39,909 nt of DNA from a virus (taxonomy: Duplodnaviria > Heunggongvirae > Uroviricota > Caudoviricetes): IMG/VR virus record IMGVR_UViG_2706794690_000014. One strand, 5' to 3'. How positions within the stretch are numbered: position 1 is the first letter of the stretch; the number at the start of each line of letters is the position of its first letter. Below the pieces are notes generated by a model that was not told the DNA's origin, did not search any database, and worked only from the letters and a program-made list of their open reading frames with translations. Both the position numbers and the translations under genes were made by a program. Below are positions 1 to 39,909 of this stretch, piece after piece.

Positions 1-381
1 ATGCAGAAAAATGTGACTCCCGGCAGGCGAAAAGGCTGCCCTAATTATCCTCCCGAATTTAAACAGCAGCTCGTTGCTGCCTCCTGTGAACCCGGGATAT
101 CCATCTCAAAACTTGCTCTTGAAAATGGCATTAACGCCAATCTGTTGTTCAAATGGCGACAACAATGGCGCGAGGGAAAGCTGCTATTACCTTCTTCAGA
201 GAGCCCCCAGCTACTTCCTGTGACTCTCGATGCAGCTGCCGAACAGCCAGAATCGCTCGCAGAGGACCCGAAAACCCTCAGTATCAGCTGTGAGGTAACG
301 TTCCGGCACGGGACGCTCCGCTTCAATGGCAATGTCAGCGAAAAGCTCCTGACTCTGCTGATACAGGAACTGAAGCGATGA
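1..381 (+). CDS. tnpA: IS66-family accessory protein TnpA (orf1)
   Basis: 126-aa ORF with the size and composition of IS66 orf1; stop overlaps the next ORF start (378-381), as in IS66 operons. Identified from recalled family features, not a search. Confidence 0.7.
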   Translation: MQKNVTPGRRKGCPNYPPEFKQQLVAASCEPGISISKLALENGINANLLFKWRQQWREGKLLLPSSESPQLLPVTLDAAAEQPESLAEDPKTLSISCEVTFRHGTLRFNGNVSEKLLTLLIQELKR

Positions 382-701
382 TCCCGTTACCTTCCGGGAT
401 CAAAATTTGGCTGGTTGCCGGTATCACCGATATGAGAAATGGCTTCAACGGCCTGGCTGCGAAAGTACAGACGGCGCTGAAAGACGATCCCATGTCCGGC
501 CATGTTTTCATTTTCCGGGGCCGCAGCGGCAGTCAGGTTAAACTGCTGTGGTCCACCAGTGACGGACTGTGCCTCCTGACCAAACGGCTGGAGCGTGGGC
601 GCTTCGCCTGGCCGTCAGCCCGTGATGGCAAAGTGTTCCTTACACAGGCGCAGCTGGCGATGCTGCTGGAAGGTATCGACTGGCGACATATAACCAGGTG
701 A
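378..701 (+). CDS. tnpB: IS66-family protein TnpB (orf2)
   Basis: 107-aa ORF coupled to tnpA by ATGA overlap; typical IS66 orf2 size and position. The expected orf3 (tnpC) does not follow; phage DNA starts instead. Confidence 0.75.
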   Translation: MIPLPSGIKIWLVAGITDMRNGFNGLAAKVQTALKDDPMSGHVFIFRGRSGSQVKLLWSTSDGLCLLTKRLERGRFAWPSARDGKVFLTQAQLAMLLEGIDWRHITR

Positions 702-702
702 A

Positions 703-862
703 TCATTTGATACCGACAAGGGGTTTAGTGAAAGGAGGTGAAATCACCTGTAAGATACTGAAATAAAACAGGTGATGGCTAGATGTGCGGATAAGGTCTA
801 TTTGATACCGATTGTGCAATAATTAGTCATTTATTATAAAATCGGCAACTCATTTGATACTG
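703..862. repeat. Left-end cluster of putative transposase-binding repeats (attL)
   Basis: Three direct copies seen in sequence: tcatttgataccg (703-715), ctatttgataccg (798-810), tcatttgatactg (850-862). The same motif occurs inverted at the right end. Confidence 0.6.
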
Positions 863-934
863 TGGTTTTAGTCTTTTAAGGCGTTCCAAACAATGCGAAA
901 TACTCGATATAGTGCAAAATGCGGGCTAATGCTA

Positions 935-1480
935 TTAACCCGCTTTTGGTTCTACCGCGTTAGATTTGCGACTTCTCTCAGTTTCTTCCAAAATCTCTCT
1001 GACGCGTTCGTCAGACATACCTTCAAGCTGTAATGCAGCTATTCTTTTCCTTCCTTCTAAGCGGATTAGATCTTGATTTTCAGGCTCTAACAACCGAGCT
1101 AAGTACTTGGCTCCATTCAGAACCAAATTTTTCGATAGCTGCTCTAAGTCTTTTTCATCAAGTGCGCTGATAATCGTCATAATTATCTTCTTGCTTTCAT
1201 CTTGATTTTCCTTGATCTCACACCGATTCACTTGTGATGCATCACTGAATCCACATAGCCACTCAACACTTACTCCTTCGATAGACGCAATCTGAAGGGC
1301 GACACTTAAGGATGGCTCAGTGCCACGAGACAGATAATTGTTTAGTGTTGAAAATGAAAGCCCCCAATCTCTTGCTGCAGCTCTGACGCTGCGGGAGCCA
1401 ATCAGCCTTTTCAGACGCTCAGCAATGCTTTCTTTTCTACCACCAGGAAAAGAAAGAGATGTTGTTGTTTGCTTGTTCAT
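935..1480 (-). CDS. Phage repressor (c-like), HTH DNA-binding protein
   Basis: 181-aa minus-strand ORF divergent from ner and the transposase operon; N-terminal region reads as a helix-turn-helix. Position matches the Mu c repressor. Confidence 0.6.
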   Translation of the reverse strand: MNKQTTTSLSFPGGRKESIAERLKRLIGSRSVRAAARDWGLSFSTLNNYLSRGTEPSLSVALQIASIEGVSVEWLCGFSDASQVNRCEIKENQDESKKIIMTIISALDEKDLEQLSKNLVLNGAKYLARLLEPENQDLIRLEGRKRIAALQLEGMSDERVREILEETERSRKSNAVEPKAG

Positions 1481-1534
1481 TTTCTTTTCTTCCTATCAAT
1501 TTGAAATTATTAACTTTTAGTGTTGTCAGCAACC

Positions 1535-1636
1535 ATTGATCCACAATAGACAAAAGAAAGATGTTTTTTTTGCTTTACATGAAGCAGAAGTGGATCAATA
1601 CTTATATCAAACTTGATAACTAAGTTTAGTTATCAA
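1535..1636. promoter_or_regulatory. Operator/divergent promoter region between repressor and ner
   Basis: Perfect 24-bp palindrome ttgataactaa-gt-ttagttatcaa (1613-1636) and a perfect 10-bp inverted repeat attgatccac/gtggatcaat (1535-1544 and 1590-1599), in the AT-rich gap between divergent genes. Confidence 0.45.
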
Positions 1637-1665
1637 ATTTCGTAACTTTTTAGGATAGATGAATC

Positions 1666-1896
1666 ATGGCGAGAAATGAAGTTAAGCCTGATTGGCATCC
1701 TCAAAGAATTTTGGGGGAAGTCAGAGCCAGAGAAGGAAGCATGAGGGCGCTGGCCCGTAAAGCTGGCGTGGGTCAGAACAATCTGTACAACGCGGTATAC
1801 CGCCATGTTCCCAAGTATGAGGGGATTATCGCGGAATGCCTGGGGGTGCCGCCCGAGGAGATTTGGCCCAGCCGCTACATTCGTAAGGTCGCGTAA
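1666..1896 (+). CDS. ner: Ner-like DNA-binding protein (Ner/Nlp family)
   Basis: 76-aa ORF immediately upstream of the transposase gene. Contains the conserved W-H and C-terminal IWPSRY motifs characteristic of Mu Ner. Confidence 0.85.
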   Translation: MARNEVKPDWHPQRILGEVRAREGSMRALARKAGVGQNNLYNAVYRHVPKYEGIIAECLGVPPEEIWPSRYIRKVA

Positions 1897-1898
1897 TT

Positions 1899-3986
1899 AT
1901 GTTTGCTTCAGTTAAAGAACTGGTTGGATTACCGGGGATGCCGGGAACGGAGCAAGGCGTTCGCTATTCAATCAGGAAGTATGCAACCAGCGAAACCAGC
2001 AGACGCCGCAAGAAAGGCGCTAAAGGTTTTGAATACAGCATTGACTGTTTACCTGAAGTGACACAGCAGGCATTACGCGAACGTTATGCCCTGCAACTGA
2101 TGACGCAAAAAGCCGATGAATCACCGGCTCCGGTGGTGACAAAGGCCAGACGCTCGTCTGCCGTGGTTGATGCGGTGGAGGCATATCGCGGATCACCACA
2201 ACTGATGGTCGAACGCCTCAATGCCCTGACTGAAAACCAGCGCCAGGTGGCAGACGCACGCATTGCGATCGTCAGTGAGGTGCTGAAATTCACGCAACAA
2301 CCCGGTTTCAGCTGCGCTAAAGCTATCCGGTTCCTCGTTAACAGCCTGGCACGATCACAACTGGACGAGCGCATTGTGGCAATGGTTGAGACGGCGAACG
2401 CCAAAAAGGGAAACAGCCGCGCGTTGAGTGAAATCACGCTGAAACGCTGGATTGCGGCCTTTAACAAGGCACAGAACGCCGCTGAACGCCTGCTTTTACT
2501 GGCACCGGGTAAACGCCAGGAAATAAAAGCCGAAGATATTAACTGGCTGCCCGAATTTCTGGCGCAGTATCGCCAGTCAAACGGCCGACCAATGACCGAG
2601 GCTTACGAGGATTTTGTTGCTGAATGGCAGCACCGGCACGCTGATGAGCCTTATATGCTCGATATCATGCCCTCTTATGACACCATTCGCCGCGCAATGA
2701 AGAAACTGCCGGAAGTGGTGAAACAAAAAGGCCGGGTAACTGGCAGTGAATACCGTCAGCTTGAGGGATTCACGCGCCGCGACTGGTCCAGAATGCCGGT
2801 GAATTATGTCTGGATTGGTGACGGTCACGGCATGAAGCTGAAATGCGCGCACCCGGTTCACGGGCGGCCATTCGCACCGGAAGTGACCTTTGTTATCGAC
2901 GGTGGCACGCGCTTTGTGGTGGGCTGGAGCCTTGACCTGGCTGAAAATGTTTTCGCCGTAGCCGGTGCCATACAGCACGGTATTCGCCATCATGGCAAAC
3001 CGTTTCTGTATTACTCGGATAATGGCTCCGGGGAAACCGCCGACGTCCTGGATAAGGAGATTGTGGGGATACTGCCACGACTGGGGATTAATCACCCGAC
3101 AGGGATTGCCGGTAATCCGCAGGGACGGGGCATTATCGAACGGCTTAACCGCACATTACCGATGCGCATAGCCCGTAAATACCGCACCTATTTCGGGAAA
3201 GGAGCAGATCGCGAGACGTTACGTAAAACCAACCGCGATTTACGCTCGGCATTCAGTGCCCTGCAACAGGGCAAACGGCTGAACGCCCGGCAGCAGTCAG
3301 CGATGCGTGATTTACCGTCCTGGTCTGAACTGATTGATGCCATTCGTGACGGTGTTGAGTGGTACAACAACCGGCCGCACGATGAATTACCCATGAAGCC
3401 GAACGGTAAACATTACAGCCCGGCGGAGTTCAGAAAAAAACGCCTGGCGGAAGAGGACACGGAAATTGAATGGCTGTCCGATGTTGAACTGCGGGATATG
3501 TTCCGGCCGATGGTGGAGCGCCCTGTAAGACGCTGTGAAATACGCTGGCTGAATAATATTTACTACGCGCCCGAGCTGCGTGACGAGCATGGCCGTAAGG
3601 TACTTATCAGCTATGACATTCATGATGCCGAACGAATTACCGTGCGCCGCCCGGATGGCAGCGTGATTTGCGAGGCGGTATGGGACGGCAATAAACGCGA
3701 AGCCTTCCCTGTCAGCGCGGAATACTACAAACAGCAGCAGCGCCTTAAAGGCATGCGTAAACGCGCAGAGGAAAAAATCCGTGATGCCGAGGATGAGGTT
3801 GTCAACGTGCTGGAGCACAAGCCGCAGGAGCCCTGGCTGGAAAACATATACCGCCCTGTGGGTAATACGGTGACCGTTCAGCAACCGGTCGCTGACGATG
3901 AACCTGATGAAGAATACGAGCGTAATTTCCAGCGGGGATTGCAACTGCTCGAAGCGAAATTAAAAGAAAGTGATCCGCTGGCCTGA
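1899..3986 (+). CDS. DDE transposase, MuA-like
   Basis: 695-aa ORF following ner, with an integrase-core-like region (VWIGDGHGMKL...). Size and position match Mu transposase A. Confidence 0.85.
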   Translation: MFASVKELVGLPGMPGTEQGVRYSIRKYATSETSRRRKKGAKGFEYSIDCLPEVTQQALRERYALQLMTQKADESPAPVVTKARRSSAVVDAVEAYRGSPQLMVERLNALTENQRQVADARIAIVSEVLKFTQQPGFSCAKAIRFLVNSLARSQLDERIVAMVETANAKKGNSRALSEITLKRWIAAFNKAQNAAERLLLLAPGKRQEIKAEDINWLPEFLAQYRQSNGRPMTEAYEDFVAEWQHRHADEPYMLDIMPSYDTIRRAMKKLPEVVKQKGRVTGSEYRQLEGFTRRDWSRMPVNYVWIGDGHGMKLKCAHPVHGRPFAPEVTFVIDGGTRFVVGWSLDLAENVFAVAGAIQHGIRHHGKPFLYYSDNGSGETADVLDKEIVGILPRLGINHPTGIAGNPQGRGIIERLNRTLPMRIARKYRTYFGKGADRETLRKTNRDLRSAFSALQQGKRLNARQQSAMRDLPSWSELIDAIRDGVEWYNNRPHDELPMKPNGKHYSPAEFRKKRLAEEDTEIEWLSDVELRDMFRPMVERPVRRCEIRWLNNIYYAPELRDEHGRKVLISYDIHDAERITVRRPDGSVICEAVWDGNKREAFPVSAEYYKQQQRLKGMRKRAEEKIRDAEDEVVNVLEHKPQEPWLENIYRPVGNTVTVQQPVADDEPDEEYERNFQRGLQLLEAKLKESDPLA

Positions 3987-4068
3987 AATAAAAAAATAAC
4001 CCGAGGGGTGACTCAGGTTATTTGAGGTTTCAGTCTCGGAGAATGCTGTCTCAAGCGAGGTGAATAAT

Positions 4069-5001
4069 ATGACCGATATTAACGATGTAATCAAGACCAT
4101 TGATGAACTTATTGATGGCGGCGTACTGACGCAGTATGCCATCGCCAGAGAGGCGGGAATTTCCGACGGCACATTATCGGCTTTCCGTAAGGGAAAATAT
4201 AAAGGCGATAACGCTGCTGTGGCTGCTTCCCTGCGCTCCTGGTATGAGAACTGGAATAAACAAAGCGCACTGCCGGAACCGCCGCAGTTTGTGGAAACTC
4301 AGACAGTCCAGGAGCTGCGCGCACTGTTTCAGGCGGTTCGCCTGATGGGCTGTATTAACGTTATTGTGGGCGTACCGGGTGTGGGTAAAACGGCCACTGC
4401 CCGTAATTACTGCCAGGAGCAACCAAACACCTGGATGATCACCCTGTCACCCGCGCACTCCAGCGTCACGGAGTGTCTGCTGGAGCTGGCCGATGCGCTG
4501 GGGATTGATTACACCCGCGCGAACAAAGGGGCATTATCCCGCGCCATCCGCCGTCGCCTGATGGGAACGCGTGGACTGGTGATTGTGGATGAGGCGGATC
4601 ATCTTGGTATTGACGGTCTGGAGCAACTCCGGGCAATTCAGGACGCCACGGGGATCGGGATGGTGCTTATTGGTAACCCGCGCGGATTGTTTAAAGGTGG
4701 ACGCCGCGCCTTTGATGATTTATCGCGCCTGTTCAGCCGTCTTGCCCGTACAAAACAACTTCGCAAGGCCAAAAAGGCGGATGTGCTGGCCATTGCCATG
4801 GCGTGGGGGATCAGTGGTGAGGCCGAGCTGGCCGTCATGCAGGCTATCGCTGAAAAGCCGGGAGCGTTACGCGTTCTGACACATACGCTTAACCAGGCGT
4901 GGCTCACCGCCAGCGGTGAAGGCGCGGCGCTGACAGAAAAACATATTAATGCGGCCTTTAAAGAGGTTTATACCAACCCTGAATTACTCTCACAGGTGTG
5001 A
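4069..5001 (+). CDS. Transposition ATPase, MuB-like (AAA+)
   Basis: Walker A motif GVPGVGKT; follows the transposase. ATG at 4069 with GAGG 8 nt upstream is preferred over the GTG at 4060. Confidence 0.8.
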   Translation: MTDINDVIKTIDELIDGGVLTQYAIAREAGISDGTLSAFRKGKYKGDNAAVAASLRSWYENWNKQSALPEPPQFVETQTVQELRALFQAVRLMGCINVIVGVPGVGKTATARNYCQEQPNTWMITLSPAHSSVTECLLELADALGIDYTRANKGALSRAIRRRLMGTRGLVIVDEADHLGIDGLEQLRAIQDATGIGMVLIGNPRGLFKGGRRAFDDLSRLFSRLARTKQLRKAKKADVLAIAMAWGISGEAELAVMQAIAEKPGALRVLTHTLNQAWLTASGEGAALTEKHINAAFKEVYTNPELLSQV

Positions 5002-5003
5002 TT

Positions 5004-5225
5004 ATGGCGGTATTTAATATTCCTGATATTTACGGACGCTTTTACCTGGTTAATTTCGATAACGTGAAGGTGATTTCACTGGCCGAAAATAAAGAATGTG
5101 GCGATTTACTTTTTGAATTTAATGACCGCACACGAATGGTGATATCTGCCGGACTTGATCGCGAAGGTGCGACAGAAGTTTACAGCGGAATATGCCGTTC
5201 TGTTGGTGCGAAACAAGTCAGCTAA
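5004..5225 (+). CDS. Hypothetical early protein
   Basis: ORF in the early accessory region; start abuts the MuB stop. No recognisable domain. Confidence 0.4.
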   Translation: MAVFNIPDIYGRFYLVNFDNVKVISLAENKECGDLLFEFNDRTRMVISAGLDREGATEVYSGICRSVGAKQVS

Positions 5226-5237
5226 ATGAGGTGTTAT

Positions 5238-5492
5238 ATGAATATGCAATCCTGCGGTAACAAAATGAATTTATTCGACTCCCTGAACAGCGCGCGCCGT
5301 CTGACCGAACTTGCCGGTGCGGTACTGGAACGCAGTAAGCGCTATCCGCAACGTTTTGCACTGAAAACCACGCCGCCGGTAGGCAACGTGCAGGGAACCG
5401 GTGAAATTGAAATCACCATACAGACCAACGGCCTGCGCCGCCGTGTGAAGGCCACCCGCATCAGCGGCTGCACGGTTTACTGGGAGGTGTGA
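5238..5492 (+). CDS. Hypothetical early protein
   Basis: ORF with GAGGTG upstream; start could be 5226, 5238 or 5244. Confidence 0.4.
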   Translation: MNMQSCGNKMNLFDSLNSARRLTELAGAVLERSKRYPQRFALKTTPPVGNVQGTGEIEITIQTNGLRRRVKATRISGCTVYWEV

Positions 5493-5493
5493 G

Positions 5494-5775
5494 GTGAAAA
5501 AAAATCTCATTGCATGGGCGTGGTCGAGTGGTCTTATTGAGTTTGGTTACGTCCTGCCGGAAGGTGCATTGCCGATAGTTGCCGGAAAGCCTGCCACGGT
5601 ACGGCATGTGATTGAGGTTATGGCGCGTCATGGACGTGATGAACAGGAGCAGTTACTGGTTCCGGGGATACCGGAAGCGGTGACGGAGGAAGAAGCCTTT
5701 AATGCCATGATTCGGTTCTGCCGTGAGGTTAGACGCCGGGTCAGTTATCCAAACAGAACGAGGACCAGAGGATGA
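5494..5775 (+). CDS. Hypothetical early protein
   Basis: GTG start with GGAGG 8 nt upstream; tightly packed with neighbours. Confidence 0.45.
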   Translation: MKKNLIAWAWSSGLIEFGYVLPEGALPIVAGKPATVRHVIEVMARHGRDEQEQLLVPGIPEAVTEEEAFNAMIRFCREVRRRVSYPNRTRTRG

Positions 5776-6044
5776 GTAAAGTCGTACGCATTATTTTCGA
5801 ATACAAGGAAGATGTTATCTGCAAAAACTCTGATGGCAGCACGCACAGAGGGGTAAGTCTGGATATACGTTCAACCGGAATAAAGAAGAAAGATAATGGA
5901 CCCGCCATGATTTTTGGGGTGGTTATGCTGGCAGAAAGCAGAAACTTCGCAGAGTTTGTGGCAATGAAAGCCAGTGCATTCATGAAAGACAGAGGCATGG
6001 CTTCCGGGGTTATTAACGGTAATGAATTTAATCAACAGGGGTAA
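5772..6044 (+). CDS. Hypothetical early protein (paralog 1 of a tandem pair)
   Basis: Begins MSKVVRIIFEY; N-terminus resembles the next ORF (MSKVRVIFEF). Confidence 0.5.
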   Translation: MSKVVRIIFEYKEDVICKNSDGSTHRGVSLDIRSTGIKKKDNGPAMIFGVVMLAESRNFAEFVAMKASAFMKDRGMASGVINGNEFNQQG

Positions 6045-6048
6045 TTCC

Positions 6049-6342
6049 ATGAGCAAAGTACGCGTTATTTTTGAATTTAATCATGTTTCGCATGACGAAA
6101 AGTTGGCAGGCAATGACTGTGTTGAAGTGCATGAAAAGATTGGAGTGGATGTGAAAACAGAACGTGATACGGATAACAGGCCGACGTCACTCTGTGACGT
6201 TTATGCAAGTATTCTCCAGTATCACAGTCCTGCAATTATTCAGTTTCTCTCAGCGGAATTTCAGGCATCTGCACAGTCTTTTGGAGCGGATGCCATCATT
6301 AAACGCCACCGCGTGCATAAAGCATCAGGCACACTGCAATAA
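6049..6342 (+). CDS. Hypothetical early protein (paralog 2 of a tandem pair)
   Basis: ATG at 6049 gives MSKVRVIFEFNH; similar N-terminus to the upstream ORF at both DNA and protein level. Confidence 0.5.
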   Translation: MSKVRVIFEFNHVSHDEKLAGNDCVEVHEKIGVDVKTERDTDNRPTSLCDVYASILQYHSPAIIQFLSAEFQASAQSFGADAIIKRHRVHKASGTLQ

Positions 6343-6353
6343 GGAAAAACAAA

Positions 6354-6884
6354 ATGGCTAAACGCGTTACAAAATTAAAGGCCGCAGCCGAGGCGGCACC
6401 GCAGACCCGGGAAGAAGTCAGCCGTGATATCCGCACCCTGGGAGATATTCAGCGAGAGGCGCTGCGCCTGGAAACGGCGATGAATGACGAAGTGGCAGAA
6501 ATCACCGCCCGTTATACGCCGCAGATTGAAAATCTTAAAAAGCAAATCAAAGTGCTTTTTAAAGGGATTCAGGACTGGTGCAAAACCAACCGTGATGAGC
6601 TGACGAACGGCGGCAAAACCAAAACAGCCAATCTGACCACCGGAACGGTGTCATGGCGGCTGGGAACGCCATCATGCAGCGTCAGCCGTGATGTGGAAGG
6701 TGTGATTGAAATGCTGCGCCGTATGGGGCTTGAGCGTTTCATCCGCACGAAAGAGGAAGTGAACAAGGAAGCCGTCCTGGCGGAGCCGGATGCTGTGAAA
6801 GGCATTGCCGGTATCAAGGTGAATAAAGGCGCTGAAAGTTTTTATGTCGAGCCTTTTGAACAGGACGCCGGACTGAATAAATAA
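6354..6884 (+). CDS. gam: Host-nuclease inhibitor Gam (Mu Gam family)
   Basis: 176-aa ORF with conserved Gam stretches (RLETAMNDEVAEIT, DELTNGGKTKTANL, RFIRTKEEVNKEA, EPFEQ); position matches Mu. Confidence 0.8.
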   Translation: MAKRVTKLKAAAEAAPQTREEVSRDIRTLGDIQREALRLETAMNDEVAEITARYTPQIENLKKQIKVLFKGIQDWCKTNRDELTNGGKTKTANLTTGTVSWRLGTPSCSVSRDVEGVIEMLRRMGLERFIRTKEEVNKEAVLAEPDAVKGIAGIKVNKGAESFYVEPFEQDAGLNK

Positions 6885-7029
6885 CACCGCATTAATCAAT
6901 TAAATATCACTTCATTTTAATTATGGCGCTCGCGTCAGGGGACTGCTTGCGCCTGAAAACAGAAAATAAGGGTTAAGAAATATGAAATACGTTTATATCG
7001 TCATTAATAATGTGGTGGGGAAATAAATC

Positions 7030-7563
7030 ATGATTGATGCAAAAGTGCTTGAAGGGGTTAAAAACTGGCTGTGTATTTATGGCCGCCTGACCTGCGGTGT
7101 ACTGGCTGAAAAAATGAATATGCCGCCATCCTCCATGGTTTATTTTCTGCGTGATGCGGTTGATGCAGGCGTGCTGACGGAATGTAACGGTTTTTATGAT
7201 ATTCCGCGTCCCCGCCCGGTGCAGCCGGTTCGTCGCAAATGCAGCCAGGAATCTGCGGCTGATGATGTTCAGTGGTGCGGCTTCAGAAAATCCCTGCCAT
7301 GGATTGAGGGGCATGATATTCCGTCGATGGCGTGGGAATTTGCTCAGGGCGTTCTGACCTGTGAAACCGTTTATGTGGTGGCTGAAGTTGATGAGCAGGC
7401 CATGAAAGAAGGCGTGCCCCAGTTTGTGATGGCGTATATCGACATACGCCTGGGCGTCATTATCTGCGGTTTAAGCGGCTGGAATATCACTGAACATGTT
7501 CTGCGCTACCTGATTGTTGACCGGACAGCAGCGCCTGCCGGGATATCTGCGGAGGTGGCGTAA
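7030..7563 (+). CDS. Hypothetical early protein, possible winged-helix N-terminus
   Basis: 177-aa ORF; N-terminal ~60 aa resemble a winged HTH. Function unknown. Confidence 0.45.
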   Translation: MIDAKVLEGVKNWLCIYGRLTCGVLAEKMNMPPSSMVYFLRDAVDAGVLTECNGFYDIPRPRPVQPVRRKCSQESAADDVQWCGFRKSLPWIEGHDIPSMAWEFAQGVLTCETVYVVAEVDEQAMKEGVPQFVMAYIDIRLGVIICGLSGWNITEHVLRYLIVDRTAAPAGISAEVA

Positions 7564-8078
7564 TGTTCTTTAAAACATCAAACCCTTCCGCGCTGGCTGC
7601 GTGGCAAAAATACCAGCAGGACTGCCAGAAAGTTAAGGATGAGGCAAAACGCCTTGAGGCCGTGCTGAATGTTGCGTGCCGGTCGGTATTTGTATCCGGT
7701 ATCAGTGGATTTTACTTTAAGGGACTGCGTTTTACGGAGGACAAATATCCTTTTCATCGCGACTTATGGCGAAAACCGACTGCGTCGAATGGCTGGAGCT
7801 GCACACCGCGCACATCACGTATCCCTAAAACCCTGCGTGTTGCCTCTGATGAACTGAACAGTCTGTGGCGTGAATATTCGCCCGTCACGTATGCCAGAAC
7901 CGATGCGCTGTTGTTCTGGTTGGGTATTGATTTCTCGGCAATCCTGTTTGGCCCTGTGAAGTGGTTCTGCGTTGACGATGTGATTTACCTTCAGTGCGGC
8001 GTAAAACCCGCAAAACAGAAAATGACCGAAATACTGTCTGATGAGTTTTATGCTGCTGAAAAGCGAGTCAGGGGGTGA
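7563..8078 (+). CDS. Hypothetical early protein
   Basis: 171-aa ORF translationally coupled to the upstream gene (TAATG overlap). Confidence 0.45.
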   Translation: MFFKTSNPSALAAWQKYQQDCQKVKDEAKRLEAVLNVACRSVFVSGISGFYFKGLRFTEDKYPFHRDLWRKPTASNGWSCTPRTSRIPKTLRVASDELNSLWREYSPVTYARTDALLFWLGIDFSAILFGPVKWFCVDDVIYLQCGVKPAKQKMTEILSDEFYAAEKRVRG

Positions 8079-8081
8079 TGC

Positions 8082-8633
8082 ATGATGAAATTACAACCCA
8101 TGGGACTAAAAGGTCGCGCCCCCGCTCATGTCCGTCCGTGGACACCTGAAGAAGATGCGCTGCTGATTGCGCTTTATTCATCCACCCCGGTTAAGGATAT
8201 TGCTGCCAGAATAAAAAGAACTGTCTGGGCTGTATATAACCGGACTGGTGTATTGCGCAGTTCATACCCGGAGTTACTGAAATATAAACACCCAAGATTT
8301 ACACCTGATGAAGATAAGTTTATTCGAAAAAATGCCAGAACAATGACCTGCCAGCAAATGGGAGAATATCTCGGACGTAATAAAGATTCTGTCAGATGTC
8401 GGGCAGGAATGATTGGTGCTGGATTAACAAAGTGCGGAGAGTTACGCCCCGGCACGCGCATATCTGATGATGATGTACGTCTTATACGTGAGCTGCGTGA
8501 TTCCGATTACCCACGCCGTCTGTCATTCCGGGAAATTGGCGAAAAGTTTGGAATATCTGAACATTCTGCTCACGCAGTTTATTACCGTCGCCGGACTGCC
8601 GAGGACGCTGTATTACGGGAGTTAACGCCATGA
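8082..8633 (+). CDS. Putative DNA-binding protein with two Myb/SANT-like repeats
   Basis: Two repeats with the W/F-TP-EED signature (RPWTPEEDALLIALY and RFTPDEDKFIRKN), plus a C-terminal HTH-like segment (LSFREIGEKFGIS). Confidence 0.45.
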   Translation: MMKLQPMGLKGRAPAHVRPWTPEEDALLIALYSSTPVKDIAARIKRTVWAVYNRTGVLRSSYPELLKYKHPRFTPDEDKFIRKNARTMTCQQMGEYLGRNKDSVRCRAGMIGAGLTKCGELRPGTRISDDDVRLIRELRDSDYPRRLSFREIGEKFGISEHSAHAVYYRRRTAEDAVLRELTP

Positions 8634-8962
8634 TAACGACCTTATTTGTTGAATCAGATGAACCTCTTGTGTGTGCCGCCGGAATGCCGCTCTGTGGCGG
8701 AACGCTGACCGGCGTTTATTTCGGGGATTTGCGCGGTTATCCCTGGCATTCACTGGATGACGCATTTCCGCCTGATATGGAGGCTGTCGTGCTGATTGTT
8801 CAGTATGGTGACCAACAGGAACTGCGCATCGGCCATATGGGGTATGAAGGCTTTTTTATTGATGAAGAAACCGGAGCCTGCCTTGAAGATGAGGACGGAC
8901 AGGTGACGCACTGGTGCCATCTTTCGGCCTTGCCGGAATTACAGGGGATACATAATGGATGA
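8630..8962 (+). CDS. Hypothetical early protein
   Basis: 110-aa acidic ORF, coupled to the upstream gene by ATGA overlap. Confidence 0.4.
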   Translation: MITTLFVESDEPLVCAAGMPLCGGTLTGVYFGDLRGYPWHSLDDAFPPDMEAVVLIVQYGDQQELRIGHMGYEGFFIDEETGACLEDEDGQVTHWCHLSALPELQGIHNG

Positions 8963-9098
8963 GCAAATTGTTGAATGTCCCACCTGTGGAAATGAGGACC
9001 CGGAGTATCTGAAAGAGTGCCCACATTGTGGTGAGATAAAATGTAACCACTGCGATATGGGCGACGACACTGCATGTATAAATTGTGAGGATGAATAA
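8955..9098 (+). CDS. Small Cys-rich zinc-ribbon protein (47 aa)
   Basis: MDEQIVECPTCGNEDPEYLKECPHCGEIKCNHCDMGDDTACINCEDE: four Cys pairs. Below the ORF-track size cut-off; found by reading the gap. Confidence 0.4.
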   Translation: MDEQIVECPTCGNEDPEYLKECPHCGEIKCNHCDMGDDTACINCEDE

Positions 9099-9099
9099 T

Positions 9100-9387
9100 A
9101 TGGAAAAAGAAATCAAATTTGCGCCTAAATCTATCGACGAAGAACTGGCTAAAATCGGCATGCTTGAACGTATGCGGGACATTATCGAATATGCGATAAA
9201 AGAAAATCTTGCAGCCAGAGAAGCCCTTTTGATAATGGAGCGGGAGATTAACCTGATTAAGGATGCTGTATCTCTGGATAATAAAATAGCCCGCGAGGAA
9301 TACGTTCGCCGTAGGCTCGGTGTTGATGGTTCAGCAATTCTTACATCTGAACATTATGCAAAAATTTTTAATCTTTTTCAGCGGTAA
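9100..9387 (+). CDS. Hypothetical early protein
   Basis: ATG at 9100 with GAGGA 8 nt upstream (MEKEIKF...); predicted helical. Confidence 0.45.
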   Translation: MEKEIKFAPKSIDEELAKIGMLERMRDIIEYAIKENLAAREALLIMEREINLIKDAVSLDNKIAREEYVRRRLGVDGSAILTSEHYAKIFNLFQR

Positions 9388-9607
9388 TCCCCATACAGGC
9401 CCGGAGATTGTCGAAATGCCAGTCGGTATTAATATATGAGCCATCCTGGATATCTTCTGCATTTTCCGGGGTAGAGTTTTTTTGAGCGAGATTGATAATA
9501 TGTATTGCCTCCTCACGGGAAATCAGCCCCTTATCGAACAGGGTTACCATAAGATTTCCAGCCATTGTGAATGCGGCAACATCAAGTGCATTTTTTATAT
9601 CTGACAT
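9368..9607 (-). CDS. Hypothetical protein, reverse-oriented within the early region
   Basis: 79-aa minus-strand ORF with balanced composition and an AAGGA RBS 8 nt before its ATG; overlaps the 3' end of the 9100-9387 gene convergently. Confidence 0.45.
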   Translation of the reverse strand: MSDIKNALDVAAFTMAGNLMVTLFDKGLISREEAIHIINLAQKNSTPENAEDIQDGSYINTDWHFDNLRACMGITAEKD

Positions 9608-9635
9608 AGATTTTTCCTTTTATGTTAATTGACAT

Positions 9636-9664
9636 GGCGGTGCGGTAACACCGCCCATTTTTTA
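9636..9664 (+). terminator. Rho-independent terminator-like hairpin
   Basis: Stem ggcggtg/caccgcc with loop cggtaa, followed by a T6 run (9658-9663); lies just upstream of gemA. Confidence 0.5.
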
Positions 9665-9677
9665 TGGAGCCACGATA

Positions 9678-10190
9678 ATGAATCGCGCTTCCCTGATTAC
9701 CTTAATACATGTCGCAAAACGCGATCTACAGCTTGACCATGATACCTATACATCCGCGCTGCTGGCAGCCACCGGCAAATCCAGTTGCCGTGATATGTCA
9801 CCCGGTGAGTTATCCCGCGTGCTGGATGTTTTCAAAAAACGCGGTTTTAAAGTGCGTCAGAAGCCGGTTAACCGGGCCTTAAAACCGGGTACGGTGACCG
9901 CCAAAATTCGCGCCATCTGGAAAGTGATGCACCGGCAGGGATTTATCTCTGATGGCGGGGAAACGGCCCTTAACCGCTGGGTGAAATCGCAGACGGCCGC
10001 GCAGAACGACGGCGAAGGTGTGGCTAACTGGCAGTGGCTGGAGCAACAACCCGCGCTGGCCTCTGATGTGCTGGAGCGTCTCAAACGCTGGCACCGCCGC
10101 AAAATGCTGGCAGCCCTGGATATGTCGGAACGTGCAGTGATGAGTTATGAGCGTGTTTGCAGGCTGTATGAAAAATCATTCCCCCGTTAA
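9678..10190 (+). CDS. gemA: GemA-like regulatory protein (Mu gp16 family)
   Basis: 170-aa ORF with a LI.LIHVAKR..L.LD..TY N-terminus and RAIW motif typical of Mu gp16; located immediately before the Mor/C gene. Confidence 0.7.
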   Translation: MNRASLITLIHVAKRDLQLDHDTYTSALLAATGKSSCRDMSPGELSRVLDVFKKRGFKVRQKPVNRALKPGTVTAKIRAIWKVMHRQGFISDGGETALNRWVKSQTAAQNDGEGVANWQWLEQQPALASDVLERLKRWHRRKMLAALDMSERAVMSYERVCRLYEKSFPR

Positions 10191-10194
10191 CCCC

Positions 10195-10225
10195 AAATCC
10201 CGCCACAGCGCGGGATTTTTATTTT
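10195..10225 (+). terminator. Rho-independent terminator
   Basis: 9-bp stem aaatcccgc/gcgggattt with a 6-nt loop, followed by ttattttt; directly after the gemA stop. Confidence 0.6.
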
Positions 10226-10260
10226 AAACTTGCCCTGTGTAATGATGACCGGAGGCGGGT

Positions 10261-10683
10261 ATGGCTGAAACACAGATGAGCATGTTTGGTGACAGCGAAC
10301 AGCTGCACGCGCTGATTGACCGTCTGGATGATATTCCTGATGATGAGCTGAAAAAGAACTGGCCCGGCACGCTGCGGGACCTGGTTGATGTGATCAGTGC
10401 TGAACTGCACCGTCAGGGGATTGAACCTGCTCAGGCGGGAATGCTTGCCCGTAAGGTTGCAGCCGCACAGGCCGGGTACATGGGCGGGCGTGGTTATTAT
10501 CTCCCGGTCGGTGAATCCCTTTTCACCGAACTGCGCAATAATGAAATTTTTTCCCGCTGGAGCCAGGGCGAAAAAATTGAAACCCTGCGCCGCCACTACC
10601 AGATGTCAGAGACGCAGATTTACTCCGTTATCCGCAACCAGCGTCGCCTGCATCAGGAACGCACGCAGCCACGGCTTTTCTGA
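10261..10683 (+). CDS. Mor/C-family late transcription activator
   Basis: 140 aa with a C-terminal HTH (MSETQIYSVIRNQRR); sits between gemA and the lysis genes as Mor/C do in Mu. Cannot tell Mor from C. Confidence 0.7.
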   Translation: MAETQMSMFGDSEQLHALIDRLDDIPDDELKKNWPGTLRDLVDVISAELHRQGIEPAQAGMLARKVAAAQAGYMGGRGYYLPVGESLFTELRNNEIFSRWSQGEKIETLRRHYQMSETQIYSVIRNQRRLHQERTQPRLF

Positions 10684-10754
10684 TATTCCGCAAATCCTGC
10701 CCCCTTTTCCTCACGGTTACGCTGACTCAGAGAACACCATGAGACAGCGTAACA

Positions 10755-11255
10755 ATGCCAAAACTCCCCGCACCCCTGCGTAAAAAGCTGATTGCCCTTG
10801 TTCTGGCCGGAGCCGGGACGTTCACCATTGCCACGCACTACACCGGCTACTGGGAAGGGAAAGAAAACACCACGTACATTGATCCCACCGGCACCCCCAC
10901 CATCTGTTACGGCCATACCGGCCCGGATGTGAAACCGGGGATGACAAAAACTGATGAAGAGTGTCTGGAGCTGCTGGAAAAGGACATGAAATGGGCCTTT
11001 GCGGCTATCGATCGTCATGTTCAGGTGCCGCTTACCCGTGGTCAGACGGTGGCGCTGGCCTCCTGGATTTTCTGGGCCGGTGAAACGAACTTTCGCAACT
11101 CCACGCTCCTGCGCCTTATCAATGCCGGGCAGATGCCCGCGTCCTGTAAGCAGTATATCCGCTGGATTTATTCAAAGGGGGTAAAACTCCCCGGTCTTGA
11201 GGCCCGCCGTTCGGCGGATGAATGGTTATGTCGTTACGATTTGCCGAAAGTCTGA
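10755..11255 (+). CDS. lys: Endolysin (phage lysozyme) with N-terminal SAR-type signal anchor
   Basis: Catalytic E-x8-D-x5-T pattern (WEGKENTTYIDPTGTPTICYGHT); weakly hydrophobic Gly/Ala-rich N-terminus (LIALVLAGAGTFTIATHY). Confidence 0.8.
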   Translation: MPKLPAPLRKKLIALVLAGAGTFTIATHYTGYWEGKENTTYIDPTGTPTICYGHTGPDVKPGMTKTDEECLELLEKDMKWAFAAIDRHVQVPLTRGQTVALASWIFWAGETNFRNSTLLRLINAGQMPASCKQYIRWIYSKGVKLPGLEARRSADEWLCRYDLPKV

Positions 11256-11328
11256 ACCGCTTCTGGCGACCGCTCATGATTGCGCTGCTGTGTGCCGTTG
11301 TGCTGCTGCGGGGTGTGCTGTGTCTGCG

Positions 11329-11718
11329 GTGAACAATCCCTTACCGGCCCTGATTGCCGGAGGCTGTATGGCGGCGCTGGGGGTGATGAGCGTGCTGGCT
11401 GCCGTGGTATGGGGAATGCACCAGAAGACGCAGCGCCTTGAGGACAATAATCATGTGCTTGTGCGTGAACGGGACGAAGCCCGTCTGGTGCTGGCAAACC
11501 AGCAACGCACCCTGCAACTCATTTCACAAATCAGCAAGGCGGCCACGAATGAAAAACAGCAGAACATGCAGCACAGCGAGGAACAGCAGAGCATTGTCCG
11601 CCGGTCACTGGCAACGGTGCCTGCTGCCGCTGTGCCTGTGCCTGATGATGTGGCTGACCGGGTGCGGCGGGCCGTCTGTGAAATACGTGCCGGTGAAGCC
11701 GGTGCCGATCCCCGCTGA
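11329..11718 (+). CDS. Putative i-spanin (Rz-like)
   Basis: N-terminal TM segment (LPALIAGGCMAALGVMSVLAAVVW) followed by a charged, coiled-coil-like region. Start uncertain (GTG 11329, ATG ~11369, or ATG 11197). Confidence 0.55.
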   Translation: MNNPLPALIAGGCMAALGVMSVLAAVVWGMHQKTQRLEDNNHVLVRERDEARLVLANQQRTLQLISQISKAATNEKQQNMQHSEEQQSIVRRSLATVPAAAVPVPDDVADRVRRAVCEIRAGEAGADPR

Positions 11719-11920
11719 ATGGCTGGCTGACTGCCTGGTCCCTCCCGCGCCGCAGCCGTTCACGTTTGGTGCATCGGTCACTTACAACCTGCAACTGCTG
11801 GCGGTGATTAAAAACTGCAACGTGGACAAGGCCAGCATCCGCCGTCTGGAGACACAGCGACAGCATGAATTTACTGATATGGCCGGAACGACTGCTGTTC
11901 CGGCAGGAAAGACGAAGTAA
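11549..11920 (+). CDS. Putative o-spanin (Rz1-like lipoprotein), overlapping the i-spanin in another frame
   Basis: Lipobox-like LTGC followed by a Pro-rich mature region (PVKPVPIPAEW...PPAPQP); begins inside the i-spanin and extends past it. Start uncertain. Confidence 0.5.
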   Translation: MKNSRTCSTARNSRALSAGHWQRCLLPLCLCLMMWLTGCGGPSVKYVPVKPVPIPAEWLADCLVPPAPQPFTFGASVTYNLQLLAVIKNCNVDKASIRRLETQRQHEFTDMAGTTAVPAGKTK

Positions 11921-11930
11921 GGAAAAAGGT

Positions 11931-12158
11931 ATGGATGATTCAGATTGTGCTCAGGCAGTCATGGAGCGTGCAACAGAACGCGCCCTTTGTGACCGGCTGA
12001 CACGTAAGCGCCGGGTGGCGGAGACACCGGGCAGGCGTGTATGCGCGGACTGCGGGGGTGACATTCCGGCTGCCCGTCTGGTTGCCGTGCCGGATGCCAT
12101 CCGTTGTGTGAACTGCCAGAACATCATGGAGGCCGGTCATGTGGGTCAGCATCGTTAA
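11931..12158 (+). CDS. TraR/DksA-family C4 zinc-finger protein
   Basis: CADCGGDIP...CVNC C4 motif in a ~75-aa protein, as in phage/plasmid TraR-like proteins; ATG at 11931. Confidence 0.6.
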   Translation: MDDSDCAQAVMERATERALCDRLTRKRRVAETPGRRVCADCGGDIPAARLVAVPDAIRCVNCQNIMEAGHVGQHR

Positions 12159-12450
12159 AGATTATGTCGTGCCGATCCTGTCGGCAACGGCCACAGCCGG
12201 GGGGATCTTCATGGCGCTGATGCGCAAAACCTTTGTCCCCCGCGAGGCCTTTGAAAAACTCTCCGACCGGGTTGAGCGGGTGGAGAGCCGGATTTCCGGC
12301 CTGCCCACGCAGCAGGAGGTGAACAGACTCAATATCGAAATCACCACCCTGCGCGGTGAGCTTAAGGCCACCAATGCCACCCTGAAATCCGTCTCCCATC
12401 AGAACGAACTGCTGCTGGAGCAGGCTGTAAGGAAAAAACACAATGAGTGA
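12139..12450 (+). CDS. Small membrane protein (TM plus coiled coil); possible lysis accessory
   Basis: N-terminal hydrophobic segment (VVPILSATATAGGIFMALM) followed by a coiled-coil-like region; located between the lysis and packaging genes. Confidence 0.45.
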   Translation: MWVSIVKDYVVPILSATATAGGIFMALMRKTFVPREAFEKLSDRVERVESRISGLPTQQEVNRLNIEITTLRGELKATNATLKSVSHQNELLLEQAVRKKHNE

Positions 12451-12733
12451 TTTCATTACTGAAGATCAGCGTCTTGTCATTCTGCGGTCGCTGGCGGATT
12501 ACAACGGCGAACTGGGCGAATCCGTGCTTCAGGACTGCCTGGATGATTACGGTCACCGCGTGTCCCGCGACACCGTTCATACCCACATTGCCTGGCTTGC
12601 CGAGCAGGGACTGGTGCGTAAGCGCACGCTTGTTAACGGTTATTTCATCGCTGAACTGACCGGCCGGGGTCAGGATGTGGCGGAAGGCCGCGCCACCGTT
12701 CCGGGTGTGAAGAAACCACGCGCAAGGGGGTAA
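12443..12733 (+). CDS. Hypothetical late protein
   Basis: 96-aa ORF coupled to its neighbours; no recognisable domain. Confidence 0.4.
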   Translation: MSDFITEDQRLVILRSLADYNGELGESVLQDCLDDYGHRVSRDTVHTHIAWLAEQGLVRKRTLVNGYFIAELTGRGQDVAEGRATVPGVKKPRARG

Positions 12734-12735
12734 CG

Positions 12736-13317
12736 ATGGATAAGCCAGCGCGTGGCCGTGTACGCAAGGTGGATTTGCTCCCCGACAGCATCCGTAAGCC
12801 GCTGCTGGAAATGCTGCGTGAAAAACGTCTGACGCAGGTCCAGATCCGCGAGGAAATCAACCGTCTGATCCGTGAAGCAGGTCTGCCGGAAGAGCAGCAG
12901 CTCTCACCGGCGGCCATCAGCCGGGAAGCCTCCCGTAATGAGCTGATTGCCCGTAATCTGCGTGATTTACGCGAGCAGACAAAAGCCATGATGGCCGAAC
13001 TGGGGGATAAGCCGACCGGTGAAACCACGGCACTGATTCTGGAGATGTCCCGTGCCCTGATGTACCGCCGTCTGCGTGCCGCCACCGAATCCCTGAACAG
13101 CGACAGCGATGTGGATATGCGCCTTATTAAGGACATCCTCCTGTCGGCACAGCGTGCAGAAAGTGCCGCCGAGCGCAGCATTAAGCGTGAAAAAGAAATC
13201 CGGGCCGCATTTGCTGAAGAGATGGCGAATGCGGTCACCGATGAGTTGCGCGGCGTGGATGGCATGAGCGAGCAGATCGAATTCCGTATCAGGCAGATGC
13301 TGCTGGGTAAGGCGTAG
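12736..13317 (+). CDS. Putative terminase small subunit / DNA-binding protein (Mu gp27-like)
   Basis: 193-aa charged helical protein two genes upstream of the large terminase, as in Mu. Confidence 0.5.
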   Translation: MDKPARGRVRKVDLLPDSIRKPLLEMLREKRLTQVQIREEINRLIREAGLPEEQQLSPAAISREASRNELIARNLRDLREQTKAMMAELGDKPTGETTALILEMSRALMYRRLRAATESLNSDSDVDMRLIKDILLSAQRAESAAERSIKREKEIRAAFAEEMANAVTDELRGVDGMSEQIEFRIRQMLLGKA

Positions 13318-13327
13318 GAGGTGAATC

Positions 13328-13576
13328 ATGGCAACAGATAACCGCTCACTGATGAGCAGTGCCCATCAGAAAGCATTCAGTCTTGCAACACAGTTACCTC
13401 CTGAAACCATAAAGGTATGTCGTGAGTTGACTGAACTCAGCATTGCCGGGGAAATATCCCTGGAACAACTGCATTCGCTGCTGGCAGAGGCTGCCACTGA
13501 TGAGTTGAGCGGCGTGGACGTGATGACTGAAGAGCTTGAGTCCCGAATCAAAAGCATTCTGACAGGTAAAGCATGA
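13328..13576 (+). CDS. Small protein paralogous to the C-terminus of the preceding gene
   Basis: C-terminal ~25 aa (DELSGVDVMTEELESRIKSILTGKA) parallel the upstream protein's C-terminus (DELRGVDGMSEQIEFRIRQMLLGKA); DNA is also similar. Confidence 0.45.
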   Translation: MATDNRSLMSSAHQKAFSLATQLPPETIKVCRELTELSIAGEISLEQLHSLLAEAATDELSGVDVMTEELESRIKSILTGKA

Positions 13577-15240
13577 TGAACAAAGCCAGAGAAACGTCGC
13601 CTTCACTGATGCAAATGACGCCTCCCCGCAAAATTGATCTGTCAGGTGAAAAAGCCCTGCTGGGCGTGGATGTGCCGGACAGCCTTGATTTGCCCGGTGA
13701 TATGCCGGTGTTTCTGGATTATCAGGCCCGCTGGTTTGCAGATGAAAGTCAGGTCTGCATCGCGGAGAAATCCCGCCGCACCGGTCTTACCTGGGCGGAA
13801 GCCGGGCGTAACGTCATTACTGCTGCAAAACCGAAGCGTCGTGGTGGCCGCAATGTGTTTTATGTGGGATCAAAGCAGGAGATGGCGCTGGAATATATTT
13901 CTGCCTGCGCGCTGTTCTCCCGTGCCTTTAACCAGCTGGCAGATGCTGATGTGTATGAGCAGACATTCTGGGATCGGGATAAAAAAGAAGAAATTTTGAC
14001 CTACATGATCCGCTTTCCGAACAGTGGATTCAAAATTCAGGCATTGTCTTCCCGTCCGTCAAACCTGCGCGGCCTTCAGGGGGATGTGGTGATTGATGAA
14101 GCCGCGTTCCACGAGTCACTGGATGAGCTTCTCAAGGCGGCAATGGCGCTCACTATGTGGGGCGCGCGCGTGCGTATTATCTCCACGCATAACGGCGTCG
14201 ATAATCTGTTTAATCAGTACATTCAGGAAGCCCGCGAGGGGCGCAAGGATTACAGCGTCCACCGCATAACCCTGGATGATGCCATTGCGGACGGGCTGTA
14301 CCGTCGTATCTGTTACGTCACCGATCAGGAATGGTCACCGGAAAGCGAGCAGAAATGGCGTGATGATCTCTACAAAAACGCCCCGACCCGTGAGGATGCC
14401 GACGAGGAATACGGCTGTATCCCGAAAAAATCCGGCGGTGCCTATATCCCCCACGCGCTTATTGAAATGGCGATGATCCGCGACATCCCGATTCTGACGT
14501 TTGAAGCCCCGGACAACTTCATCAGCCGTGCCGCATGGCTGCGTGAATCGGAAGTTTTAACCTGGTGTGAAGAACATTTAAAACCGCTTTTAGAGAAATT
14601 AAATCCCCGTTCCCGCTTCAGCTTCGGGGAAGACTTTGCCCGCACCGGTGACCTGTCCTGCTTTGTGCTGCTGGAAATCACCGAATCCCTGGCAAAGCGC
14701 GAGGTGTTTCGCGTGGAGCTGCGCAACCTGCCGTATGCCCAGCAGGAACAGGTGATGATGTACATCCTGACCCGCGTTCCGGCGCTGGTCGGTGCGGCGT
14801 TCGACGCCACCGGTAACGGCGGCTATCTGGCAGAGGCCGCACTGCTGGCCTTTGGCCCGGACATCATCGACTGCGTGATGTTGTCGCCGAAGTGGTACGG
14901 CGAGTGGATGCCAAAACTGAAAGCCGAGTTTGAAGATCAGAATATCCTCGTCGCCCGCCATCAGACCACGCTTGATGATTTGCGCCATGTGAAGGTAGTG
15001 AATGGTATCCCGCAAATCGACAAGGGGCGCACGAAGGACCAGAACGCAACGGCTGCGAACGCCCGCCGCCATGGTGATTTTGCCGTGGCGCTCTGTATGG
15101 CAAACCGGGCGTCATACATGGAGGGCTTCATCCTGGATGAATCAGCCTGTCAGGCGCTACAGGAGCGGTCGCGGGCAATGGAGGGCGGTTATCGTGATGA
15201 CGATGAGGCATATCATGAATTTGATCGGGGGGGCTGGTAG
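13573..15240 (+). CDS. Terminase large subunit (Mu gp28-like)
   Basis: 555-aa ORF directly upstream of the portal; size, position and ATPase/nuclease-like composition fit TerL. Confidence 0.8.
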   Translation: MMNKARETSPSLMQMTPPRKIDLSGEKALLGVDVPDSLDLPGDMPVFLDYQARWFADESQVCIAEKSRRTGLTWAEAGRNVITAAKPKRRGGRNVFYVGSKQEMALEYISACALFSRAFNQLADADVYEQTFWDRDKKEEILTYMIRFPNSGFKIQALSSRPSNLRGLQGDVVIDEAAFHESLDELLKAAMALTMWGARVRIISTHNGVDNLFNQYIQEAREGRKDYSVHRITLDDAIADGLYRRICYVTDQEWSPESEQKWRDDLYKNAPTREDADEEYGCIPKKSGGAYIPHALIEMAMIRDIPILTFEAPDNFISRAAWLRESEVLTWCEEHLKPLLEKLNPRSRFSFGEDFARTGDLSCFVLLEITESLAKREVFRVELRNLPYAQQEQVMMYILTRVPALVGAAFDATGNGGYLAEAALLAFGPDIIDCVMLSPKWYGEWMPKLKAEFEDQNILVARHQTTLDDLRHVKVVNGIPQIDKGRTKDQNATAANARRHGDFAVALCMANRASYMEGFILDESACQALQERSRAMEGGYRDDDEAYHEFDRGGW

Positions 15241-16829
15241 TGGGACGCATCATTGATACTGACGGAAAACCTTTCTCCTTTGACCCGGAGATGCAGAGTG
15301 CCGCGCTGGATATTCCGCAGATTGCCAGCCGTTATATTGAACATCCGGCTTCGGGTATCACCCCGAACCGGGCGGCGCAGTGCCTTCGCGGGGCTGAACG
15401 TGGCGATCTGATTGCCCAGTCCGATCTGGCCGCTGATATTGAAGAAAAGGACACCCACCTTTTTGCGGAGCTGGGCAAGCGACGTCTTGCCATTCAGGGG
15501 GTGCCATGGAGTATTGAGCCGCCACCGAACGCCAGCGCGAATGAGAAAAAGGACGCGGAAATGCTCGACGAATATCTGCATTCCGCAGACTGGTTTGATG
15601 CCATGCTGTTTGACGCCACGGATGCCATCCTGAAGGGCTATTCCTGCATGGAAATTGAGCACGGGATGCTCGGTAAAATGCACATCATCCGCGCCATCCG
15701 CTGGCGTGACAGCGGGCATTTCTGCCTTAACCCGGATGATTTGAGCGAACTGCGGCTGCGTGACGGCAGCCATGCCGGGGTGGCGTTTCAGCCCTTTGGC
15801 TGGATAGTGCATCAGTCGCGTTCACGCACCGGCTACGGTGGTGCGACGGGGCTTGTCAGAACGCTTATCTGGCCGTTCATTTTCAAAAACTATTCCGTGC
15901 GCGATCTGGCGGAATTTCTGGAGGTGTACGGCCTGCCAATGAAGGTCGGGAAATACCCGTCCGGGGCAACACCGGAGCAGAAAAGTGCCCTGATGCGGGC
16001 GGTGATGGATATCGGGCGACGTACAGGCGGGATCATCCCGGCCGGGATGTCGCTGGAGTTTCAGGCGGCAGCGAACGGTCAGGCCGATCCGTTTGAAACC
16101 ATGATTTCGTGGGGTGAGCGTTCCATCTCCAAAGCAATACTCGGCGGCACGCTGACCACAGAAGCCGGAGACAAAGGCGCGCGCTCGCTGGGTGAGGTGC
16201 ATAACGAGGTGCGCCGGGAAATCAGGGATTCTGATTTACGCCAGCTGGCTGCAACCCTGAACCGCGATCTGGTGTATCCGCTGTATGCCCTGAACACCGC
16301 CCACGCCATTGATATCCGTCGCCTGCCGCGTATCTGTTTCCAGACCAAAGAACCGGGGGATATCACCAAAATAGCCAGTGCGGTGATGCAACTCAGTGCG
16401 GGGATGGATATTCCTGATCCCTGGGTACGGGATCAGACCGGTATTCCACAGCCCACGCCCGGTGAAGCCATATTCCGTGTCCGTCAGAGCAGTAATGAAC
16501 CGGCCATGCCTGACAGGGAAACGCTACCGGAAAAACAGGAAAAGACAGAACAGACGGCGCTTTCAGCCCGACTGCCGGAAGCGAAAAACACGCCGCGTGA
16601 TGAACTGGACGACATGGGGGACGCGGTGCCTGCCCGCCGCTTACAGGAGGCCATCGATCCGGTGCTGGAGCCGGTCATTGATGTCATCAGAACGCGGGGG
16701 CTGGCGGAGGCACTGGCAGACCTGCCTGCCCTTTACCGTGAAATGGATGATTCCCGCCTGATGACGCTGCTCAGTGATGCCATGTTTGCTGCGGAAATGA
16801 AGGGGATGCTGGATGGCTCAGGGGATTGA
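15240..16829 (+). CDS. Portal protein (Mu gp29-like)
   Basis: 529-aa ORF between terminase and the F-like head gene. Confidence 0.8.
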   Translation: MGRIIDTDGKPFSFDPEMQSAALDIPQIASRYIEHPASGITPNRAAQCLRGAERGDLIAQSDLAADIEEKDTHLFAELGKRRLAIQGVPWSIEPPPNASANEKKDAEMLDEYLHSADWFDAMLFDATDAILKGYSCMEIEHGMLGKMHIIRAIRWRDSGHFCLNPDDLSELRLRDGSHAGVAFQPFGWIVHQSRSRTGYGGATGLVRTLIWPFIFKNYSVRDLAEFLEVYGLPMKVGKYPSGATPEQKSALMRAVMDIGRRTGGIIPAGMSLEFQAAANGQADPFETMISWGERSISKAILGGTLTTEAGDKGARSLGEVHNEVRREIRDSDLRQLAATLNRDLVYPLYALNTAHAIDIRRLPRICFQTKEPGDITKIASAVMQLSAGMDIPDPWVRDQTGIPQPTPGEAIFRVRQSSNEPAMPDRETLPEKQEKTEQTALSARLPEAKNTPRDELDDMGDAVPARRLQEAIDPVLEPVIDVIRTRGLAEALADLPALYREMDDSRLMTLLSDAMFAAEMKGMLDGSGD

Positions 16830-18144
16830 TTTAGGTTATGCCGCCACGCTTCCCTCAAAAGAGACGGTGGCATACTTCCGCGCCAAAGGGGCGCATATCA
16901 GCTGGAACTGGTTCGAAACAGACGCGGATGTTCATGCCCGCTCATTCACGGCAGCAAAAACGGCACGGCTGGATGTGGTAACCACATTACAGGCCGAAGT
17001 GCAGCGGGCCATTGATGAGGGGATTTCACAGAAAGAATTTATCCGCACACTGACGCCACGCCTGCAAAAGCTGGGATGGTGGGGAAAGCAGATTGTGGTG
17101 GACAGCGACGGTAACGCGGAAGAAGTGCAGCAGGGCAGTCCCCGTCGTCTGGCGCTGATTTACAACGTGAACACCCGTGTGGCTTACAATGCCGGGCGTT
17201 ACACGCAGATGATGAACAACACGGACACGCATCCGTTCTGGCAGTATGTGGCGGTCATGGACAGCCGTACCCGCCCGTCGCATTCCGCCCTTAACGGTCT
17301 GGTATTCCGCTATGACGATCCGTTCTGGAAAACACACTACCCGCCCAATGGCTGGAACTGCCGCTGCCGTGTGCGGCCATTGTCTCAGGCCCGTCTGGAT
17401 GCAATGGGGTTATCCGTTTCATCCGGTGAGGATCATCTCTCCACCCGCAATGTTGAGGCTGGCGTGGATAAACAGACCGGAGAAGTCAGAGAAATGCCGG
17501 TGACCACATATTCAGATGGCGCCAGAACCATGACACCGGATGTGGGCTGGTCATATAACCCCGGCTCGGCAGCGTTCGGCACAGACCAGGCGCTGATCCG
17601 CAAACTGATCGAGGTGAAAAGCCCGGCGTTACGGGAAATGGTGGTTCAGGAGATGAACAACAGCCCGGAGCGGCAGCTGGCGTTCCGCATCTGGGCAAAA
17701 AACATCATGCAGACCCGGCGAGGTGGTAACGATATCCGCACGCTGGGCTTTATGACTGAAAGCATTGCGCAGGCAGTGGAAAGCCGGACGGGAACGCCAC
17801 CGGCCCGCCTGCTGGCGATGAGCGGTAAAAATGTGCTCCATGCGGACAGTGTGAAACATCAGAATGACGGCATCGCTCTGACGCCGGAGGACTTCGGGCG
17901 CTTACCGGCAATGCTGGCAAGGCCAAAAGCGGTACTGTGGGACAAACGGCACAACAATCTGATGTATATCGTGGAAAATCAGGATGGCAGTGTGCAGATT
18001 GCCGTTAATGCACCGTACAGTCTGAAACGTCAGCCCGACAAACTGGATGTGATTGTGAATGCTTACCGGGTTATCAATATGGATAAGCTGAAATCGGATA
18101 TCCGGGGCGGAATGCTTGAGGTGCTGGAAGGACAAATTGATTAA
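16813..18144 (+). CDS. Head morphogenesis protein (Mu F / gp30-like)
   Basis: Conserved core DSRTRPSHSALNG...NGWNCRCRV typical of the phage Mu F family. Confidence 0.8.
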   Translation: MAQGIDLGYAATLPSKETVAYFRAKGAHISWNWFETDADVHARSFTAAKTARLDVVTTLQAEVQRAIDEGISQKEFIRTLTPRLQKLGWWGKQIVVDSDGNAEEVQQGSPRRLALIYNVNTRVAYNAGRYTQMMNNTDTHPFWQYVAVMDSRTRPSHSALNGLVFRYDDPFWKTHYPPNGWNCRCRVRPLSQARLDAMGLSVSSGEDHLSTRNVEAGVDKQTGEVREMPVTTYSDGARTMTPDVGWSYNPGSAAFGTDQALIRKLIEVKSPALREMVVQEMNNSPERQLAFRIWAKNIMQTRRGGNDIRTLGFMTESIAQAVESRTGTPPARLLAMSGKNVLHADSVKHQNDGIALTPEDFGRLPAMLARPKAVLWDKRHNNLMYIVENQDGSVQIAVNAPYSLKRQPDKLDVIVNAYRVINMDKLKSDIRGGMLEVLEGQID

Positions 18145-18145
18145 C

Positions 18146-18225
18146 GGTCAGTGGCGGGGGTCGAACCCGCATACATGATCCACCCGGAGGCAGGCACCGA
18201 CTTTACCAGTTAAGCGTACACTGAC
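18146..18225 (-). ncRNA. tRNA-like element (possible degenerate tRNA)
   Basis: On the minus strand: 7-bp acceptor stem, U8, D-loop-like TAACTGGTAA, and a perfect T-arm (GCGGG-TTCGACC-CCCGC). No convincing anticodon stem could be folded by eye. Confidence 0.25.
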
Positions 18226-18265
18226 CGCCTGTTTATTTTATATTCATCCTTTATGCGGAGGCAAT

Positions 18266-18739
18266 ATGTCATCCATTGATGCAGCTGTCGTTGTTGACGT
18301 TACGCGTCTCCAGCGAGTGTTTGCCCGGCTTCAGTTTGTGGGCGGCGGAAAAGACCTGGCCCGCAGTGTGGCGGCGAGTCTTCTGTCATCGTCAGAAATG
18401 GCGTTTGAGCAGGAAAAAGAGCCGGATGGTGAACGCTGGCATGACTGGTCAGATCCTTACCGTGAGTGGCGTACCCGTAAGGGATACACGCCCGGCAAAA
18501 TCCTGACGCTGAACGGCGATCTGGCCCGCCGCCTGACCACGGATTATGGCGATACCTGGGCGCTGATTGGATCAAATGAACCTTATGCAGCCATTCATCA
18601 GTGGGGTGGCCTGCCTGGTATGCCACCGGGACCGGCGGCCATTGGCGCACGTCCGTATATGGGCTTTGATCAGGTGGCAGAACAGGAGATCATGGACGAA
18701 ATCAGAAAACGCTTTAAAAAGGCCACAGAAACGCCGTAA
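18266..18739 (+). CDS. Virion morphogenesis protein (Mu G-like)
   Basis: 157-aa ORF between the F-like and I-like genes. Confidence 0.7.
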   Translation: MSSIDAAVVVDVTRLQRVFARLQFVGGGKDLARSVAASLLSSSEMAFEQEKEPDGERWHDWSDPYREWRTRKGYTPGKILTLNGDLARRLTTDYGDTWALIGSNEPYAAIHQWGGLPGMPPGPAAIGARPYMGFDQVAEQEIMDEIRKRFKKATETP

Positions 18740-18916
18740 TGGTTTAAGGTATGCAAACGTATTACCTTACCCCCTTCAGGCGCGTGTCGTGATTTTCTAA
18801 CCTGTATTTAACGGGCTTTAAAATCTGCGTGAAGCGCCTTTCTCATTCCCCCCCTGTCAGCACTTTCTGAAGTCCCGCAAAACCAGCCCCAAAAATACCC
18901 GGCTTATGCTGCCGGT

Positions 18917-20050
18917 ATGAAGACAGAAAATCACCCAAAAGACGCAAATCGCCCCTCCGGTTTAGCCGTGCTTTCAGCTTCGCTGACTGCATCCGGCGAC
19001 GGATGGTGTCAGTTACTGCCAGCCGGTCGGGTAAAGGCCCGTGACGGTCGCCCGGAAAAACCGACTGAAGGCTGGCTGATTAACGAATCCGCCTGTAACC
19101 GGATGAAAGCCGGGCTTTCCGCCCTGCATCAGCCGTTACTGATTGATTATGACCATCACTCCGTGAATGCGCAGAAAAACGGATTCAAGGCTATTGCTGC
19201 AGGATGGGTTAAGCCGGAAAACATCGAATGGCGTGAGGGTCAGGGGATTTTCATTAAACCTGAATGGACACCACAGGCACAAAAACATATTGATGACCGT
19301 GAATATGCCTATCTGTCTGCATATATGCATTATTTCGCTGACACCGGGGAACCCTACCTGTTGCGCATGGCTTCCCTGACGAATGATCCGGGTATTACGG
19401 GTATGAACCCTGTCGCGGCACTCAGTGCTGATGATCTCTATGTCGTTTCCCCTTCTCAGGAGCAATCCCCCATGAATGAGCAATTACGCCAGTTGCTGAC
19501 GGCGCTCGGTCTGACCGTGGCTGACGGTGACGAATTTACACCGGAACTGGGCACGGCGGCGCTGTCTGCCCTTACCGGGATCAAAACCCGTGCGGATGCG
19601 CACGACACCCTGAAAACGCAGGTTGCCAGCCTGTCGGCAGAACTGGAAACCGCAAAAGGCACACCAACTGGCGGCACTATTGATCTGACGAAATATGTGC
19701 CCGTTGAGACGTATAACGCCCTGCGTACCGAATATGCCGCGCTGTCGGCACAACACGGCAGCACCACGCTGGAGCAGTTGCTGGATAAGGCCGAGTCCGA
19801 AGGACGCATTTTCAAAAGCGAACGCGGATACATGGAAGGACTCGGACAACAGATTGGCGTCGCGGCACTTTCTGCACAGCTTGACGCCCGCCAGCCGGTT
19901 GCGGCTCTGACCACTCTTCAGACCGACACCGTAACCGTGCCGGATAAAAAGACCGCCACCGCTGTGCTGTCGGCTGAAGATATCGCCGCCGCACGTCTGT
20001 TGGGTAAAACCGAAGCCGAGTTCCTGAAAATGAAAGAGGAAATGCAATAA
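18917..20050 (+). CDS. Head maturation protease / scaffold (Mu I-like)
   Basis: 377-aa ORF immediately upstream of the major head gene; Ala-rich helical C-terminal half consistent with a scaffold domain. Confidence 0.75.
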   Translation: MKTENHPKDANRPSGLAVLSASLTASGDGWCQLLPAGRVKARDGRPEKPTEGWLINESACNRMKAGLSALHQPLLIDYDHHSVNAQKNGFKAIAAGWVKPENIEWREGQGIFIKPEWTPQAQKHIDDREYAYLSAYMHYFADTGEPYLLRMASLTNDPGITGMNPVAALSADDLYVVSPSQEQSPMNEQLRQLLTALGLTVADGDEFTPELGTAALSALTGIKTRADAHDTLKTQVASLSAELETAKGTPTGGTIDLTKYVPVETYNALRTEYAALSAQHGSTTLEQLLDKAESEGRIFKSERGYMEGLGQQIGVAALSAQLDARQPVAALTTLQTDTVTVPDKKTATAVLSAEDIAAARLLGKTEAEFLKMKEEMQ

Positions 20051-20997
20051 TGCCTACCCCGATTACACCGGCGATGATCACCGCCCTGATGACGGGCTAC
20101 CGTTCTGATTTTCAGGCCGGGATGTCCATGGCTCCGTCGCAGTACCAGAAAATTGCGATGACCGTGCCGTCCACCTCGAAATCCAACACCTACGGCTGGC
20201 TGGGGCAGTTCCCGCAGTTCCGTGAGTGGATCGGCTCCCGCGTCATCGAGAAGATGAAAGCCTATGGCTACGCCATCGTGAACAAAACCTTTGAAGGCAC
20301 CGTTGCCATTAGCCGCGATGACTTTGAAGACGACAATCTCGGCATCTACTCCCCGTTATTCCAGGAAATGGGTCGTGCCGCTGCGGCACAACCGGATGAA
20401 CTGGTCTTTGCTGCACTGCGTGATGGTCTGAATGCGGCCTGCTATGACGGCCAGAACTTCTTTGATACCGAACACCCTGTTTACCCCAAAGTGGATGGCT
20501 CCGGTGATGCACAGATGGTCAGCAATATGTTTGTGGCAAAAACCGGCTCTGTCGGTGCACAGGCGGATTACAGCGGCCCGGCCTGGTATCTGCTTGACTG
20601 CTCCCGCGCGGTAAAACCGCTGATTTATCAGGATCGCCGCAAAGCCGAACTGGTTGCCCAGACAAAAGTCGATGAAGGCCGTGCGTTTACTGATAACGAG
20701 TTTGTGTTCGGTGCTTCCGCCCGTCGCAATGTGGGCTACGGCTTCTGGCAGATGGCCTACATGATGCAGTCACCGCTGACGCTGGATGCGCTGTGGCACG
20801 GCTGGTCAGCCATGCGTGACTTTAAGGCTGACGGTGGCCGCAAACTCGGCATCAAACCCACCCATATTGTTGTCCCCACCTCGCTGGAAAAACAGGCGGT
20901 GCAGCTGCTGGAGCGCGAGCTGTTCGCAGACGGTAACGCCACAGTCTCTAACGAGATGAAGGGCAAGCTGGAGCTGGTTGTCGCGGATTATCTGTAA
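20050..20997 (+). CDS. Major head subunit (Mu T-like)
   Basis: 315-aa ORF coupled to the I-like gene by ATAATG overlap. Confidence 0.8.
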   Translation: MPTPITPAMITALMTGYRSDFQAGMSMAPSQYQKIAMTVPSTSKSNTYGWLGQFPQFREWIGSRVIEKMKAYGYAIVNKTFEGTVAISRDDFEDDNLGIYSPLFQEMGRAAAAQPDELVFAALRDGLNAACYDGQNFFDTEHPVYPKVDGSGDAQMVSNMFVAKTGSVGAQADYSGPAWYLLDCSRAVKPLIYQDRRKAELVAQTKVDEGRAFTDNEFVFGASARRNVGYGFWQMAYMMQSPLTLDALWHGWSAMRDFKADGGRKLGIKPTHIVVPTSLEKQAVQLLERELFADGNATVSNEMKGKLELVVADYL

Positions 20998-21040
20998 ACG
21001 GTGAGCCGGGCTTACGGCCCGGCCCCTGCGGAGGGCAAAT

Positions 21041-21400
21041 ATGAATGAACATCACACTGTGGCAGCAACAGATGATTCAGGCCTTCAGGTCAGTGGTGAC
21101 AGTCCTGTCACGGTACTGGCAGAAGTGCGTTGCAGTCGTACGCATTTTCGTCGTGCGGGGTTCCTGTTCATGCGGGGACGCCAGCAGGTTGACGTCACCC
21201 CGGAGCAGCTTGCCCGACTGGAAGCGGAGCCATGCCTCACTGTACGAATACTACAGACGCCTGGTGATGATGCGGGAGCCGTGGCGGGTGTGGTTCATGC
21301 AGAGACCGGTGCAGATTTAGCCGAAGCCGAAACCGTACAGGATGCTCCCCGGAAAAAGACCGGCAATAACGCCAGACAGGCGAAAAAGGCGCGCGCATGA
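21041..21400 (+). CDS. Hypothetical head-associated protein
   Basis: 119-aa ORF coupled to the next gene by ATGA overlap; preferred over the alternative-frame ORF 21045-21320. Confidence 0.5.
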   Translation: MNEHHTVAATDDSGLQVSGDSPVTVLAEVRCSRTHFRRAGFLFMRGRQQVDVTPEQLARLEAEPCLTVRILQTPGDDAGAVAGVVHAETGADLAEAETVQDAPRKKTGNNARQAKKARA

Positions 21401-21816
21401 ATTACGCCACCGAAACCGATATGCGGGCACGTTACCGCGAGGATTTGCTCAGGCCATTACTGGCCGTGCCCCGTTCGGATGAACCGGACACGCGCAAGCT
21501 GAACCGGGCACTGACGGACGCGTCTGCCCTTATCGACAGCTATCTGTCTTCCCGTTACACGCTGCCGCTGGCGGTGGTTCCGGCGGTCCTTGTTCAGCAT
21601 TGCTGCACGATTGCCTTTTATTACCTGTGCGATCAGCGGGCATCCGATCAGGCGCGTGACCGTTACCGTGAGGCGCTGGCCTGGCTGAAAGATGTCATGA
21701 ACGGTAACGTGCCGGTCGGCGTGGATACAGACGGTGCGGCCCCTGAATCCGGGGATTTACCGCAGGTGCAGTCTGATGCGGCGGTGTTCGGGCGCAACCA
21801 GAAGGGCTTTATATGA
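21397..21816 (+). CDS. Head-tail joining protein (Mu gp36-like)
   Basis: 139-aa ORF between head and tail modules; assigned from recalled Mu gene order. Confidence 0.6.
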   Translation: MNYATETDMRARYREDLLRPLLAVPRSDEPDTRKLNRALTDASALIDSYLSSRYTLPLAVVPAVLVQHCCTIAFYYLCDQRASDQARDRYREALAWLKDVMNGNVPVGVDTDGAAPESGDLPQVQSDAAVFGRNQKGFI

Positions 21817-22376
21817 TTACGGAAACCGAGCAGGCGTACATCGCCCGTATCCGTGAGTATTTCGGGAATGAACTGGTGTCTGTTGACACACATCCCGGCG
21901 ACTGGAGCGACAGCGTACTGCGCACCATGCTGATTAACGCCCCGGCTATCTATGTTGCCTGGCTGGGTGCCGGTGAAGGGCGTACCCGTGGGCGTCTGGT
22001 CAGTCACTGGGTGTTCTACGTCATCGGCGACATGCTCAATGGCCGTGAGGTCAGCCGTCCCGGGCTTTATCAGATTGTGGCCCGCCTGATTACCGTGCTG
22101 GACGGCTTCAGAGCAGAAAAAACCTCACCGCTTTACTTTGAAAAGGCGGTCAACGGTTACACCGAAACGCAGGCAGGCAGCGGTGCCGTGATGTACGCCC
22201 TGTATTTCTCATGCGAGGAAATGATCGACCCGCTGACGGATATCAGCTCGCTGGATGATTTCCTGCGCCATTACGAAACCTTTACCGAACCGGAAGGCAC
22301 GCCGGAATTTAAGGCACACATCCGTCTGCCTGGTGCAACTGCCGCCGGTGAAAACGCCGGACTGTCAGAGGAATAA
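21813..22376 (+). CDS. Mu gp37-like virion protein
   Basis: 187-aa ORF coupled to the upstream gene; position as in Mu. Confidence 0.6.
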   Translation: MITETEQAYIARIREYFGNELVSVDTHPGDWSDSVLRTMLINAPAIYVAWLGAGEGRTRGRLVSHWVFYVIGDMLNGREVSRPGLYQIVARLITVLDGFRAEKTSPLYFEKAVNGYTETQAGSGAVMYALYFSCEEMIDPLTDISSLDDFLRHYETFTEPEGTPEFKAHIRLPGATAAGENAGLSEE

Positions 22377-22379
22377 CAG

Positions 22380-22658
22380 ATGACAACCATTTTTATTAAA
22401 CCTGCGCCGGGATGCCTGATCCGCGATCCCGACACGATGACTCCGCTCTCTCAGGACGGGGAAGAGAAACCCTTCACTCCGTTCTGGTGCCGCCGTCTTA
22501 ATGATGGCGACGTCATTGTGGTGGATAAAACGGCGGAGCCTGCCCCGGCTGCCACAACTGCTAATACCGGCGCGGCGGCAAAACCAGCGGGAGCGGTAGC
22601 AGAAAAAACTGCGGCGGTGGCTGAAAAAACCGCAGCATCAGATAAGGGGACGTCCTGA
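22380..22658 (+). CDS. Mu gp38-like small protein with Ala/Lys-rich C-terminal repeats
   Basis: 92-aa ORF ending in AVAEKTAAVAEKTAA repeats; stop overlaps the sheath start. Confidence 0.55.
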   Translation: MTTIFIKPAPGCLIRDPDTMTPLSQDGEEKPFTPFWCRRLNDGDVIVVDKTAEPAPAATTANTGAAAKPAGAVAEKTAAVAEKTAASDKGTS

Positions 22659-24160
22659 TGATTAACTTTGATTATATCGGCGATAACAATCGCATTCCGC
22701 TGGTACAGATTGAAATCAATAATTCAATGGCCGTGACCGGCACTCCACCACAGCGTCAGGCGGTACTGTTGTTTGGTCAGGCTGCAATGAAAGACACTAC
22801 CATTCAGGGGCGCGGTCAGCTTGATGTACCAGTACGTATTACCCGAGCTTCACAAGCAAGAGAACTCTGGGGGCGAGGTTCCATGATTGCACTGATGGTA
22901 GAGGAATTTATCGCCATTAACCCTGACACAGAGTTATATGCCATTGCACAGGGGGCTGGAACAGGTCAGTCCAGGGCATGCGTGATGAATATCATTGGAA
23001 CAGCATTGGCAGACGGGGTGTTAAGTGTTTACATCGGCGGTCGCCGTTACCTCCTGCCCGTCAGTAAGGGGAAAAAAGGTAAAGAGCTTGTGGAAGAGCT
23101 GGCTAAGGTCATTAACGCTGACACTGATGCGCCATTCACTGCTATCGCAGCTGAAGTCAGTGGTGATAATGCTGAAGGACTTAAAGGCAGCATGGGGGTT
23201 AACGCCCGCTTTATCGGTGAATGCTCAGCTCATGATTTACGGGTGAACTATTATGACGGTGAAACTACACCGGCCGGTCTTACGCTGGAGCTCGTCGCGC
23301 CAACACAGAAGGCAACAAACCCCGATATCACCCGTAGCGTCTCAGGGATGGGGAATCGTCAGTACAACTACATCGTCATGCCCTATAAGGATGCGGCAAA
23401 TCTCAAAATTCTGGCGGATGAACTGCTGAAACGCTGGGGACCGGTAAAAATGTCGGACGGTATGGTCTGGATGGCGCATACCGGCACCTTCGGTACGGCA
23501 ACCAGTTTTGGTGAATCCCGTAATGACTTCCTGTTTACCTGCACTTCTATTCCTAAAGCACCAGAGCCGGATTATGTCTGGGCTGCCTCCATTTGTGCGG
23601 TCTGTGCGCCCTCCCTGTCAACGGATCCGGCCCGACCATTACAGACACTGGCGCTGCCTGCCCGTATGGCACCTGAAGCACCGGATCGTCTGACGCGGGA
23701 AGAGCGAAACAGCCTGCTTTATACCGGCATGTCCACGGTGACCGTCGCGGCCGCGGATGTGGTGCAGATTGAACGTCAGGTGACGATGTACCGTCAGAAT
23801 GCATACGGCGAAATCGATCCCAGCTATCTGGATGTGGAAACCATCTACACCCTGTCATATCTGCGTTATTCCCTGCGCACCTTTATCACGCAGCGTTTTC
23901 CGCGCCATAAACTGGCTGATGACGGGACGCCCGTTCGTGCCGGTCAGAATATCGTGACACCGGAGATCATGAAACTTCAGTTAATTTCGCTGGGGGAAGA
24001 ATGGGTGGATCTGGGACTGGTCGAAAATCTGGACACCTTTAAAAAGAATCTGCTCGTGGAGCGCAACACAAAAGACCGTAACCGTCTGGATGTGATGTGT
24101 ACACCGGATCTGGTTAACCAGTTCCGCTTCATGGCCGCGCAGATCCGTTTCATTTTGTGA
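22658..24160 (+). CDS. Tail sheath protein (Mu L-like)
   Basis: 500-aa ORF directly upstream of the tail tube gene. Confidence 0.85.
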   Translation: MINFDYIGDNNRIPLVQIEINNSMAVTGTPPQRQAVLLFGQAAMKDTTIQGRGQLDVPVRITRASQARELWGRGSMIALMVEEFIAINPDTELYAIAQGAGTGQSRACVMNIIGTALADGVLSVYIGGRRYLLPVSKGKKGKELVEELAKVINADTDAPFTAIAAEVSGDNAEGLKGSMGVNARFIGECSAHDLRVNYYDGETTPAGLTLELVAPTQKATNPDITRSVSGMGNRQYNYIVMPYKDAANLKILADELLKRWGPVKMSDGMVWMAHTGTFGTATSFGESRNDFLFTCTSIPKAPEPDYVWAASICAVCAPSLSTDPARPLQTLALPARMAPEAPDRLTREERNSLLYTGMSTVTVAAADVVQIERQVTMYRQNAYGEIDPSYLDVETIYTLSYLRYSLRTFITQRFPRHKLADDGTPVRAGQNIVTPEIMKLQLISLGEEWVDLGLVENLDTFKKNLLVERNTKDRNRLDVMCTPDLVNQFRFMAAQIRFIL

Positions 24161-24168
24161 GGTAAGGC

Positions 24169-24534
24169 ATGAGCGGAAAACAGTATCAGGGCACGGCCAC
24201 CATCCGTGTGAACGGGCAGGAGTACGACACCCTTGAGGGGGCCACGTTCTCCCCGTCCGGCTTTGAGCGTGAAGTGGTGAAAGGCGCGAAAGTTTACGGC
24301 TATCGCGAGAAACCCCGTGAGGCGACGCTGGACTGTAAATTCCCGGCGGGCGGAGAAGGTTCACCGGCTGCCGATGAAATCAACACCTGGACTGCGGTCA
24401 CGATTGAGTTCGTGGCCGATACCGGTGAAGTCCACATGATGACGAAGGCCTGGAGCAGTGAACCGGCCTCGCTTGACGGTGGTGGTGATATCTCCGCGAA
24501 GTTCGCCAGCGCCACCAGTACCCGTGTCCAGTAA
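24169..24534 (+). CDS. Tail tube protein (Mu M-like)
   Basis: 121-aa ORF following the sheath gene. Confidence 0.8.
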   Translation: MSGKQYQGTATIRVNGQEYDTLEGATFSPSGFEREVVKGAKVYGYREKPREATLDCKFPAGGEGSPAADEINTWTAVTIEFVADTGEVHMMTKAWSSEPASLDGGGDISAKFASATSTRVQ

Positions 24535-24548
24535 TCAGGAAAAATGTA

Positions 24549-25025
24549 ATGAGCACACGTAAGAAAAAAACGGCGGTTTCTGACGAGGCCGTGATGGAGG
24601 CTATCCGGGATGCACTTGAAGACGGCGATCCCCGCACCGCCGGGCTGGCTGAACAACTGGCGAACGGCTATGTGGATCTGCTCGACGGTCTGCCGTTCGG
24701 GGAATCCCGTGAATACCGCGTCACCTTCCGCGAACTGACGGCAAAAGACAGCATTGATGCGGAGAGCGAGGCCGAGCGTCTTATGGAAACCCGAAACGGT
24801 CCGGTTCTTGTGGCCTCACCGGCACTGCGCGGCATTGCGCTGCTGCGCCGTCAGATTGCCGCTGTCGGCCAGATTGAGGGGCCATTGTCTCCGCGTCAGA
24901 TAGGACAGCTCAGCGAGCGCGATCTCTCCCGACTGATGGCGGCAGTAAGCCTGCTTGATTCCGCGATGGCCGGAAAGCTGGTCGCTGAACGGGGGCGACC
25001 AGATGCAGTGCCGGGATCAGATTGA
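24549..25025 (+). CDS. Tail assembly chaperone
   Basis: 158-aa acidic ORF between tail tube and tape measure, the conserved chaperone position. Confidence 0.65.
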   Translation: MSTRKKKTAVSDEAVMEAIRDALEDGDPRTAGLAEQLANGYVDLLDGLPFGESREYRVTFRELTAKDSIDAESEAERLMETRNGPVLVASPALRGIALLRRQIAAVGQIEGPLSPRQIGQLSERDLSRLMAAVSLLDSAMAGKLVAERGRPDAVPGSD

Positions 25026-25149
25026 AGAAGCCGCAATTGTGCTGGGGATGGTGACAAAAAGCGGCCCGGAGTGGGCGCTTAACCTCCCCTTATCGCAGCT
25101 TTACCGGCACTGCCGACAGACCGAAAAAATTCTCAGAACGAAGCAGTAA
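24955..25149 (+). CDS. Candidate frameshift extension of the tail chaperone (or small overlapping gene)
   Basis: An ORF in the +1 coordinate frame overlaps the chaperone's last ~70 nt and fills the gap up to the tape-measure start (25153). An in-frame ATG at 25003 could alternatively start a 48-aa protein. Confidence 0.35.
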   Translation: MIPRWPESWSLNGGDQMQCRDQIEEAAIVLGMVTKSGPEWALNLPLSQLYRHCRQTEKILRTKQ

Positions 25150-25152
25150 CCC

Positions 25153-27249
25153 ATGGCAAAAAACCTGAAAGCCTCCCTGATTGTCGATTTACTCGGCAAT
25201 ATTTCTGCCAAATCCCGCCAGTGGTCACAGGAGCTGGGGGCATTCTCCCGTTCCGGCAGGACGGGGCTGGGTGGTCTTGGAAATGCAGCACGTCGTGCCG
25301 GTCAGGAGACAGAACTTGTCGGCTCCCGTATGCAGCGAACGCTTGCCGGTGTTCGTGGCAGTATCCGCACGGTGACGTCAGATTTTGACCGCCTTCAGGG
25401 CAGCATTNNNNNNNNNNNNNNNNNNNNNNNNNNNNNNNNNNNNNNNNNNNNNNNNNNNNNNNNNNNNNNNNNNNNNNNNNNNNNNNNNNNNNNNNNNNNN
25501 NNNNNNNNNNNNNNNNNNNNNNNNNNNNNNNNNNNNNNNNNNNNNNNNNNNNNNNNNNNNNNNNNNNNNNNNNNNNNNNNNNNNNNNNNNNNNNNNNNNN
25601 NNNNNNNNNNNNNNNNNNNNNNNNNNNNNNNNNNNNNNNNNNNNNNNNNNNNNNNNNNNNNNNNNNNNNNNNNNNNNNNNNNNNNNNGCGGGTTCGGTAT
25701 GAGTGACAGGGAAGCCCGTCGCTTTATTACCATGCTTCAGGATCAGGGCGGCTATCACGGCTGGTCACTGTCAGATGCACAGGGTGCGTCCCTGCAACTC
25801 AAACAGATGTTTGCCCGCCAGAGTATCCAGGCAGCGGACGCCAATATTCTGACCGGATACGGGATTAACGTTTACCAGTTGCTGGCCGATAAGCTGGGTG
25901 TAAACCAGAAGATCATCCGTGAGAAAGGCGAGAAAGGAAAACTGGGACCGGACAGCATTCGCCTGTTATTTCAGGTGATGGCCGAACAGGCAAAAGGTGC
26001 CCAGAAAAACGCCATGAATTCCTGGACGGGAATGACGTCCATGATGGGCGATGTCTGGGACGGATTTGCCCGCGAGGTGATGGCAAAGGGACCGTTTGAC
26101 AGCCTGAAAAAGAGCCTGAAAGGCTTTCTGGATTATGCTGATGCGGCACAGAAAAGCGGCTTACAGGATAAGCTGGCCACACAGACGGCCTCAGCCCTGA
26201 ATCAGGGATTTGAGTATGCCAGAGACGCTGCGACCGGCTTTTACCGGGTCATTCAGAAAGTCAGGGAAACGCTTCAGGCACTGCGCGACGCCGGTTATGG
26301 CGATGCGCTGGATCGCATTGGTCAGGGTGCGCAGACCGCCGCAAAGTACCTGATGTATATGTATCTCGCCTCCCGTGCGCTGAAGGTGCTCAGGTTTGCG
26401 GGGACGGGGGCATTACGTCTCGGCGCAACCCCCTTACGCTATGGCATGGCGATGACCTCCGTGCTGACGTCGCCCTTCCGCAAACCGCAGACCACTGTAC
26501 CGGGAACGCAGCCCGGACGCGCTGGCCGGTTCCTGAATTTCCTTACCGGGGTAAATCCGGCTGCCGTTCAGCCCGTGCTGGTCACCAATTGGCCTGCGGG
26601 TGGCCTGGCCTCAGGTGGCGGGGATGTGGTGGTCAGCGGTGACGGCAAAACCGTGCGCGGCCGTAAAAAACGCGGCCCCGGACGTGGACGGGGTGTCACG
26701 ACCGTCGTGACTGCCGGTGAGCAACTGGCGGAGAGTGCCGGTAAACAGGGCTTCTTCGGTCGTATGATGAGCCGTGCCGGTGGTCTGCTAACGGCGGCCG
26801 GAAACCGCATGGGGCTGGGGCGTTTTGCCGGGCTGTTCCGTGGTGCCGGTCGGCTGGGTGGTGGTGCCCTGTGGGCCGGTGCCATGGCGGCTCCTGTACT
26901 GCTGGACAGCAGCGCCAGTGCAGCCGATAAAGCCGGTGCCGTGGGTTCCCTTGCCGGAAGTATCGCCGGTGGCGCGCTGGGGGCGGCTGCCGGTCCGGTC
27001 GGGGTTGCCATTGGTTCCACGGTGGGCAGCTATCTCGGTGATTATCTGGGGGGCTGGCTGACGCAGGCCTGGCAGAAACTGCGTGGCGGCAGTGACGAAA
27101 ACGGCGGACAGGCCACCGCGAAAACCGCCGCACGGGTGGAGCTTGTTGCCCCTGAAGGCTGGCGGGCGCGCAGTATTGATGTGGATGATACCGCACAGCA
27201 TGGCCTGGATGTGAACGTCTGGAACGGAGGGAACTATGGCCTCTACTGA
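25153..27249 (+). CDS. Tail tape measure protein (interrupted by an assembly gap)
   Basis: 698-codon ORF after the chaperone; Gly/Ala-rich C-terminal region. Contains 280 N at 25408-25687. Confidence 0.75.
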   Translation: MAKNLKASLIVDLLGNISAKSRQWSQELGAFSRSGRTGLGGLGNAARRAGQETELVGSRMQRTLAGVRGSIRTVTSDFDRLQGSIXXXXXXXXXXXXXXXXXXXXXXXXXXXXXXXXXXXXXXXXXXXXXXXXXXXXXXXXXXXXXXXXXXXXXXXXXXXXXXXXXXXXXXXXXXXXXXGFGMSDREARRFITMLQDQGGYHGWSLSDAQGASLQLKQMFARQSIQAADANILTGYGINVYQLLADKLGVNQKIIREKGEKGKLGPDSIRLLFQVMAEQAKGAQKNAMNSWTGMTSMMGDVWDGFAREVMAKGPFDSLKKSLKGFLDYADAAQKSGLQDKLATQTASALNQGFEYARDAATGFYRVIQKVRETLQALRDAGYGDALDRIGQGAQTAAKYLMYMYLASRALKVLRFAGTGALRLGATPLRYGMAMTSVLTSPFRKPQTTVPGTQPGRAGRFLNFLTGVNPAAVQPVLVTNWPAGGLASGGGDVVVSGDGKTVRGRKKRGPGRGRGVTTVVTAGEQLAESAGKQGFFGRMMSRAGGLLTAAGNRMGLGRFAGLFRGAGRLGGGALWAGAMAAPVLLDSSASAADKAGAVGSLAGSIAGGALGAAAGPVGVAIGSTVGSYLGDYLGGWLTQAWQKLRGGSDENGGQATAKTAARVELVAPEGWRARSIDVDDTAQHGLDVNVWNGGNYGLY
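25408..25687. other. Assembly gap (280 N)
   Basis: Uninterrupted run of n characters. Confidence 0.99.
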
Positions 27250-28594
27250 CACGCCGGGGCGTGGCTCCTTTCGTGGCGTACCGTTCCTGGTTTATCAGGA
27301 GCAGCGGGAACGGGGCGGACGTAACATTGTGCGCCGTGAATACCCACTGCGTGAAAGCGGCGGTGCGGATGATCTGGGGCCAAAACTCCCGGAGTTCACA
27401 TTCACGGTTCTGGTGACCGGAGACGATCTTCAGACACAGCGAAGCCGCCTGCGTGATGCGCTGCGTGCACCCGGTGCCGGTGAACTGATGCACCCGGATT
27501 ACGGCACGTTAAACGTGCTGATAAACAGCTTTGAAAGCCGTTATAACGCCAGCGAGCAGGGAACGGTTGAGTTCACGATCAACGTGATCCCCGCCAGTGA
27601 CGATACCGCCCCTGCGGTGGCAGAAGATACGGCAGCTGCGCTGGAGCAGAAAAGCGGCTCAGCAATGAATCAGCTGTTTAACACGCTTTCAGACGGCTGG
27701 ACGGTGATTTCAGACGGTCTGCATGATGTACAGGCCATGACCGACACCATCAGCGATAAGATTGATGCACTGGAGAATGCCGTTTCGGGGATGGGGATTG
27801 TGCAGGATATCAGTGCCTTTACGGCCAGTTTTACTGCCCTGAAAGGCAATGCCGCCGCCCTGATTAATGCGCCCCGTCGCATGGCTGAATCGCTGGCCGG
27901 AATGTTTGCCGTGCTGACCGGGCTGCCCGGCGATCCTTCCCTGTCTCTGACCGGAAAAGCCGGAACGCCGTCCGGCAGCCTGACCACAAACCGTGACAGC
28001 ATGGCAGAGCAGGCCATGCCGCAGCTGTACCGCACACTTTCCTCCCTGCGTTACACCCTCAGCGAACAGGATGATCCACAGCGCCTGATTGGCCTGACGC
28101 CTGCGGCACAGAAAAATATCCGTCTGCTGCGGAGCGTGATGCAGAGTGCAACCCTGGTGTCGCAGGCACAGACGCTCGGAAAACTGCTGGATCAGGTCAT
28201 CCGGCAGAATACGACGCACGTTCAGGATACTGACCGTTCGGGCGGACTGGCCTGGCTGGAAAGTTCTGCTGATGTGCAGCGTATCAACCGGGATTTGAGC
28301 GATGCCATGGAACAACAGGTGCTGGATCTGTCCGCACAGGGCTATACCGGGACTGCCCTTGCATTACGTGATGCAGGGCTTGCGCTGACAGAAGATTTAA
28401 CCACACGGAGCGTGCATCTTCCCGGTGCTTTTCAGGTCATGGTTCGCACCACCGAACCGGCACTGGTCACGCTGTACCGTGCCACCGGCAACAGCAGTCG
28501 CTGGCAGTATTTTGTCCGCAGAAACAATATCCCCGATCCGGTTTTTGTTCCGGGTGGCCGCAGCGTGGAGGTGATCAGTGAGCAGCAGGATTGA
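27236..28594 (+). CDS. DNA circularization protein (Mu N-like)
   Basis: 452-aa ORF downstream of the tape measure; position as Mu gene N. Confidence 0.7.
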   Translation: MASTDTPGRGSFRGVPFLVYQEQRERGGRNIVRREYPLRESGGADDLGPKLPEFTFTVLVTGDDLQTQRSRLRDALRAPGAGELMHPDYGTLNVLINSFESRYNASEQGTVEFTINVIPASDDTAPAVAEDTAAALEQKSGSAMNQLFNTLSDGWTVISDGLHDVQAMTDTISDKIDALENAVSGMGIVQDISAFTASFTALKGNAAALINAPRRMAESLAGMFAVLTGLPGDPSLSLTGKAGTPSGSLTTNRDSMAEQAMPQLYRTLSSLRYTLSEQDDPQRLIGLTPAAQKNIRLLRSVMQSATLVSQAQTLGKLLDQVIRQNTTHVQDTDRSGGLAWLESSADVQRINRDLSDAMEQQVLDLSAQGYTGTALALRDAGLALTEDLTTRSVHLPGAFQVMVRTTEPALVTLYRATGNSSRWQYFVRRNNIPDPVFVPGGRSVEVISEQQD

Positions 28595-29702
28595 ACTGTA
28601 TATCGGTGGCAGTATTTTTTCCGGCTGGCTGACGGTCAGCGTCCGTCGCTCGCTGGAGCATCTGGCCGGGTCGTTTGAACTGGGGCTGATGCTGCCCGGT
28701 GAGCGCATCCCCTCAGCCCTGCGAACCGGTCAGTCCCTGACGCTCAGAATTAACGGGCAGACGGTCATCAGTGGCTGGCTGGATCAGGTCAGTCAGCGGA
28801 TCAGTGCAACCCGTCATCAGATCAGCATCAGCGGTCGGGATAAAACCGGCGACCTGGTGGACTGTGCCGCCATCCATCCCGGCAGCCAGTGGCGCAACCG
28901 GACGCTGGCACAGATTGCCGCAGATTTATGTGCGCCCTTCGGGATAGCCGTGCGCTGGCAGGTTAACGACGACACGGCTGCACGCCCCTTCAGCTCTTTT
29001 ACGCTGGAAAACTCAGAAACCGTGGCGGATGCGCTGACCCGTGCTGCCCGGCATCGCGGGGTGCTGGTGACCAGTAATGCTGACGGCGATCTGGTGTTCA
29101 CCCAGGCAGGAAGCCAGCAGACGGACAGACTGGTGCTGGGAGATAACCTGCTTGATGCCGATTACAACACGGACTGGCGAGGACGATACAGCGAATACCG
29201 TGTCCGGGGACACGGGCGCGGTGGTGGCAAACGGGGAGACAGCGAATCCGCCGCCCGTCTGGCAGCACCTGTGGGCGTCATCAGTGATGAGCAGATCGGC
29301 CGCTACCGGTCGAAAATCATCCTCGCCGATCAACAGACAGACACCACCGGTGCACGGCAGCGTGCCCTGCGTGAAATGCGCCGTGCGATTGCCCGTTCAG
29401 AACGGTTTTCTGCCACCGTGCGTGGCTGGTTCCGGGATGATGGCCGGTTATGGGATGTCAATCTGCTGACCGGTGTTTCAGCCCTGCGTTTCGGTATAGA
29501 ACAGACTGAACTGCTGGTCTGTCAGGTGGAGTTTTTACTTGATGAACATAACGGGGAAGTCACCCGGCTGGTACTGGCACCGCGTGACGGCTTTATCGTT
29601 CCGGCAGAGCCGGACAGTAAGGGCCGGGGTGGTTCCGGTGACGATGTTGATGCCTTTATTCGCCAGCAGATGAAAAAACAGGGGATCAGCTTTGATGAAT
29701 GA
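28578..29702 (+). CDS. Tail/baseplate hub protein (Mu P-like)
   Basis: 374-aa ORF with a GTG start; position as Mu gene P. Confidence 0.7.
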   Translation: MSSRIELYIGGSIFSGWLTVSVRRSLEHLAGSFELGLMLPGERIPSALRTGQSLTLRINGQTVISGWLDQVSQRISATRHQISISGRDKTGDLVDCAAIHPGSQWRNRTLAQIAADLCAPFGIAVRWQVNDDTAARPFSSFTLENSETVADALTRAARHRGVLVTSNADGDLVFTQAGSQQTDRLVLGDNLLDADYNTDWRGRYSEYRVRGHGRGGGKRGDSESAARLAAPVGVISDEQIGRYRSKIILADQQTDTTGARQRALREMRRAIARSERFSATVRGWFRDDGRLWDVNLLTGVSALRFGIEQTELLVCQVEFLLDEHNGEVTRLVLAPRDGFIVPAEPDSKGRGGSGDDVDAFIRQQMKKQGISFDE

Positions 29703-30306
29703 TGAAGTGTTCAGCCGCCTGATTGCCCCGGTAACGCGCGGTATTCGCCTGTTGTTTGGCCGGGGCGTTCTGACCGGCACACATGACGAACTGAAAATGC
29801 AGAATGTGCAGCTCACCGGCATGGACGGCGAAACCTTTGATGATGTGGAGCGTCCCCAGCAGTACGGGCAGATCAGCGTTCCCCTGCCGGGTGCGGAAAC
29901 CTTTTTTGCCTGTCTGGGCGGACAGCGGGATCAGACTGTGGTGCTTGTGGTGGAAGACCGGCGCAGCCGCCCGACCGGACTCACAGCCGGAGATACGGGG
30001 GTGTATCACCATGAGGGGCACCGGATACGGTTAACAAAGGATGGTCGCATTATTGTGACATGCAAAATGCTGGAGATTTACGCCGATGAGGGGATGCGGG
30101 TGGATACGCCGGAGGCCACCTTTACGGGCAATGTGACGGTGGATAAAAACCTGCATGTTAAGGGTAATTTCGTGCTTGATGGTACAGGTAAATCAGACGG
30201 GCTGTTCACGATGTCTGATGCCGTTATTGCCGGGATCACCTATTCCGGCCATGTGCATCAGGATAACGGCAAAGGCAGTAAGACAGGAGCGCCGGAGAAT
30301 GGCTGA
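29695..30306 (+). CDS. Baseplate spike protein (gpV-like, Mu gp45)
   Basis: ~203-aa ORF; ATG at 29695 overlaps the P-like stop. Assigned from baseplate gene order. Confidence 0.7.
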   Translation: MNDEVFSRLIAPVTRGIRLLFGRGVLTGTHDELKMQNVQLTGMDGETFDDVERPQQYGQISVPLPGAETFFACLGGQRDQTVVLVVEDRRSRPTGLTAGDTGVYHHEGHRIRLTKDGRIIVTCKMLEIYADEGMRVDTPEATFTGNVTVDKNLHVKGNFVLDGTGKSDGLFTMSDAVIAGITYSGHVHQDNGKGSKTGAPENG

Positions 30307-30736
30307 TATTGCAATTGTATGGGATCAGGGGTGCGGTTCGCTGCAACTGAACGGTGCCGACTTGCTGACGGATGACAGTCTGCTGACGGCCGTTCTGATT
30401 TCGCTGTTTACTGACCGCCGGGCGCTGGCATCGGATGAAATCCCTGACGGTACGCGCGACCGCCGGGGATGGTGGGGAGACAGTTTTCGCCCGCGCCCCA
30501 TTGGCTCCCGTCTGTGGCTTCTCAGCCGGGAAAAAACGCTGGCCTCGGTGATAAGCCGTGCCCGTGCTTACGCGGATGAGGCGCTGGGCTGGCTCAGTCA
30601 GGATGGCGTGGCGTCATCCGTGGTCTGTCATGCAGAACGTGTGGGACACGCGCGGCTGGCGCTTTCGGTGCGCATAACCCTGCCTGATGGTTCAGTGAGG
30701 CCCATGATTTTTTATGCTGATCTTAAGGGGGAGTAA
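30299..30736 (+). CDS. Baseplate protein (gpW-like, Mu gp46)
   Basis: ATG at 30299 gives a 145-aa protein (MADIAIVWDQG...), preferred over the upstream start at 30155. Confidence 0.65.
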   Translation: MADIAIVWDQGCGSLQLNGADLLTDDSLLTAVLISLFTDRRALASDEIPDGTRDRRGWWGDSFRPRPIGSRLWLLSREKTLASVISRARAYADEALGWLSQDGVASSVVCHAERVGHARLALSVRITLPDGSVRPMIFYADLKGE

Positions 30737-31818
30737 TGCCTTATCAGCCTTTACCGCTGGCACAGTTAATCACGCAGACACAGCAGGATATCAGCCAGCG
30801 CCTGCCCGGCTCGCAGCCGGGTGTGAATGAAACCACCCTGAATGCCATTGCTTACGCTCAGGCAGGGTTATCTGCTCAGGAGCATGAGCATCTGGCCTGG
30901 ATTGCGCGTCAGATCATCCCGACCGAAGCCGATGAAGCCGAACTGCTGAAACACTGTGCATTCTGGGGCGTCATGCGTAAGCCTGCCTCTCGGGGGGACG
31001 GGCCGGTTCAGCTGATGCTGACCACGGATGCGGGGATCAAGGAAGGTGTGCTTCTCCAGCGAAGTGATGGCGTGGTTTACCGTATCACCACCTCCCTGAC
31101 CGGTAAGGCCGGTACGCTGAATGTCAGTGTGGAAGCCGAAAGTGCCGGTCGTGCGGGGAATGCCCCGGCAGGGACAAAACTGACATTTATCACACCGCAG
31201 GCGGGGATCAACCAGACGGCCACGGTGACCGGAACGGGGATCACCGGTGGTGCGGATGTGGAAACCGTGCCGGAGCTGCTTTCCCGTCTGGTTTTCCGGG
31301 TGCAGAATCCACCGTCCGGCGGCACGCAGTATGATTTTGAACGCTGGGCGCGTGAAGTGCCGGGCGTGACGCGGGCATGGTGCCGCCCGGAATGGCCGCA
31401 GGCGGGCAGCGTGGGGGTAACGTTTGTTCAGGATAATAACCCGGATATTTTCCCCGGTGACGGTGATGTTCAGCGGGTGGCGGATTATATCCGCAGTCAT
31501 GATGATCCGGCGACCGGCCAGCCTGTCGGACAGCCTCTGGGGCCGACGGTGACCGTGTTTAAACTGACCAATAAGCCGGTGCCCTTCAGCATCAGGATCA
31601 TCCCGAAAACACCGGAGAATCAGGCGGCCGTAAAACAGGCGCTGACCGACCTGTTGTATAACGAATCCCGGCCCGGCGGTCTGGTTCTGCCGTCGTCTTT
31701 CTGGCGGGCGGTGGCAGGGGTGAAAAATCTGGAGGATTTTGAAGTGCGCAGTCCGCTGACGTCAGTTCAGGCGGGAGACAGTGAGCTGCTGACGGTAGGA
31801 GAAATCACATGGCTGTAA
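30736..31818 (+). CDS. Baseplate J-like protein (Mu gp47)
   Basis: 360-aa ORF coupled to its neighbours; position as in Mu/P2-type baseplate clusters. Confidence 0.7.
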   Translation: MPYQPLPLAQLITQTQQDISQRLPGSQPGVNETTLNAIAYAQAGLSAQEHEHLAWIARQIIPTEADEAELLKHCAFWGVMRKPASRGDGPVQLMLTTDAGIKEGVLLQRSDGVVYRITTSLTGKAGTLNVSVEAESAGRAGNAPAGTKLTFITPQAGINQTATVTGTGITGGADVETVPELLSRLVFRVQNPPSGGTQYDFERWAREVPGVTRAWCRPEWPQAGSVGVTFVQDNNPDIFPGDGDVQRVADYIRSHDDPATGQPVGQPLGPTVTVFKLTNKPVPFSIRIIPKTPENQAAVKQALTDLLYNESRPGGLVLPSSFWRAVAGVKNLEDFEVRSPLTSVQAGDSELLTVGEITWL

Positions 31819-32369
31819 CCCTGACCCCGCATCAGCGCGCCCTGTTGCAGTTACTGCCTGACGGGCTGGCATGGGACAAGCGTCCGTCATCCGTACTGGC
31901 ATCATTATGTCTGGGCCTCAGTCATTCGACAGCGCGTGTATCCTGGACGGGTAAACAGCTGCTTGCCGAGCGTTTCCCTGACACGTCGCGCCTGCTGCTG
32001 GAAGACTGGGAGCGTTATCTCGGGCTTCCCGAGTGTGATATGGCCGGAGCCACCCTCACGGAGCGACAGCGTTATGCCGGAAATAAATACCGGATGAAGC
32101 CCTCGCTGAACCGTGAATTTTATATCCGGTTTGCGGCGGAGTTTGGTTATCAGATTGACATTCAGCCCTCACCGGATTCGCAGTGGGTCAGTATTGTCAC
32201 GATTAACAGTGAAACCGGCTACCGGAATATGAATGTGCTGGATGATATTCTCACGCCGCTGCGTATTTATGAAGGCGGTGCGCTGGAATGTATTCTGAAC
32301 CGTTATAAGCCTGCATGGCAGACGTTTATTTACGTTTATGCAAACAGCCATGAAGAGGAGACTATTTAA
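31809..32369 (+). CDS. Tail protein (Mu gp48-like)
   Basis: 186-aa ORF immediately before the tail fiber gene. Confidence 0.65.
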
Positions 32370-33250
32370 TGTTTCATGTTGATAATAATTCCGGCGTGGC
32401 GAATATGCCTGCGCTGGCACCGGCGCAGAGTAATACCACCACCTGGTTTACCGAAGGTGACGGACAAAAAGGTATCAGCTGGATTGGTCAGGACTGGCTG
32501 AATATTCTCCAGGCCGAACTGCTGAATATTCTGGCTGAAGCCAGTATTCAGCCGGATAAGGCGCAGTTAAACCAGCTTACGCTGTCCATTAAAGCCATTA
32601 TCGCTGCGAATGCCTTTTCCCGGAAAAATAACCTGAAAGAAATTGCTGATGCCGGTGCGGAGGCCCAGCGTCTGGCCCGTGGTTATCTTGGTCTGGGGAC
32701 GCTTGCCACAAAAAACAGTCTTGGTCCCGCTGACGTTAATGCCCTGGCGAAGGATCAGAATCTCGCCGACCTGGAGAATAAGGGAACCGCCCGTAATAAT
32801 CTGGATGTTTACAGCAAAAGCGAAGGTGATAACCGTTACCTGCGCAGGGAGCAGAACGGCGCAGACATTCCGGATAAAGGGGCTTTTATCGATAACGTCG
32901 GTTTACGGGAAACGGTAAACAGGGCGGCGAATGCCCTGCCATCGGACGGCACCGCCGTTGCCGCGAACAGGCTGGCAAATGCCCACACAATTAATGGTGT
33001 TCCCTTTGACGGGACGCAGGATATCACTATCTCATCAGGAACAGTAACCGCCATAAGACTGGGGTCGGTGACCGCACATATGCCCGGAACATGGGAAAGC
33101 TGGGATCTGAATCTGGGGGGCGGCAATGTTCTTACCGGAATTAAAGTACAGGATGTCGGTAAGAATACGGCAGATAACGTCGGCGGCGTGTATTACCGGC
33201 CGTTGCAGTATCTGTTAAATGGAGCATGGGTGACGGCTGCAAGTATATAA
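32369..33250 (+). CDS. Tail fiber protein (constant N-terminal part plus invertible variable C-terminal part)
   Basis: 293-aa ORF; a gix-like site lies in-frame at codons FIDNVGLRE (32886-32911), so everything 3' of 32899 is inside the invertible segment. Confidence 0.8.
32886..32911. repeat. gix-like recombination site, left
   Basis: ttatcgataacg-tc-ggtttacgggaa: two 12-bp half-sites around a 2-bp core; the right half is the exact reverse complement of the left half of the right site. Confidence 0.7.
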
Positions 33251-33259
33251 TGATATTCA

Positions 33260-33277
33260 GAAGGCCTTCCGGCCTTC
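33260..33277. terminator. Bidirectional terminator-like hairpin between convergent genes
   Basis: gaaggcc-ttcc-ggccttc followed by tttatta, between the tail fiber stop (33250) and the minus-strand assembly gene stop (33282). Confidence 0.5.
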
Positions 33278-33281
33278 TTTA

Positions 33282-33803
33282 TTACTGTGGCTGCTCAGGC
33301 CATTTAATGGCGTTAAATTCAGCTTCTGTTTTAATGGCGGGTAGTTCCATTTTCTTCACCTGACTGATGTATGCCATCCATTGGGTAAGTGCTGCTCTGT
33401 CTTCATCGCTGATGGTGCCCAGTTGTAGCTCCGTTCTCCAGTCATTAATTTTTTCATATGCCTGATTAAGATATGACTGGCGCATTGCTTCCAGTTTTCT
33501 TGCGTAGTTAACCGGAATACGGGAGATTATGCCATTATCAAACTTCCAGTTTCCTGAAATATCCGTGCCTTCAGGGAGTTCATCGACCTCAACCACAGAA
33601 AACCCCGCAGGATACAGCGCCGAGGCGTCCTGTGATATTGAGCAGATAACGCCGCTGTCAGGTGTTATGCAAAGTTTATATTTTTTGGTGAATAATGGCA
33701 GGGATTCGTAGAAATCCTTACCATCTTCACTCTGGAAATACTGAACATTATTACCATATGGCATATTTTCAGGATAATAACGGGTTATATTTTTTAGTTC
33801 CAT
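33282..33803 (-). CDS. Tail fiber assembly protein (U'-like)
   Basis: 173-aa minus-strand ORF inside the invertible segment, directly downstream of the silent alternative fiber cassette. Confidence 0.7.
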   Translation of the reverse strand: MELKNITRYYPENMPYGNNVQYFQSEDGKDFYESLPLFTKKYKLCITPDSGVICSISQDASALYPAGFSVVEVDELPEGTDISGNWKFDNGIISRIPVNYARKLEAMRQSYLNQAYEKINDWRTELQLGTISDEDRAALTQWMAYISQVKKMELPAIKTEAEFNAIKWPEQPQ

Positions 33804-33854
33804 AAAATCCTCCTGGAAATAAATCTGTTTTAAAATATATTATTTACTGACTAT

Positions 33855-34215
33855 TTATAACTGAGATACCGTAATCCATGTACCTCCGACTAATTTTTGC
33901 AGGGGTCTGAATGCTATAAAATCGTTTGAAGCATCAACTTTACTGTCAATCTGCAGGCCTGCCATAACATTACCGTACGCAGAGTAATATGCCCCACCGT
34001 ACATTACCTGCCTGTTCTCTGCTCCCAGCCTGATATCCTGGATATATCGGGAATCCGCATCCTGCTGTGTTATACCAGAAGTGATGTTTATGTCCTGCGT
34101 CCCGTCAAAGGGAACCCCATTAATATTTCTTGGGGTGGCGAGTCTATTCGCGGCAACGGCGGTGCCGTCCGATGGCAGAGCATTCGCCGCCCTGTTTACC
34201 GTTTCCCGTAAACCG
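33855..34215 (-). CDS. Silent alternative tail-fiber C-terminal cassette (S'v-like, no start codon)
   Basis: Minus-strand frame open from the right gix site to a TAA at 33855-33857 (~119 codons). Its first ~40 codons mirror the tail fiber ([23 protein letters not shown]...GVPFDGTQD), then diverge. Confidence 0.55.
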
Positions 34216-34228
34216 AGGTTTTCAGGAA
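34203..34228. repeat. gix-like recombination site, right
   Basis: ttcccgtaaacc-ga-ggttttcaggaa, closely matching the recalled Gin/Hin-family crossover consensus; 66 bp upstream of gin. Confidence 0.7.
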
Positions 34229-34293
34229 AGCCAGGATTAACTCTGTTTTATTCCTCATGCGACAATTCCGGCTTTTTATAATAAGGAAATCGT

Positions 34294-34866
34294 ATGCTGA
34301 TTGGGTATATCAGGGTGTCAACAAATGACCAGAATACGGCGCTACAAAGAAATGCGCTGGAATGTGCAGGATGTGAGCTGTTTTTCGAAGACAGAATAAG
34401 CGGTAAGACAAGGGAGCGTCCCGGACTTAAACGCGCATTAAAGCGACTCCGGCCAGGGGATACCCTGCTGGTCTGGAAACTGGATCGCCTTGGACGCAGT
34501 ATGCAGCACCTTGTCCTTTTAACAGAAGAACTCCGGCAACGCGGCGTTAACTTCCGCAGCATTACGGACAATATTGATACATCCACTCCCATGGGACGTT
34601 TCTTTTTCCATATAATGGGCGCGCTGGCGGAAATGGAGCGGGAACTCATTATTGAACGTACACGCGCGGGTCTTGCTGCTGCCCGTGCTCAGGGGCGTCA
34701 TGGCGGCAGACCTCAGAAACTGACAGAGAAAGAGCGGGAGCAAATCGCCCGTTTGCTGGCTAATGGCGAGTCCCGTAAACAAATCGCACTGATATTTGAT
34801 ATTGGCCTTTCCACCCTTTATCGTTATTTTCCTGCCTCACCAGCTCCGTCACCAAAAGTACCGTGA
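34294..34866 (+). CDS. gin: Serine DNA invertase (Gin/Hin/Pin family)
   Basis: N-terminal catalytic region MLIGYIRVSTNDQ and C-terminal HTH (GESRKQIALIFDIGLSTLYRYF), both typical of serine invertases. Confidence 0.9.
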   Translation: MLIGYIRVSTNDQNTALQRNALECAGCELFFEDRISGKTRERPGLKRALKRLRPGDTLLVWKLDRLGRSMQHLVLLTEELRQRGVNFRSITDNIDTSTPMGRFFFHIMGALAEMERELIIERTRAGLAAARAQGRHGGRPQKLTEKEREQIARLLANGESRKQIALIFDIGLSTLYRYFPASPAPSPKVP

Positions 34867-34951
34867 CGCTTTTTTGAATTTCCGCAAAACACATATTTTT
34901 CAGCGGTCGCTATTCTGACTCTGTTTAATTCAGAAACAGGCAGAAAAGACG

Positions 34952-37006
34952 ATGTCAGACTCCAAGTGGAAAATGCTCTCCGCCATGCCCGGAGAGTTTT
35001 CAGTCAAGGTTGCCGGTGGCACGGTGGCATTTATTGAAAGCCCTTTCCGCCCTTCGGGTAATAAAGGGGGGATCACCTTCGCAGACTGCGTGATCCGCTT
35101 CAGCACGAAAGAGCCATTATGGGTAATGCCGGTATCCGGTAATCCCAGTGCAGAAATCACCAGTTCAGGCGTGACTGGCATCATTCCAATCACATCTGAC
35201 GTGGCCGGAACGCTCACGCCCTCCGACTGGAATGCACCGGATAACGCCGGGCCTTCCGGTAGCACGAATGGCAGCAGTTCAGAGCCGGAATATTACTTTG
35301 TTGTCATTCTCGCGGGTCAGTCAAATGGCATGGCCTACGGCGAGGGGCTGCCGTTACCGGATTCGTTTGACCGCCCGGACCCACGCATTAAGCAACTGGC
35401 ACGCCGCAGTACGGTAACGCCCAACGGTACGTCGTGTACATACAACGACATCATTCCGGCAGACCACTGCCTGCATGATGTTCAGGATATGAGCGGGATA
35501 AACCACCCGAAAGCTGATCTGGCAAAAGGCCAGTACGGGACTGTCGGTCAGGGGTTGCATATTGCCAAAAAACTGCTTCCCTATATCCCACAGAATGCCG
35601 GGATACTTCTGGTGCCCTGTTGTCGTGGCGGGTCAGCATTCACCACTGGAGCCGACGGCTCATTCAGTGAGGCCAGCGGTGCTTCCGCTGATTCTTCACG
35701 CTGGGGGGCCGGTAAACCTCTGTATCAGGACCTGGTAAGCCGCACCAAAGTCGCGCTGGCGAAAAACCCGAAAAACAAACTTCTGGCTGTGGTCTGGATG
35801 CAGGGAGAGGCAGACCTTGCCTCAGGAAGCCAGCAGCATAATAGTTTATTCACGGCCATGGTTCAGCAGTTCAGAACTGACCTGGCTCCGCTTGCTGCGC
35901 AGTGCGTGAGTGGAAATGCCACCACGGTGCCGTGGATTTGCGGTGATACCACGTATTACTGGAAAAACGCTGGCACCGATAAATATGAGGCAGTATACGG
36001 TGGCTACAAAGGCAAGGAAGCACAGAAAATTTTCTTTGTACCGTTCCTGACGGATGAGAATGGACAGAGCACGCCAACGAATGCTCCGGCGGAAGACCCG
36101 GATATTGTGGCTGTCGGGTATTACGGTGCAGCATCCCGAACCCAGGGCAGTTTTGTTTCGACACAGCGTGACAGCCATTTCAGCTCATGGGCACGCAGGG
36201 GCGTCATTTCAGACCGTCTGGCCTCAGCTATTATGCTCCATGCAGGGCGCACGGCTGAACTGATGCGTGGGCAGACCGTGACACCACCGGATGAGAAGCC
36301 GTCACCTGATACACCATCAAAACCGTCCACGCCACCCGCAGACACCACGACGATGAGTACGCTATTTGCTTACCGGGCATCTGAGTCTGAAGGACGGTTG
36401 ACACCACAGGGTTGGGCTGCCGGAGGTGGCAAGGCTCAAATCGTGGATGATGCCGGAGCCAGCGGGGGTAAGGCAATGAAACTGACCAAGGAAACAGGAA
36501 GAGCCCCCTGGTACCTTGAGCATGATGCTGGTAATGGTGCGGACCTGCTGGGTAAAGGTGGTCTTGTCAGTTGTCGTTTTAAACTCGATGGCGCGCTTAC
36601 GGCTAATCAGTACGCACTGGCGCTGTACTGGCCGGTTTCTGCCCTGCCGCAAGGGGTTACTCTGGAAGGAAATGCCGGTCATAACCTGCTGGCATCGTTC
36701 TACGTACAGAGCGATGCCACAGACCTTAACGTGATGTATCACAAAGGAAACACGGCGCAGAACACGAAGCTGGGGTCATTCGGCGCATTTAATAACGAAT
36801 GGCATACGCTGGGCTTCCGTTTTGCCGGTAACAACAGTATTGAGGTGACGCCGGTCATTGATGGTAAGGACGGGACACCATTCATGCTGTCGCAGTCTCC
36901 GGTCGGCACGTTTACGGCAGACAAGTTGCGCGTGACCGATATCACTAAAAATGCGACTTACCCGGTACTGATTGACAGTATCGTGGTGGAAGTGAATAAC
37001 GCGTAA
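34952..37006 (+). CDS. nanS-p: SGNH/SASA-type esterase, prophage NanS-p-like (putative sialate O-acetylesterase)
   Basis: 684-aa ORF with the catalytic-serine motif ILAGQSNGMAYGEG; large C-terminal region typical of prophage esterases. Not a Mu core gene. Confidence 0.6.
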   Translation: MSDSKWKMLSAMPGEFSVKVAGGTVAFIESPFRPSGNKGGITFADCVIRFSTKEPLWVMPVSGNPSAEITSSGVTGIIPITSDVAGTLTPSDWNAPDNAGPSGSTNGSSSEPEYYFVVILAGQSNGMAYGEGLPLPDSFDRPDPRIKQLARRSTVTPNGTSCTYNDIIPADHCLHDVQDMSGINHPKADLAKGQYGTVGQGLHIAKKLLPYIPQNAGILLVPCCRGGSAFTTGADGSFSEASGASADSSRWGAGKPLYQDLVSRTKVALAKNPKNKLLAVVWMQGEADLASGSQQHNSLFTAMVQQFRTDLAPLAAQCVSGNATTVPWICGDTTYYWKNAGTDKYEAVYGGYKGKEAQKIFFVPFLTDENGQSTPTNAPAEDPDIVAVGYYGAASRTQGSFVSTQRDSHFSSWARRGVISDRLASAIMLHAGRTAELMRGQTVTPPDEKPSPDTPSKPSTPPADTTTMSTLFAYRASESEGRLTPQGWAAGGGKAQIVDDAGASGGKAMKLTKETGRAPWYLEHDAGNGADLLGKGGLVSCRFKLDGALTANQYALALYWPVSALPQGVTLEGNAGHNLLASFYVQSDATDLNVMYHKGNTAQNTKLGSFGAFNNEWHTLGFRFAGNNSIEVTPVIDGKDGTPFMLSQSPVGTFTADKLRVTDITKNATYPVLIDSIVVEVNNA

Positions 37007-37021
37007 GCAGGATAAAAAAAT

Positions 37022-37055
37022 GCCGCCGGTAAGGGAAAACAAGAAACCGGCGGCA
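37022..37055 (-). terminator. Terminator-like hairpin, U-tract on the minus-strand side
   Basis: 10-bp stem tgccgccggt/accggcggca with a 15-nt loop; A7 upstream and A5 downstream on the plus strand, so the T-run follows the stem only when read on the minus strand. Confidence 0.4.
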
Positions 37056-37150
37056 AAAAGATCGTTATATCCAAAGCAAAAAATGCAGTGCACCTTTTTA
37101 CCTAACAGATATTACCGGTGTCAACACCATGTCAATAATTGGGAGGGATA

Positions 37151-37333
37151 ATGACATTTTTACAGCTTATTTTATTGTATTTCTGCACGGCAGTATGTGC
37201 GTTATATCTGGTGAGTGGTGGTTATAAGGCCATCAGAAATTATGTTCGCCGCAAAATTGAGGACGCAGCAGCTGAAAAACTCAGTAAAACAGCGCAGGTA
37301 ACTCCGCTCCCAAAAGACCCGACCCAGCCCTGA
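37151..37333 (+). CDS. Small membrane protein (60 aa, single N-terminal TM)
   Basis: GGGAGGG RBS then ATG at 37151; hydrophobic N-terminus (FLQLILLYFCTAVCALYLV) and basic cytoplasmic tail. Confidence 0.45.
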   Translation: MTFLQLILLYFCTAVCALYLVSGGYKAIRNYVRRKIEDAAAEKLSKTAQVTPLPKDPTQP

Positions 37334-37348
37334 TTGCAGGGCTTTATT
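37326..37348 (+). terminator. Terminator-like hairpin
   Basis: agccctg-attg-cagggct followed by ttatt; overlaps the stop of the small membrane protein gene. Confidence 0.4.
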
Positions 37349-37368
37349 CCCGCATAAGGAGGATATAC

Positions 37369-37623
37369 ATGCCAGAAATTAAAGGCACCGTCACTGAAGA
37401 CCTGGTAAAACAGGCACTGTATTCCGGTGAAGTAAATAAGTTGCTGAAAGCGCAGGTCCGCAAGGATTTTGAGGCACAAATCGACACTTACGTTGATGAA
37501 GTGCTGGCAAAACTTATTGGGCCAGCAGTTGCGGCCAGTGATGCTGATAATGAGCCGAAAACCGACGCGCAGCCAGAGCAACCAGACCCGGCTCAGCCCG
37601 GAACTGACAGTACCATGATGTAA
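37369..37623 (+). CDS. Small acidic hypothetical protein (84 aa)
   Basis: Strong RBS TAAGGAGG 7 nt upstream of the ATG; helical N-terminal half, acidic Pro-rich C-terminus. Confidence 0.5.
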   Translation: MPEIKGTVTEDLVKQALYSGEVNKLLKAQVRKDFEAQIDTYVDEVLAKLIGPAVAASDADNEPKTDAQPEQPDPAQPGTDSTMM

Positions 37624-37790
37624 CAATACAAACCGGTGGTGTCCTCTGCCGGTTTGACACTAATGAAAACATCTTTGCCGCTATCCAGCCATATGTAATC
37701 GCTGGATAGTATTTCGTATTCAGAAATATAGCTGCTTATGGAGCAGTCAATCCTGCTTCCCCATCCGGGCAGGCAAATGAACCGGTATCA

Positions 37791-38084
37791 TTAGTCCGAT
37801 TCACGCTTTTGTAGAATCGTTCCCAGAATGCTATACAGCTCATTAGCCTGTTGCTCCATCATTGAGACGGAGGCTATACGGTGCAAAGTGATTTCAGGAG
37901 GTGGCACACCTCCATCTTCTTGCTGTGGAGGAAAAACATAAGATTTAATAAAAAAGTTGAAGCATATGAACTCTCCCGCACTCGAACTGTATTTGCAGGC
38001 ATCTGAATAATCGGAAAAATAATCATTATAGATTTCCGCATTTTCAATCATTTTTCGATTTCTCGTCGTTACATGATTGTCCAT
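37791..38084 (-). CDS. Hypothetical protein, minus strand, in AT-rich cargo DNA
   Basis: 97-aa ORF divergent from com/mom, with a ~210-bp AT-rich upstream region. Confidence 0.4.
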   Translation of the reverse strand: MDNHVTTRNRKMIENAEIYNDYFSDYSDACKYSSSAGEFICFNFFIKSYVFPPQQEDGGVPPPEITLHRIASVSMMEQQANELYSILGTILQKRESD

Positions 38085-38204
38085 AGCAGCCTCTTACGCT
38101 GGCAATTAACCAATTGACTTCTATAAATTAGTTGATTTGTTTGCTTTGCGGTATTCAAATGTACAATCATTCAGCACTTATGCGTTACAGCACCGTTTAA
38201 AATT

Positions 38205-38297
38205 AGTGATCAAACTCATAAATTTTCGCTAATGACATTTCGTGTTATTTGTTGTATCAATTAAATAAATCAAATCGATCGTTTTTGTCGATCGATT
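38205..38297. promoter_or_regulatory. GATC-cluster regulatory region upstream of com/mom
   Basis: Three GATC sites (38208-38211, 38277-38280, 38290-38293); the last two lie in a 9-bp inverted repeat aatcgatcg/cgatcgatt. Mu mom is known to be regulated through three Dam sites. Confidence 0.5.
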
Positions 38298-38340
38298 GAG
38301 TGATAAAGATATCAACAACAAAGCAGGAGGTTATGCGGCC

Positions 38341-38541
38341 ATGTATCGAAACATACGGTGCCGACATTGTAACAAGCTACTGGCACGAGCCAGCTTCAGT
38401 TATCTGGAAGTTAAATGTCCGCGCTGTAAAACCCTCAATCAAATCACATCTCAGAGCGCCACAGAGCACCCCACATACACAAGGAAATCCTGTCGTGGGG
38501 AACAGAAAGCAAGTTACATCCCGTATCATCAGCACGCCTGA
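38341..38541 (+). CDS. com: Com-like zinc-finger translational activator
   Basis: [10 protein letters not shown]...VKCPRCK matches the Com zinc-finger pattern; AGGAGG RBS 10 nt upstream; overlaps the mom frame. Confidence 0.7.
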
Positions 38542-39232
38542 ACTTATTCACTATAACGACAATATCGTCGGTTATGGCTCCCGTGAGTTACGGGTTGAGA
38601 CAATAAGTTGCTGGCTGGCCCGGCTGGTCGTCGTCAATAAACATTACAGCCATCGTTTCGTAAATAATTCCTACCTTCATCTGGGCATATTTTCAGAACG
38701 GGAGCTGGTTGGCGTAATGCAATGGGGTTATGCCCTTAATCCAAACAATGGTGCACGCGTCGTAACTGGCACGCAGAACCGCGAATATATGGAGCTTAAC
38801 CGGTTATGGCTGCATGACTGTATGCCGAGAAACTCCGAATCAAGGGCAATCAGTTACGCGCTCAAACTAATCAGACAACTTTATCCGCAGGTGCAGTGGG
38901 TTCAGTCGTTTGCAGATGAGCGTTGTGGCTGTCTTGGTGTCGTGTACCAGGCAAGCAATTTTGATTATGTAGGCAGTCATGAAACAACATTCTATGAACT
39001 TGATGGCGAGTGGTATCACGAGATTTGCAAGAATGCAATCAAACGAGGAGGACAGCGAGGTGAACATCTGCGGGCTAATATCGACAGAGCCAGTGTTCAT
39101 AAATTCCGTCAGTTTCGTTACATCCGGTTTCTGGACAAGAGAGCCAGAAAACGCCTTAACACAAAGCTATTCAAAGTCCAGCCTTACCCAAAACCACAAA
39201 CAGTTAAAACTGGTTTGAAAGAGAGTGAATGA
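38495..39232 (+). CDS. mom: Mom-like DNA modification protein (start uncertain; frame is open from 38300)
   Basis: Last gene before the right end, overlapping com; C-terminal half has motifs ([33 protein letters not shown]) that fit my recollection of Mom. GTG 38495 chosen for a short overlap with com. Confidence 0.55.
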
Positions 39233-39277
39233 ACGCTTAAAAACTCATTCTAAAACTCAAAAGAAAAGCGCCGATTT

Positions 39278-39346
39278 AGTATCAAATAAGTTGCGTATCG
39301 GCGTTTTTCAGCGGTATCAAATGAAATGCAAATCGGTATCAAAAAA
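39278..39346. repeat. Right-end cluster of putative transposase-binding repeats (attR)
   Basis: Three inverted copies of the left-end motif: agtatcaaataag (39278-39290), cggtatcaaatga (39312-39324), cggtatcaaaaaa (39334-39346). Confidence 0.6.
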
Positions 39347-39390
39347 ATCGCCGCGCTATAGACAGCCTAAGCGGCTGCTGACCTCCCTGA

Positions 39391-39909
39391 CCATGCTGTA
39401 AATCTCTTTATCCTGGTTGTCACAGAATAAGCCCGGTAAAATACGGGCTTATGAACGACATCTCTTCTGACGACATCTTCCTGCTGAAACAGCGCCTTGC
39501 CGAACGTCAGTTGAAAACGAAACCGCTGCTGAAATCCCTGGAAAGCTGGCTGCGTGAAAAGATGAAAACCCTGTCGCGACACTCAGAACTGGCGAAAGCG
39601 TTCGCATATGCCCTGAACCAGTGGCCGGCGCTGACGTACTATGCAGATGATGGCTGGGCTGAGGCGGACAATAACATCGCTGAAAATGCGTTGCGGATGG
39701 TCAGTCTGGGCCGCAAAAACTACCTGTTCTTCGGTTCGGATCATGGAGGAGAGCGGGGAGCGCTGCTGTACAGCCTGATCGGGACGTGCAAACTGAACGG
39801 AGTGGAGCCAGAAAGCTACCTCCGCTATGTCCTTGACGTCATAGCCGACTGGCCGATAAACCGGGTCGGCGAACTGCTCCCCTGGCGCGTAGCACTGCCG
39901 ACTGAATAA
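39391..39909 (+). pseudogene. tnpC: IS66-family transposase TnpC (orf3), 3' fragment only
   Basis: Frame opens just after the phage right end and encodes ~170 aa of transposase C-terminus; the N-terminal ~350 codons expected after tnpB are absent. Confidence 0.65.

Follow-up and report, generated by a model that had tools for sequence, protein, structure and literature searches.

The window, i.e. the whole 39.9-kb stretch of DNA that was analysed, was confirmed to contain a Gin-type invertible segment of 1,343 bp (positions 32886-34228) within a Sp18-like prophage of E. coli that belongs to the Mu family. Outside the switch, the gene at positions 31809-32369 (plus strand) encodes the baseplate wedge protein gp48/YmfQ (PF10076 Phage_Mu_Gp48, E=7.5e-22), on which the fibre docks in Mu (PMC11915804). 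The tail fibre gene as now assembled (32369-33250, plus strand) specifies a protein of 293 aa (phrog_1833 tail fibre, E=7e-141) and comprises the constant N-terminal part Sc (32369-32885, plus strand), which is located outside the invertible segment, and the expressed variable tip A (Sv; 33040-33250, plus strand), which has no tfa gene downstream. The fibre S of Mu was matched by residues 1-198 (PDB 5YVQ_A, E=9e-46), while the tip could be aligned with those of Mu S and S'. Between the stop codons of the fibre gene and of the tail-fibre assembly gene tfa, an intrinsic terminator hairpin with an 8-bp stem followed by UUUAUU was detected (33259-33278, plus strand), with a folding energy of -17.8 kcal/mol and a z value of -2.1. 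An Rfam search of the region yielded zero matches.

The tfa gene (33282-33803, minus strand) is oriented tail-to-tail with the tip A fibre gene and is located downstream of the silent tip B. The deduced protein of 173 aa was assigned to the Caudo_TAP family (PF02413, E=4.8e-19) with a score of 69.2 bits at a cut-off of 22.1 bits and also matched phrog_136 (E=5e-56); over residues 18-153, it aligns to Mu U (PDB 5YVQ_B, E=4e-16). From the stop of the silent tip to the tfa start extends a spacer of 51 nt (33804-33854, minus strand) that has an A+T content of 78% and contains its own AGGAGG ribosome-binding site. Tip B (S'v; 33855-34074, minus strand) was delineated by translation and is part of a silent cassette that, including the repeat, covers positions 33855-34228 of the minus strand and lacks a start codon. 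The gin gene (34294-34866, plus strand) sits just outside the segment and encodes a serine DNA invertase of 190 aa (PF00239, E=1.6e-51; PF02796, E=4.9e-15; phrog_125 DNA invertase), and a DUF6645/SASA esterase gene is present between gin and the com/mom genes.

A search for the two fibre C-termini, as proposed in the initial annotation, related tip A to the tips of P1-like S, SfMu S' and P2 H (45-55% identity) and tip B to P2-like H tips (45-47% identity), and both were shown to belong to the distal fibre-tip family that includes Mu S, P2 H and P1 S. In the orientation found in FORC_043 and NCCP 13983, tip B would be expressed as part of a 296-aa fibre; the 293-aa and the 296-aa fibres have residues 1-222 in common and diverge afterwards, and a single residue of Sc differs in the flipped FORC_043 allele. 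The initial annotation had also stated that no assembly-protein gene follows the active fibre gene and that the only such gene follows the silent cassette, on which the open reading frames and the profile searches agree. A HMM built from 11 Tfa proteins and searched against all six-frame ORFs of the window gave a sole match at 33285-33839 on the minus strand (E=6e-85), with a runner-up at E=0.69, and neither tblastn nor the HMM search detected a second tfa gene in the window.

Crossover sites, inverted repeats and inversion

The ends of the segment are formed by two 26-bp crossover sites that are inverted to each other and contain the core dinucleotide TC when each is read inward. The left site gixL (32886-32911, plus strand) has the sequence TTATCGATAACG-TC-GGTTTACGGGAA, and the right site gixR (34203-34228) reads TTCCCGTAAACC-GA-GGTTTTCAGGAA on the plus strand and TTCCTGAAAACC TC GGTTTACGGGAA as the reverse complement. 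The corresponding sites of Mu are TTATCCAAAACC TC GGTTTACAGGAA for gixL and TTCCTGTAAACC-GA-GGTTTTGGATAA for gixR, the latter being identical to the former when read inward. A degenerate gix pattern matched at only two places in the window, namely the two ends of the segment, at a chance expectation of 0.22; at least two matches were obtained in 1 of 100 shuffles. The gix-like sites with matching cores around a segment of about 1.3 kb, as noticed initially, are accordingly the sole matches in the window. In the fibre gene, gixL is located at the codon that is homologous to the boundary of the Mu G segment, where the Mu protein has the sequence FIQNLGLQETVN.

The crossover sites overlap with a left (32891-33039) and a right (34075-34223) inverted repeat, which are partners of each other and code for a 37-aa fibre segment common to both fibres. 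The repeats were described initially as much longer than the crossover sites, which is correct, and as about 120 bp in length, which is too short: they measure approximately 149 nt and consist of 86 nt with 93% and 50 nt with 84% identity, separated by a divergent patch of 13 nt. Since the repeats of a P1-like C segment comprise 165-200 nt, long inverted repeats are not unusual.

The following features of the Gin/Hin/Cin/Pin (Din) systems were found: two inverted 26-bp sites with imperfect dyad symmetry and identical central dinucleotides, a small serine recombinase with a Ser9 catalytic domain and a C-terminal helix-turn-helix, and the occurrence of both orientations with exchange at the crossover sites. 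An inactive gin gene, which according to the initial annotation would have spoken against a switch, is not present, as gin is intact and its product shares 74% identity with Mu Gin, including the catalytic-serine motif MLIGYIRVSTNDQ (Ser9). Gin-type systems use a Fis-dependent recombinational enhancer in cis, which in Mu is located inside the 5' part of gin.

The DNA-inversion switch is active, as the comparison of assembled genomes shows. In FORC_029 and NCCP 13983, one and the same prophage occupies a common chromosomal site with the segment in opposite orientations, and the two prophages are identical over 26.6 kb apart from the inverted block (flanks of 12,617 and 12,703 nt). The 1,281 nt between the gix cores are exact reverse complements of each other, and the exchange point is confined to a 19-nt window around the gix core. 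Both orientations are observed, including this exact flip; the initial annotation had named the observation of only one orientation as evidence against a switch. Among complete E. coli genomes, about 18 showed the orientation of the window and about 5 the opposite one; DLI.5a, TOE17 and AST46 contain two copies each, one per orientation, and most genomes contain a single copy. Gin recombines the two inverted gix sites, and the inversion joins Sc either to tip A, as in the present state, or to tip B.

Relation to known switches and distribution of the one-tfa layout

The segment was shown to be a functional, minimal counterpart of the Mu G segment in a Sp18-like transposable prophage. As in Mu, the gin gene is located immediately outside the right site, a constant N-terminus (46-47% identity to Mu S residues 1-198) outside the segment is combined with alternative C-termini of the same tip family inside it, and the gix sites agree almost completely, as do the 14 nucleotides interior to them, and occupy the homologous fibre codon. 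The segment differs from that of Mu in its total length (1.3 kb versus 3 kb), in the size of the variable fibre parts (about 70 aa versus about 330 aa), in the length of the repeats (149 nt versus 41 nt), in the presence of the DUF6645/SASA esterase gene between gin and com/mom and in the spacer before tfa (51 nt versus 2 nt). Moreover, the Mu cassette has a separate assembly gene downstream of each fibre end (S-U, S'-U'), whereas the segment of the window contains one tfa gene only. The Tfa protein of the window resembles TfaMu on the fibre tip (gp50/U, PDB 5YVQ) in sequence, at an identity of only 30-35%.

Another close system is Sp18 of E. coli O157:H7 Sakai, a member of the same prophage family with flanks of 80-86% DNA identity and the same order of fibre gene, convergent tfa, silent tip, gin and esterase gene, although Sp18 contains other tip alleles and a Tfa with 61% identity. 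No paper noting or explaining the single tfa of Sp18-type cassettes was found in open-access text. The C segment of P1 with its invertase Cin is similar with respect to the long repeats of the P1-like record and to one tip that is 55% identical to tip A, but P1 has much longer fibres and two tfa genes, each located 0-20 nt past its tip. Two tfa genes were also found in invertible Sp18-like cassettes (E. coli GCA_011836255.2, L105) that share gp48, Sc (98%), gin (81%) and the DUF6645 esterase gene in the same order with the window; they differ by unrelated tips (Gp53-like_C and Collar), each with its own, different tfa at distances of 20 and 0 nt. The assumption that all members of the family have one tfa was dropped, as cassettes on the same prophage backbone carry two where the tips have unrelated folds.

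The comparison of loci shows the one-tfa layout to be a conserved design of a cassette sub-lineage and not a decayed Mu-type segment. Exactly one tfa gene was present at every Sp18-like locus that was recovered by means of the window tfa, in at least five combinations of tips and tfa and with both orientations within types. The layout was also detected in C. rodentium, in C. braakii with different modules and at the locus L106, resulting in three species in all. In E. coli, the position without tfa invariably holds a tip of a single subfamily, which is characterised by the motif ..GI.VQ[DE].G...ADN[IV]GGVYY.., whereas in C. braakii tfa is linked to the A-type tip and a different tip type resides in the tfa-less position. 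Tip A is intact in nearly all loci; its silent copies in FORC_043 and one IMG/VR contig contain a 1-nt frameshift in a G6 run. Purifying selection is evident both for the tfa-less tips (dN/dS of 0.04-0.15 within the family at dS >1) and for tfa (dN/dS of 0.10-0.23). With the layout conserved across cassettes and three species and with this selection on tfa and on the tfa-less tip, the initial suggestion of a partly decayed switch did not hold up. With the fibre protein as query, a scan that covered a single genome of each species gave only 8 loci, 2 of which were useful, and no cultured phage with this fibre type was present in the phage collection searched.

The spacer before tfa comprises 51, 69, 79, 120 or about 133 nt in one-tfa cassettes, and one of the long spacers holds a visible fossil tip end. 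In about 50 other loci, i.e. two-tfa or non-invertible loci including those of Mu, SfMu, P1-like, P2-like and lambdoid phages, a Caudo_TAP gene follows its fibre gene after only 0-20 nt. Furthermore, two independent deletions with different junctions have removed the B tip together with gixR and the larger part of gin, and both lineages retain the spacer and an intact tfa gene convergent to the fibre gene. The gin-less lineages are represented by the strains M1, M3, M18, CI5 and L107. The orientation fixed in both of these gin-less lineages is the tfa-less one, which is also the commoner one in assemblies. The dN/dS values of tfa in these lineages are low (0.10-0.23) but were not relied on to judge whether tfa functions while antisense, since they are confounded by recombination: tfa shows a dS of 0.11 next to 305 identical nt upstream, the alleles differing by recombination.

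Possible supply of Tfa to the two fibre tips

Taken as a whole, the locus is best explained, with a probability slightly better than even, by a working minimal switch of the Mu type together with one Tfa for both tips. That one generic Tfa chaperone serves both tips and is supplied in both orientations is a tentative proposal on its own, which may hold nearly as readily as it may fail, and the comparative data would favour a Tfa common to both tips slightly. A Tfa that serves both tips must be supplied also in the present orientation, in which tfa is antisense. The likeliest route would be a promoter within the long A+T-rich spacer upstream of tfa that is weak or depends on an activator and has escaped recognition, and that would drive the gene towards the shared terminator in either orientation; in the flipped orientation, tfa would additionally be co-transcribed with the fibre gene. 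It is possible, if not quite probable, that the single tfa specifies a shared chaperone with its own promoter for either orientation, inversion swapping only the tip of about 70 aa, or, alternatively, that tip A represents the first Tfa-free tip of the Mu S/P2 H type. The shared Tfa is an option beyond the two readings considered initially, an active fibre that folds unaided and a partly decayed switch.

A scan for sigma-70 promoters in the segment and three relatives revealed no consensus on the tfa strand of the window and no consistent position; single 9/12 matches were located about 140-165 nt upstream of tfa in L006 and about 160-190 nt upstream of tfa, within the B-tip coding region, in L005. 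The Mu C-box TTAT-N6-ATAA and the Mu late-promoter box TCCCGCACCT, which were derived from Mu Pmom, Plys and PI, gave no useful match across the window. An activator of the Mor/C family is encoded at positions 10261-10683. A candidate late-promoter motif of the phage itself, YCCGCAAA-N22-23-TAYNCT, precedes the genes for lysozyme, the I-protease and DUF6645 and is absent from the invertible segment, tfa included. The spacers of different cassette types are non-homologous, and a search for a motif common to four spacer types yielded nothing beyond -10-like hexamers, of a kind that any A+T-rich DNA should contain, and the word AAAACAGATT in some of them, without significance. Strand-resolved expression data for Sp18 were not found in a literature search.

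Several comparative observations point towards a shared Tfa. A-type tips are followed by tfa in SfMu, in P1-like and P2-like phages and in C. braakii, and some A-type tips elsewhere precede the tfa type of the window (58-62% identity). The alleles of tfa do not co-vary with the type of the B tip, and no co-variation of the Tfa N-domain with the tip type was found that might serve as a cue to a cognate tip. This lack of co-variation between tfa and B tips, the long spacers, the preservation of spacer and tfa in gin-less lineages and the presence of two tfa genes in same-backbone cassettes whose tip folds are unrelated were counted in favour of the shared Tfa, whereas the missing recognisable tfa promoter and the lack of homology among the spacers of different cassette types would speak against it; the long spacers could also simply be scars of module exchange.

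The main rival to a shared Tfa is a tip A that folds and trimerises unaided or with host chaperones, tfa being expressed only together with tip B, so that the two orientations would give a bare tip and a tip possibly carrying bound Tfa. This explanation appears unlikely, albeit deserving of consideration. In its favour, tfa is at present antisense to the late operon, lies behind a terminator and has no recognisable promoter, and one tip subfamily always fills the tfa-less position in E. coli. The strong purifying selection on tip A makes it evident that A-type fibres function. TfaMu reportedly remains on the fibre tip and has LPS-binding activity, and the presence or absence of Tfa could therefore determine specificity by itself. 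The retention of TfaMu on the fibre tip is also cited in PMC7882524. On the other hand, a related Mu-like prophage of Campylobacter has a fibre whose function depended on the chaperone encoded downstream (PMC7882524), and the same tip subfamily directly precedes tfa in every other context examined, namely in SfMu, P1-like and P2-like phages and C. braakii. The different tip in the tfa-less position of C. braakii would require that Tfa independence evolved repeatedly, and the long spacers and the intact tfa of the two gin-less lineages would be left unexplained. By comparison, the loss of a second tfa after tip A, which would render the present orientation fibre-less or non-infective and the segment at best an on/off switch of infectivity, is very improbable. 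The two tfa genes of the Mu, SfMu and P1-like segments and of some cassettes on the same backbone would allow the one-tfa layout to be derived by loss, and the frameshifted silent tip A copies are consistent with decay. Such a loss is opposed by the maintenance of the layout in at least five cassette combinations and three species, by nearly always intact tip A alleles at dS >1 and dN/dS of about 0.1, by the predominance of the tfa-less orientation in assemblies and its fixation in both gin-less lineages, and by the packaging of Sp18 DNA in O157 Sakai (PMC2669165). The least probable explanation is a supply of Tfa in trans with no dedicated promoter, either by Gin flipping some of the copies during lytic replicative transposition or by another copy or prophage, single cells thus holding mixed orientations. 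The three genomes with two copies in opposite orientations would fit this idea, and after inversion of the window-type cassette the fibre-tfa transcript meets the hairpin without a T-tract, making read-through into gin conceivable. Mu G inversion proceeds too slowly for orientations to become mixed during a single lytic cycle, however, most genomes have a single copy, and the route is closed to the locked gin-less lineages, yet those persist with an intact tfa.

The retargeting of phages or tailocins to new hosts relies on the exchange of fibre tips and their Tfa chaperones, and the usual rule that each tip brings its own chaperone is broken here by a widespread and, on the genomic comparison, active natural switch. 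With its pair of tips, each of about 70 aa, and only one Tfa, the switch offers a compact test of whether one Tfa matures different tips or whether Tfa-free tips exist; either outcome, if true, would define the minimal sequence of a host-range switch and what sets Tfa dependence, and the 1.3-kb segment may provide a minimal template for engineered host-range switches. With regard to genome annotation, the cassette accounts for the fragments of 'partial' or 'hypothetical' tail proteins that have been annotated beside gin in E. coli genomes, hundreds of them, with O157 Sp18 as one example.

Gene order and crossover sites of the invertible segment

The window represents a Mu-like transposable E. 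coli prophage. Several complete genomes, such as that of JE86-ST05, match its region 32300-34900 with 100% identity. On the plus strand, gp47 (30736-31818) and gp48/YmfQ (31809-32369) are followed by the fibre gene (32369-33250, 293 aa), of which residues 1-198 match the Mu fibre S (PDB 5YVQ_A, E=9e-46), and by a hairpin terminator (33259-33278). The minus strand then carries the assembly gene tfa (33282-33803, 173 aa), whose product matches Mu U (5YVQ_B, E=4e-16), a 51-nt spacer (33804-33854) and a start-less fibre C-terminal cassette (33855-34228). The genes gin (34294-34866), specifying an invertase with 74% identity to Mu Gin and an intact catalytic-serine motif, and that of a 684-aa esterase-domain protein (34952-37006, SASA and DUF6645) complete the region on the plus strand. 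In the following, tip A denotes the expressed fibre tip (33040-33250, +), tip B the silent one (33855-34074, -) and Sc the constant N-terminal fibre part.

The initial annotation had placed two gix-like sites with matching core dinucleotides at the ends of the segment, and 26-bp gix-type sites were indeed located at 32886-32911 and 34203-34228, both with the core TC when read inward. They represent the only two matches to a degenerate gix pattern in 39.9 kb, versus 0.22 expected, and differ from the Mu gix sites at few positions only; the 14 nt interior to the Mu sites are identical in the window. The gix sites head inverted repeats that encode the fibre segment common to both alleles and that are longer than the crossover sites, as noted before, but each of them spans about 149 nt, with one stretch of 86 nt matching at 93% and another of 50 nt at 84%, rather than ~120 bp. 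Repeats of this length are not odd, since they comprise 165-200 nt in a P1-like C segment and 179-182 nt in relatives of this prophage; those of Mu comprise 41 nt. The 65-aa 'hypothetical protein' WP_071995513.1 of RefSeq is an antisense reading of the right repeat (34081-34281, +; 3284-3481 in locus L001), and the silent tip is annotated there as a partial pseudogene; both entries are annotation artefacts of the invertible segment.

Occurrence of both orientations

The proposed Gin invertible tail-fibre switch was confirmed by the detection of both orientations, including an exact flip between otherwise identical prophages. The segment is flipped in FORC_043 and NCCP 13983, where Sc is joined to tip B in a 296-aa fibre and tfa comes next, in the same direction. 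In FORC_029 and NCCP 13983 the prophage occupies one common chromosomal site, in a fimbrial usher gene adjoining elfD and ssuE, and the 26.6-kb loci do not differ in the left-hand 12,617 nt or the right-hand 12,703 nt, the intervening 1,281 nt being exact reverse complements with 0 mismatches. Starting 17 nt inside each core, the polymorphisms by which the two repeat arms can be told apart change sides, which confines the exchange to a 19-nt window with the core dinucleotide. Among complete E. coli genomes, a near-identical element was found about 18 times in the orientation of the window and about five times in the other, and DLI.5a, TOE17 and AST46 contain two copies each, one per orientation. 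The element, which agrees in the features tested with the Gin/Din inversion family, is very probably an active Gin/gix fibre-tip switch working like the G segment of Mu.

In the silent tip A of FORC_043 and of one IMG/VR contig (locus entries L001 and L015), the G6 run corresponding to 33115-33120 is one G shorter, causing a frameshift that is either a genuine slippage mutation or a sequencing error in the homopolymer.

Distribution and conservation of the one-tfa cassette

A profile of 11 Tfa proteins, applied to all six-frame ORFs of the window, yielded a single match (E=6e-85; next best 0.69), so that the earlier report of only one assembly gene, linked to the silent cassette, was upheld. 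The element thereby lacks the assembly gene per orientation that defines the Mu/P1 cassette, and its tfa lacks the usual tight linkage to the fibre gene. A scan of IMG/VR with the window Tfa provided 80 loci that were mapped by tblastn and HMM. Every mapped Mu-like locus with this tfa type contains exactly one tfa in the constant order Sc, tip, tfa (convergent), tip, gin and esterase. Tip A alleles of two types, tip B alleles of three unrelated types and tfa alleles with 60-100% identity make up no fewer than five combinations, and both orientations occur within cassette types. E. coli O157/O111 (Sp18-like) shares the layout, as do Citrobacter rodentium, a more divergent E. coli lineage (L106) and, with different modules, Citrobacter braakii. 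In C. braakii, tfa is linked to the A-type tip, and the tfa-less position is taken by another tip type. The dN/dS values are 0.10-0.23 for tfa and 0.04-0.15 for the tfa-less tips (dS >1). The idea of a partly decayed switch is disfavoured by this conservation across cassette combinations and species and by the low dN/dS of both components, and the one-tfa layout is likely to be a selected design.

In C. braakii ATCC 51113, three candidate crossover repeats (L093:5459-8223), with a site in the fibre gene paired with two sites near gin and a further pair at 5459/7841, indicate that inversions of different kinds may take place in this segment; after gin, a protein with collagen-like repeats is encoded.

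A canonical two-tfa cassette also occurs on this prophage backbone, with Sc at 98%, gin at 81% and the same esterase. In three such loci (L103-L105), tips of unrelated folds (Gp53-like_C and Collar) are each followed by their own, different tfa at gaps of 20 and 0 nt, which rules out that all family members have one tfa; the Salmonella relatives contain two tfa-like genes. Accordingly, the one-tfa cassettes are those in which both tips belong to one small tip family, whose motif IRLG...G.V.TG...RP(L/V)Q..(I/L)NG.W is shared with the tips of Mu S and S', P2 H and P1 S. Both this prophage family and the fact that it has an invertible region are already known and annotated; the minimal 1.3-kb one-chaperone design with its signature long spacer appears to be undescribed, and a search of open-access text returned no paper discussing the single tfa.

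Spacer, tfa expression and maturation of the tfa-less tip

The tip-to-tfa gap of all one-tfa cassettes contains its own ribosome-binding site and measures 51, 69, 79, 120 or about 133 nt (A+T 75-78% in the 51- and 79-nt spacers, 57-67% in the others). In about 50 further loci, among them the two-tfa cassettes that share the backbone, it is 0-20 nt. Immediately behind the stop codon of the present tip B, the 120-nt spacer starts with 12 fossil codons that once ended an older tip (LINGSWRTAGSA*; L005:2164-2200, with equivalents in L004, L023 and L041). These codons visibly record a tip replacement; the long spacers could be recombination scars. Two independent deletions with different junctions, one in L006, L021, L025-L030 and E. 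coli M1, M3, M18 and CI5, the other in L107, took away tip B and gixR together with most of gin. In both lineages the spacer is retained and tfa, which converges on the fibre gene, is intact. The deletion lineages found include none that is frozen in the other orientation, and the low tfa dN/dS of the locked lineages is confounded by recombination.

With a probability that we rate just short of even, one Tfa would serve both tips and be supplied in both orientations, tfa probably being transcribed from a promoter in the spacer. A tfa comes immediately after A-subfamily tips in SfMu, a P1-like phage, C. braakii and many P2-like phages, some of which have this same tfa type there; tfa alleles do not co-vary with tip types, and cassettes with unrelated tip folds keep two chaperones. 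Along with the long gap bearing a ribosome-binding site and the two deletions that spared spacer and tfa, these comparative facts point to a shared Tfa, without proving transcription of tfa in the present orientation. In that orientation tfa lies behind the terminator, antisense to the late operon; a promoter scan of its strand found no sigma-70 consensus, and tfa also lacks the candidate late-promoter motif derived for this phage, YCCGCAAA-N22-23-TAYNCT, which precedes the lysozyme, I-protease and esterase genes. These features would suit a tip A that matures independently of Tfa, which is possible but rather unlikely in view of the tfa-linked A-subfamily tips of other phages and C. braakii.

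A defective or on/off state is very unlikely, as the layout is conserved and the tfa-less tips have low dN/dS. Supply of Tfa in trans, by mixed orientations or other copies, would fit the three genomes with a copy in each orientation, but is highly improbable given the intact tfa of the gin-less lineages. As background, North et al. 2019 and North & Davidson 2021 reportedly found that TfaMu stays bound to the fibre and binds LPS. This background is also cited in passages of PMC7882524 and PMC9608196.

Only three intergenic places on the plus strand (10687-10723, 18874-18910 and 34881-34916) contain the composite motif YCCGCA[AC][AC]-N20-24-TAnnnT; they immediately precede the lysozyme, I-protease and DUF6645/SASA genes. 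The motif is similar to the TCCCGCACCT box of Mu Plys and PI, and the sites are candidate late promoters for the Mor/C-family activator encoded at 10261-10683. The DUF6645/SASA gene, which has a candidate late promoter to itself and separates gin from com/mom, specifies a sialate-O-acetylesterase-type SGNH domain (PF03629) and a C-terminal DUF6645. PHROG 143, to which the protein belongs, is listed with unknown function, and DUF6645 was not mentioned in any paper in the open-access text searched; the protein could be a virion-associated or receptor-modifying esterase. Near the right prophage end, a Mom-family protein (38300-39232, +) is followed by an IS66-family transposase fragment (39451-39909, +) that runs off the end of the window, and thus this prophage copy abuts or sits inserted in an IS66 element.

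Follow-up and report, generated by a model that had tools for sequence, protein, structure and literature searches.

A NanS-p-family sialate O-acetylesterase with a lineage-specific N-terminal domain between gin and com in a clade of Mu-like Escherichia coli prophages

Results

A three-gene block in the gin-com interval

The window analysed here is a 39,909-nt stretch of DNA, and the element that it carries is a Mu-like E. coli prophage, a transposable myovirus of the Mu type. Its backbone encodes a MuA transposase (PHROG transposase, 1.5e-211), MuB (MuB_C), the late activator C (PHROG 532; 10261-10683), endolysin, head protease I, the major head protein (20050-20997), sheath, tape measure and the baseplate proteins gp47 and gp48, together with gin, com and mom, and ATTTGATACCG repeats, read as transposase-binding repeats, are present at both element ends. 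The gene order on both flanks of the right end (S-U-U'-S'-gin-com-mom in canonical Mu, D108 and SfMu) is shared with these phages. The same kind of GATC cluster lies ahead of com as in Mu, and the components of the late cascade (the C activator and the P_lys and P_I positions) are common to both. Gin and Mom are 74% and 78% identical to their Mu counterparts. The invertible segment, bounded by inverted repeats at 32891-32976 and 34138-34223, is only ~1.2 kb, compared with ~3 kb in Mu.

In canonical Mu (NC_000929), gin stops at 35673 and com starts at 35768, leaving 94 bp, in agreement with the initial annotation that com/mom directly follow gin; in Mu relatives the gap is 127-134 bp. In the window it is ~3.47 kb (Table 1). 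The annotation had placed a 684-aa protein with a GQSN motif here and had called it unexpected in a Mu backbone. Both points hold: the motif is residues 122-125 of the esterase, and Mu, D108, SfMu and their relatives, with gin-com gaps of 94-134 bp, have no esterase. The interval is, however, more than the single inserted gene that had been described. It consists of a three-gene block (the esterase, then DUF1378, then DUF826) followed by a variable spacer.

Table 1. Features of the gin-mom region. Positions are those of the window; RefSeq coordinates for com and mom are taken from L001.
Feature	Position	Strand	Remarks
gin (DNA invertase)	34294..34866	+	left neighbour, outside the module; Pfam Resolvase 1.6e-51 and HTH_7; PHROG 125
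Late-promoter-like element	34875..34916	+	box TGAATTTCCGCAAAA 34875-34889; 21-nt spacer; -10-like TATTCT 34911-34916
Esterase ORF, NanS-p-family sialate O-acetylesterase, Mu-type	34952..37006	+	684 aa; ATG start in the ORF listing of the window; identical to RefSeq WP_001284083.1
N-domain, aa 1-93	34952..35230	+	all-beta (predicted), Mu-lineage-specific, in place of DUF1737
Linker 1, aa 94-111	35231..35284	+	Ser/Gly/Pro-rich, predicted disordered, ends SSSEP
DNA homology (88%) to lambdoid late region L087	35284..37285	+	blastn; L087 8231-10222
SASA/SGNH catalytic core, aa 112-437	35285..36262	+	3PT5 match; blocks present
Linker 2, aa 438-468	36263..36355	+	Pro/Thr/Ser-rich; hypervariable between lineages
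C-terminal lectin-like jelly-roll domain DUF6645, aa 469-684	36356..37003	+	Pfam 7e-68; 6YP6 E=7e-98
GC-rich hairpin just 3' of esterase stop	37021..37055	+	RNA fold -21.7 kcal/mol, z=-4.65; no + strand U-tract
DUF1378 small protein	37151..37333	+	Pfam DUF1378 (PF07125) 1.2e-31; PHROG 494
DUF826 small acidic protein	37369..37623	+	Pfam DUF826 (PF05696) 6.4e-16; PHROG 311
Variable spacer	37652..38232	.	no homology to L002
Orphan ORF in spacer	37791-38084	reverse	97 aa
com	38341-38541 (RefSeq start)	+	right neighbour; Pfam Zn_ribbon_Com (PF10122) 1.3e-12
mom	38495-39232	+	right neighbour; Pfam Mom (PF25680) 1.6e-77

The block also occurs in lambdoid late regions. DUF1378 and DUF826 follow the esterase in the window, in L002 and in the lambdoid region L087, in this order in the last, and in 933W DUF1378 alone was detected next to nanS-p by tblastn. 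The same ORFs between nanS-p and S have been noted (PMC10462455), and their presence downstream of nanS-p is frequent rather than universal. The DUF1378 protein has a hydrophobic N-terminal stretch that, judged by eye, is a possible membrane segment; its NCBIfam MnmH matches, far below cutoff, and the one very weak PADLOC match of DUF826 (PbeC, E=0.008) are not credible. The folding of the hairpin behind the esterase is equalled in 0/200 shuffles, and it was not scored as a terminator. The reverse ORF in the spacer, found in some lineages and missing from others, has no Pfam, PHROG, PADLOC or NCBIfam match.

An intact NanS-p-family esterase

The protein is a sialate O-acetylesterase of the NanS-p family and an intact enzyme, although its RefSeq name is 'DUF6645 domain-containing protein'. 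It matches Pfam DUF6645 (PF20350; E=7e-68), SASA (PF03629; E=1.5e-13, exceeding the gathering cut-off) and PHROG 143 (E=2e-296); PADLOC and NCBIfam searches gave no match. Residues 110-428 match the solved E. coli NanS/YjhS structure 3PT5 (E=2e-117, ~70% identical) and residues 469-683 the solved NanS-p C-terminal domain 6YP6 (E=7e-98, ~75% identical). The SASA/SGNH profile search that had been put forward as the check on a NanS-p-like esterase is thus positive. The name is borne out for the SASA/SGNH core and DUF6645, but not for the N-terminus, where the defining DUF1737 is replaced.

The four SGNH blocks are intact (GQSN 122-125, CCRGGS 223-228, WMQGE 282-286 and RDSH 406-409), and Ser124, Gly226, Gln284, Glu286 and His409 are invariant in 9/9 aligned sequences. 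All four aromatics of the proposed sugar site, as defined for NanS-p in PMC10462455, are kept: Y554, Y559, Y584 and F654 align to Y510, Y515, Y540 and F611. Across the three domains, dN/dS is 0.04-0.28 wherever dS could be estimated, with saturation in several between-lineage comparisons. Given these values and the profile matches, the gene is no spurious ORF. The GC and codon comparison also suggested initially was carried out and is uninformative, with no contrast in GC or GC3 between esterase and backbone (GC 0.54-0.56 for the esterase, 0.53 for the whole prophage and 0.54-0.55 for lambdoid alleles). Single-sequence AlphaFold modelling of the full protein gave an unusable model (pLDDT 33).

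The substrates are predicted to be O-acetyl sialic acids such as Neu5,9Ac2, by reference to characterised relatives that are 62-93% identical. Among these, esterase activity on Neu5,9Ac2 and on mucin is documented for the NanS-p proteins of EDL933 and O104:H4 (PMC8065619). The core would remove O-acetyl groups from sialic acids, and because the catalytic domain is ~70% identical to NanS with the same block variants, the same chemistry (Neu5,9Ac2 to Neu5Ac and acetate) is presumed. The C-terminal lectin-like domain would bind carbohydrate.

The closest known system is the NanS-p of lambdoid and Stx phages (933W L0105/z1466; phi24B gp84, vb_24B_21). Shared with it are the SASA/SGNH core with blocks I-IV, the C-terminal DUF6645 with its four aromatics (PDB 6YP6 being the C-domain), the three-part layout with two flexible Ser/Pro-rich linkers and the downstream genes, DUF1378 and DUF826 in L087 and at least DUF1378 in 933W. 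Identity to the 933W protein over the full length is 62-65%. Autoproteolysis has been reported for gp84. The Stx-phage proteins are reported to be 636-657 aa long with DUF1737, whereas the window esterase has 684 aa, with the ~93-aa beta domain and a longer linker. Location also differs: lambdoid NanS-p lies in the late region between Q/stx and the holin gene S (an arrangement seen in L004 and L087), while the window gene lies between gin and com.

Chromosomal NanS, a product of the nanCMS operon, is a periplasmic single-domain protein of ~326 aa with a signal peptide. Compared with this protein (YjhS, 3PT5), the window esterase has additional N- and C-terminal domains and a prophage context; it is a 684-aa protein of three domains and, by inspection, its N-terminus MSDSKWKMLSAMPGEF carries no hydrophobic signal sequence.

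The N-terminal domain

DUF1737 (PF08410) is not matched by the full protein or by residues 1-111, even at E<=10, whereas the N-terminus of L173, used as a control, is matched at 3e-17. No Pfam family at all matches the N-domain at the same limit, and its 11-15% identity to DUF1737 segments is noise. When the N-terminal 110 aa were used as the query of a word-indexed homologue search, all matches were pieces of this protein itself. The rarity of the domain was shown by exhaustive HMMER searching of 1.84 billion representatives, which gave four matches: two fragments of the same protein (P0002, P0003), a truncated esterase that is 30% identical (P0006) and an apparently spurious one (P0007). A scan of the GTDB species representatives with the N-domain alignment found no full-length N-domain, a pattern-dependent result that is silent on absence outside E. 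coli and Shigella.

An AF2 model of the N-domain, built on a four-sequence alignment (pLDDT 67.5), has six strands across residues 7-79 and pLDDT values of 73-86 over residues 10-75, falling below 50 for residues 83-111. Foldseek comparison of this model with PDB and BFVD gave nothing at E<0.0095; the weak top matches (E>=0.0095), to cupin-like barrels and uncharacterised phage proteins of ~90 aa, are not diagnostic. Linker 1 is hypervariable, with 0-22% identity between lineages. The N-domain itself is under strong purifying selection (dN/dS 0.035 against L027) and is found in one setting: 35/35 contigs that carry it have Mu-like synteny, with no other context found. For co-variation of N-domain type with the major head protein, a single contig of lineage B overlapped (n=1); its major capsid protein is 90% identical, compared with 99-100% for carriers of type A.

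Recombination with lambdoid prophages

The gene is a mosaic in which a domain has been swapped. In BLASTP comparison with a lambdoid esterase of the DUF1737 type (P0033), identity is 91% from residue 109 to the end, with none before, and 93% over the catalytic core. At the DNA level, homology to L087 runs from the first catalytic-domain codons, at the 3' end of linker 1, into the DUF1378 gene. The core is 93% identical to lambdoid alleles but 63-69% to other Mu-type esterases, and the C-domain 91% but 32-72%; within any one Mu type, N-domains share 95-99% identity. Two chimeric loci, L173 and L013, join lambdoid and Mu sequence reciprocally, the crossover lying within the gene. One of them, L173, was considered as a counter-example, having a DUF1737-type esterase beside Mu com/mom, and was rejected as such because it is one of these recombinants.

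The pattern indicates that the catalytic and lectin cassettes are exchanged with lambdoid nanS-p alleles by homologous recombination while the N-domain stays with the Mu backbone, the lambdoid DUF1737 having been replaced in this clade by a ~93-aa all-beta domain on a disordered linker. The nanS-p paralogues provide portable homology between Mu-like and lambdoid prophages that can drive chromosomal rearrangements, of which the two chimeras are examples.

Distribution

The block had been read as an insertion; it is unusual relative to Mu, but not a one-off, since it has become fixed in one clade of Mu-like prophages in E. coli. Among loci on viral contigs whose Mom is at least 95% identical and whose upstream sequence is long enough, all have it except L186, which keeps DUF1378 and DUF826 alone, and the rearranged L170 and L173. 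None of the loci with a Mom that is 77-82% identical (the Mu/D108/SfMu type) has the block. The gene is present in 32 of 5,426 complete E. coli genomes (~0.6%), 22 complete genomes encode the same protein in DNA that is 99-100% identical, and the 90%-identity cluster of the esterase has 599 member sequences. No link between NanS-p and Mu-like phages was found in the searchable literature. Counts of nanS-p keyed to DUF1737 or to a Stx-phage context would miss this gene, and its current annotation is uninformative.

A late-promoter-like element

The element upstream of the esterase has no properly spaced -35 sequence. Its box, TGAATTTCCGCAAAA, recurs in the window with at most one mismatch at 18868 only, a result reached in 2.5% of shuffles, and resembles TCCCGCACCT, which is common to Mu P_lys and P_I; the spacing from box to -10 is 21-23 nt here and 15 nt in Mu P_lys. 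The composite pattern CCGCAAA-N20-24-TANNCT occurs three times in the window, always on the + strand, against 0.09 expected, and 0/100 shuffles reach three; this statistic is partly circular because the pattern was written after the three sites had been seen. The only independent support for the promoter is the initial box search, which was unbiased, together with where the matches lie. The other two copies lie at 10688, between the late activator gene C and the endolysin gene, and at 18875, ahead of head protease I. The box is kept ahead of the esterase in lineages B and C and partly in L042. Neither the sequence ahead of com nor a P_P position gave a matching box.

Other candidate signals were set aside. 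The C-box TTAT-N6-ATAA is present in Mu Pmom, and no such dyad was found ahead of the late operons of the window phage. Its sole exact match in the window (37344-37357) is attributed to chance, as it overlaps the DUF826 ribosome-binding site and is equalled in 29% of shuffles. The lone weak sigma-70 site (34796-34824, within the 3' end of gin) is not conserved in gin-deleted lineages. A terminator scan found none between gin and the esterase gene.

Transcription late in the lytic cycle is probable, since the promoter-like element shares its design with P_lys and P_I. The esterase gene would have its own activator-type promoter of this design and would depend on the Mu C activator for this late transcription, a mode of expression that we favour on the basis of the sequence. 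The protein would leave the cell at lysis, because no signal peptide is evident at its N-terminus. Lambdoid NanS-p is likewise prophage-borne, but is under late control by Q antitermination rather than a putative C-type activator promoter.

Discussion

The best joint explanation of the locus, to which we give a probability of about 70%, is that an active NanS-p-family esterase heads a block fixed in one Mu-like clade, carries a swapped N-terminal domain and is probably expressed late. It is a variant of a known prophage enzyme and no new kind of system. NanS-p has so far been treated as Stx/lambdoid cargo that aids growth of EHEC on O-acetylated mucin sialic acids. The locus provides a natural domain-swap experiment, with a core up to 93% identical and a different N-domain in an unrelated transposable myovirus.

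What the N-domain does is a more tentative matter. By analogy with phi24B gp84, whose DUF1737 binds capsid hexons (bioRxiv 10.64898/2026.04.10.717836), it may act as an adaptor, fixing the enzyme to the Mu-type virion, a possibility to which we lend rather less than even odds. A broader and somewhat more doubtful proposal is that the NanS-p family consists of modular decoration proteins, each made of anchor, linker, enzyme and lectin, in which the anchor is swapped according to phage architecture and the N-domain is the module for Mu particles. Speculatively, DUF1737 would then serve lambdoid and P2-like heads and the beta domain Mu-like particles, with the enzyme and lectin cassettes circulating by recombination.

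P22-type tailspikes have a conserved virion-binding N-domain and exchangeable distal domains. The pattern at the present locus, an N-module co-inherited with the phage type and distal enzyme and binding modules that are shuffled horizontally, is like theirs by analogy; the window N-domain has no sequence relationship or confident fold relationship to this or other known adaptors, and virion binding here is conjectural. DUF1737-type esterases occur in P2-like phages too, so that one anchor domain can serve several head types, and this weakens the need of a new phage type for a new anchor. DUF1737 is also seen in fusions with other enzymes. Also against an anchor, canonical Mu has no decoration protein, its capsid being a bare T=7 shell (PMC11915804).

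If the N-domain is an anchor, this clade would provide the first case among Mu-type phages of a decorated virion that is active in mucus, and display of the esterase on the particle, not feeding of the host, would be the selected function across unrelated phage types. A small adaptor of a new type would also have been identified, with a potential use in the display of cargo on Mu-type particles.

The esterase could instead be a ‘moron’, purely lysogenic-conversion cargo that lets the host use 9-O-acetylated mucus sialic acids, with no virion role for the N-domain. The enzyme would be supplied by low-level expression in lysogens or by release from a lysing subpopulation, and the N-domain might serve in oligomerisation, folding or solubility, or be left over from a fusion. 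This is the established reading of NanS-p in EHEC, where it supports growth on Neu5,9Ac2 and de-O-acetylates mucin (PMC8065619). The gene sits at a usual site for such cargo, at the far right end of the prophage, together with the accessory gin, com/mom and the orphan reverse ORF, and the fold searches with the N-domain gave no pointer to a structural role. Read-through into the esterase is possible, as lysogens presumably express gin and the two genes are not separated by a terminator, but lineages in which gin is deleted keep both the esterase and the box, so that read-through from gin is not required. Moreover, the upstream element matches late promoters and not a constitutive sigma-70 promoter. 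It is also hard to see, without a phage-specific partner, why the N-domain should be under strong purifying selection and follow the phage backbone when the remainder of the protein recombines freely. We regard the purely cargo role as rather unlikely. The cargo role does not exclude the favoured explanation of a late-expressed esterase, as sister lysogens can still be fed by an enzyme that is made late or carried on the virion.

A role in host range is considerably less probable, both for the proposed targets, O-acetylated bacterial surface polysaccharides such as O-antigens or a K1-type polysialic acid capsule, on which the esterase would act to aid adsorption, and for attachment to the tail or baseplate through the N-domain in the manner of a tailspike depolymerase. 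Position points this way, with the gene directly after the tail-fibre genes S/U' and the host-range switch gin, as does divergence, with between-lineage identities of 61-82% for S, 60-91% for U' and 60-70% for the esterase, compared with 92-98% for gp47 and mom. SASA domains are found in annotated tail proteins (PHROG 25867 ‘tail protein’, E=1e-6; a minor tail protein of an Arthrobacter phage), and the possibility has been raised for NanS-p in a review (PMC8065619). Against this, Neu5,9Ac2, free or bound to mucin, is the substrate of the characterised relatives, and the core, at 93% identity to lambdoid alleles, gives no sign of a new specificity. The phi24B homologue, too, is on the capsid and not the tail (bioRxiv 10.64898/2026.04.10.717836). 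In Mu, gp43-gp49 account for the assigned baseplate and tail structure (PMC11915804), which is not decisive, as Mu has no esterase.

The idea that the gene is a decaying, non-functional insertion left by lambdoid recombination could draw on its chimeric junctions with lambdoid copies and on the truncation or interruption of some public copies (for example L033, of 523 aa, L022 and L011), but is close to refuted by the intact 684-aa frame, the conservation of all the catalytic and sugar-binding residues, the low dN/dS in each domain where it could be estimated, the near-identical copies in 22 genomes and the large sequence cluster.

The esterase locus in a Mu-type prophage

The window holds a complete Mu-type element, with ATTTGATACCG repeats at both ends and with genes for the repressor, MuA, MuB, late activator C, endolysin, terminase, portal, head protease I, major head protein, sheath, tape measure, baseplate proteins gp47/gp48 and tail fibre S with an invertible segment. 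The initial annotation placed a NanS-p-like esterase between gin and com/mom, and the position is borne out exactly: the gin stop and com start lie ~3.47 kb apart, compared with 94 bp in canonical Mu.

Coordinates of features in the window
Feature	Position	Strand	Remarks
Element-end repeats	~700 and 39364		ATTTGATACCG
IS66 fragments	1-701 and 39451-39909		Flank prophage
Late activator C	10261-10683		
Third box site	10681-10723	+	Between C and endolysin
Endolysin	10755-11255		
Second box site	18868-18882	+	Just ahead of I
Head protease I	from 18917		
Tape measure ORF	25153-27249		
S	32369-33250		293 aa
Inverted repeats	32891-32976 and 34138-34223		86-nt arms, 93% complementary
Tail-fibre-assembly gene	33282-33803	-	Only such gene in invertible segment
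gin, DNA invertase	34294-34866		Resolvase/HTH_7; left neighbour of esterase
Esterase	34952-37006	+	ATG start, 684 aa (ORF calling)
Hairpin	37021-37055		-21.7 kcal/mol, z=-4.65
DUF1378 gene	37151-37333		Pfam
TTAT-N6-ATAA	37344-37357		Only exact match in window
DUF826 gene	37369-37623		Pfam
Hairpin	37629-37656		-16.7 kcal/mol, z=-3.2
Variable spacer	37652-38232		
Orphan ORF	37791-38084	-	97 aa
Palindromic stretch	38276-38295		Two GATC sites
Com	38341-38541		
Mom	38495-39232		

The enzyme identity proposed in that annotation also holds. Pfam finds SASA at residues 117-312 (E=1.5e-13) and DUF6645 at residues 533-650 (E=7e-68), PHROG 143 covers residues 71-684 (E=2e-296), and residues 110-428 and 469-683 align to the Escherichia coli NanS/YjhS structure 3PT5 (E=2e-117, ~70% identity) and to the NanS-p C-terminal lectin-like domain 6YP6 (E=7e-98, ~75%), respectively. 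The gene product is a NanS-family esterase, intact and carrying a lectin-like domain. All four SGNH blocks are present as NanS-type variants (GQSN, residues 122-125; CCRGGS; WMQGE; R-D-S-H), and Ser124, Gly226, Gln284, Glu286 and His409 are invariant amongst seven Mu-type and two lambdoid sequences. In the phi24B protein a sugar site made of four aromatic residues has been proposed (PMC10462455), and all four are kept here, as Y554, Y559, Y584 and F654. Values of dN/dS of 0.04-0.28 across all three domains, wherever dS is unsaturated, indicate purifying selection. Because the NanS-type core is intact, its key residues are kept and the gene is under such selection, the esterase is very probably active. 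From its homology to the NanS-p enzymes characterised in EDL933 and O104:H4 (PMC8065619), its expected substrates for de-O-acetylation are Neu5,9Ac2 and O-acetylated mucin sialoglycans. Inspection of the N-terminal sequence revealed no signal peptide.

A mobile block fixed in one clade

The esterase is the first gene of a mobile three-gene block, not a single inserted gene. It is followed directly by a DUF1378 gene, whose product has a hydrophobic N-terminal stretch by eye, and then by a DUF826 gene. The lambdoid prophage locus L087 carries the same trio between Q and the holin gene, and 933W has at least DUF1378 after the esterase; such ORFs between nanS-p and S have also been noted elsewhere (PMC10462455). 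Window 35284-37285 is 88% identical to L087 DNA, the homology having its 5' edge at the first catalytic-domain codons and its 3' edge inside the DUF1378 gene. Hairpins follow the esterase and DUF826 genes, and neither has a + strand U-tract; A-runs on both sides of the first would make it resemble an intrinsic terminator on the minus strand. DUF826 and com are separated by a variable moron slot, a spacer of low GC (~0.43). Its orphan reverse ORF has no match in Pfam, PHROGs, PADLOC or NCBIfam; some lineages keep it, and in others (e.g. contigs L010, L011, L024, L028) it is missing or replaced.

One clade of Mu-like prophages carries the block as a fixed feature. The full N-domain (esterase residues 1-93) occurs in 35 IMG/VR contigs, all 35 with Mu-type synteny as far as each contig reaches: gp47-gp48-S-U'-gin (or gin remnant)-esterase-DUF1378-DUF826-spacer-com-mom. 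Synteny is partial in the most distant contig, L042, where gin, DUF1378, DUF826 and Mom were undetected; this contig encodes a 784-aa esterase (7986-10340) and a phage gp47 that is 78% identical. In a second survey, loci were fetched by protein identity to the window Mom. Where this identity was 95% or more and the contig reached far enough upstream, the block was always present, with gin and com 3.3-3.7 kb apart; amongst these loci, L186 keeps DUF1378/DUF826 only, and L170 and L173 are rearranged copies. Mu/D108/SfMu-type loci (Mom 77-82%) are without the esterase, the gap being 127-134 nt where gin was detected next to com. N-domain DNA is found in 32 of 5,426 complete E. coli genomes, in 2-3 copies in some, all annotated 'DUF6645 domain-containing protein'.

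The esterase sequence is already public (WP_001284083.1; 599 member sequences in its 90%-identity cluster), and some records bear the name 'sialate O-acetylesterase'. One GenBank record marks an 'inserted Mu-like phage' and leaves the 66%-identical copy inside it unannotated. Our literature search found no paper tying NanS-p to Mu-like phages or describing the N-domain. The locus is a real feature. In its catalytic domain, C-domain and downstream ORFs the esterase matches NanS-p, and would be expected to work like it, but two of the features that define NanS-p are missing: it has no DUF1737 N-terminus and does not lie in the Q-to-S interval of a lambdoid phage. The description that suits it best is that of a Mu-type variant within the NanS-p family.

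A distinct N-terminal domain

Stx-phage NanS-p proteins can be aligned with the esterase only from about residue 94-112 on, and the lambdoid DUF1737-type protein P0033 (647 aa) shares 91% identity with it between residue 109 and the C-terminus but cannot be aligned ahead of residue 109. Pfam gave no match to residues 1-111 even at E<=10 (DUF1737 control in the same search, 3e-17). Searched exhaustively with HMMER against 1.84 billion representative proteins, residues 1-100 gave four matches: two fragments of the same protein, P0006, which is another truncated esterase with a 30%-identical N-terminus, and P0007, which looks spurious. An AlphaFold model from a four-sequence alignment is all-beta, with six strands spanning residues 7-79 (pLDDT 73-86 for residues 10-75) and a disordered Ser/Gly/Pro linker at residues 83-111. 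DUF1737 of phi24B is one helix plus a three-stranded sheet (bioRxiv 10.64898/2026.04.10.717836), so the predicted fold differs from it. Fold searches with the model gave weak matches only (E>=0.0095), to small cupin-like barrels and uncharacterised ~90-aa phage proteins. Since dN/dS is 0.035 against contig L027, and pN is 0.23 (pS saturated at 0.78) against lineage B, the second E. coli N-domain type in Mu-like prophages, the N-domain is a real domain under selection.

Identity computed separately for each domain is strongly mosaic. N-domains are 97-99% identical within type A, that of the window, 95-98% within type B and ~60% between the two. The catalytic core of the window is 93% identical to that of lambdoid P0033 and 63-69% to those of other Mu-type esterases, and the lineage-B core is closest to 933W (80%). 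The C-domain is 91% identical to that of P0033 and 32-72% to other Mu-type C-domains (only 32-45% in L040, L041 and L042). The L042 esterase is 36% identical to that of the window in the N-domain, 69-70% in the core and 32% in a C-terminal region ~100 aa longer. Backbone proteins gp47 and Mom are 92-98% identical across these lineages. This pattern indicates that enzyme and lectin cassettes are exchanged with lambdoid alleles, whilst the N-domain stays on the Mu backbone.

The exchange is directly visible in IMG genome 2617270962, two contigs of which are reciprocal lambdoid x Mu-like chimeras with the crossover inside the esterase gene. The left part of L173 (1-7738) is lambdoid (RusA-Q-methylase-DUF1737 N-terminus) and its right part is 99-100% identical to the window from ~36100 through com/mom; L013 (1-11934) runs from Mu gp47 through the N-domain and core, then into lambdoid holin/lysozyme. 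The nanS-p paralogues therefore provide portable homology able to rearrange chromosomes.

A candidate late promoter

The gin-esterase interval contains no properly spaced sigma-70-type promoter and no terminator. Within the 86 bp upstream of the esterase, the block common to lineages A and B is TGAATTnnCGCAAAA, ~21 nt, then TATTCT or TATGAT. At up to one mismatch the TGAATTnnCGCAAAA box has a single other window site, ahead of gene I, and only 2.5% of shuffles give any such match. A third site of the same architecture lies between C and the endolysin gene. The composite pattern CCGCAAA-N20-24-TANNCT, written after the sites were seen, occurs exactly three times in the window, always on the + strand (0.09 expected; 0/100 shuffles reach three). 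The sites at 10681 and 18868 are the positions of Mu P_lys and P_I, which have TCCCGCACCT in common; a 10-bp match between these promoters is mentioned in PMC4461284. The box ahead of the esterase is retained in gin-deleted lineages and partly in L042, its spacing to the -10 differing from that of Mu. We infer that a C-dependent late promoter of its own serves the esterase gene.

An equivalent box was not found ahead of com. The palindromic stretch ~50 nt ahead of com contains two GATC sites that are reminiscent of the Mu Dam/OxyR control sites, and the Mu C-box (TTATGCCCCAATAA) is absent from this region. The TTAT-N6-ATAA sequence between DUF1378 and DUF826 is probably due to chance.

Possible role of the esterase

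The esterase would, with moderate confidence, be made late in lytic growth and leave the cell at lysis. More speculatively, the N-domain could be an adaptor attaching the enzyme to the Mu-type virion, by analogy with phi24B, where DUF1737 hexamers bind in the capsid-hexon pores and cleavage at Ser-Ser-Pro-type linkers later releases the enzyme (bioRxiv 10.64898/2026.04.10.717836). The N-domain is strictly co-inherited with phage type and under strong purifying selection; these two observations, the disordered SSSEP linker and the putative late promoter all fit an adaptor. Against it, DUF1737-type esterases occur in P2-like phages too, canonical Mu is without a decoration protein (PMC11915804), and the fold searches found no structural similarity of the N-domain to a known adaptor. 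A purely host-serving moron is compatible with most of the data but leaves the behaviour of the N-domain unexplained. The position of the gene next to the tail-fibre and gin module, and a hypervariability similar to that of this module, suggest a tail-associated enzyme modifying bacterial O-acetylated polysaccharides. A decaying remnant is effectively excluded. Proof that the N-domain anchors the enzyme to the Mu virion would make the locus more interesting.

Other features of the element

The gin-invertible segment is short, with 1,161 nt between its arms compared with about 3 kb in Mu, and its present orientation leaves S with no same-strand chaperone gene downstream. Several lineages (L012-L015, L017, L020, L026-L028) have a gin remnant of ~29 codons upstream of the esterase, and in these the tail-fibre segment is presumably frozen, whilst the esterase and the promoter-like box ahead of it are kept in full. 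Three Mu-like right ends, L002 (phage LC727881; 7221-8472), L030 and L036, keep com at 98% identity, but a Mom homologue could be detected in none of them; in L002 the place expected for mom is taken by a 350-aa ORF (7420-8472) that overlaps com. A different com-controlled gene may have replaced mom in these right ends.

The IS66 fragments flanking the prophage are not contiguous with each other, the left being orfA/orfB and the right the C-terminal third of the transposase only, and inspection by eye gave no clear 5-bp target duplication. The flanks suggest a Mu-associated deletion or rearrangement rather than a simple insertion. The tape-measure gene has a GC content of ~0.40 over 25001-26000 and then 0.63-0.65 over 26001-27500, a sharp internal shift in composition that suggests a mosaic gene.

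Follow-up and report, generated by a model that had tools for sequence, protein, structure and literature searches.

The anti-restriction operon com-mom of a Mu-like Escherichia coli prophage and its predicted methylation-sensitive OxyR site on the promoter

The closest described counterpart of the locus reported here is the com-mom operon of phage Mu, whose weak promoter has a 19-bp spacer, a T6 run, and a TAAGAT −10 hexamer approximately 21 nt before com. The limits of the OxyR footprint in Mu used below rest in part on positions that were computed from the −58 to +20 oligonucleotide given in PMC4461284. Mu Mom is toxic and a late function (PMC3378877). Its chemistry has been described (PMC13219725), and the residues needed for its activity are H48, Y49, R101, S114, D139, and Y149 (PMC7261163, PMC13219725; R101 and S114 correspond to R111 and S124 when the 241-aa numbering is used). 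Work on Mu also led to a model of mom translation that involves a Com-binding hairpin and an inhibitory hairpin, in which the target of Com is CC(N)2-3GAG in a 6-nt hairpin loop with a C-G closing pair (PMC6483171). Two further systems are relevant to the region upstream of com. The agn43 (flu) gene of E. coli K-12 encodes a host outer-membrane protein and shows proven heritable ON/OFF phase variation; to our knowledge, no heritable phase variation of that sort has been described for mom. In the O-antigen glucosylation (gtr) operon of phage P22, GATC pairs 13 bp apart, at −110/−97 and −46/−33, mark Dam-sensitive OxyR half-sites, and OxyR acts as a repressor at the promoter-proximal pair, which overlaps the −35 region (PMC2909390).

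The DNA analysed here, referred to as the window, is a stretch of 39,909 nucleotides (IMG/VR record IMGVR_UViG_2706794690_000014). It carries a Mu-like gene set consisting of a repressor, ner, transposase A/B, Gam, GemA, a Mor/C-family protein, lys, Mu-like head and tail genes, and an invertase, and its right end is an ordinary com-mom anti-restriction operon of a Mu-like transposable E. coli prophage (Table 1). The original prediction, made from the letters of the sequence, had proposed a Com-like zinc finger overlapping a Mom-like ORF. Both genes were found, overlapping by 47 nt in different frames. Com, which includes the sequence CPRCK, matched Pfam Zn_ribbon_Com (PF10122, E=7.5e-13) and PHROG 13819/6417, 'gpCom control of modification', and RefSeq places com at the same coordinates in identical prophages. 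The profile search also revealed homology of the second ORF to Mom, with the entire 202-position profile of PF25680 covered (E=1.6e-77); this protein further matched PDB 8bv8 (E=2.4e-123) and PHROG 1384. It is 78% identical to Mu Mom, from which it differs by a 12-residue C-terminal extension, and all six residues listed above fall in invariant columns of the alignment of the two proteins. The enzymatic role of Mom is thus shown by homology: the protein would transfer glycine from Gly-tRNA(Gly) to the N6 of adenine in double-stranded DNA, and the resulting carbamoylmethyl-adenine would shield the phage DNA from restriction. No NCBIfam model matched Com or Mom, the only Rfam match was a sub-threshold, irrelevant one to IS102 (E=0.79), and ARAGORN found no tRNA at the place where a relative carries a 'tRNA-OTHER' annotation.

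The identity of the module is further backed by the RNA control elements described below and by its setting. As in Mu-type phages, no further operon stands between com-mom and the right end of the transposable phage, and gene order and the com/mom overlap are the same as in Mu, D108, and SfMu. The 9-mer of the right-end repeats, GGTATCAAA, has inverted copies at the left end (706, 801, and 853), and we presume that these repeats are transposase-binding sites. Matches to other E. coli genomes end at 39360–39367, the flanking genes differ from genome to genome, and the insertion site is different in each. Only one of 200 shuffled sequences folded as well as the terminator that follows mom. On the other side, the invertase gene gin and com are separated by approximately 3 kb of extra genes, compared with 95 bp in Mu; these encode a DUF6645/SASA esterase-domain protein, DUF1378, DUF826, and, next to com, a divergent 97-codon ORF that points away from com-mom. 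Among 5426 complete E. coli genomes, 233 carry the module, and com-mom operons of this kind are already known and annotated in hundreds of genomes.

Table 1. Features of the com-mom region, in window coordinates
Feature	Position	Strand	Basis
Distal GATC	38208..38211	.	69 bp upstream of GATC2
Upstream sigma-70 promoter candidate: −35 ATGACA (38232-37), 17-bp spacer, −10 TATCAA (38255-60)	38232..38260	+	sequence
OxyR-like dyad 1, ATTTGTTGTATCAAT	38247..38261	.	match to ATAGnTnnnAnCTAT, no GATC
Inverted repeat AATCGATCG-N7-CGATCGATT with GATC2 (38277) and GATC3 (38290)	38273..38297	.	sequence, alignment to Mu
Hypervariable spacer with weak −10 candidates TGaTAAAGAT (38301-38310) and TATCAA (38310-15)	38298..38314	+	downstream promoter placement
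com Shine-Dalgarno AGGAGG	38325..38330	+	read from sequence
com, 66 aa, CCCC zinc ribbon, proposed translational activator of mom	38341..38541	+	PF10122, ATG to TGA
Predicted Com target hairpin in mRNA, stem GCGC/GCAC, 6-nt loop	38456..38469	+	motif and covariation
Predicted translation-inhibition hairpin, CCCCAC (38469-74)/GUGGGG (38495-500)	38469..38500	+	minimum-free-energy fold
mom, 245 aa, by homology a tRNA(Gly)-dependent adenine N6 aminoacyltransferase, GNAT fold	38495..39232	+	PF25680, GTG start
Intrinsic terminator after mom, AAAAGCGCCGAU...AUCGGCGUUUUU	39263..39309	+	fold −23.2 kcal/mol, z = −3.4
Prophage right end with three GGTATCAAA-type repeats (39278, 39313, 39335)	39278..39360	+	repeat comparison

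The start codon of mom had been called unclear, a doubt that the comparison with relatives does not bear out. As judged from the alignments, the start is GTG 38495, which is homologous to the GUG of Mu and is the homologous start codon in all GUGGG-type relatives; the RefSeq annotation of identical prophages also places the start there. Two other candidates, a 310-codon ORF in the mom frame from 38300 and a start at ATG 38333, were rejected because in O157-type relatives a stop closes this frame 27 codons before the GTG, because ATG 38333 lies just 2 nt past the Shine-Dalgarno sequence, and because the GTG is the homologue of the Mu start. The mom start codon can therefore be set at this GTG.

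The RNA elements of the com-mom overlap are also those of Mu. The window and Mu share the Com zinc ribbon, a CC-N3-GAG hairpin, and an inhibitory hairpin whose loop holds the Shine-Dalgarno sequence and whose stem holds the GUG. The Shine-Dalgarno sequence of com itself, 10 nt ahead of the ATG, is kept in Mu and in all members of the window's clade. The Com recognition motif CC-ACA-GAG (CCACAGAG) occupies 38459–38466 within GCGC-CACAGA-GCAC. Among 11 homologues, all four stem pairs of this hairpin exhibited changes on both sides and 93% of the cells were paired; in the window's clade, the stem contains one C.A mismatch. The stem of the inhibitory hairpin was 100% paired in the 11 homologues, and its basal pair covaries, being C-G in six, U-A in four, and U.G in one. 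In the predicted fold, the mom Shine-Dalgarno sequence AAGGA (38481–38485) and the GUG start would be shut inside the hairpin CCCCAC...GUGGGG until Com, made from the same mRNA, binds the adjacent CC-ACA-GAG hairpin and the inhibitory hairpin opens. Since Com would be needed for this opening, Mom would be made only once Com accumulates. The proposed translational control of mom by Com is well supported by these comparisons, and the com/mom RNA switch of Mu appears conserved, with compensatory changes, across the Mu-like phages of Enterobacterales.

Three GATC sites, two of them inside a perfect 9-bp inverted repeat, had been reported roughly 50 to 130 bp before com. They are indeed at 38208, 38277, and 38290 (−133, −64, and −51 from the com ATG), and no other GATC occurs between 37060 and 39739. 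The arms of the repeat, 38273–38281 and 38289–38297, are perfectly paired over 9 bp around 7 nt and extend no further. The palindrome core (38278–38292) reads ATCG-N7-CGAT, which we call dyad 2 and which has the signature of a Dam-sensitive OxyR half-site, making it a candidate site. In both the window and Mu, 13 bp separate GATC2 from GATC3 within AAATCGATCG..GATCGATT; the dyad is a perfect palindrome in the window, unlike that of Mu. The window contains 122 GATC sites (one per 327 bp) and only two triples within ≤86 bp in 39.9 kb; the probability of at least three sites per 140-bp stretch is approximately 0.01 (Poisson), 0.7 site is expected in the 241-bp intergenic region at its local composition of 33% GC, and 38277/38290 is the sole pair in the window with an exact spacing of 13 bp. 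The strongest argument against chance is conservation rather than counting. Among 14 distinct sequences of the prophage clade, the palindrome varies in one of 25 columns, and the 17 bp directly 3' of it correspond to 23 alignment columns, 16 of which vary. In addition, the 13-bp GATC pair with a partner dyad 31 bp upstream recurs in nine of 15 com lineages. The distal GATC, which the window and CI5 types share, is missing from the O157-type variant, which has other GATC sites at −186/−175. Its position fits neither Mu GATC1, which lies 18 bp upstream of GATC2, nor the 31-bp class. It probably lies outside the conserved control site, and one extra GATC is within chance.

The partner dyad of the palindrome (dyad 1) matches ATAGnTnnnAnCTAT at seven of ten positions, lies 31 bp upstream of dyad 2, and varies in none of its 15 columns in the clade. 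In these comparisons, the consensus of a dimer site was ATAG-N7-CTAT, and ATCG-N7-CGAT was taken as its variant. Each dyad by itself is not distinctive, because the window contains 65 single dyads that match seven of the ten consensus positions. The bipartite score of the pair is 14, which is the same as in Mu and is reached by only one other locus in the window. Mu likewise has a second OxyR-like dyad, ATAGAAAACGACGAT (L001 1148), 31 bp upstream. With seven spacings allowed, each independent lineage whose GATC pair is intact had its best second dyad at 31–32 bp; the exception was L036, a lineage with a 1-bp deletion, at 30 bp. The canonical 22-bp spacing of OxyR dyads gave a lower score than the 31-bp spacing in the window, Mu, and agn43, and was discarded. 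We infer from these comparisons that the two invariant dyads, at 38247–38261 and 38278–38292, form a predicted OxyR tetramer site. Full Dam methylation of the GATC sites in dyad 2 is expected to block OxyR binding; on unmethylated or hemimethylated DNA, OxyR would bind and the promoter would be shut. The proposed parallel to the Dam/OxyR-controlled mom region of Mu consequently holds for GATC2 and GATC3, which align to Mu with the same flanking motifs and spacing and form an agn43-like dyad. It fails for the set of three: the OxyR site of Mu has three GATC sites, spaced by 18 and 13 bp, and the window has no such triple, there being no GATC 18–19 bp or 31 bp upstream of GATC2 and the distal site being unconserved and 69 bp away.

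The short distance between the GATC sites and com is real and meaningful, and it sets the window apart from Mu in layout. GATC3 is 51 bp from the com ATG in the window and 78 bp in Mu, and the 26 bp missing from the window are those with the C-activator site TTATGCCCCAATAA (of the form TTAT-N6-ATAA), the T6 spacer, and the TAAGAT −10 hexamer. Without these 26 bp, the architecture of the window is not that of Mu. A scan with the sigma-70 consensus found no acceptable promoter on the + strand, and two weak candidates can be considered. One would place the −10 element past the palindrome, near 38304–38315, where TAAAGAT (38304–38310) and TTGTCG-19 bp-TATCAA can be read. Close relatives differ strongly along this stretch, with a 6-bp CAACAA indel among the changes. 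For a functional −10 element, such a position in the most variable part of the region would be odd. Good −10 hexamers occur at this offset from GATC3 in relatives that belong to the same short class, namely TATACT (L050 and L051), TATAGT (L052), and TGaTAGATT (L007). The other candidate, ATGACA-17-TATCAA, with a predicted transcription start near 38267, escaped the scan because the conserved T at the end of the hexamer is missing from its −10. In the 14 clade sequences, neither hexamer varies, and the spacer has five variable positions and a constant length; this candidate is not conserved in L050–L052 or L007. Because the stretch between the OxyR-like site and com offers neither the room nor the sequence for an activator site, the OxyR-like site is predicted to sit on the core promoter or transcript start. 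Compared with Mu, the unusual feature would be a methylation-sensitive control site on the promoter and not upstream of an activator site.

Three other accounts of the upstream region were weighed against this one. Control may still be as in Mu, the promoter being silent without a Mor/C-family late activator and OxyR and Dam merely modulating it; we regard this as a possible, though less probable, arrangement. The activator could act through an unrecognised site, perhaps the GATC palindrome itself, which is dyad-symmetric like the C and Mor sites of Mu. The window has a single Mor/C-family gene (two in Mu), which directly precedes lys (10261–10683; PF08765, E=6.7e-31; 40% identical to Mu C). 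The lack of a good sigma-70 promoter fits activator dependence, as do the toxicity and late expression of Mom in Mu (PMC3378877), and in Mu itself the late promoters of lys, I, and P have C sites that differ from the one at mom (PMC4461284). The late promoters of the window nevertheless argue against this account. A late box, TYCCGCAAAWCCWGCC-N16-TAYGCT, occurs without mismatch before lys and before the head-protease gene I (10686 and 18873) and is kept there in relatives; it was not found upstream of com, where the best match has 7/16 mismatches, a background level. The palindrome, moreover, is unlike the late box and closely resembles known OxyR sites. A CCCCCTT 'C box' common to the upstream regions of lys and I had been considered before this late box replaced it, and was dropped as unconserved in relatives.

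The palindrome might also be a relic or chance occurrence with no regulatory role, com-mom then being silent or expressed by read-through. The unconserved distal GATC, the presence of about seven perfect 9-bp inverted repeats with short loops in the window, and the degenerate, hypervariable predicted −10 region fit this view. We nevertheless consider it very improbable: amid variable flanks, there is next to no variation in the palindrome or in the dyad 31 bp upstream, the pair and its partner recur across lineages as described above, and com, mom, and the RNA elements are all intact. Read-through is also unavailable, because the gene upstream is divergent. Equally improbable is a role of the palindrome as a hairpin, either a leftward terminator or a 5' stem-loop stabilising a com mRNA that begins near 38267. 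A scan flagged a terminator-like structure on the − strand (9-bp stem, 7-nt loop, and T-rich tail), and the 5' hairpin would fold if the upstream promoter were used. A terminator was rejected, since nothing is transcribed leftward into the palindrome, com-mom and the divergent 97-codon ORF both pointing away from it, and since Mu-type relatives keep the GATC sites and their spacing with arms that are not complementary (ATCGGTAATACAGAT). It follows from these relatives that the conserved feature is the GATC pair on double-stranded DNA and not a hairpin. The putative leader folds no better than shuffled sequences (z = −0.98).

Taken as a whole, the locus is probably best explained as a com-mom operon with three levels, namely the enzyme, its translational control, and its transcriptional control. 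A more far-reaching reading is that the short class (the window's clade, L050–L052, and L007), having lost the activator site and carrying an agn43-like predicted OxyR site on the promoter, possesses a heritable ON/OFF switch for mom. We think this unlikely; if it were true, mom would be set by methylation and not by the lytic cascade, and a subset of the lysogens would produce Mom, with carbamoylmethyl-adenine in the host DNA. If transcription were independent of an activator, the expression of a toxic DNA-modifying enzyme by a resident prophage would hinge on methylation state and Com alone. The com-mom class without a C site is common in O157:H7 and other E. coli and is a point for specialists. 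The 13-bp GATC pair with a partner dyad 31 bp upstream may also serve as a signature for annotating Dam/OxyR control sites.

The predicted overlap of the OxyR-like site with the promoter makes the window resemble agn43 and the OxyR(BC) site of gtr. The agn43 core with GATC-II and GATC-III, ATCGATCGTTTATATCGATCGATAAG, is nearly the same as that of the window, ATCGATCGTTTTTGTCGATCGATTGA; both have two GATC sites 13 bp apart in ATCG-N7-CGAT and a partner dyad 31–32 bp upstream, and each of the sites, that of the window by prediction, overlaps the promoter or early transcript instead of lying upstream of an activator site. The consensus score is 16 for agn43 and 14 for the window, and agn43 has a third GATC in its partner dyad ATAGAATAAAACGAT (spacings of 19 and 13 bp), which the window does not. 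Like com-mom of the window, the gtr operon is phage-borne, and under the downstream-promoter model the GATC pair of the window would lie at about −40 and −27, against −46 and −33 for the promoter-proximal pair of gtr. The gtr operon has three half-sites, OxyR(A/B/C), and two GATC pairs that give OxyR alternative activating and repressing positions; unlike gtr, the window has a single GATC pair, and the one partner dyad contains no GATC.

The com-mom module of the window is genuine but ordinary, being widespread and previously annotated. The region was found in 233 of 5426 complete E. coli genomes, with at least 99% identity in 17 of the 233; most of the others are O157:H7 and other Shiga-toxin-producing strains (90-95% identity), in which Com and Mom are the RefSeq labels. 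It lies in a complete Mu-like transposable prophage of E. coli (about 702-39360), which carries inverted GGTATCAAA repeats at both element ends and follows the gene order of Mu. In contrast to Mu, which has 95 bp between the invertase gene and com, about 3 kb of accessory genes (34952-38084) separate the two here. Near-identical prophages occupy a different chromosomal site in every genome, in keeping with a phage that transposes.

Features of the prophage and of its com-mom region
Feature	Position	Strand	Remark
Repressor	935-1480	-	
ner, transposase A, transposase B, Gam, GemA			in Mu order, after the repressor
Mor/C-family activator	10261-10683		between GemA and lys
Lysozyme gene, then Mu-type head and tail genes			downstream of the Mor/C-family activator
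Gin-like invertase	34294-34866		
DUF6645 protein with sialate O-acetylesterase (SASA) domain	34952-37006		684 aa; accessory block after the invertase
DUF1378, DUF826			accessory block between the SASA protein and the divergent ORF
Divergent 97-codon ORF	37791-38084		no family match; last accessory gene before com
GATC sites	38208, 38277, 38290		sole GATCs within 2.7 kb
Perfect inverted repeat AATCGATCG-N7-CGATCGATT	38273-38297		holds 38277 and 38290
com	38341-38541		Pfam Zn_ribbon_Com, E=7.5e-13
Mom-like frame	end 39232		Pfam Mom, E=1.6e-77

IS66-family sequence flanks the prophage on both sides (1-701 and 39361-39909). The left flank holds IS66 tnpA and tnpB and the right flank only the last 152 codons of the transposase. 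As parts of a single IS copy the two look non-contiguous, and roughly 1 kb of transposase coding sequence is apparently missing, suggesting either a deletion next to the prophage or an insertion that joined two IS copies. Within the tape-measure ORF (25153-27249), bases 25408-25676 are N, either masked or unsequenced. The RefSeq record of a relative lists a "tRNA-OTHER" between the genes for the minor head protein and for virion morphogenesis, and ARAGORN found no tRNA in the matching window stretch (18145-18265).

The original prediction named both genes correctly, as the Pfam matches in the table indicate. The window Mom shares 78% identity with Mu Mom, matches the solved structure of Mom (8bv8, E=2.4e-123), and in the alignment to Mu Mom keeps all of H48, Y49, R101, S114, D139, and Y149, the residues needed for Mom activity (PMC7261163; PMC13219725 numbers R101 and S114 as R111 and S124). 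Mu Mom places glycine from Gly-tRNA(Gly) onto adenine N6 in double-stranded DNA, and the product subsequently rearranges to carbamoylmethyl-adenine (PMC13219725); the enzymatic role predicted for the window Mom is shown by this homology. The mom start had seemed unclear because the mom frame is open upstream to 38300, as it indeed is, but comparison with Mu, RefSeq, and relatives gives GTG 38495. The accepted start in Mu is the GUG within the stem of the translation-inhibition hairpin (PMC6483171). This hairpin reads CCCAC-ggagaaacatt-GTGGG in Mu and CCCCAC-N20-GTGGGG, with AAGGA in the loop, in the window. GTG 38495 is the RefSeq start in identical prophages and, judged by alignment, is the mom start homologous to the GUG of Mu. 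In O157-type relatives a stop closes the mom frame 27 codons upstream of the GTG, and the long mom ORF is therefore not conserved. A start at ATG 38333, in the mom frame, was rejected on account of this closure and of its position only 2 nt downstream of the com Shine-Dalgarno sequence. The window and strain CI5 both have a mom frame without stops throughout com, open for 65 and 122 codons upstream of the GTG, respectively. Since relatives close the frame, its openness across com (38300-38494) is probably due to chance; translation from it would bypass Com control.

Sequence and covariation strongly support a model in which Com opens the hairpin that conceals the ribosome-binding site and GUG of mom. 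Eleven distinct homologues were aligned (Mu, a Mu-like variant, the window, Edwardsiella- and Scandinavium-labelled prophages, and six IMG/VR viral contigs), and base pairs were counted for a structure that we specified. The inhibitory stem was paired in 11 of 11 sequences, and all four pairs of a small hairpin on its 5' side showed changes on both sides, with stem variants such as AUGC/GCAU, GCAC/GUGC, and GUGC/GCAU. Overall, 97% of the cells were paired, compared with 23-62% when the 3' partners were shifted by 1-3 columns. The loop of the small hairpin is C-N3-GA in all homologues; adding the C-G pair that closes it yields CC(N)3GAG, the type of Com recognition motif obtained by SELEX and footprinting (PMC6483171); in the window it reads CCACAGAG (38459-38466). 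The window clade, 14 distinct sequences of the same prophage type, has one C.A mismatch in the small-hairpin stem. Position 38469 (alignment column 21), just 5' of CCCAC and between the Com and inhibitory hairpins, shows covariation with the base that closes the Com hairpin (G-C in 6, A-U in 4, and G-U in 1) as well as with the base following GUGGG (C-G in 6, U-A in 4, and U-G in 1). Mutually exclusive pairing at this junction may be part of the Com switch; given the small number and the relatedness of the sequences, we treat this as a lead only.

Other loci showed different arrangements. In two loci with a short GATC-to-com distance, L050 and L051, the com leader (about -45 to -10 relative to the com ATG) holds a CTGCCACCT able to pair with the Shine-Dalgarno sequence of com, AGGAGGCAG, further downstream, which suggests an extra layer of com translational control that the window lacks. 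Beside many Mom homologues at 67-70% identity, com is absent (locus L074; also L014-L017, L020, and L071-L104). In L074 (2200-4062), mom lies within a lambdoid late region, preceded by a 230-aa ORF at the Q antiterminator position (placed by position alone) and a strong terminator AACCCGCCCGCGCGCGGGTTTTTT, and followed by ORFs at the holin and lysozyme positions; this mom is presumably controlled by antitermination, not Com.

The GATC positions and the perfect inverted repeat are seen in the sequence as originally described. Counting alone lends the sites modest significance: the chance of at least three GATCs per 140 bp is about 0.01, only two such clusters occur within the window, and the exact 13-bp GATC pair is unique there. 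The window aligns with Mu across AAATCGATCG-N8-GATCGATT, and GATC2 (38277) and GATC3 (38290) are therefore those of Mu, with identical 13-bp spacing. The proposed likeness to the three sites of Mu holds for this pair but not for 38208, which lies 69 bp away, is absent from the O157-type variant, and has no Mu counterpart. Among 35 distinct sequences upstream of com, collected from public genomes and from viral contigs, the 13-bp pair followed by (G/A)AT(T/A) was present in 9 of 15 Com lineages, and the lineages with the pair are enterobacterial Mu-like phages by contig labels or similarity. The Mu type has a third GATC 18-19 bp further upstream, and three loci of short GATC-to-com distance (L007, L051, and L052) have one at 31 bp; the window clade has none at either distance.

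The 13-bp spacing is the outcome of the OxyR dimer site ATAG-N7-CTAT written (G)ATCG-N7-CGAT(C). In the P22 gtr operon, such a pair occurs in each Dam-sensitive OxyR half-site, at -110/-97 and -46/-33 (PMC2909390). When the bipartite consensus was scored across the window, the dyads at 38247 and 38278, 31 bp apart, reached 14, a value attained at only one other window locus. The Mu site (ATAGAAAACGACGAT and ATCGGTAATACAGAT, also 31 bp apart) has the same score, and agn43 of K-12, whose regulatory region ATCGATCGTTTATATCGATCGATAAG compares with ATCGATCGTTTTTGTCGATCGATTGA in the window, scores 16 at 32 bp. The Mu assignment spans about -100 to -55 from the transcription start, with which the published Mu OxyR footprint reportedly agrees. 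The Mu start was derived from a -58..+20 oligonucleotide (PMC4461284). With seven spacings allowed, the best partner dyad lay 31 or 32 bp upstream in each independent lineage with an intact GATC pair, and at 30 bp in L036, a window-clade variant with a 1-bp deletion. Within the clade, variation affected 0 of 15 columns in the upstream dyad, 1 of 25 in the palindrome, and 16 of 23 in 38298-38314. This last stretch, between the palindrome and the com Shine-Dalgarno sequence, is hypervariable in near-identical prophages, including a 6-bp CAACAA indel, and coincides exactly with the expected -10 position. Four com-mom loci of marine gammaproteobacteria (L011, L012, L013, and L069) have no GATC pair and have in common a palindromic motif CACAGTG-N8-CACTGTGAACC...CCAAGGCTC, about 60-110 bp upstream of com, which may be a site for a different regulator. 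In the Symbiopectobacterium-type L054, GATC3 is at -15 from the com ATG with everything between lost, probably a promoter-deletion variant.

The short GATC-to-com distance of the original prediction is real: GATC3 lies 51 bp from the com ATG, compared with 78 bp in Mu, where the 26 bp lacking here make up the C-activator site TTATGCCCCAATAA, a T6 spacer, and the -10 TAAGAT. The distance is 52-54 bp in L050, L051, L052, and L007 and 71-93 bp at Mu-type loci; as judged from these loci, it is a class feature, not an accident. The late-promoter box of the phage, defined by comparing lys upstream regions across relatives as TYCCGCAAAWCCWGCC-N16-TAYGCT, occurs exactly upstream of lys (10686-10723) and of the head-protease gene (18873-18908), with four matches of at most three mismatches against 0.44 expected. 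The box, distinct from the Mu C site (ATAACCCC-type), is probably where the single Mor/C-family activator binds. Only one gene of this family was found, compared with two in Mu (Mor and C), and the phage may run a two-step, not three-step, transcription cascade. Upstream of com, the best plus-strand match to the late box has 7/16 mismatches, which is background level; neither this box nor the Mu C site is recognisable at com-mom. Given this result and the 26-bp gap, the promoter would have to be overlapped by the OxyR-like site.

The promoter may be placed in either of two ways. With a -10 downstream of the palindrome, the two GATCs would fall near -40 and -27, resembling the gtr OxyR(C) half-site; at 11-13 bp beyond GATC3, class relatives carry TATACT, TATAGT, or TGaTAGATT, and the window only TGaTAAAGAT or TATCAA. 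The other possibility is the upstream ATGACA-17 bp-TATCAA (38232-38260), in which the clade shows variation in the spacer and none in either hexamer; the OxyR site would then cover about -20 to +26, an arrangement resembling agn43. A standard consensus scan accepted neither candidate.

We propose that OxyR would bind both dyads unless GATC2 and GATC3 are fully methylated, blocking the promoter, and that Dam methylation would lift this block. As far as sequence comparison indicates, the regulatory layout of com-mom in this prophage is closer to those of agn43 and gtr than to the activator-dependent promoter of Mu.
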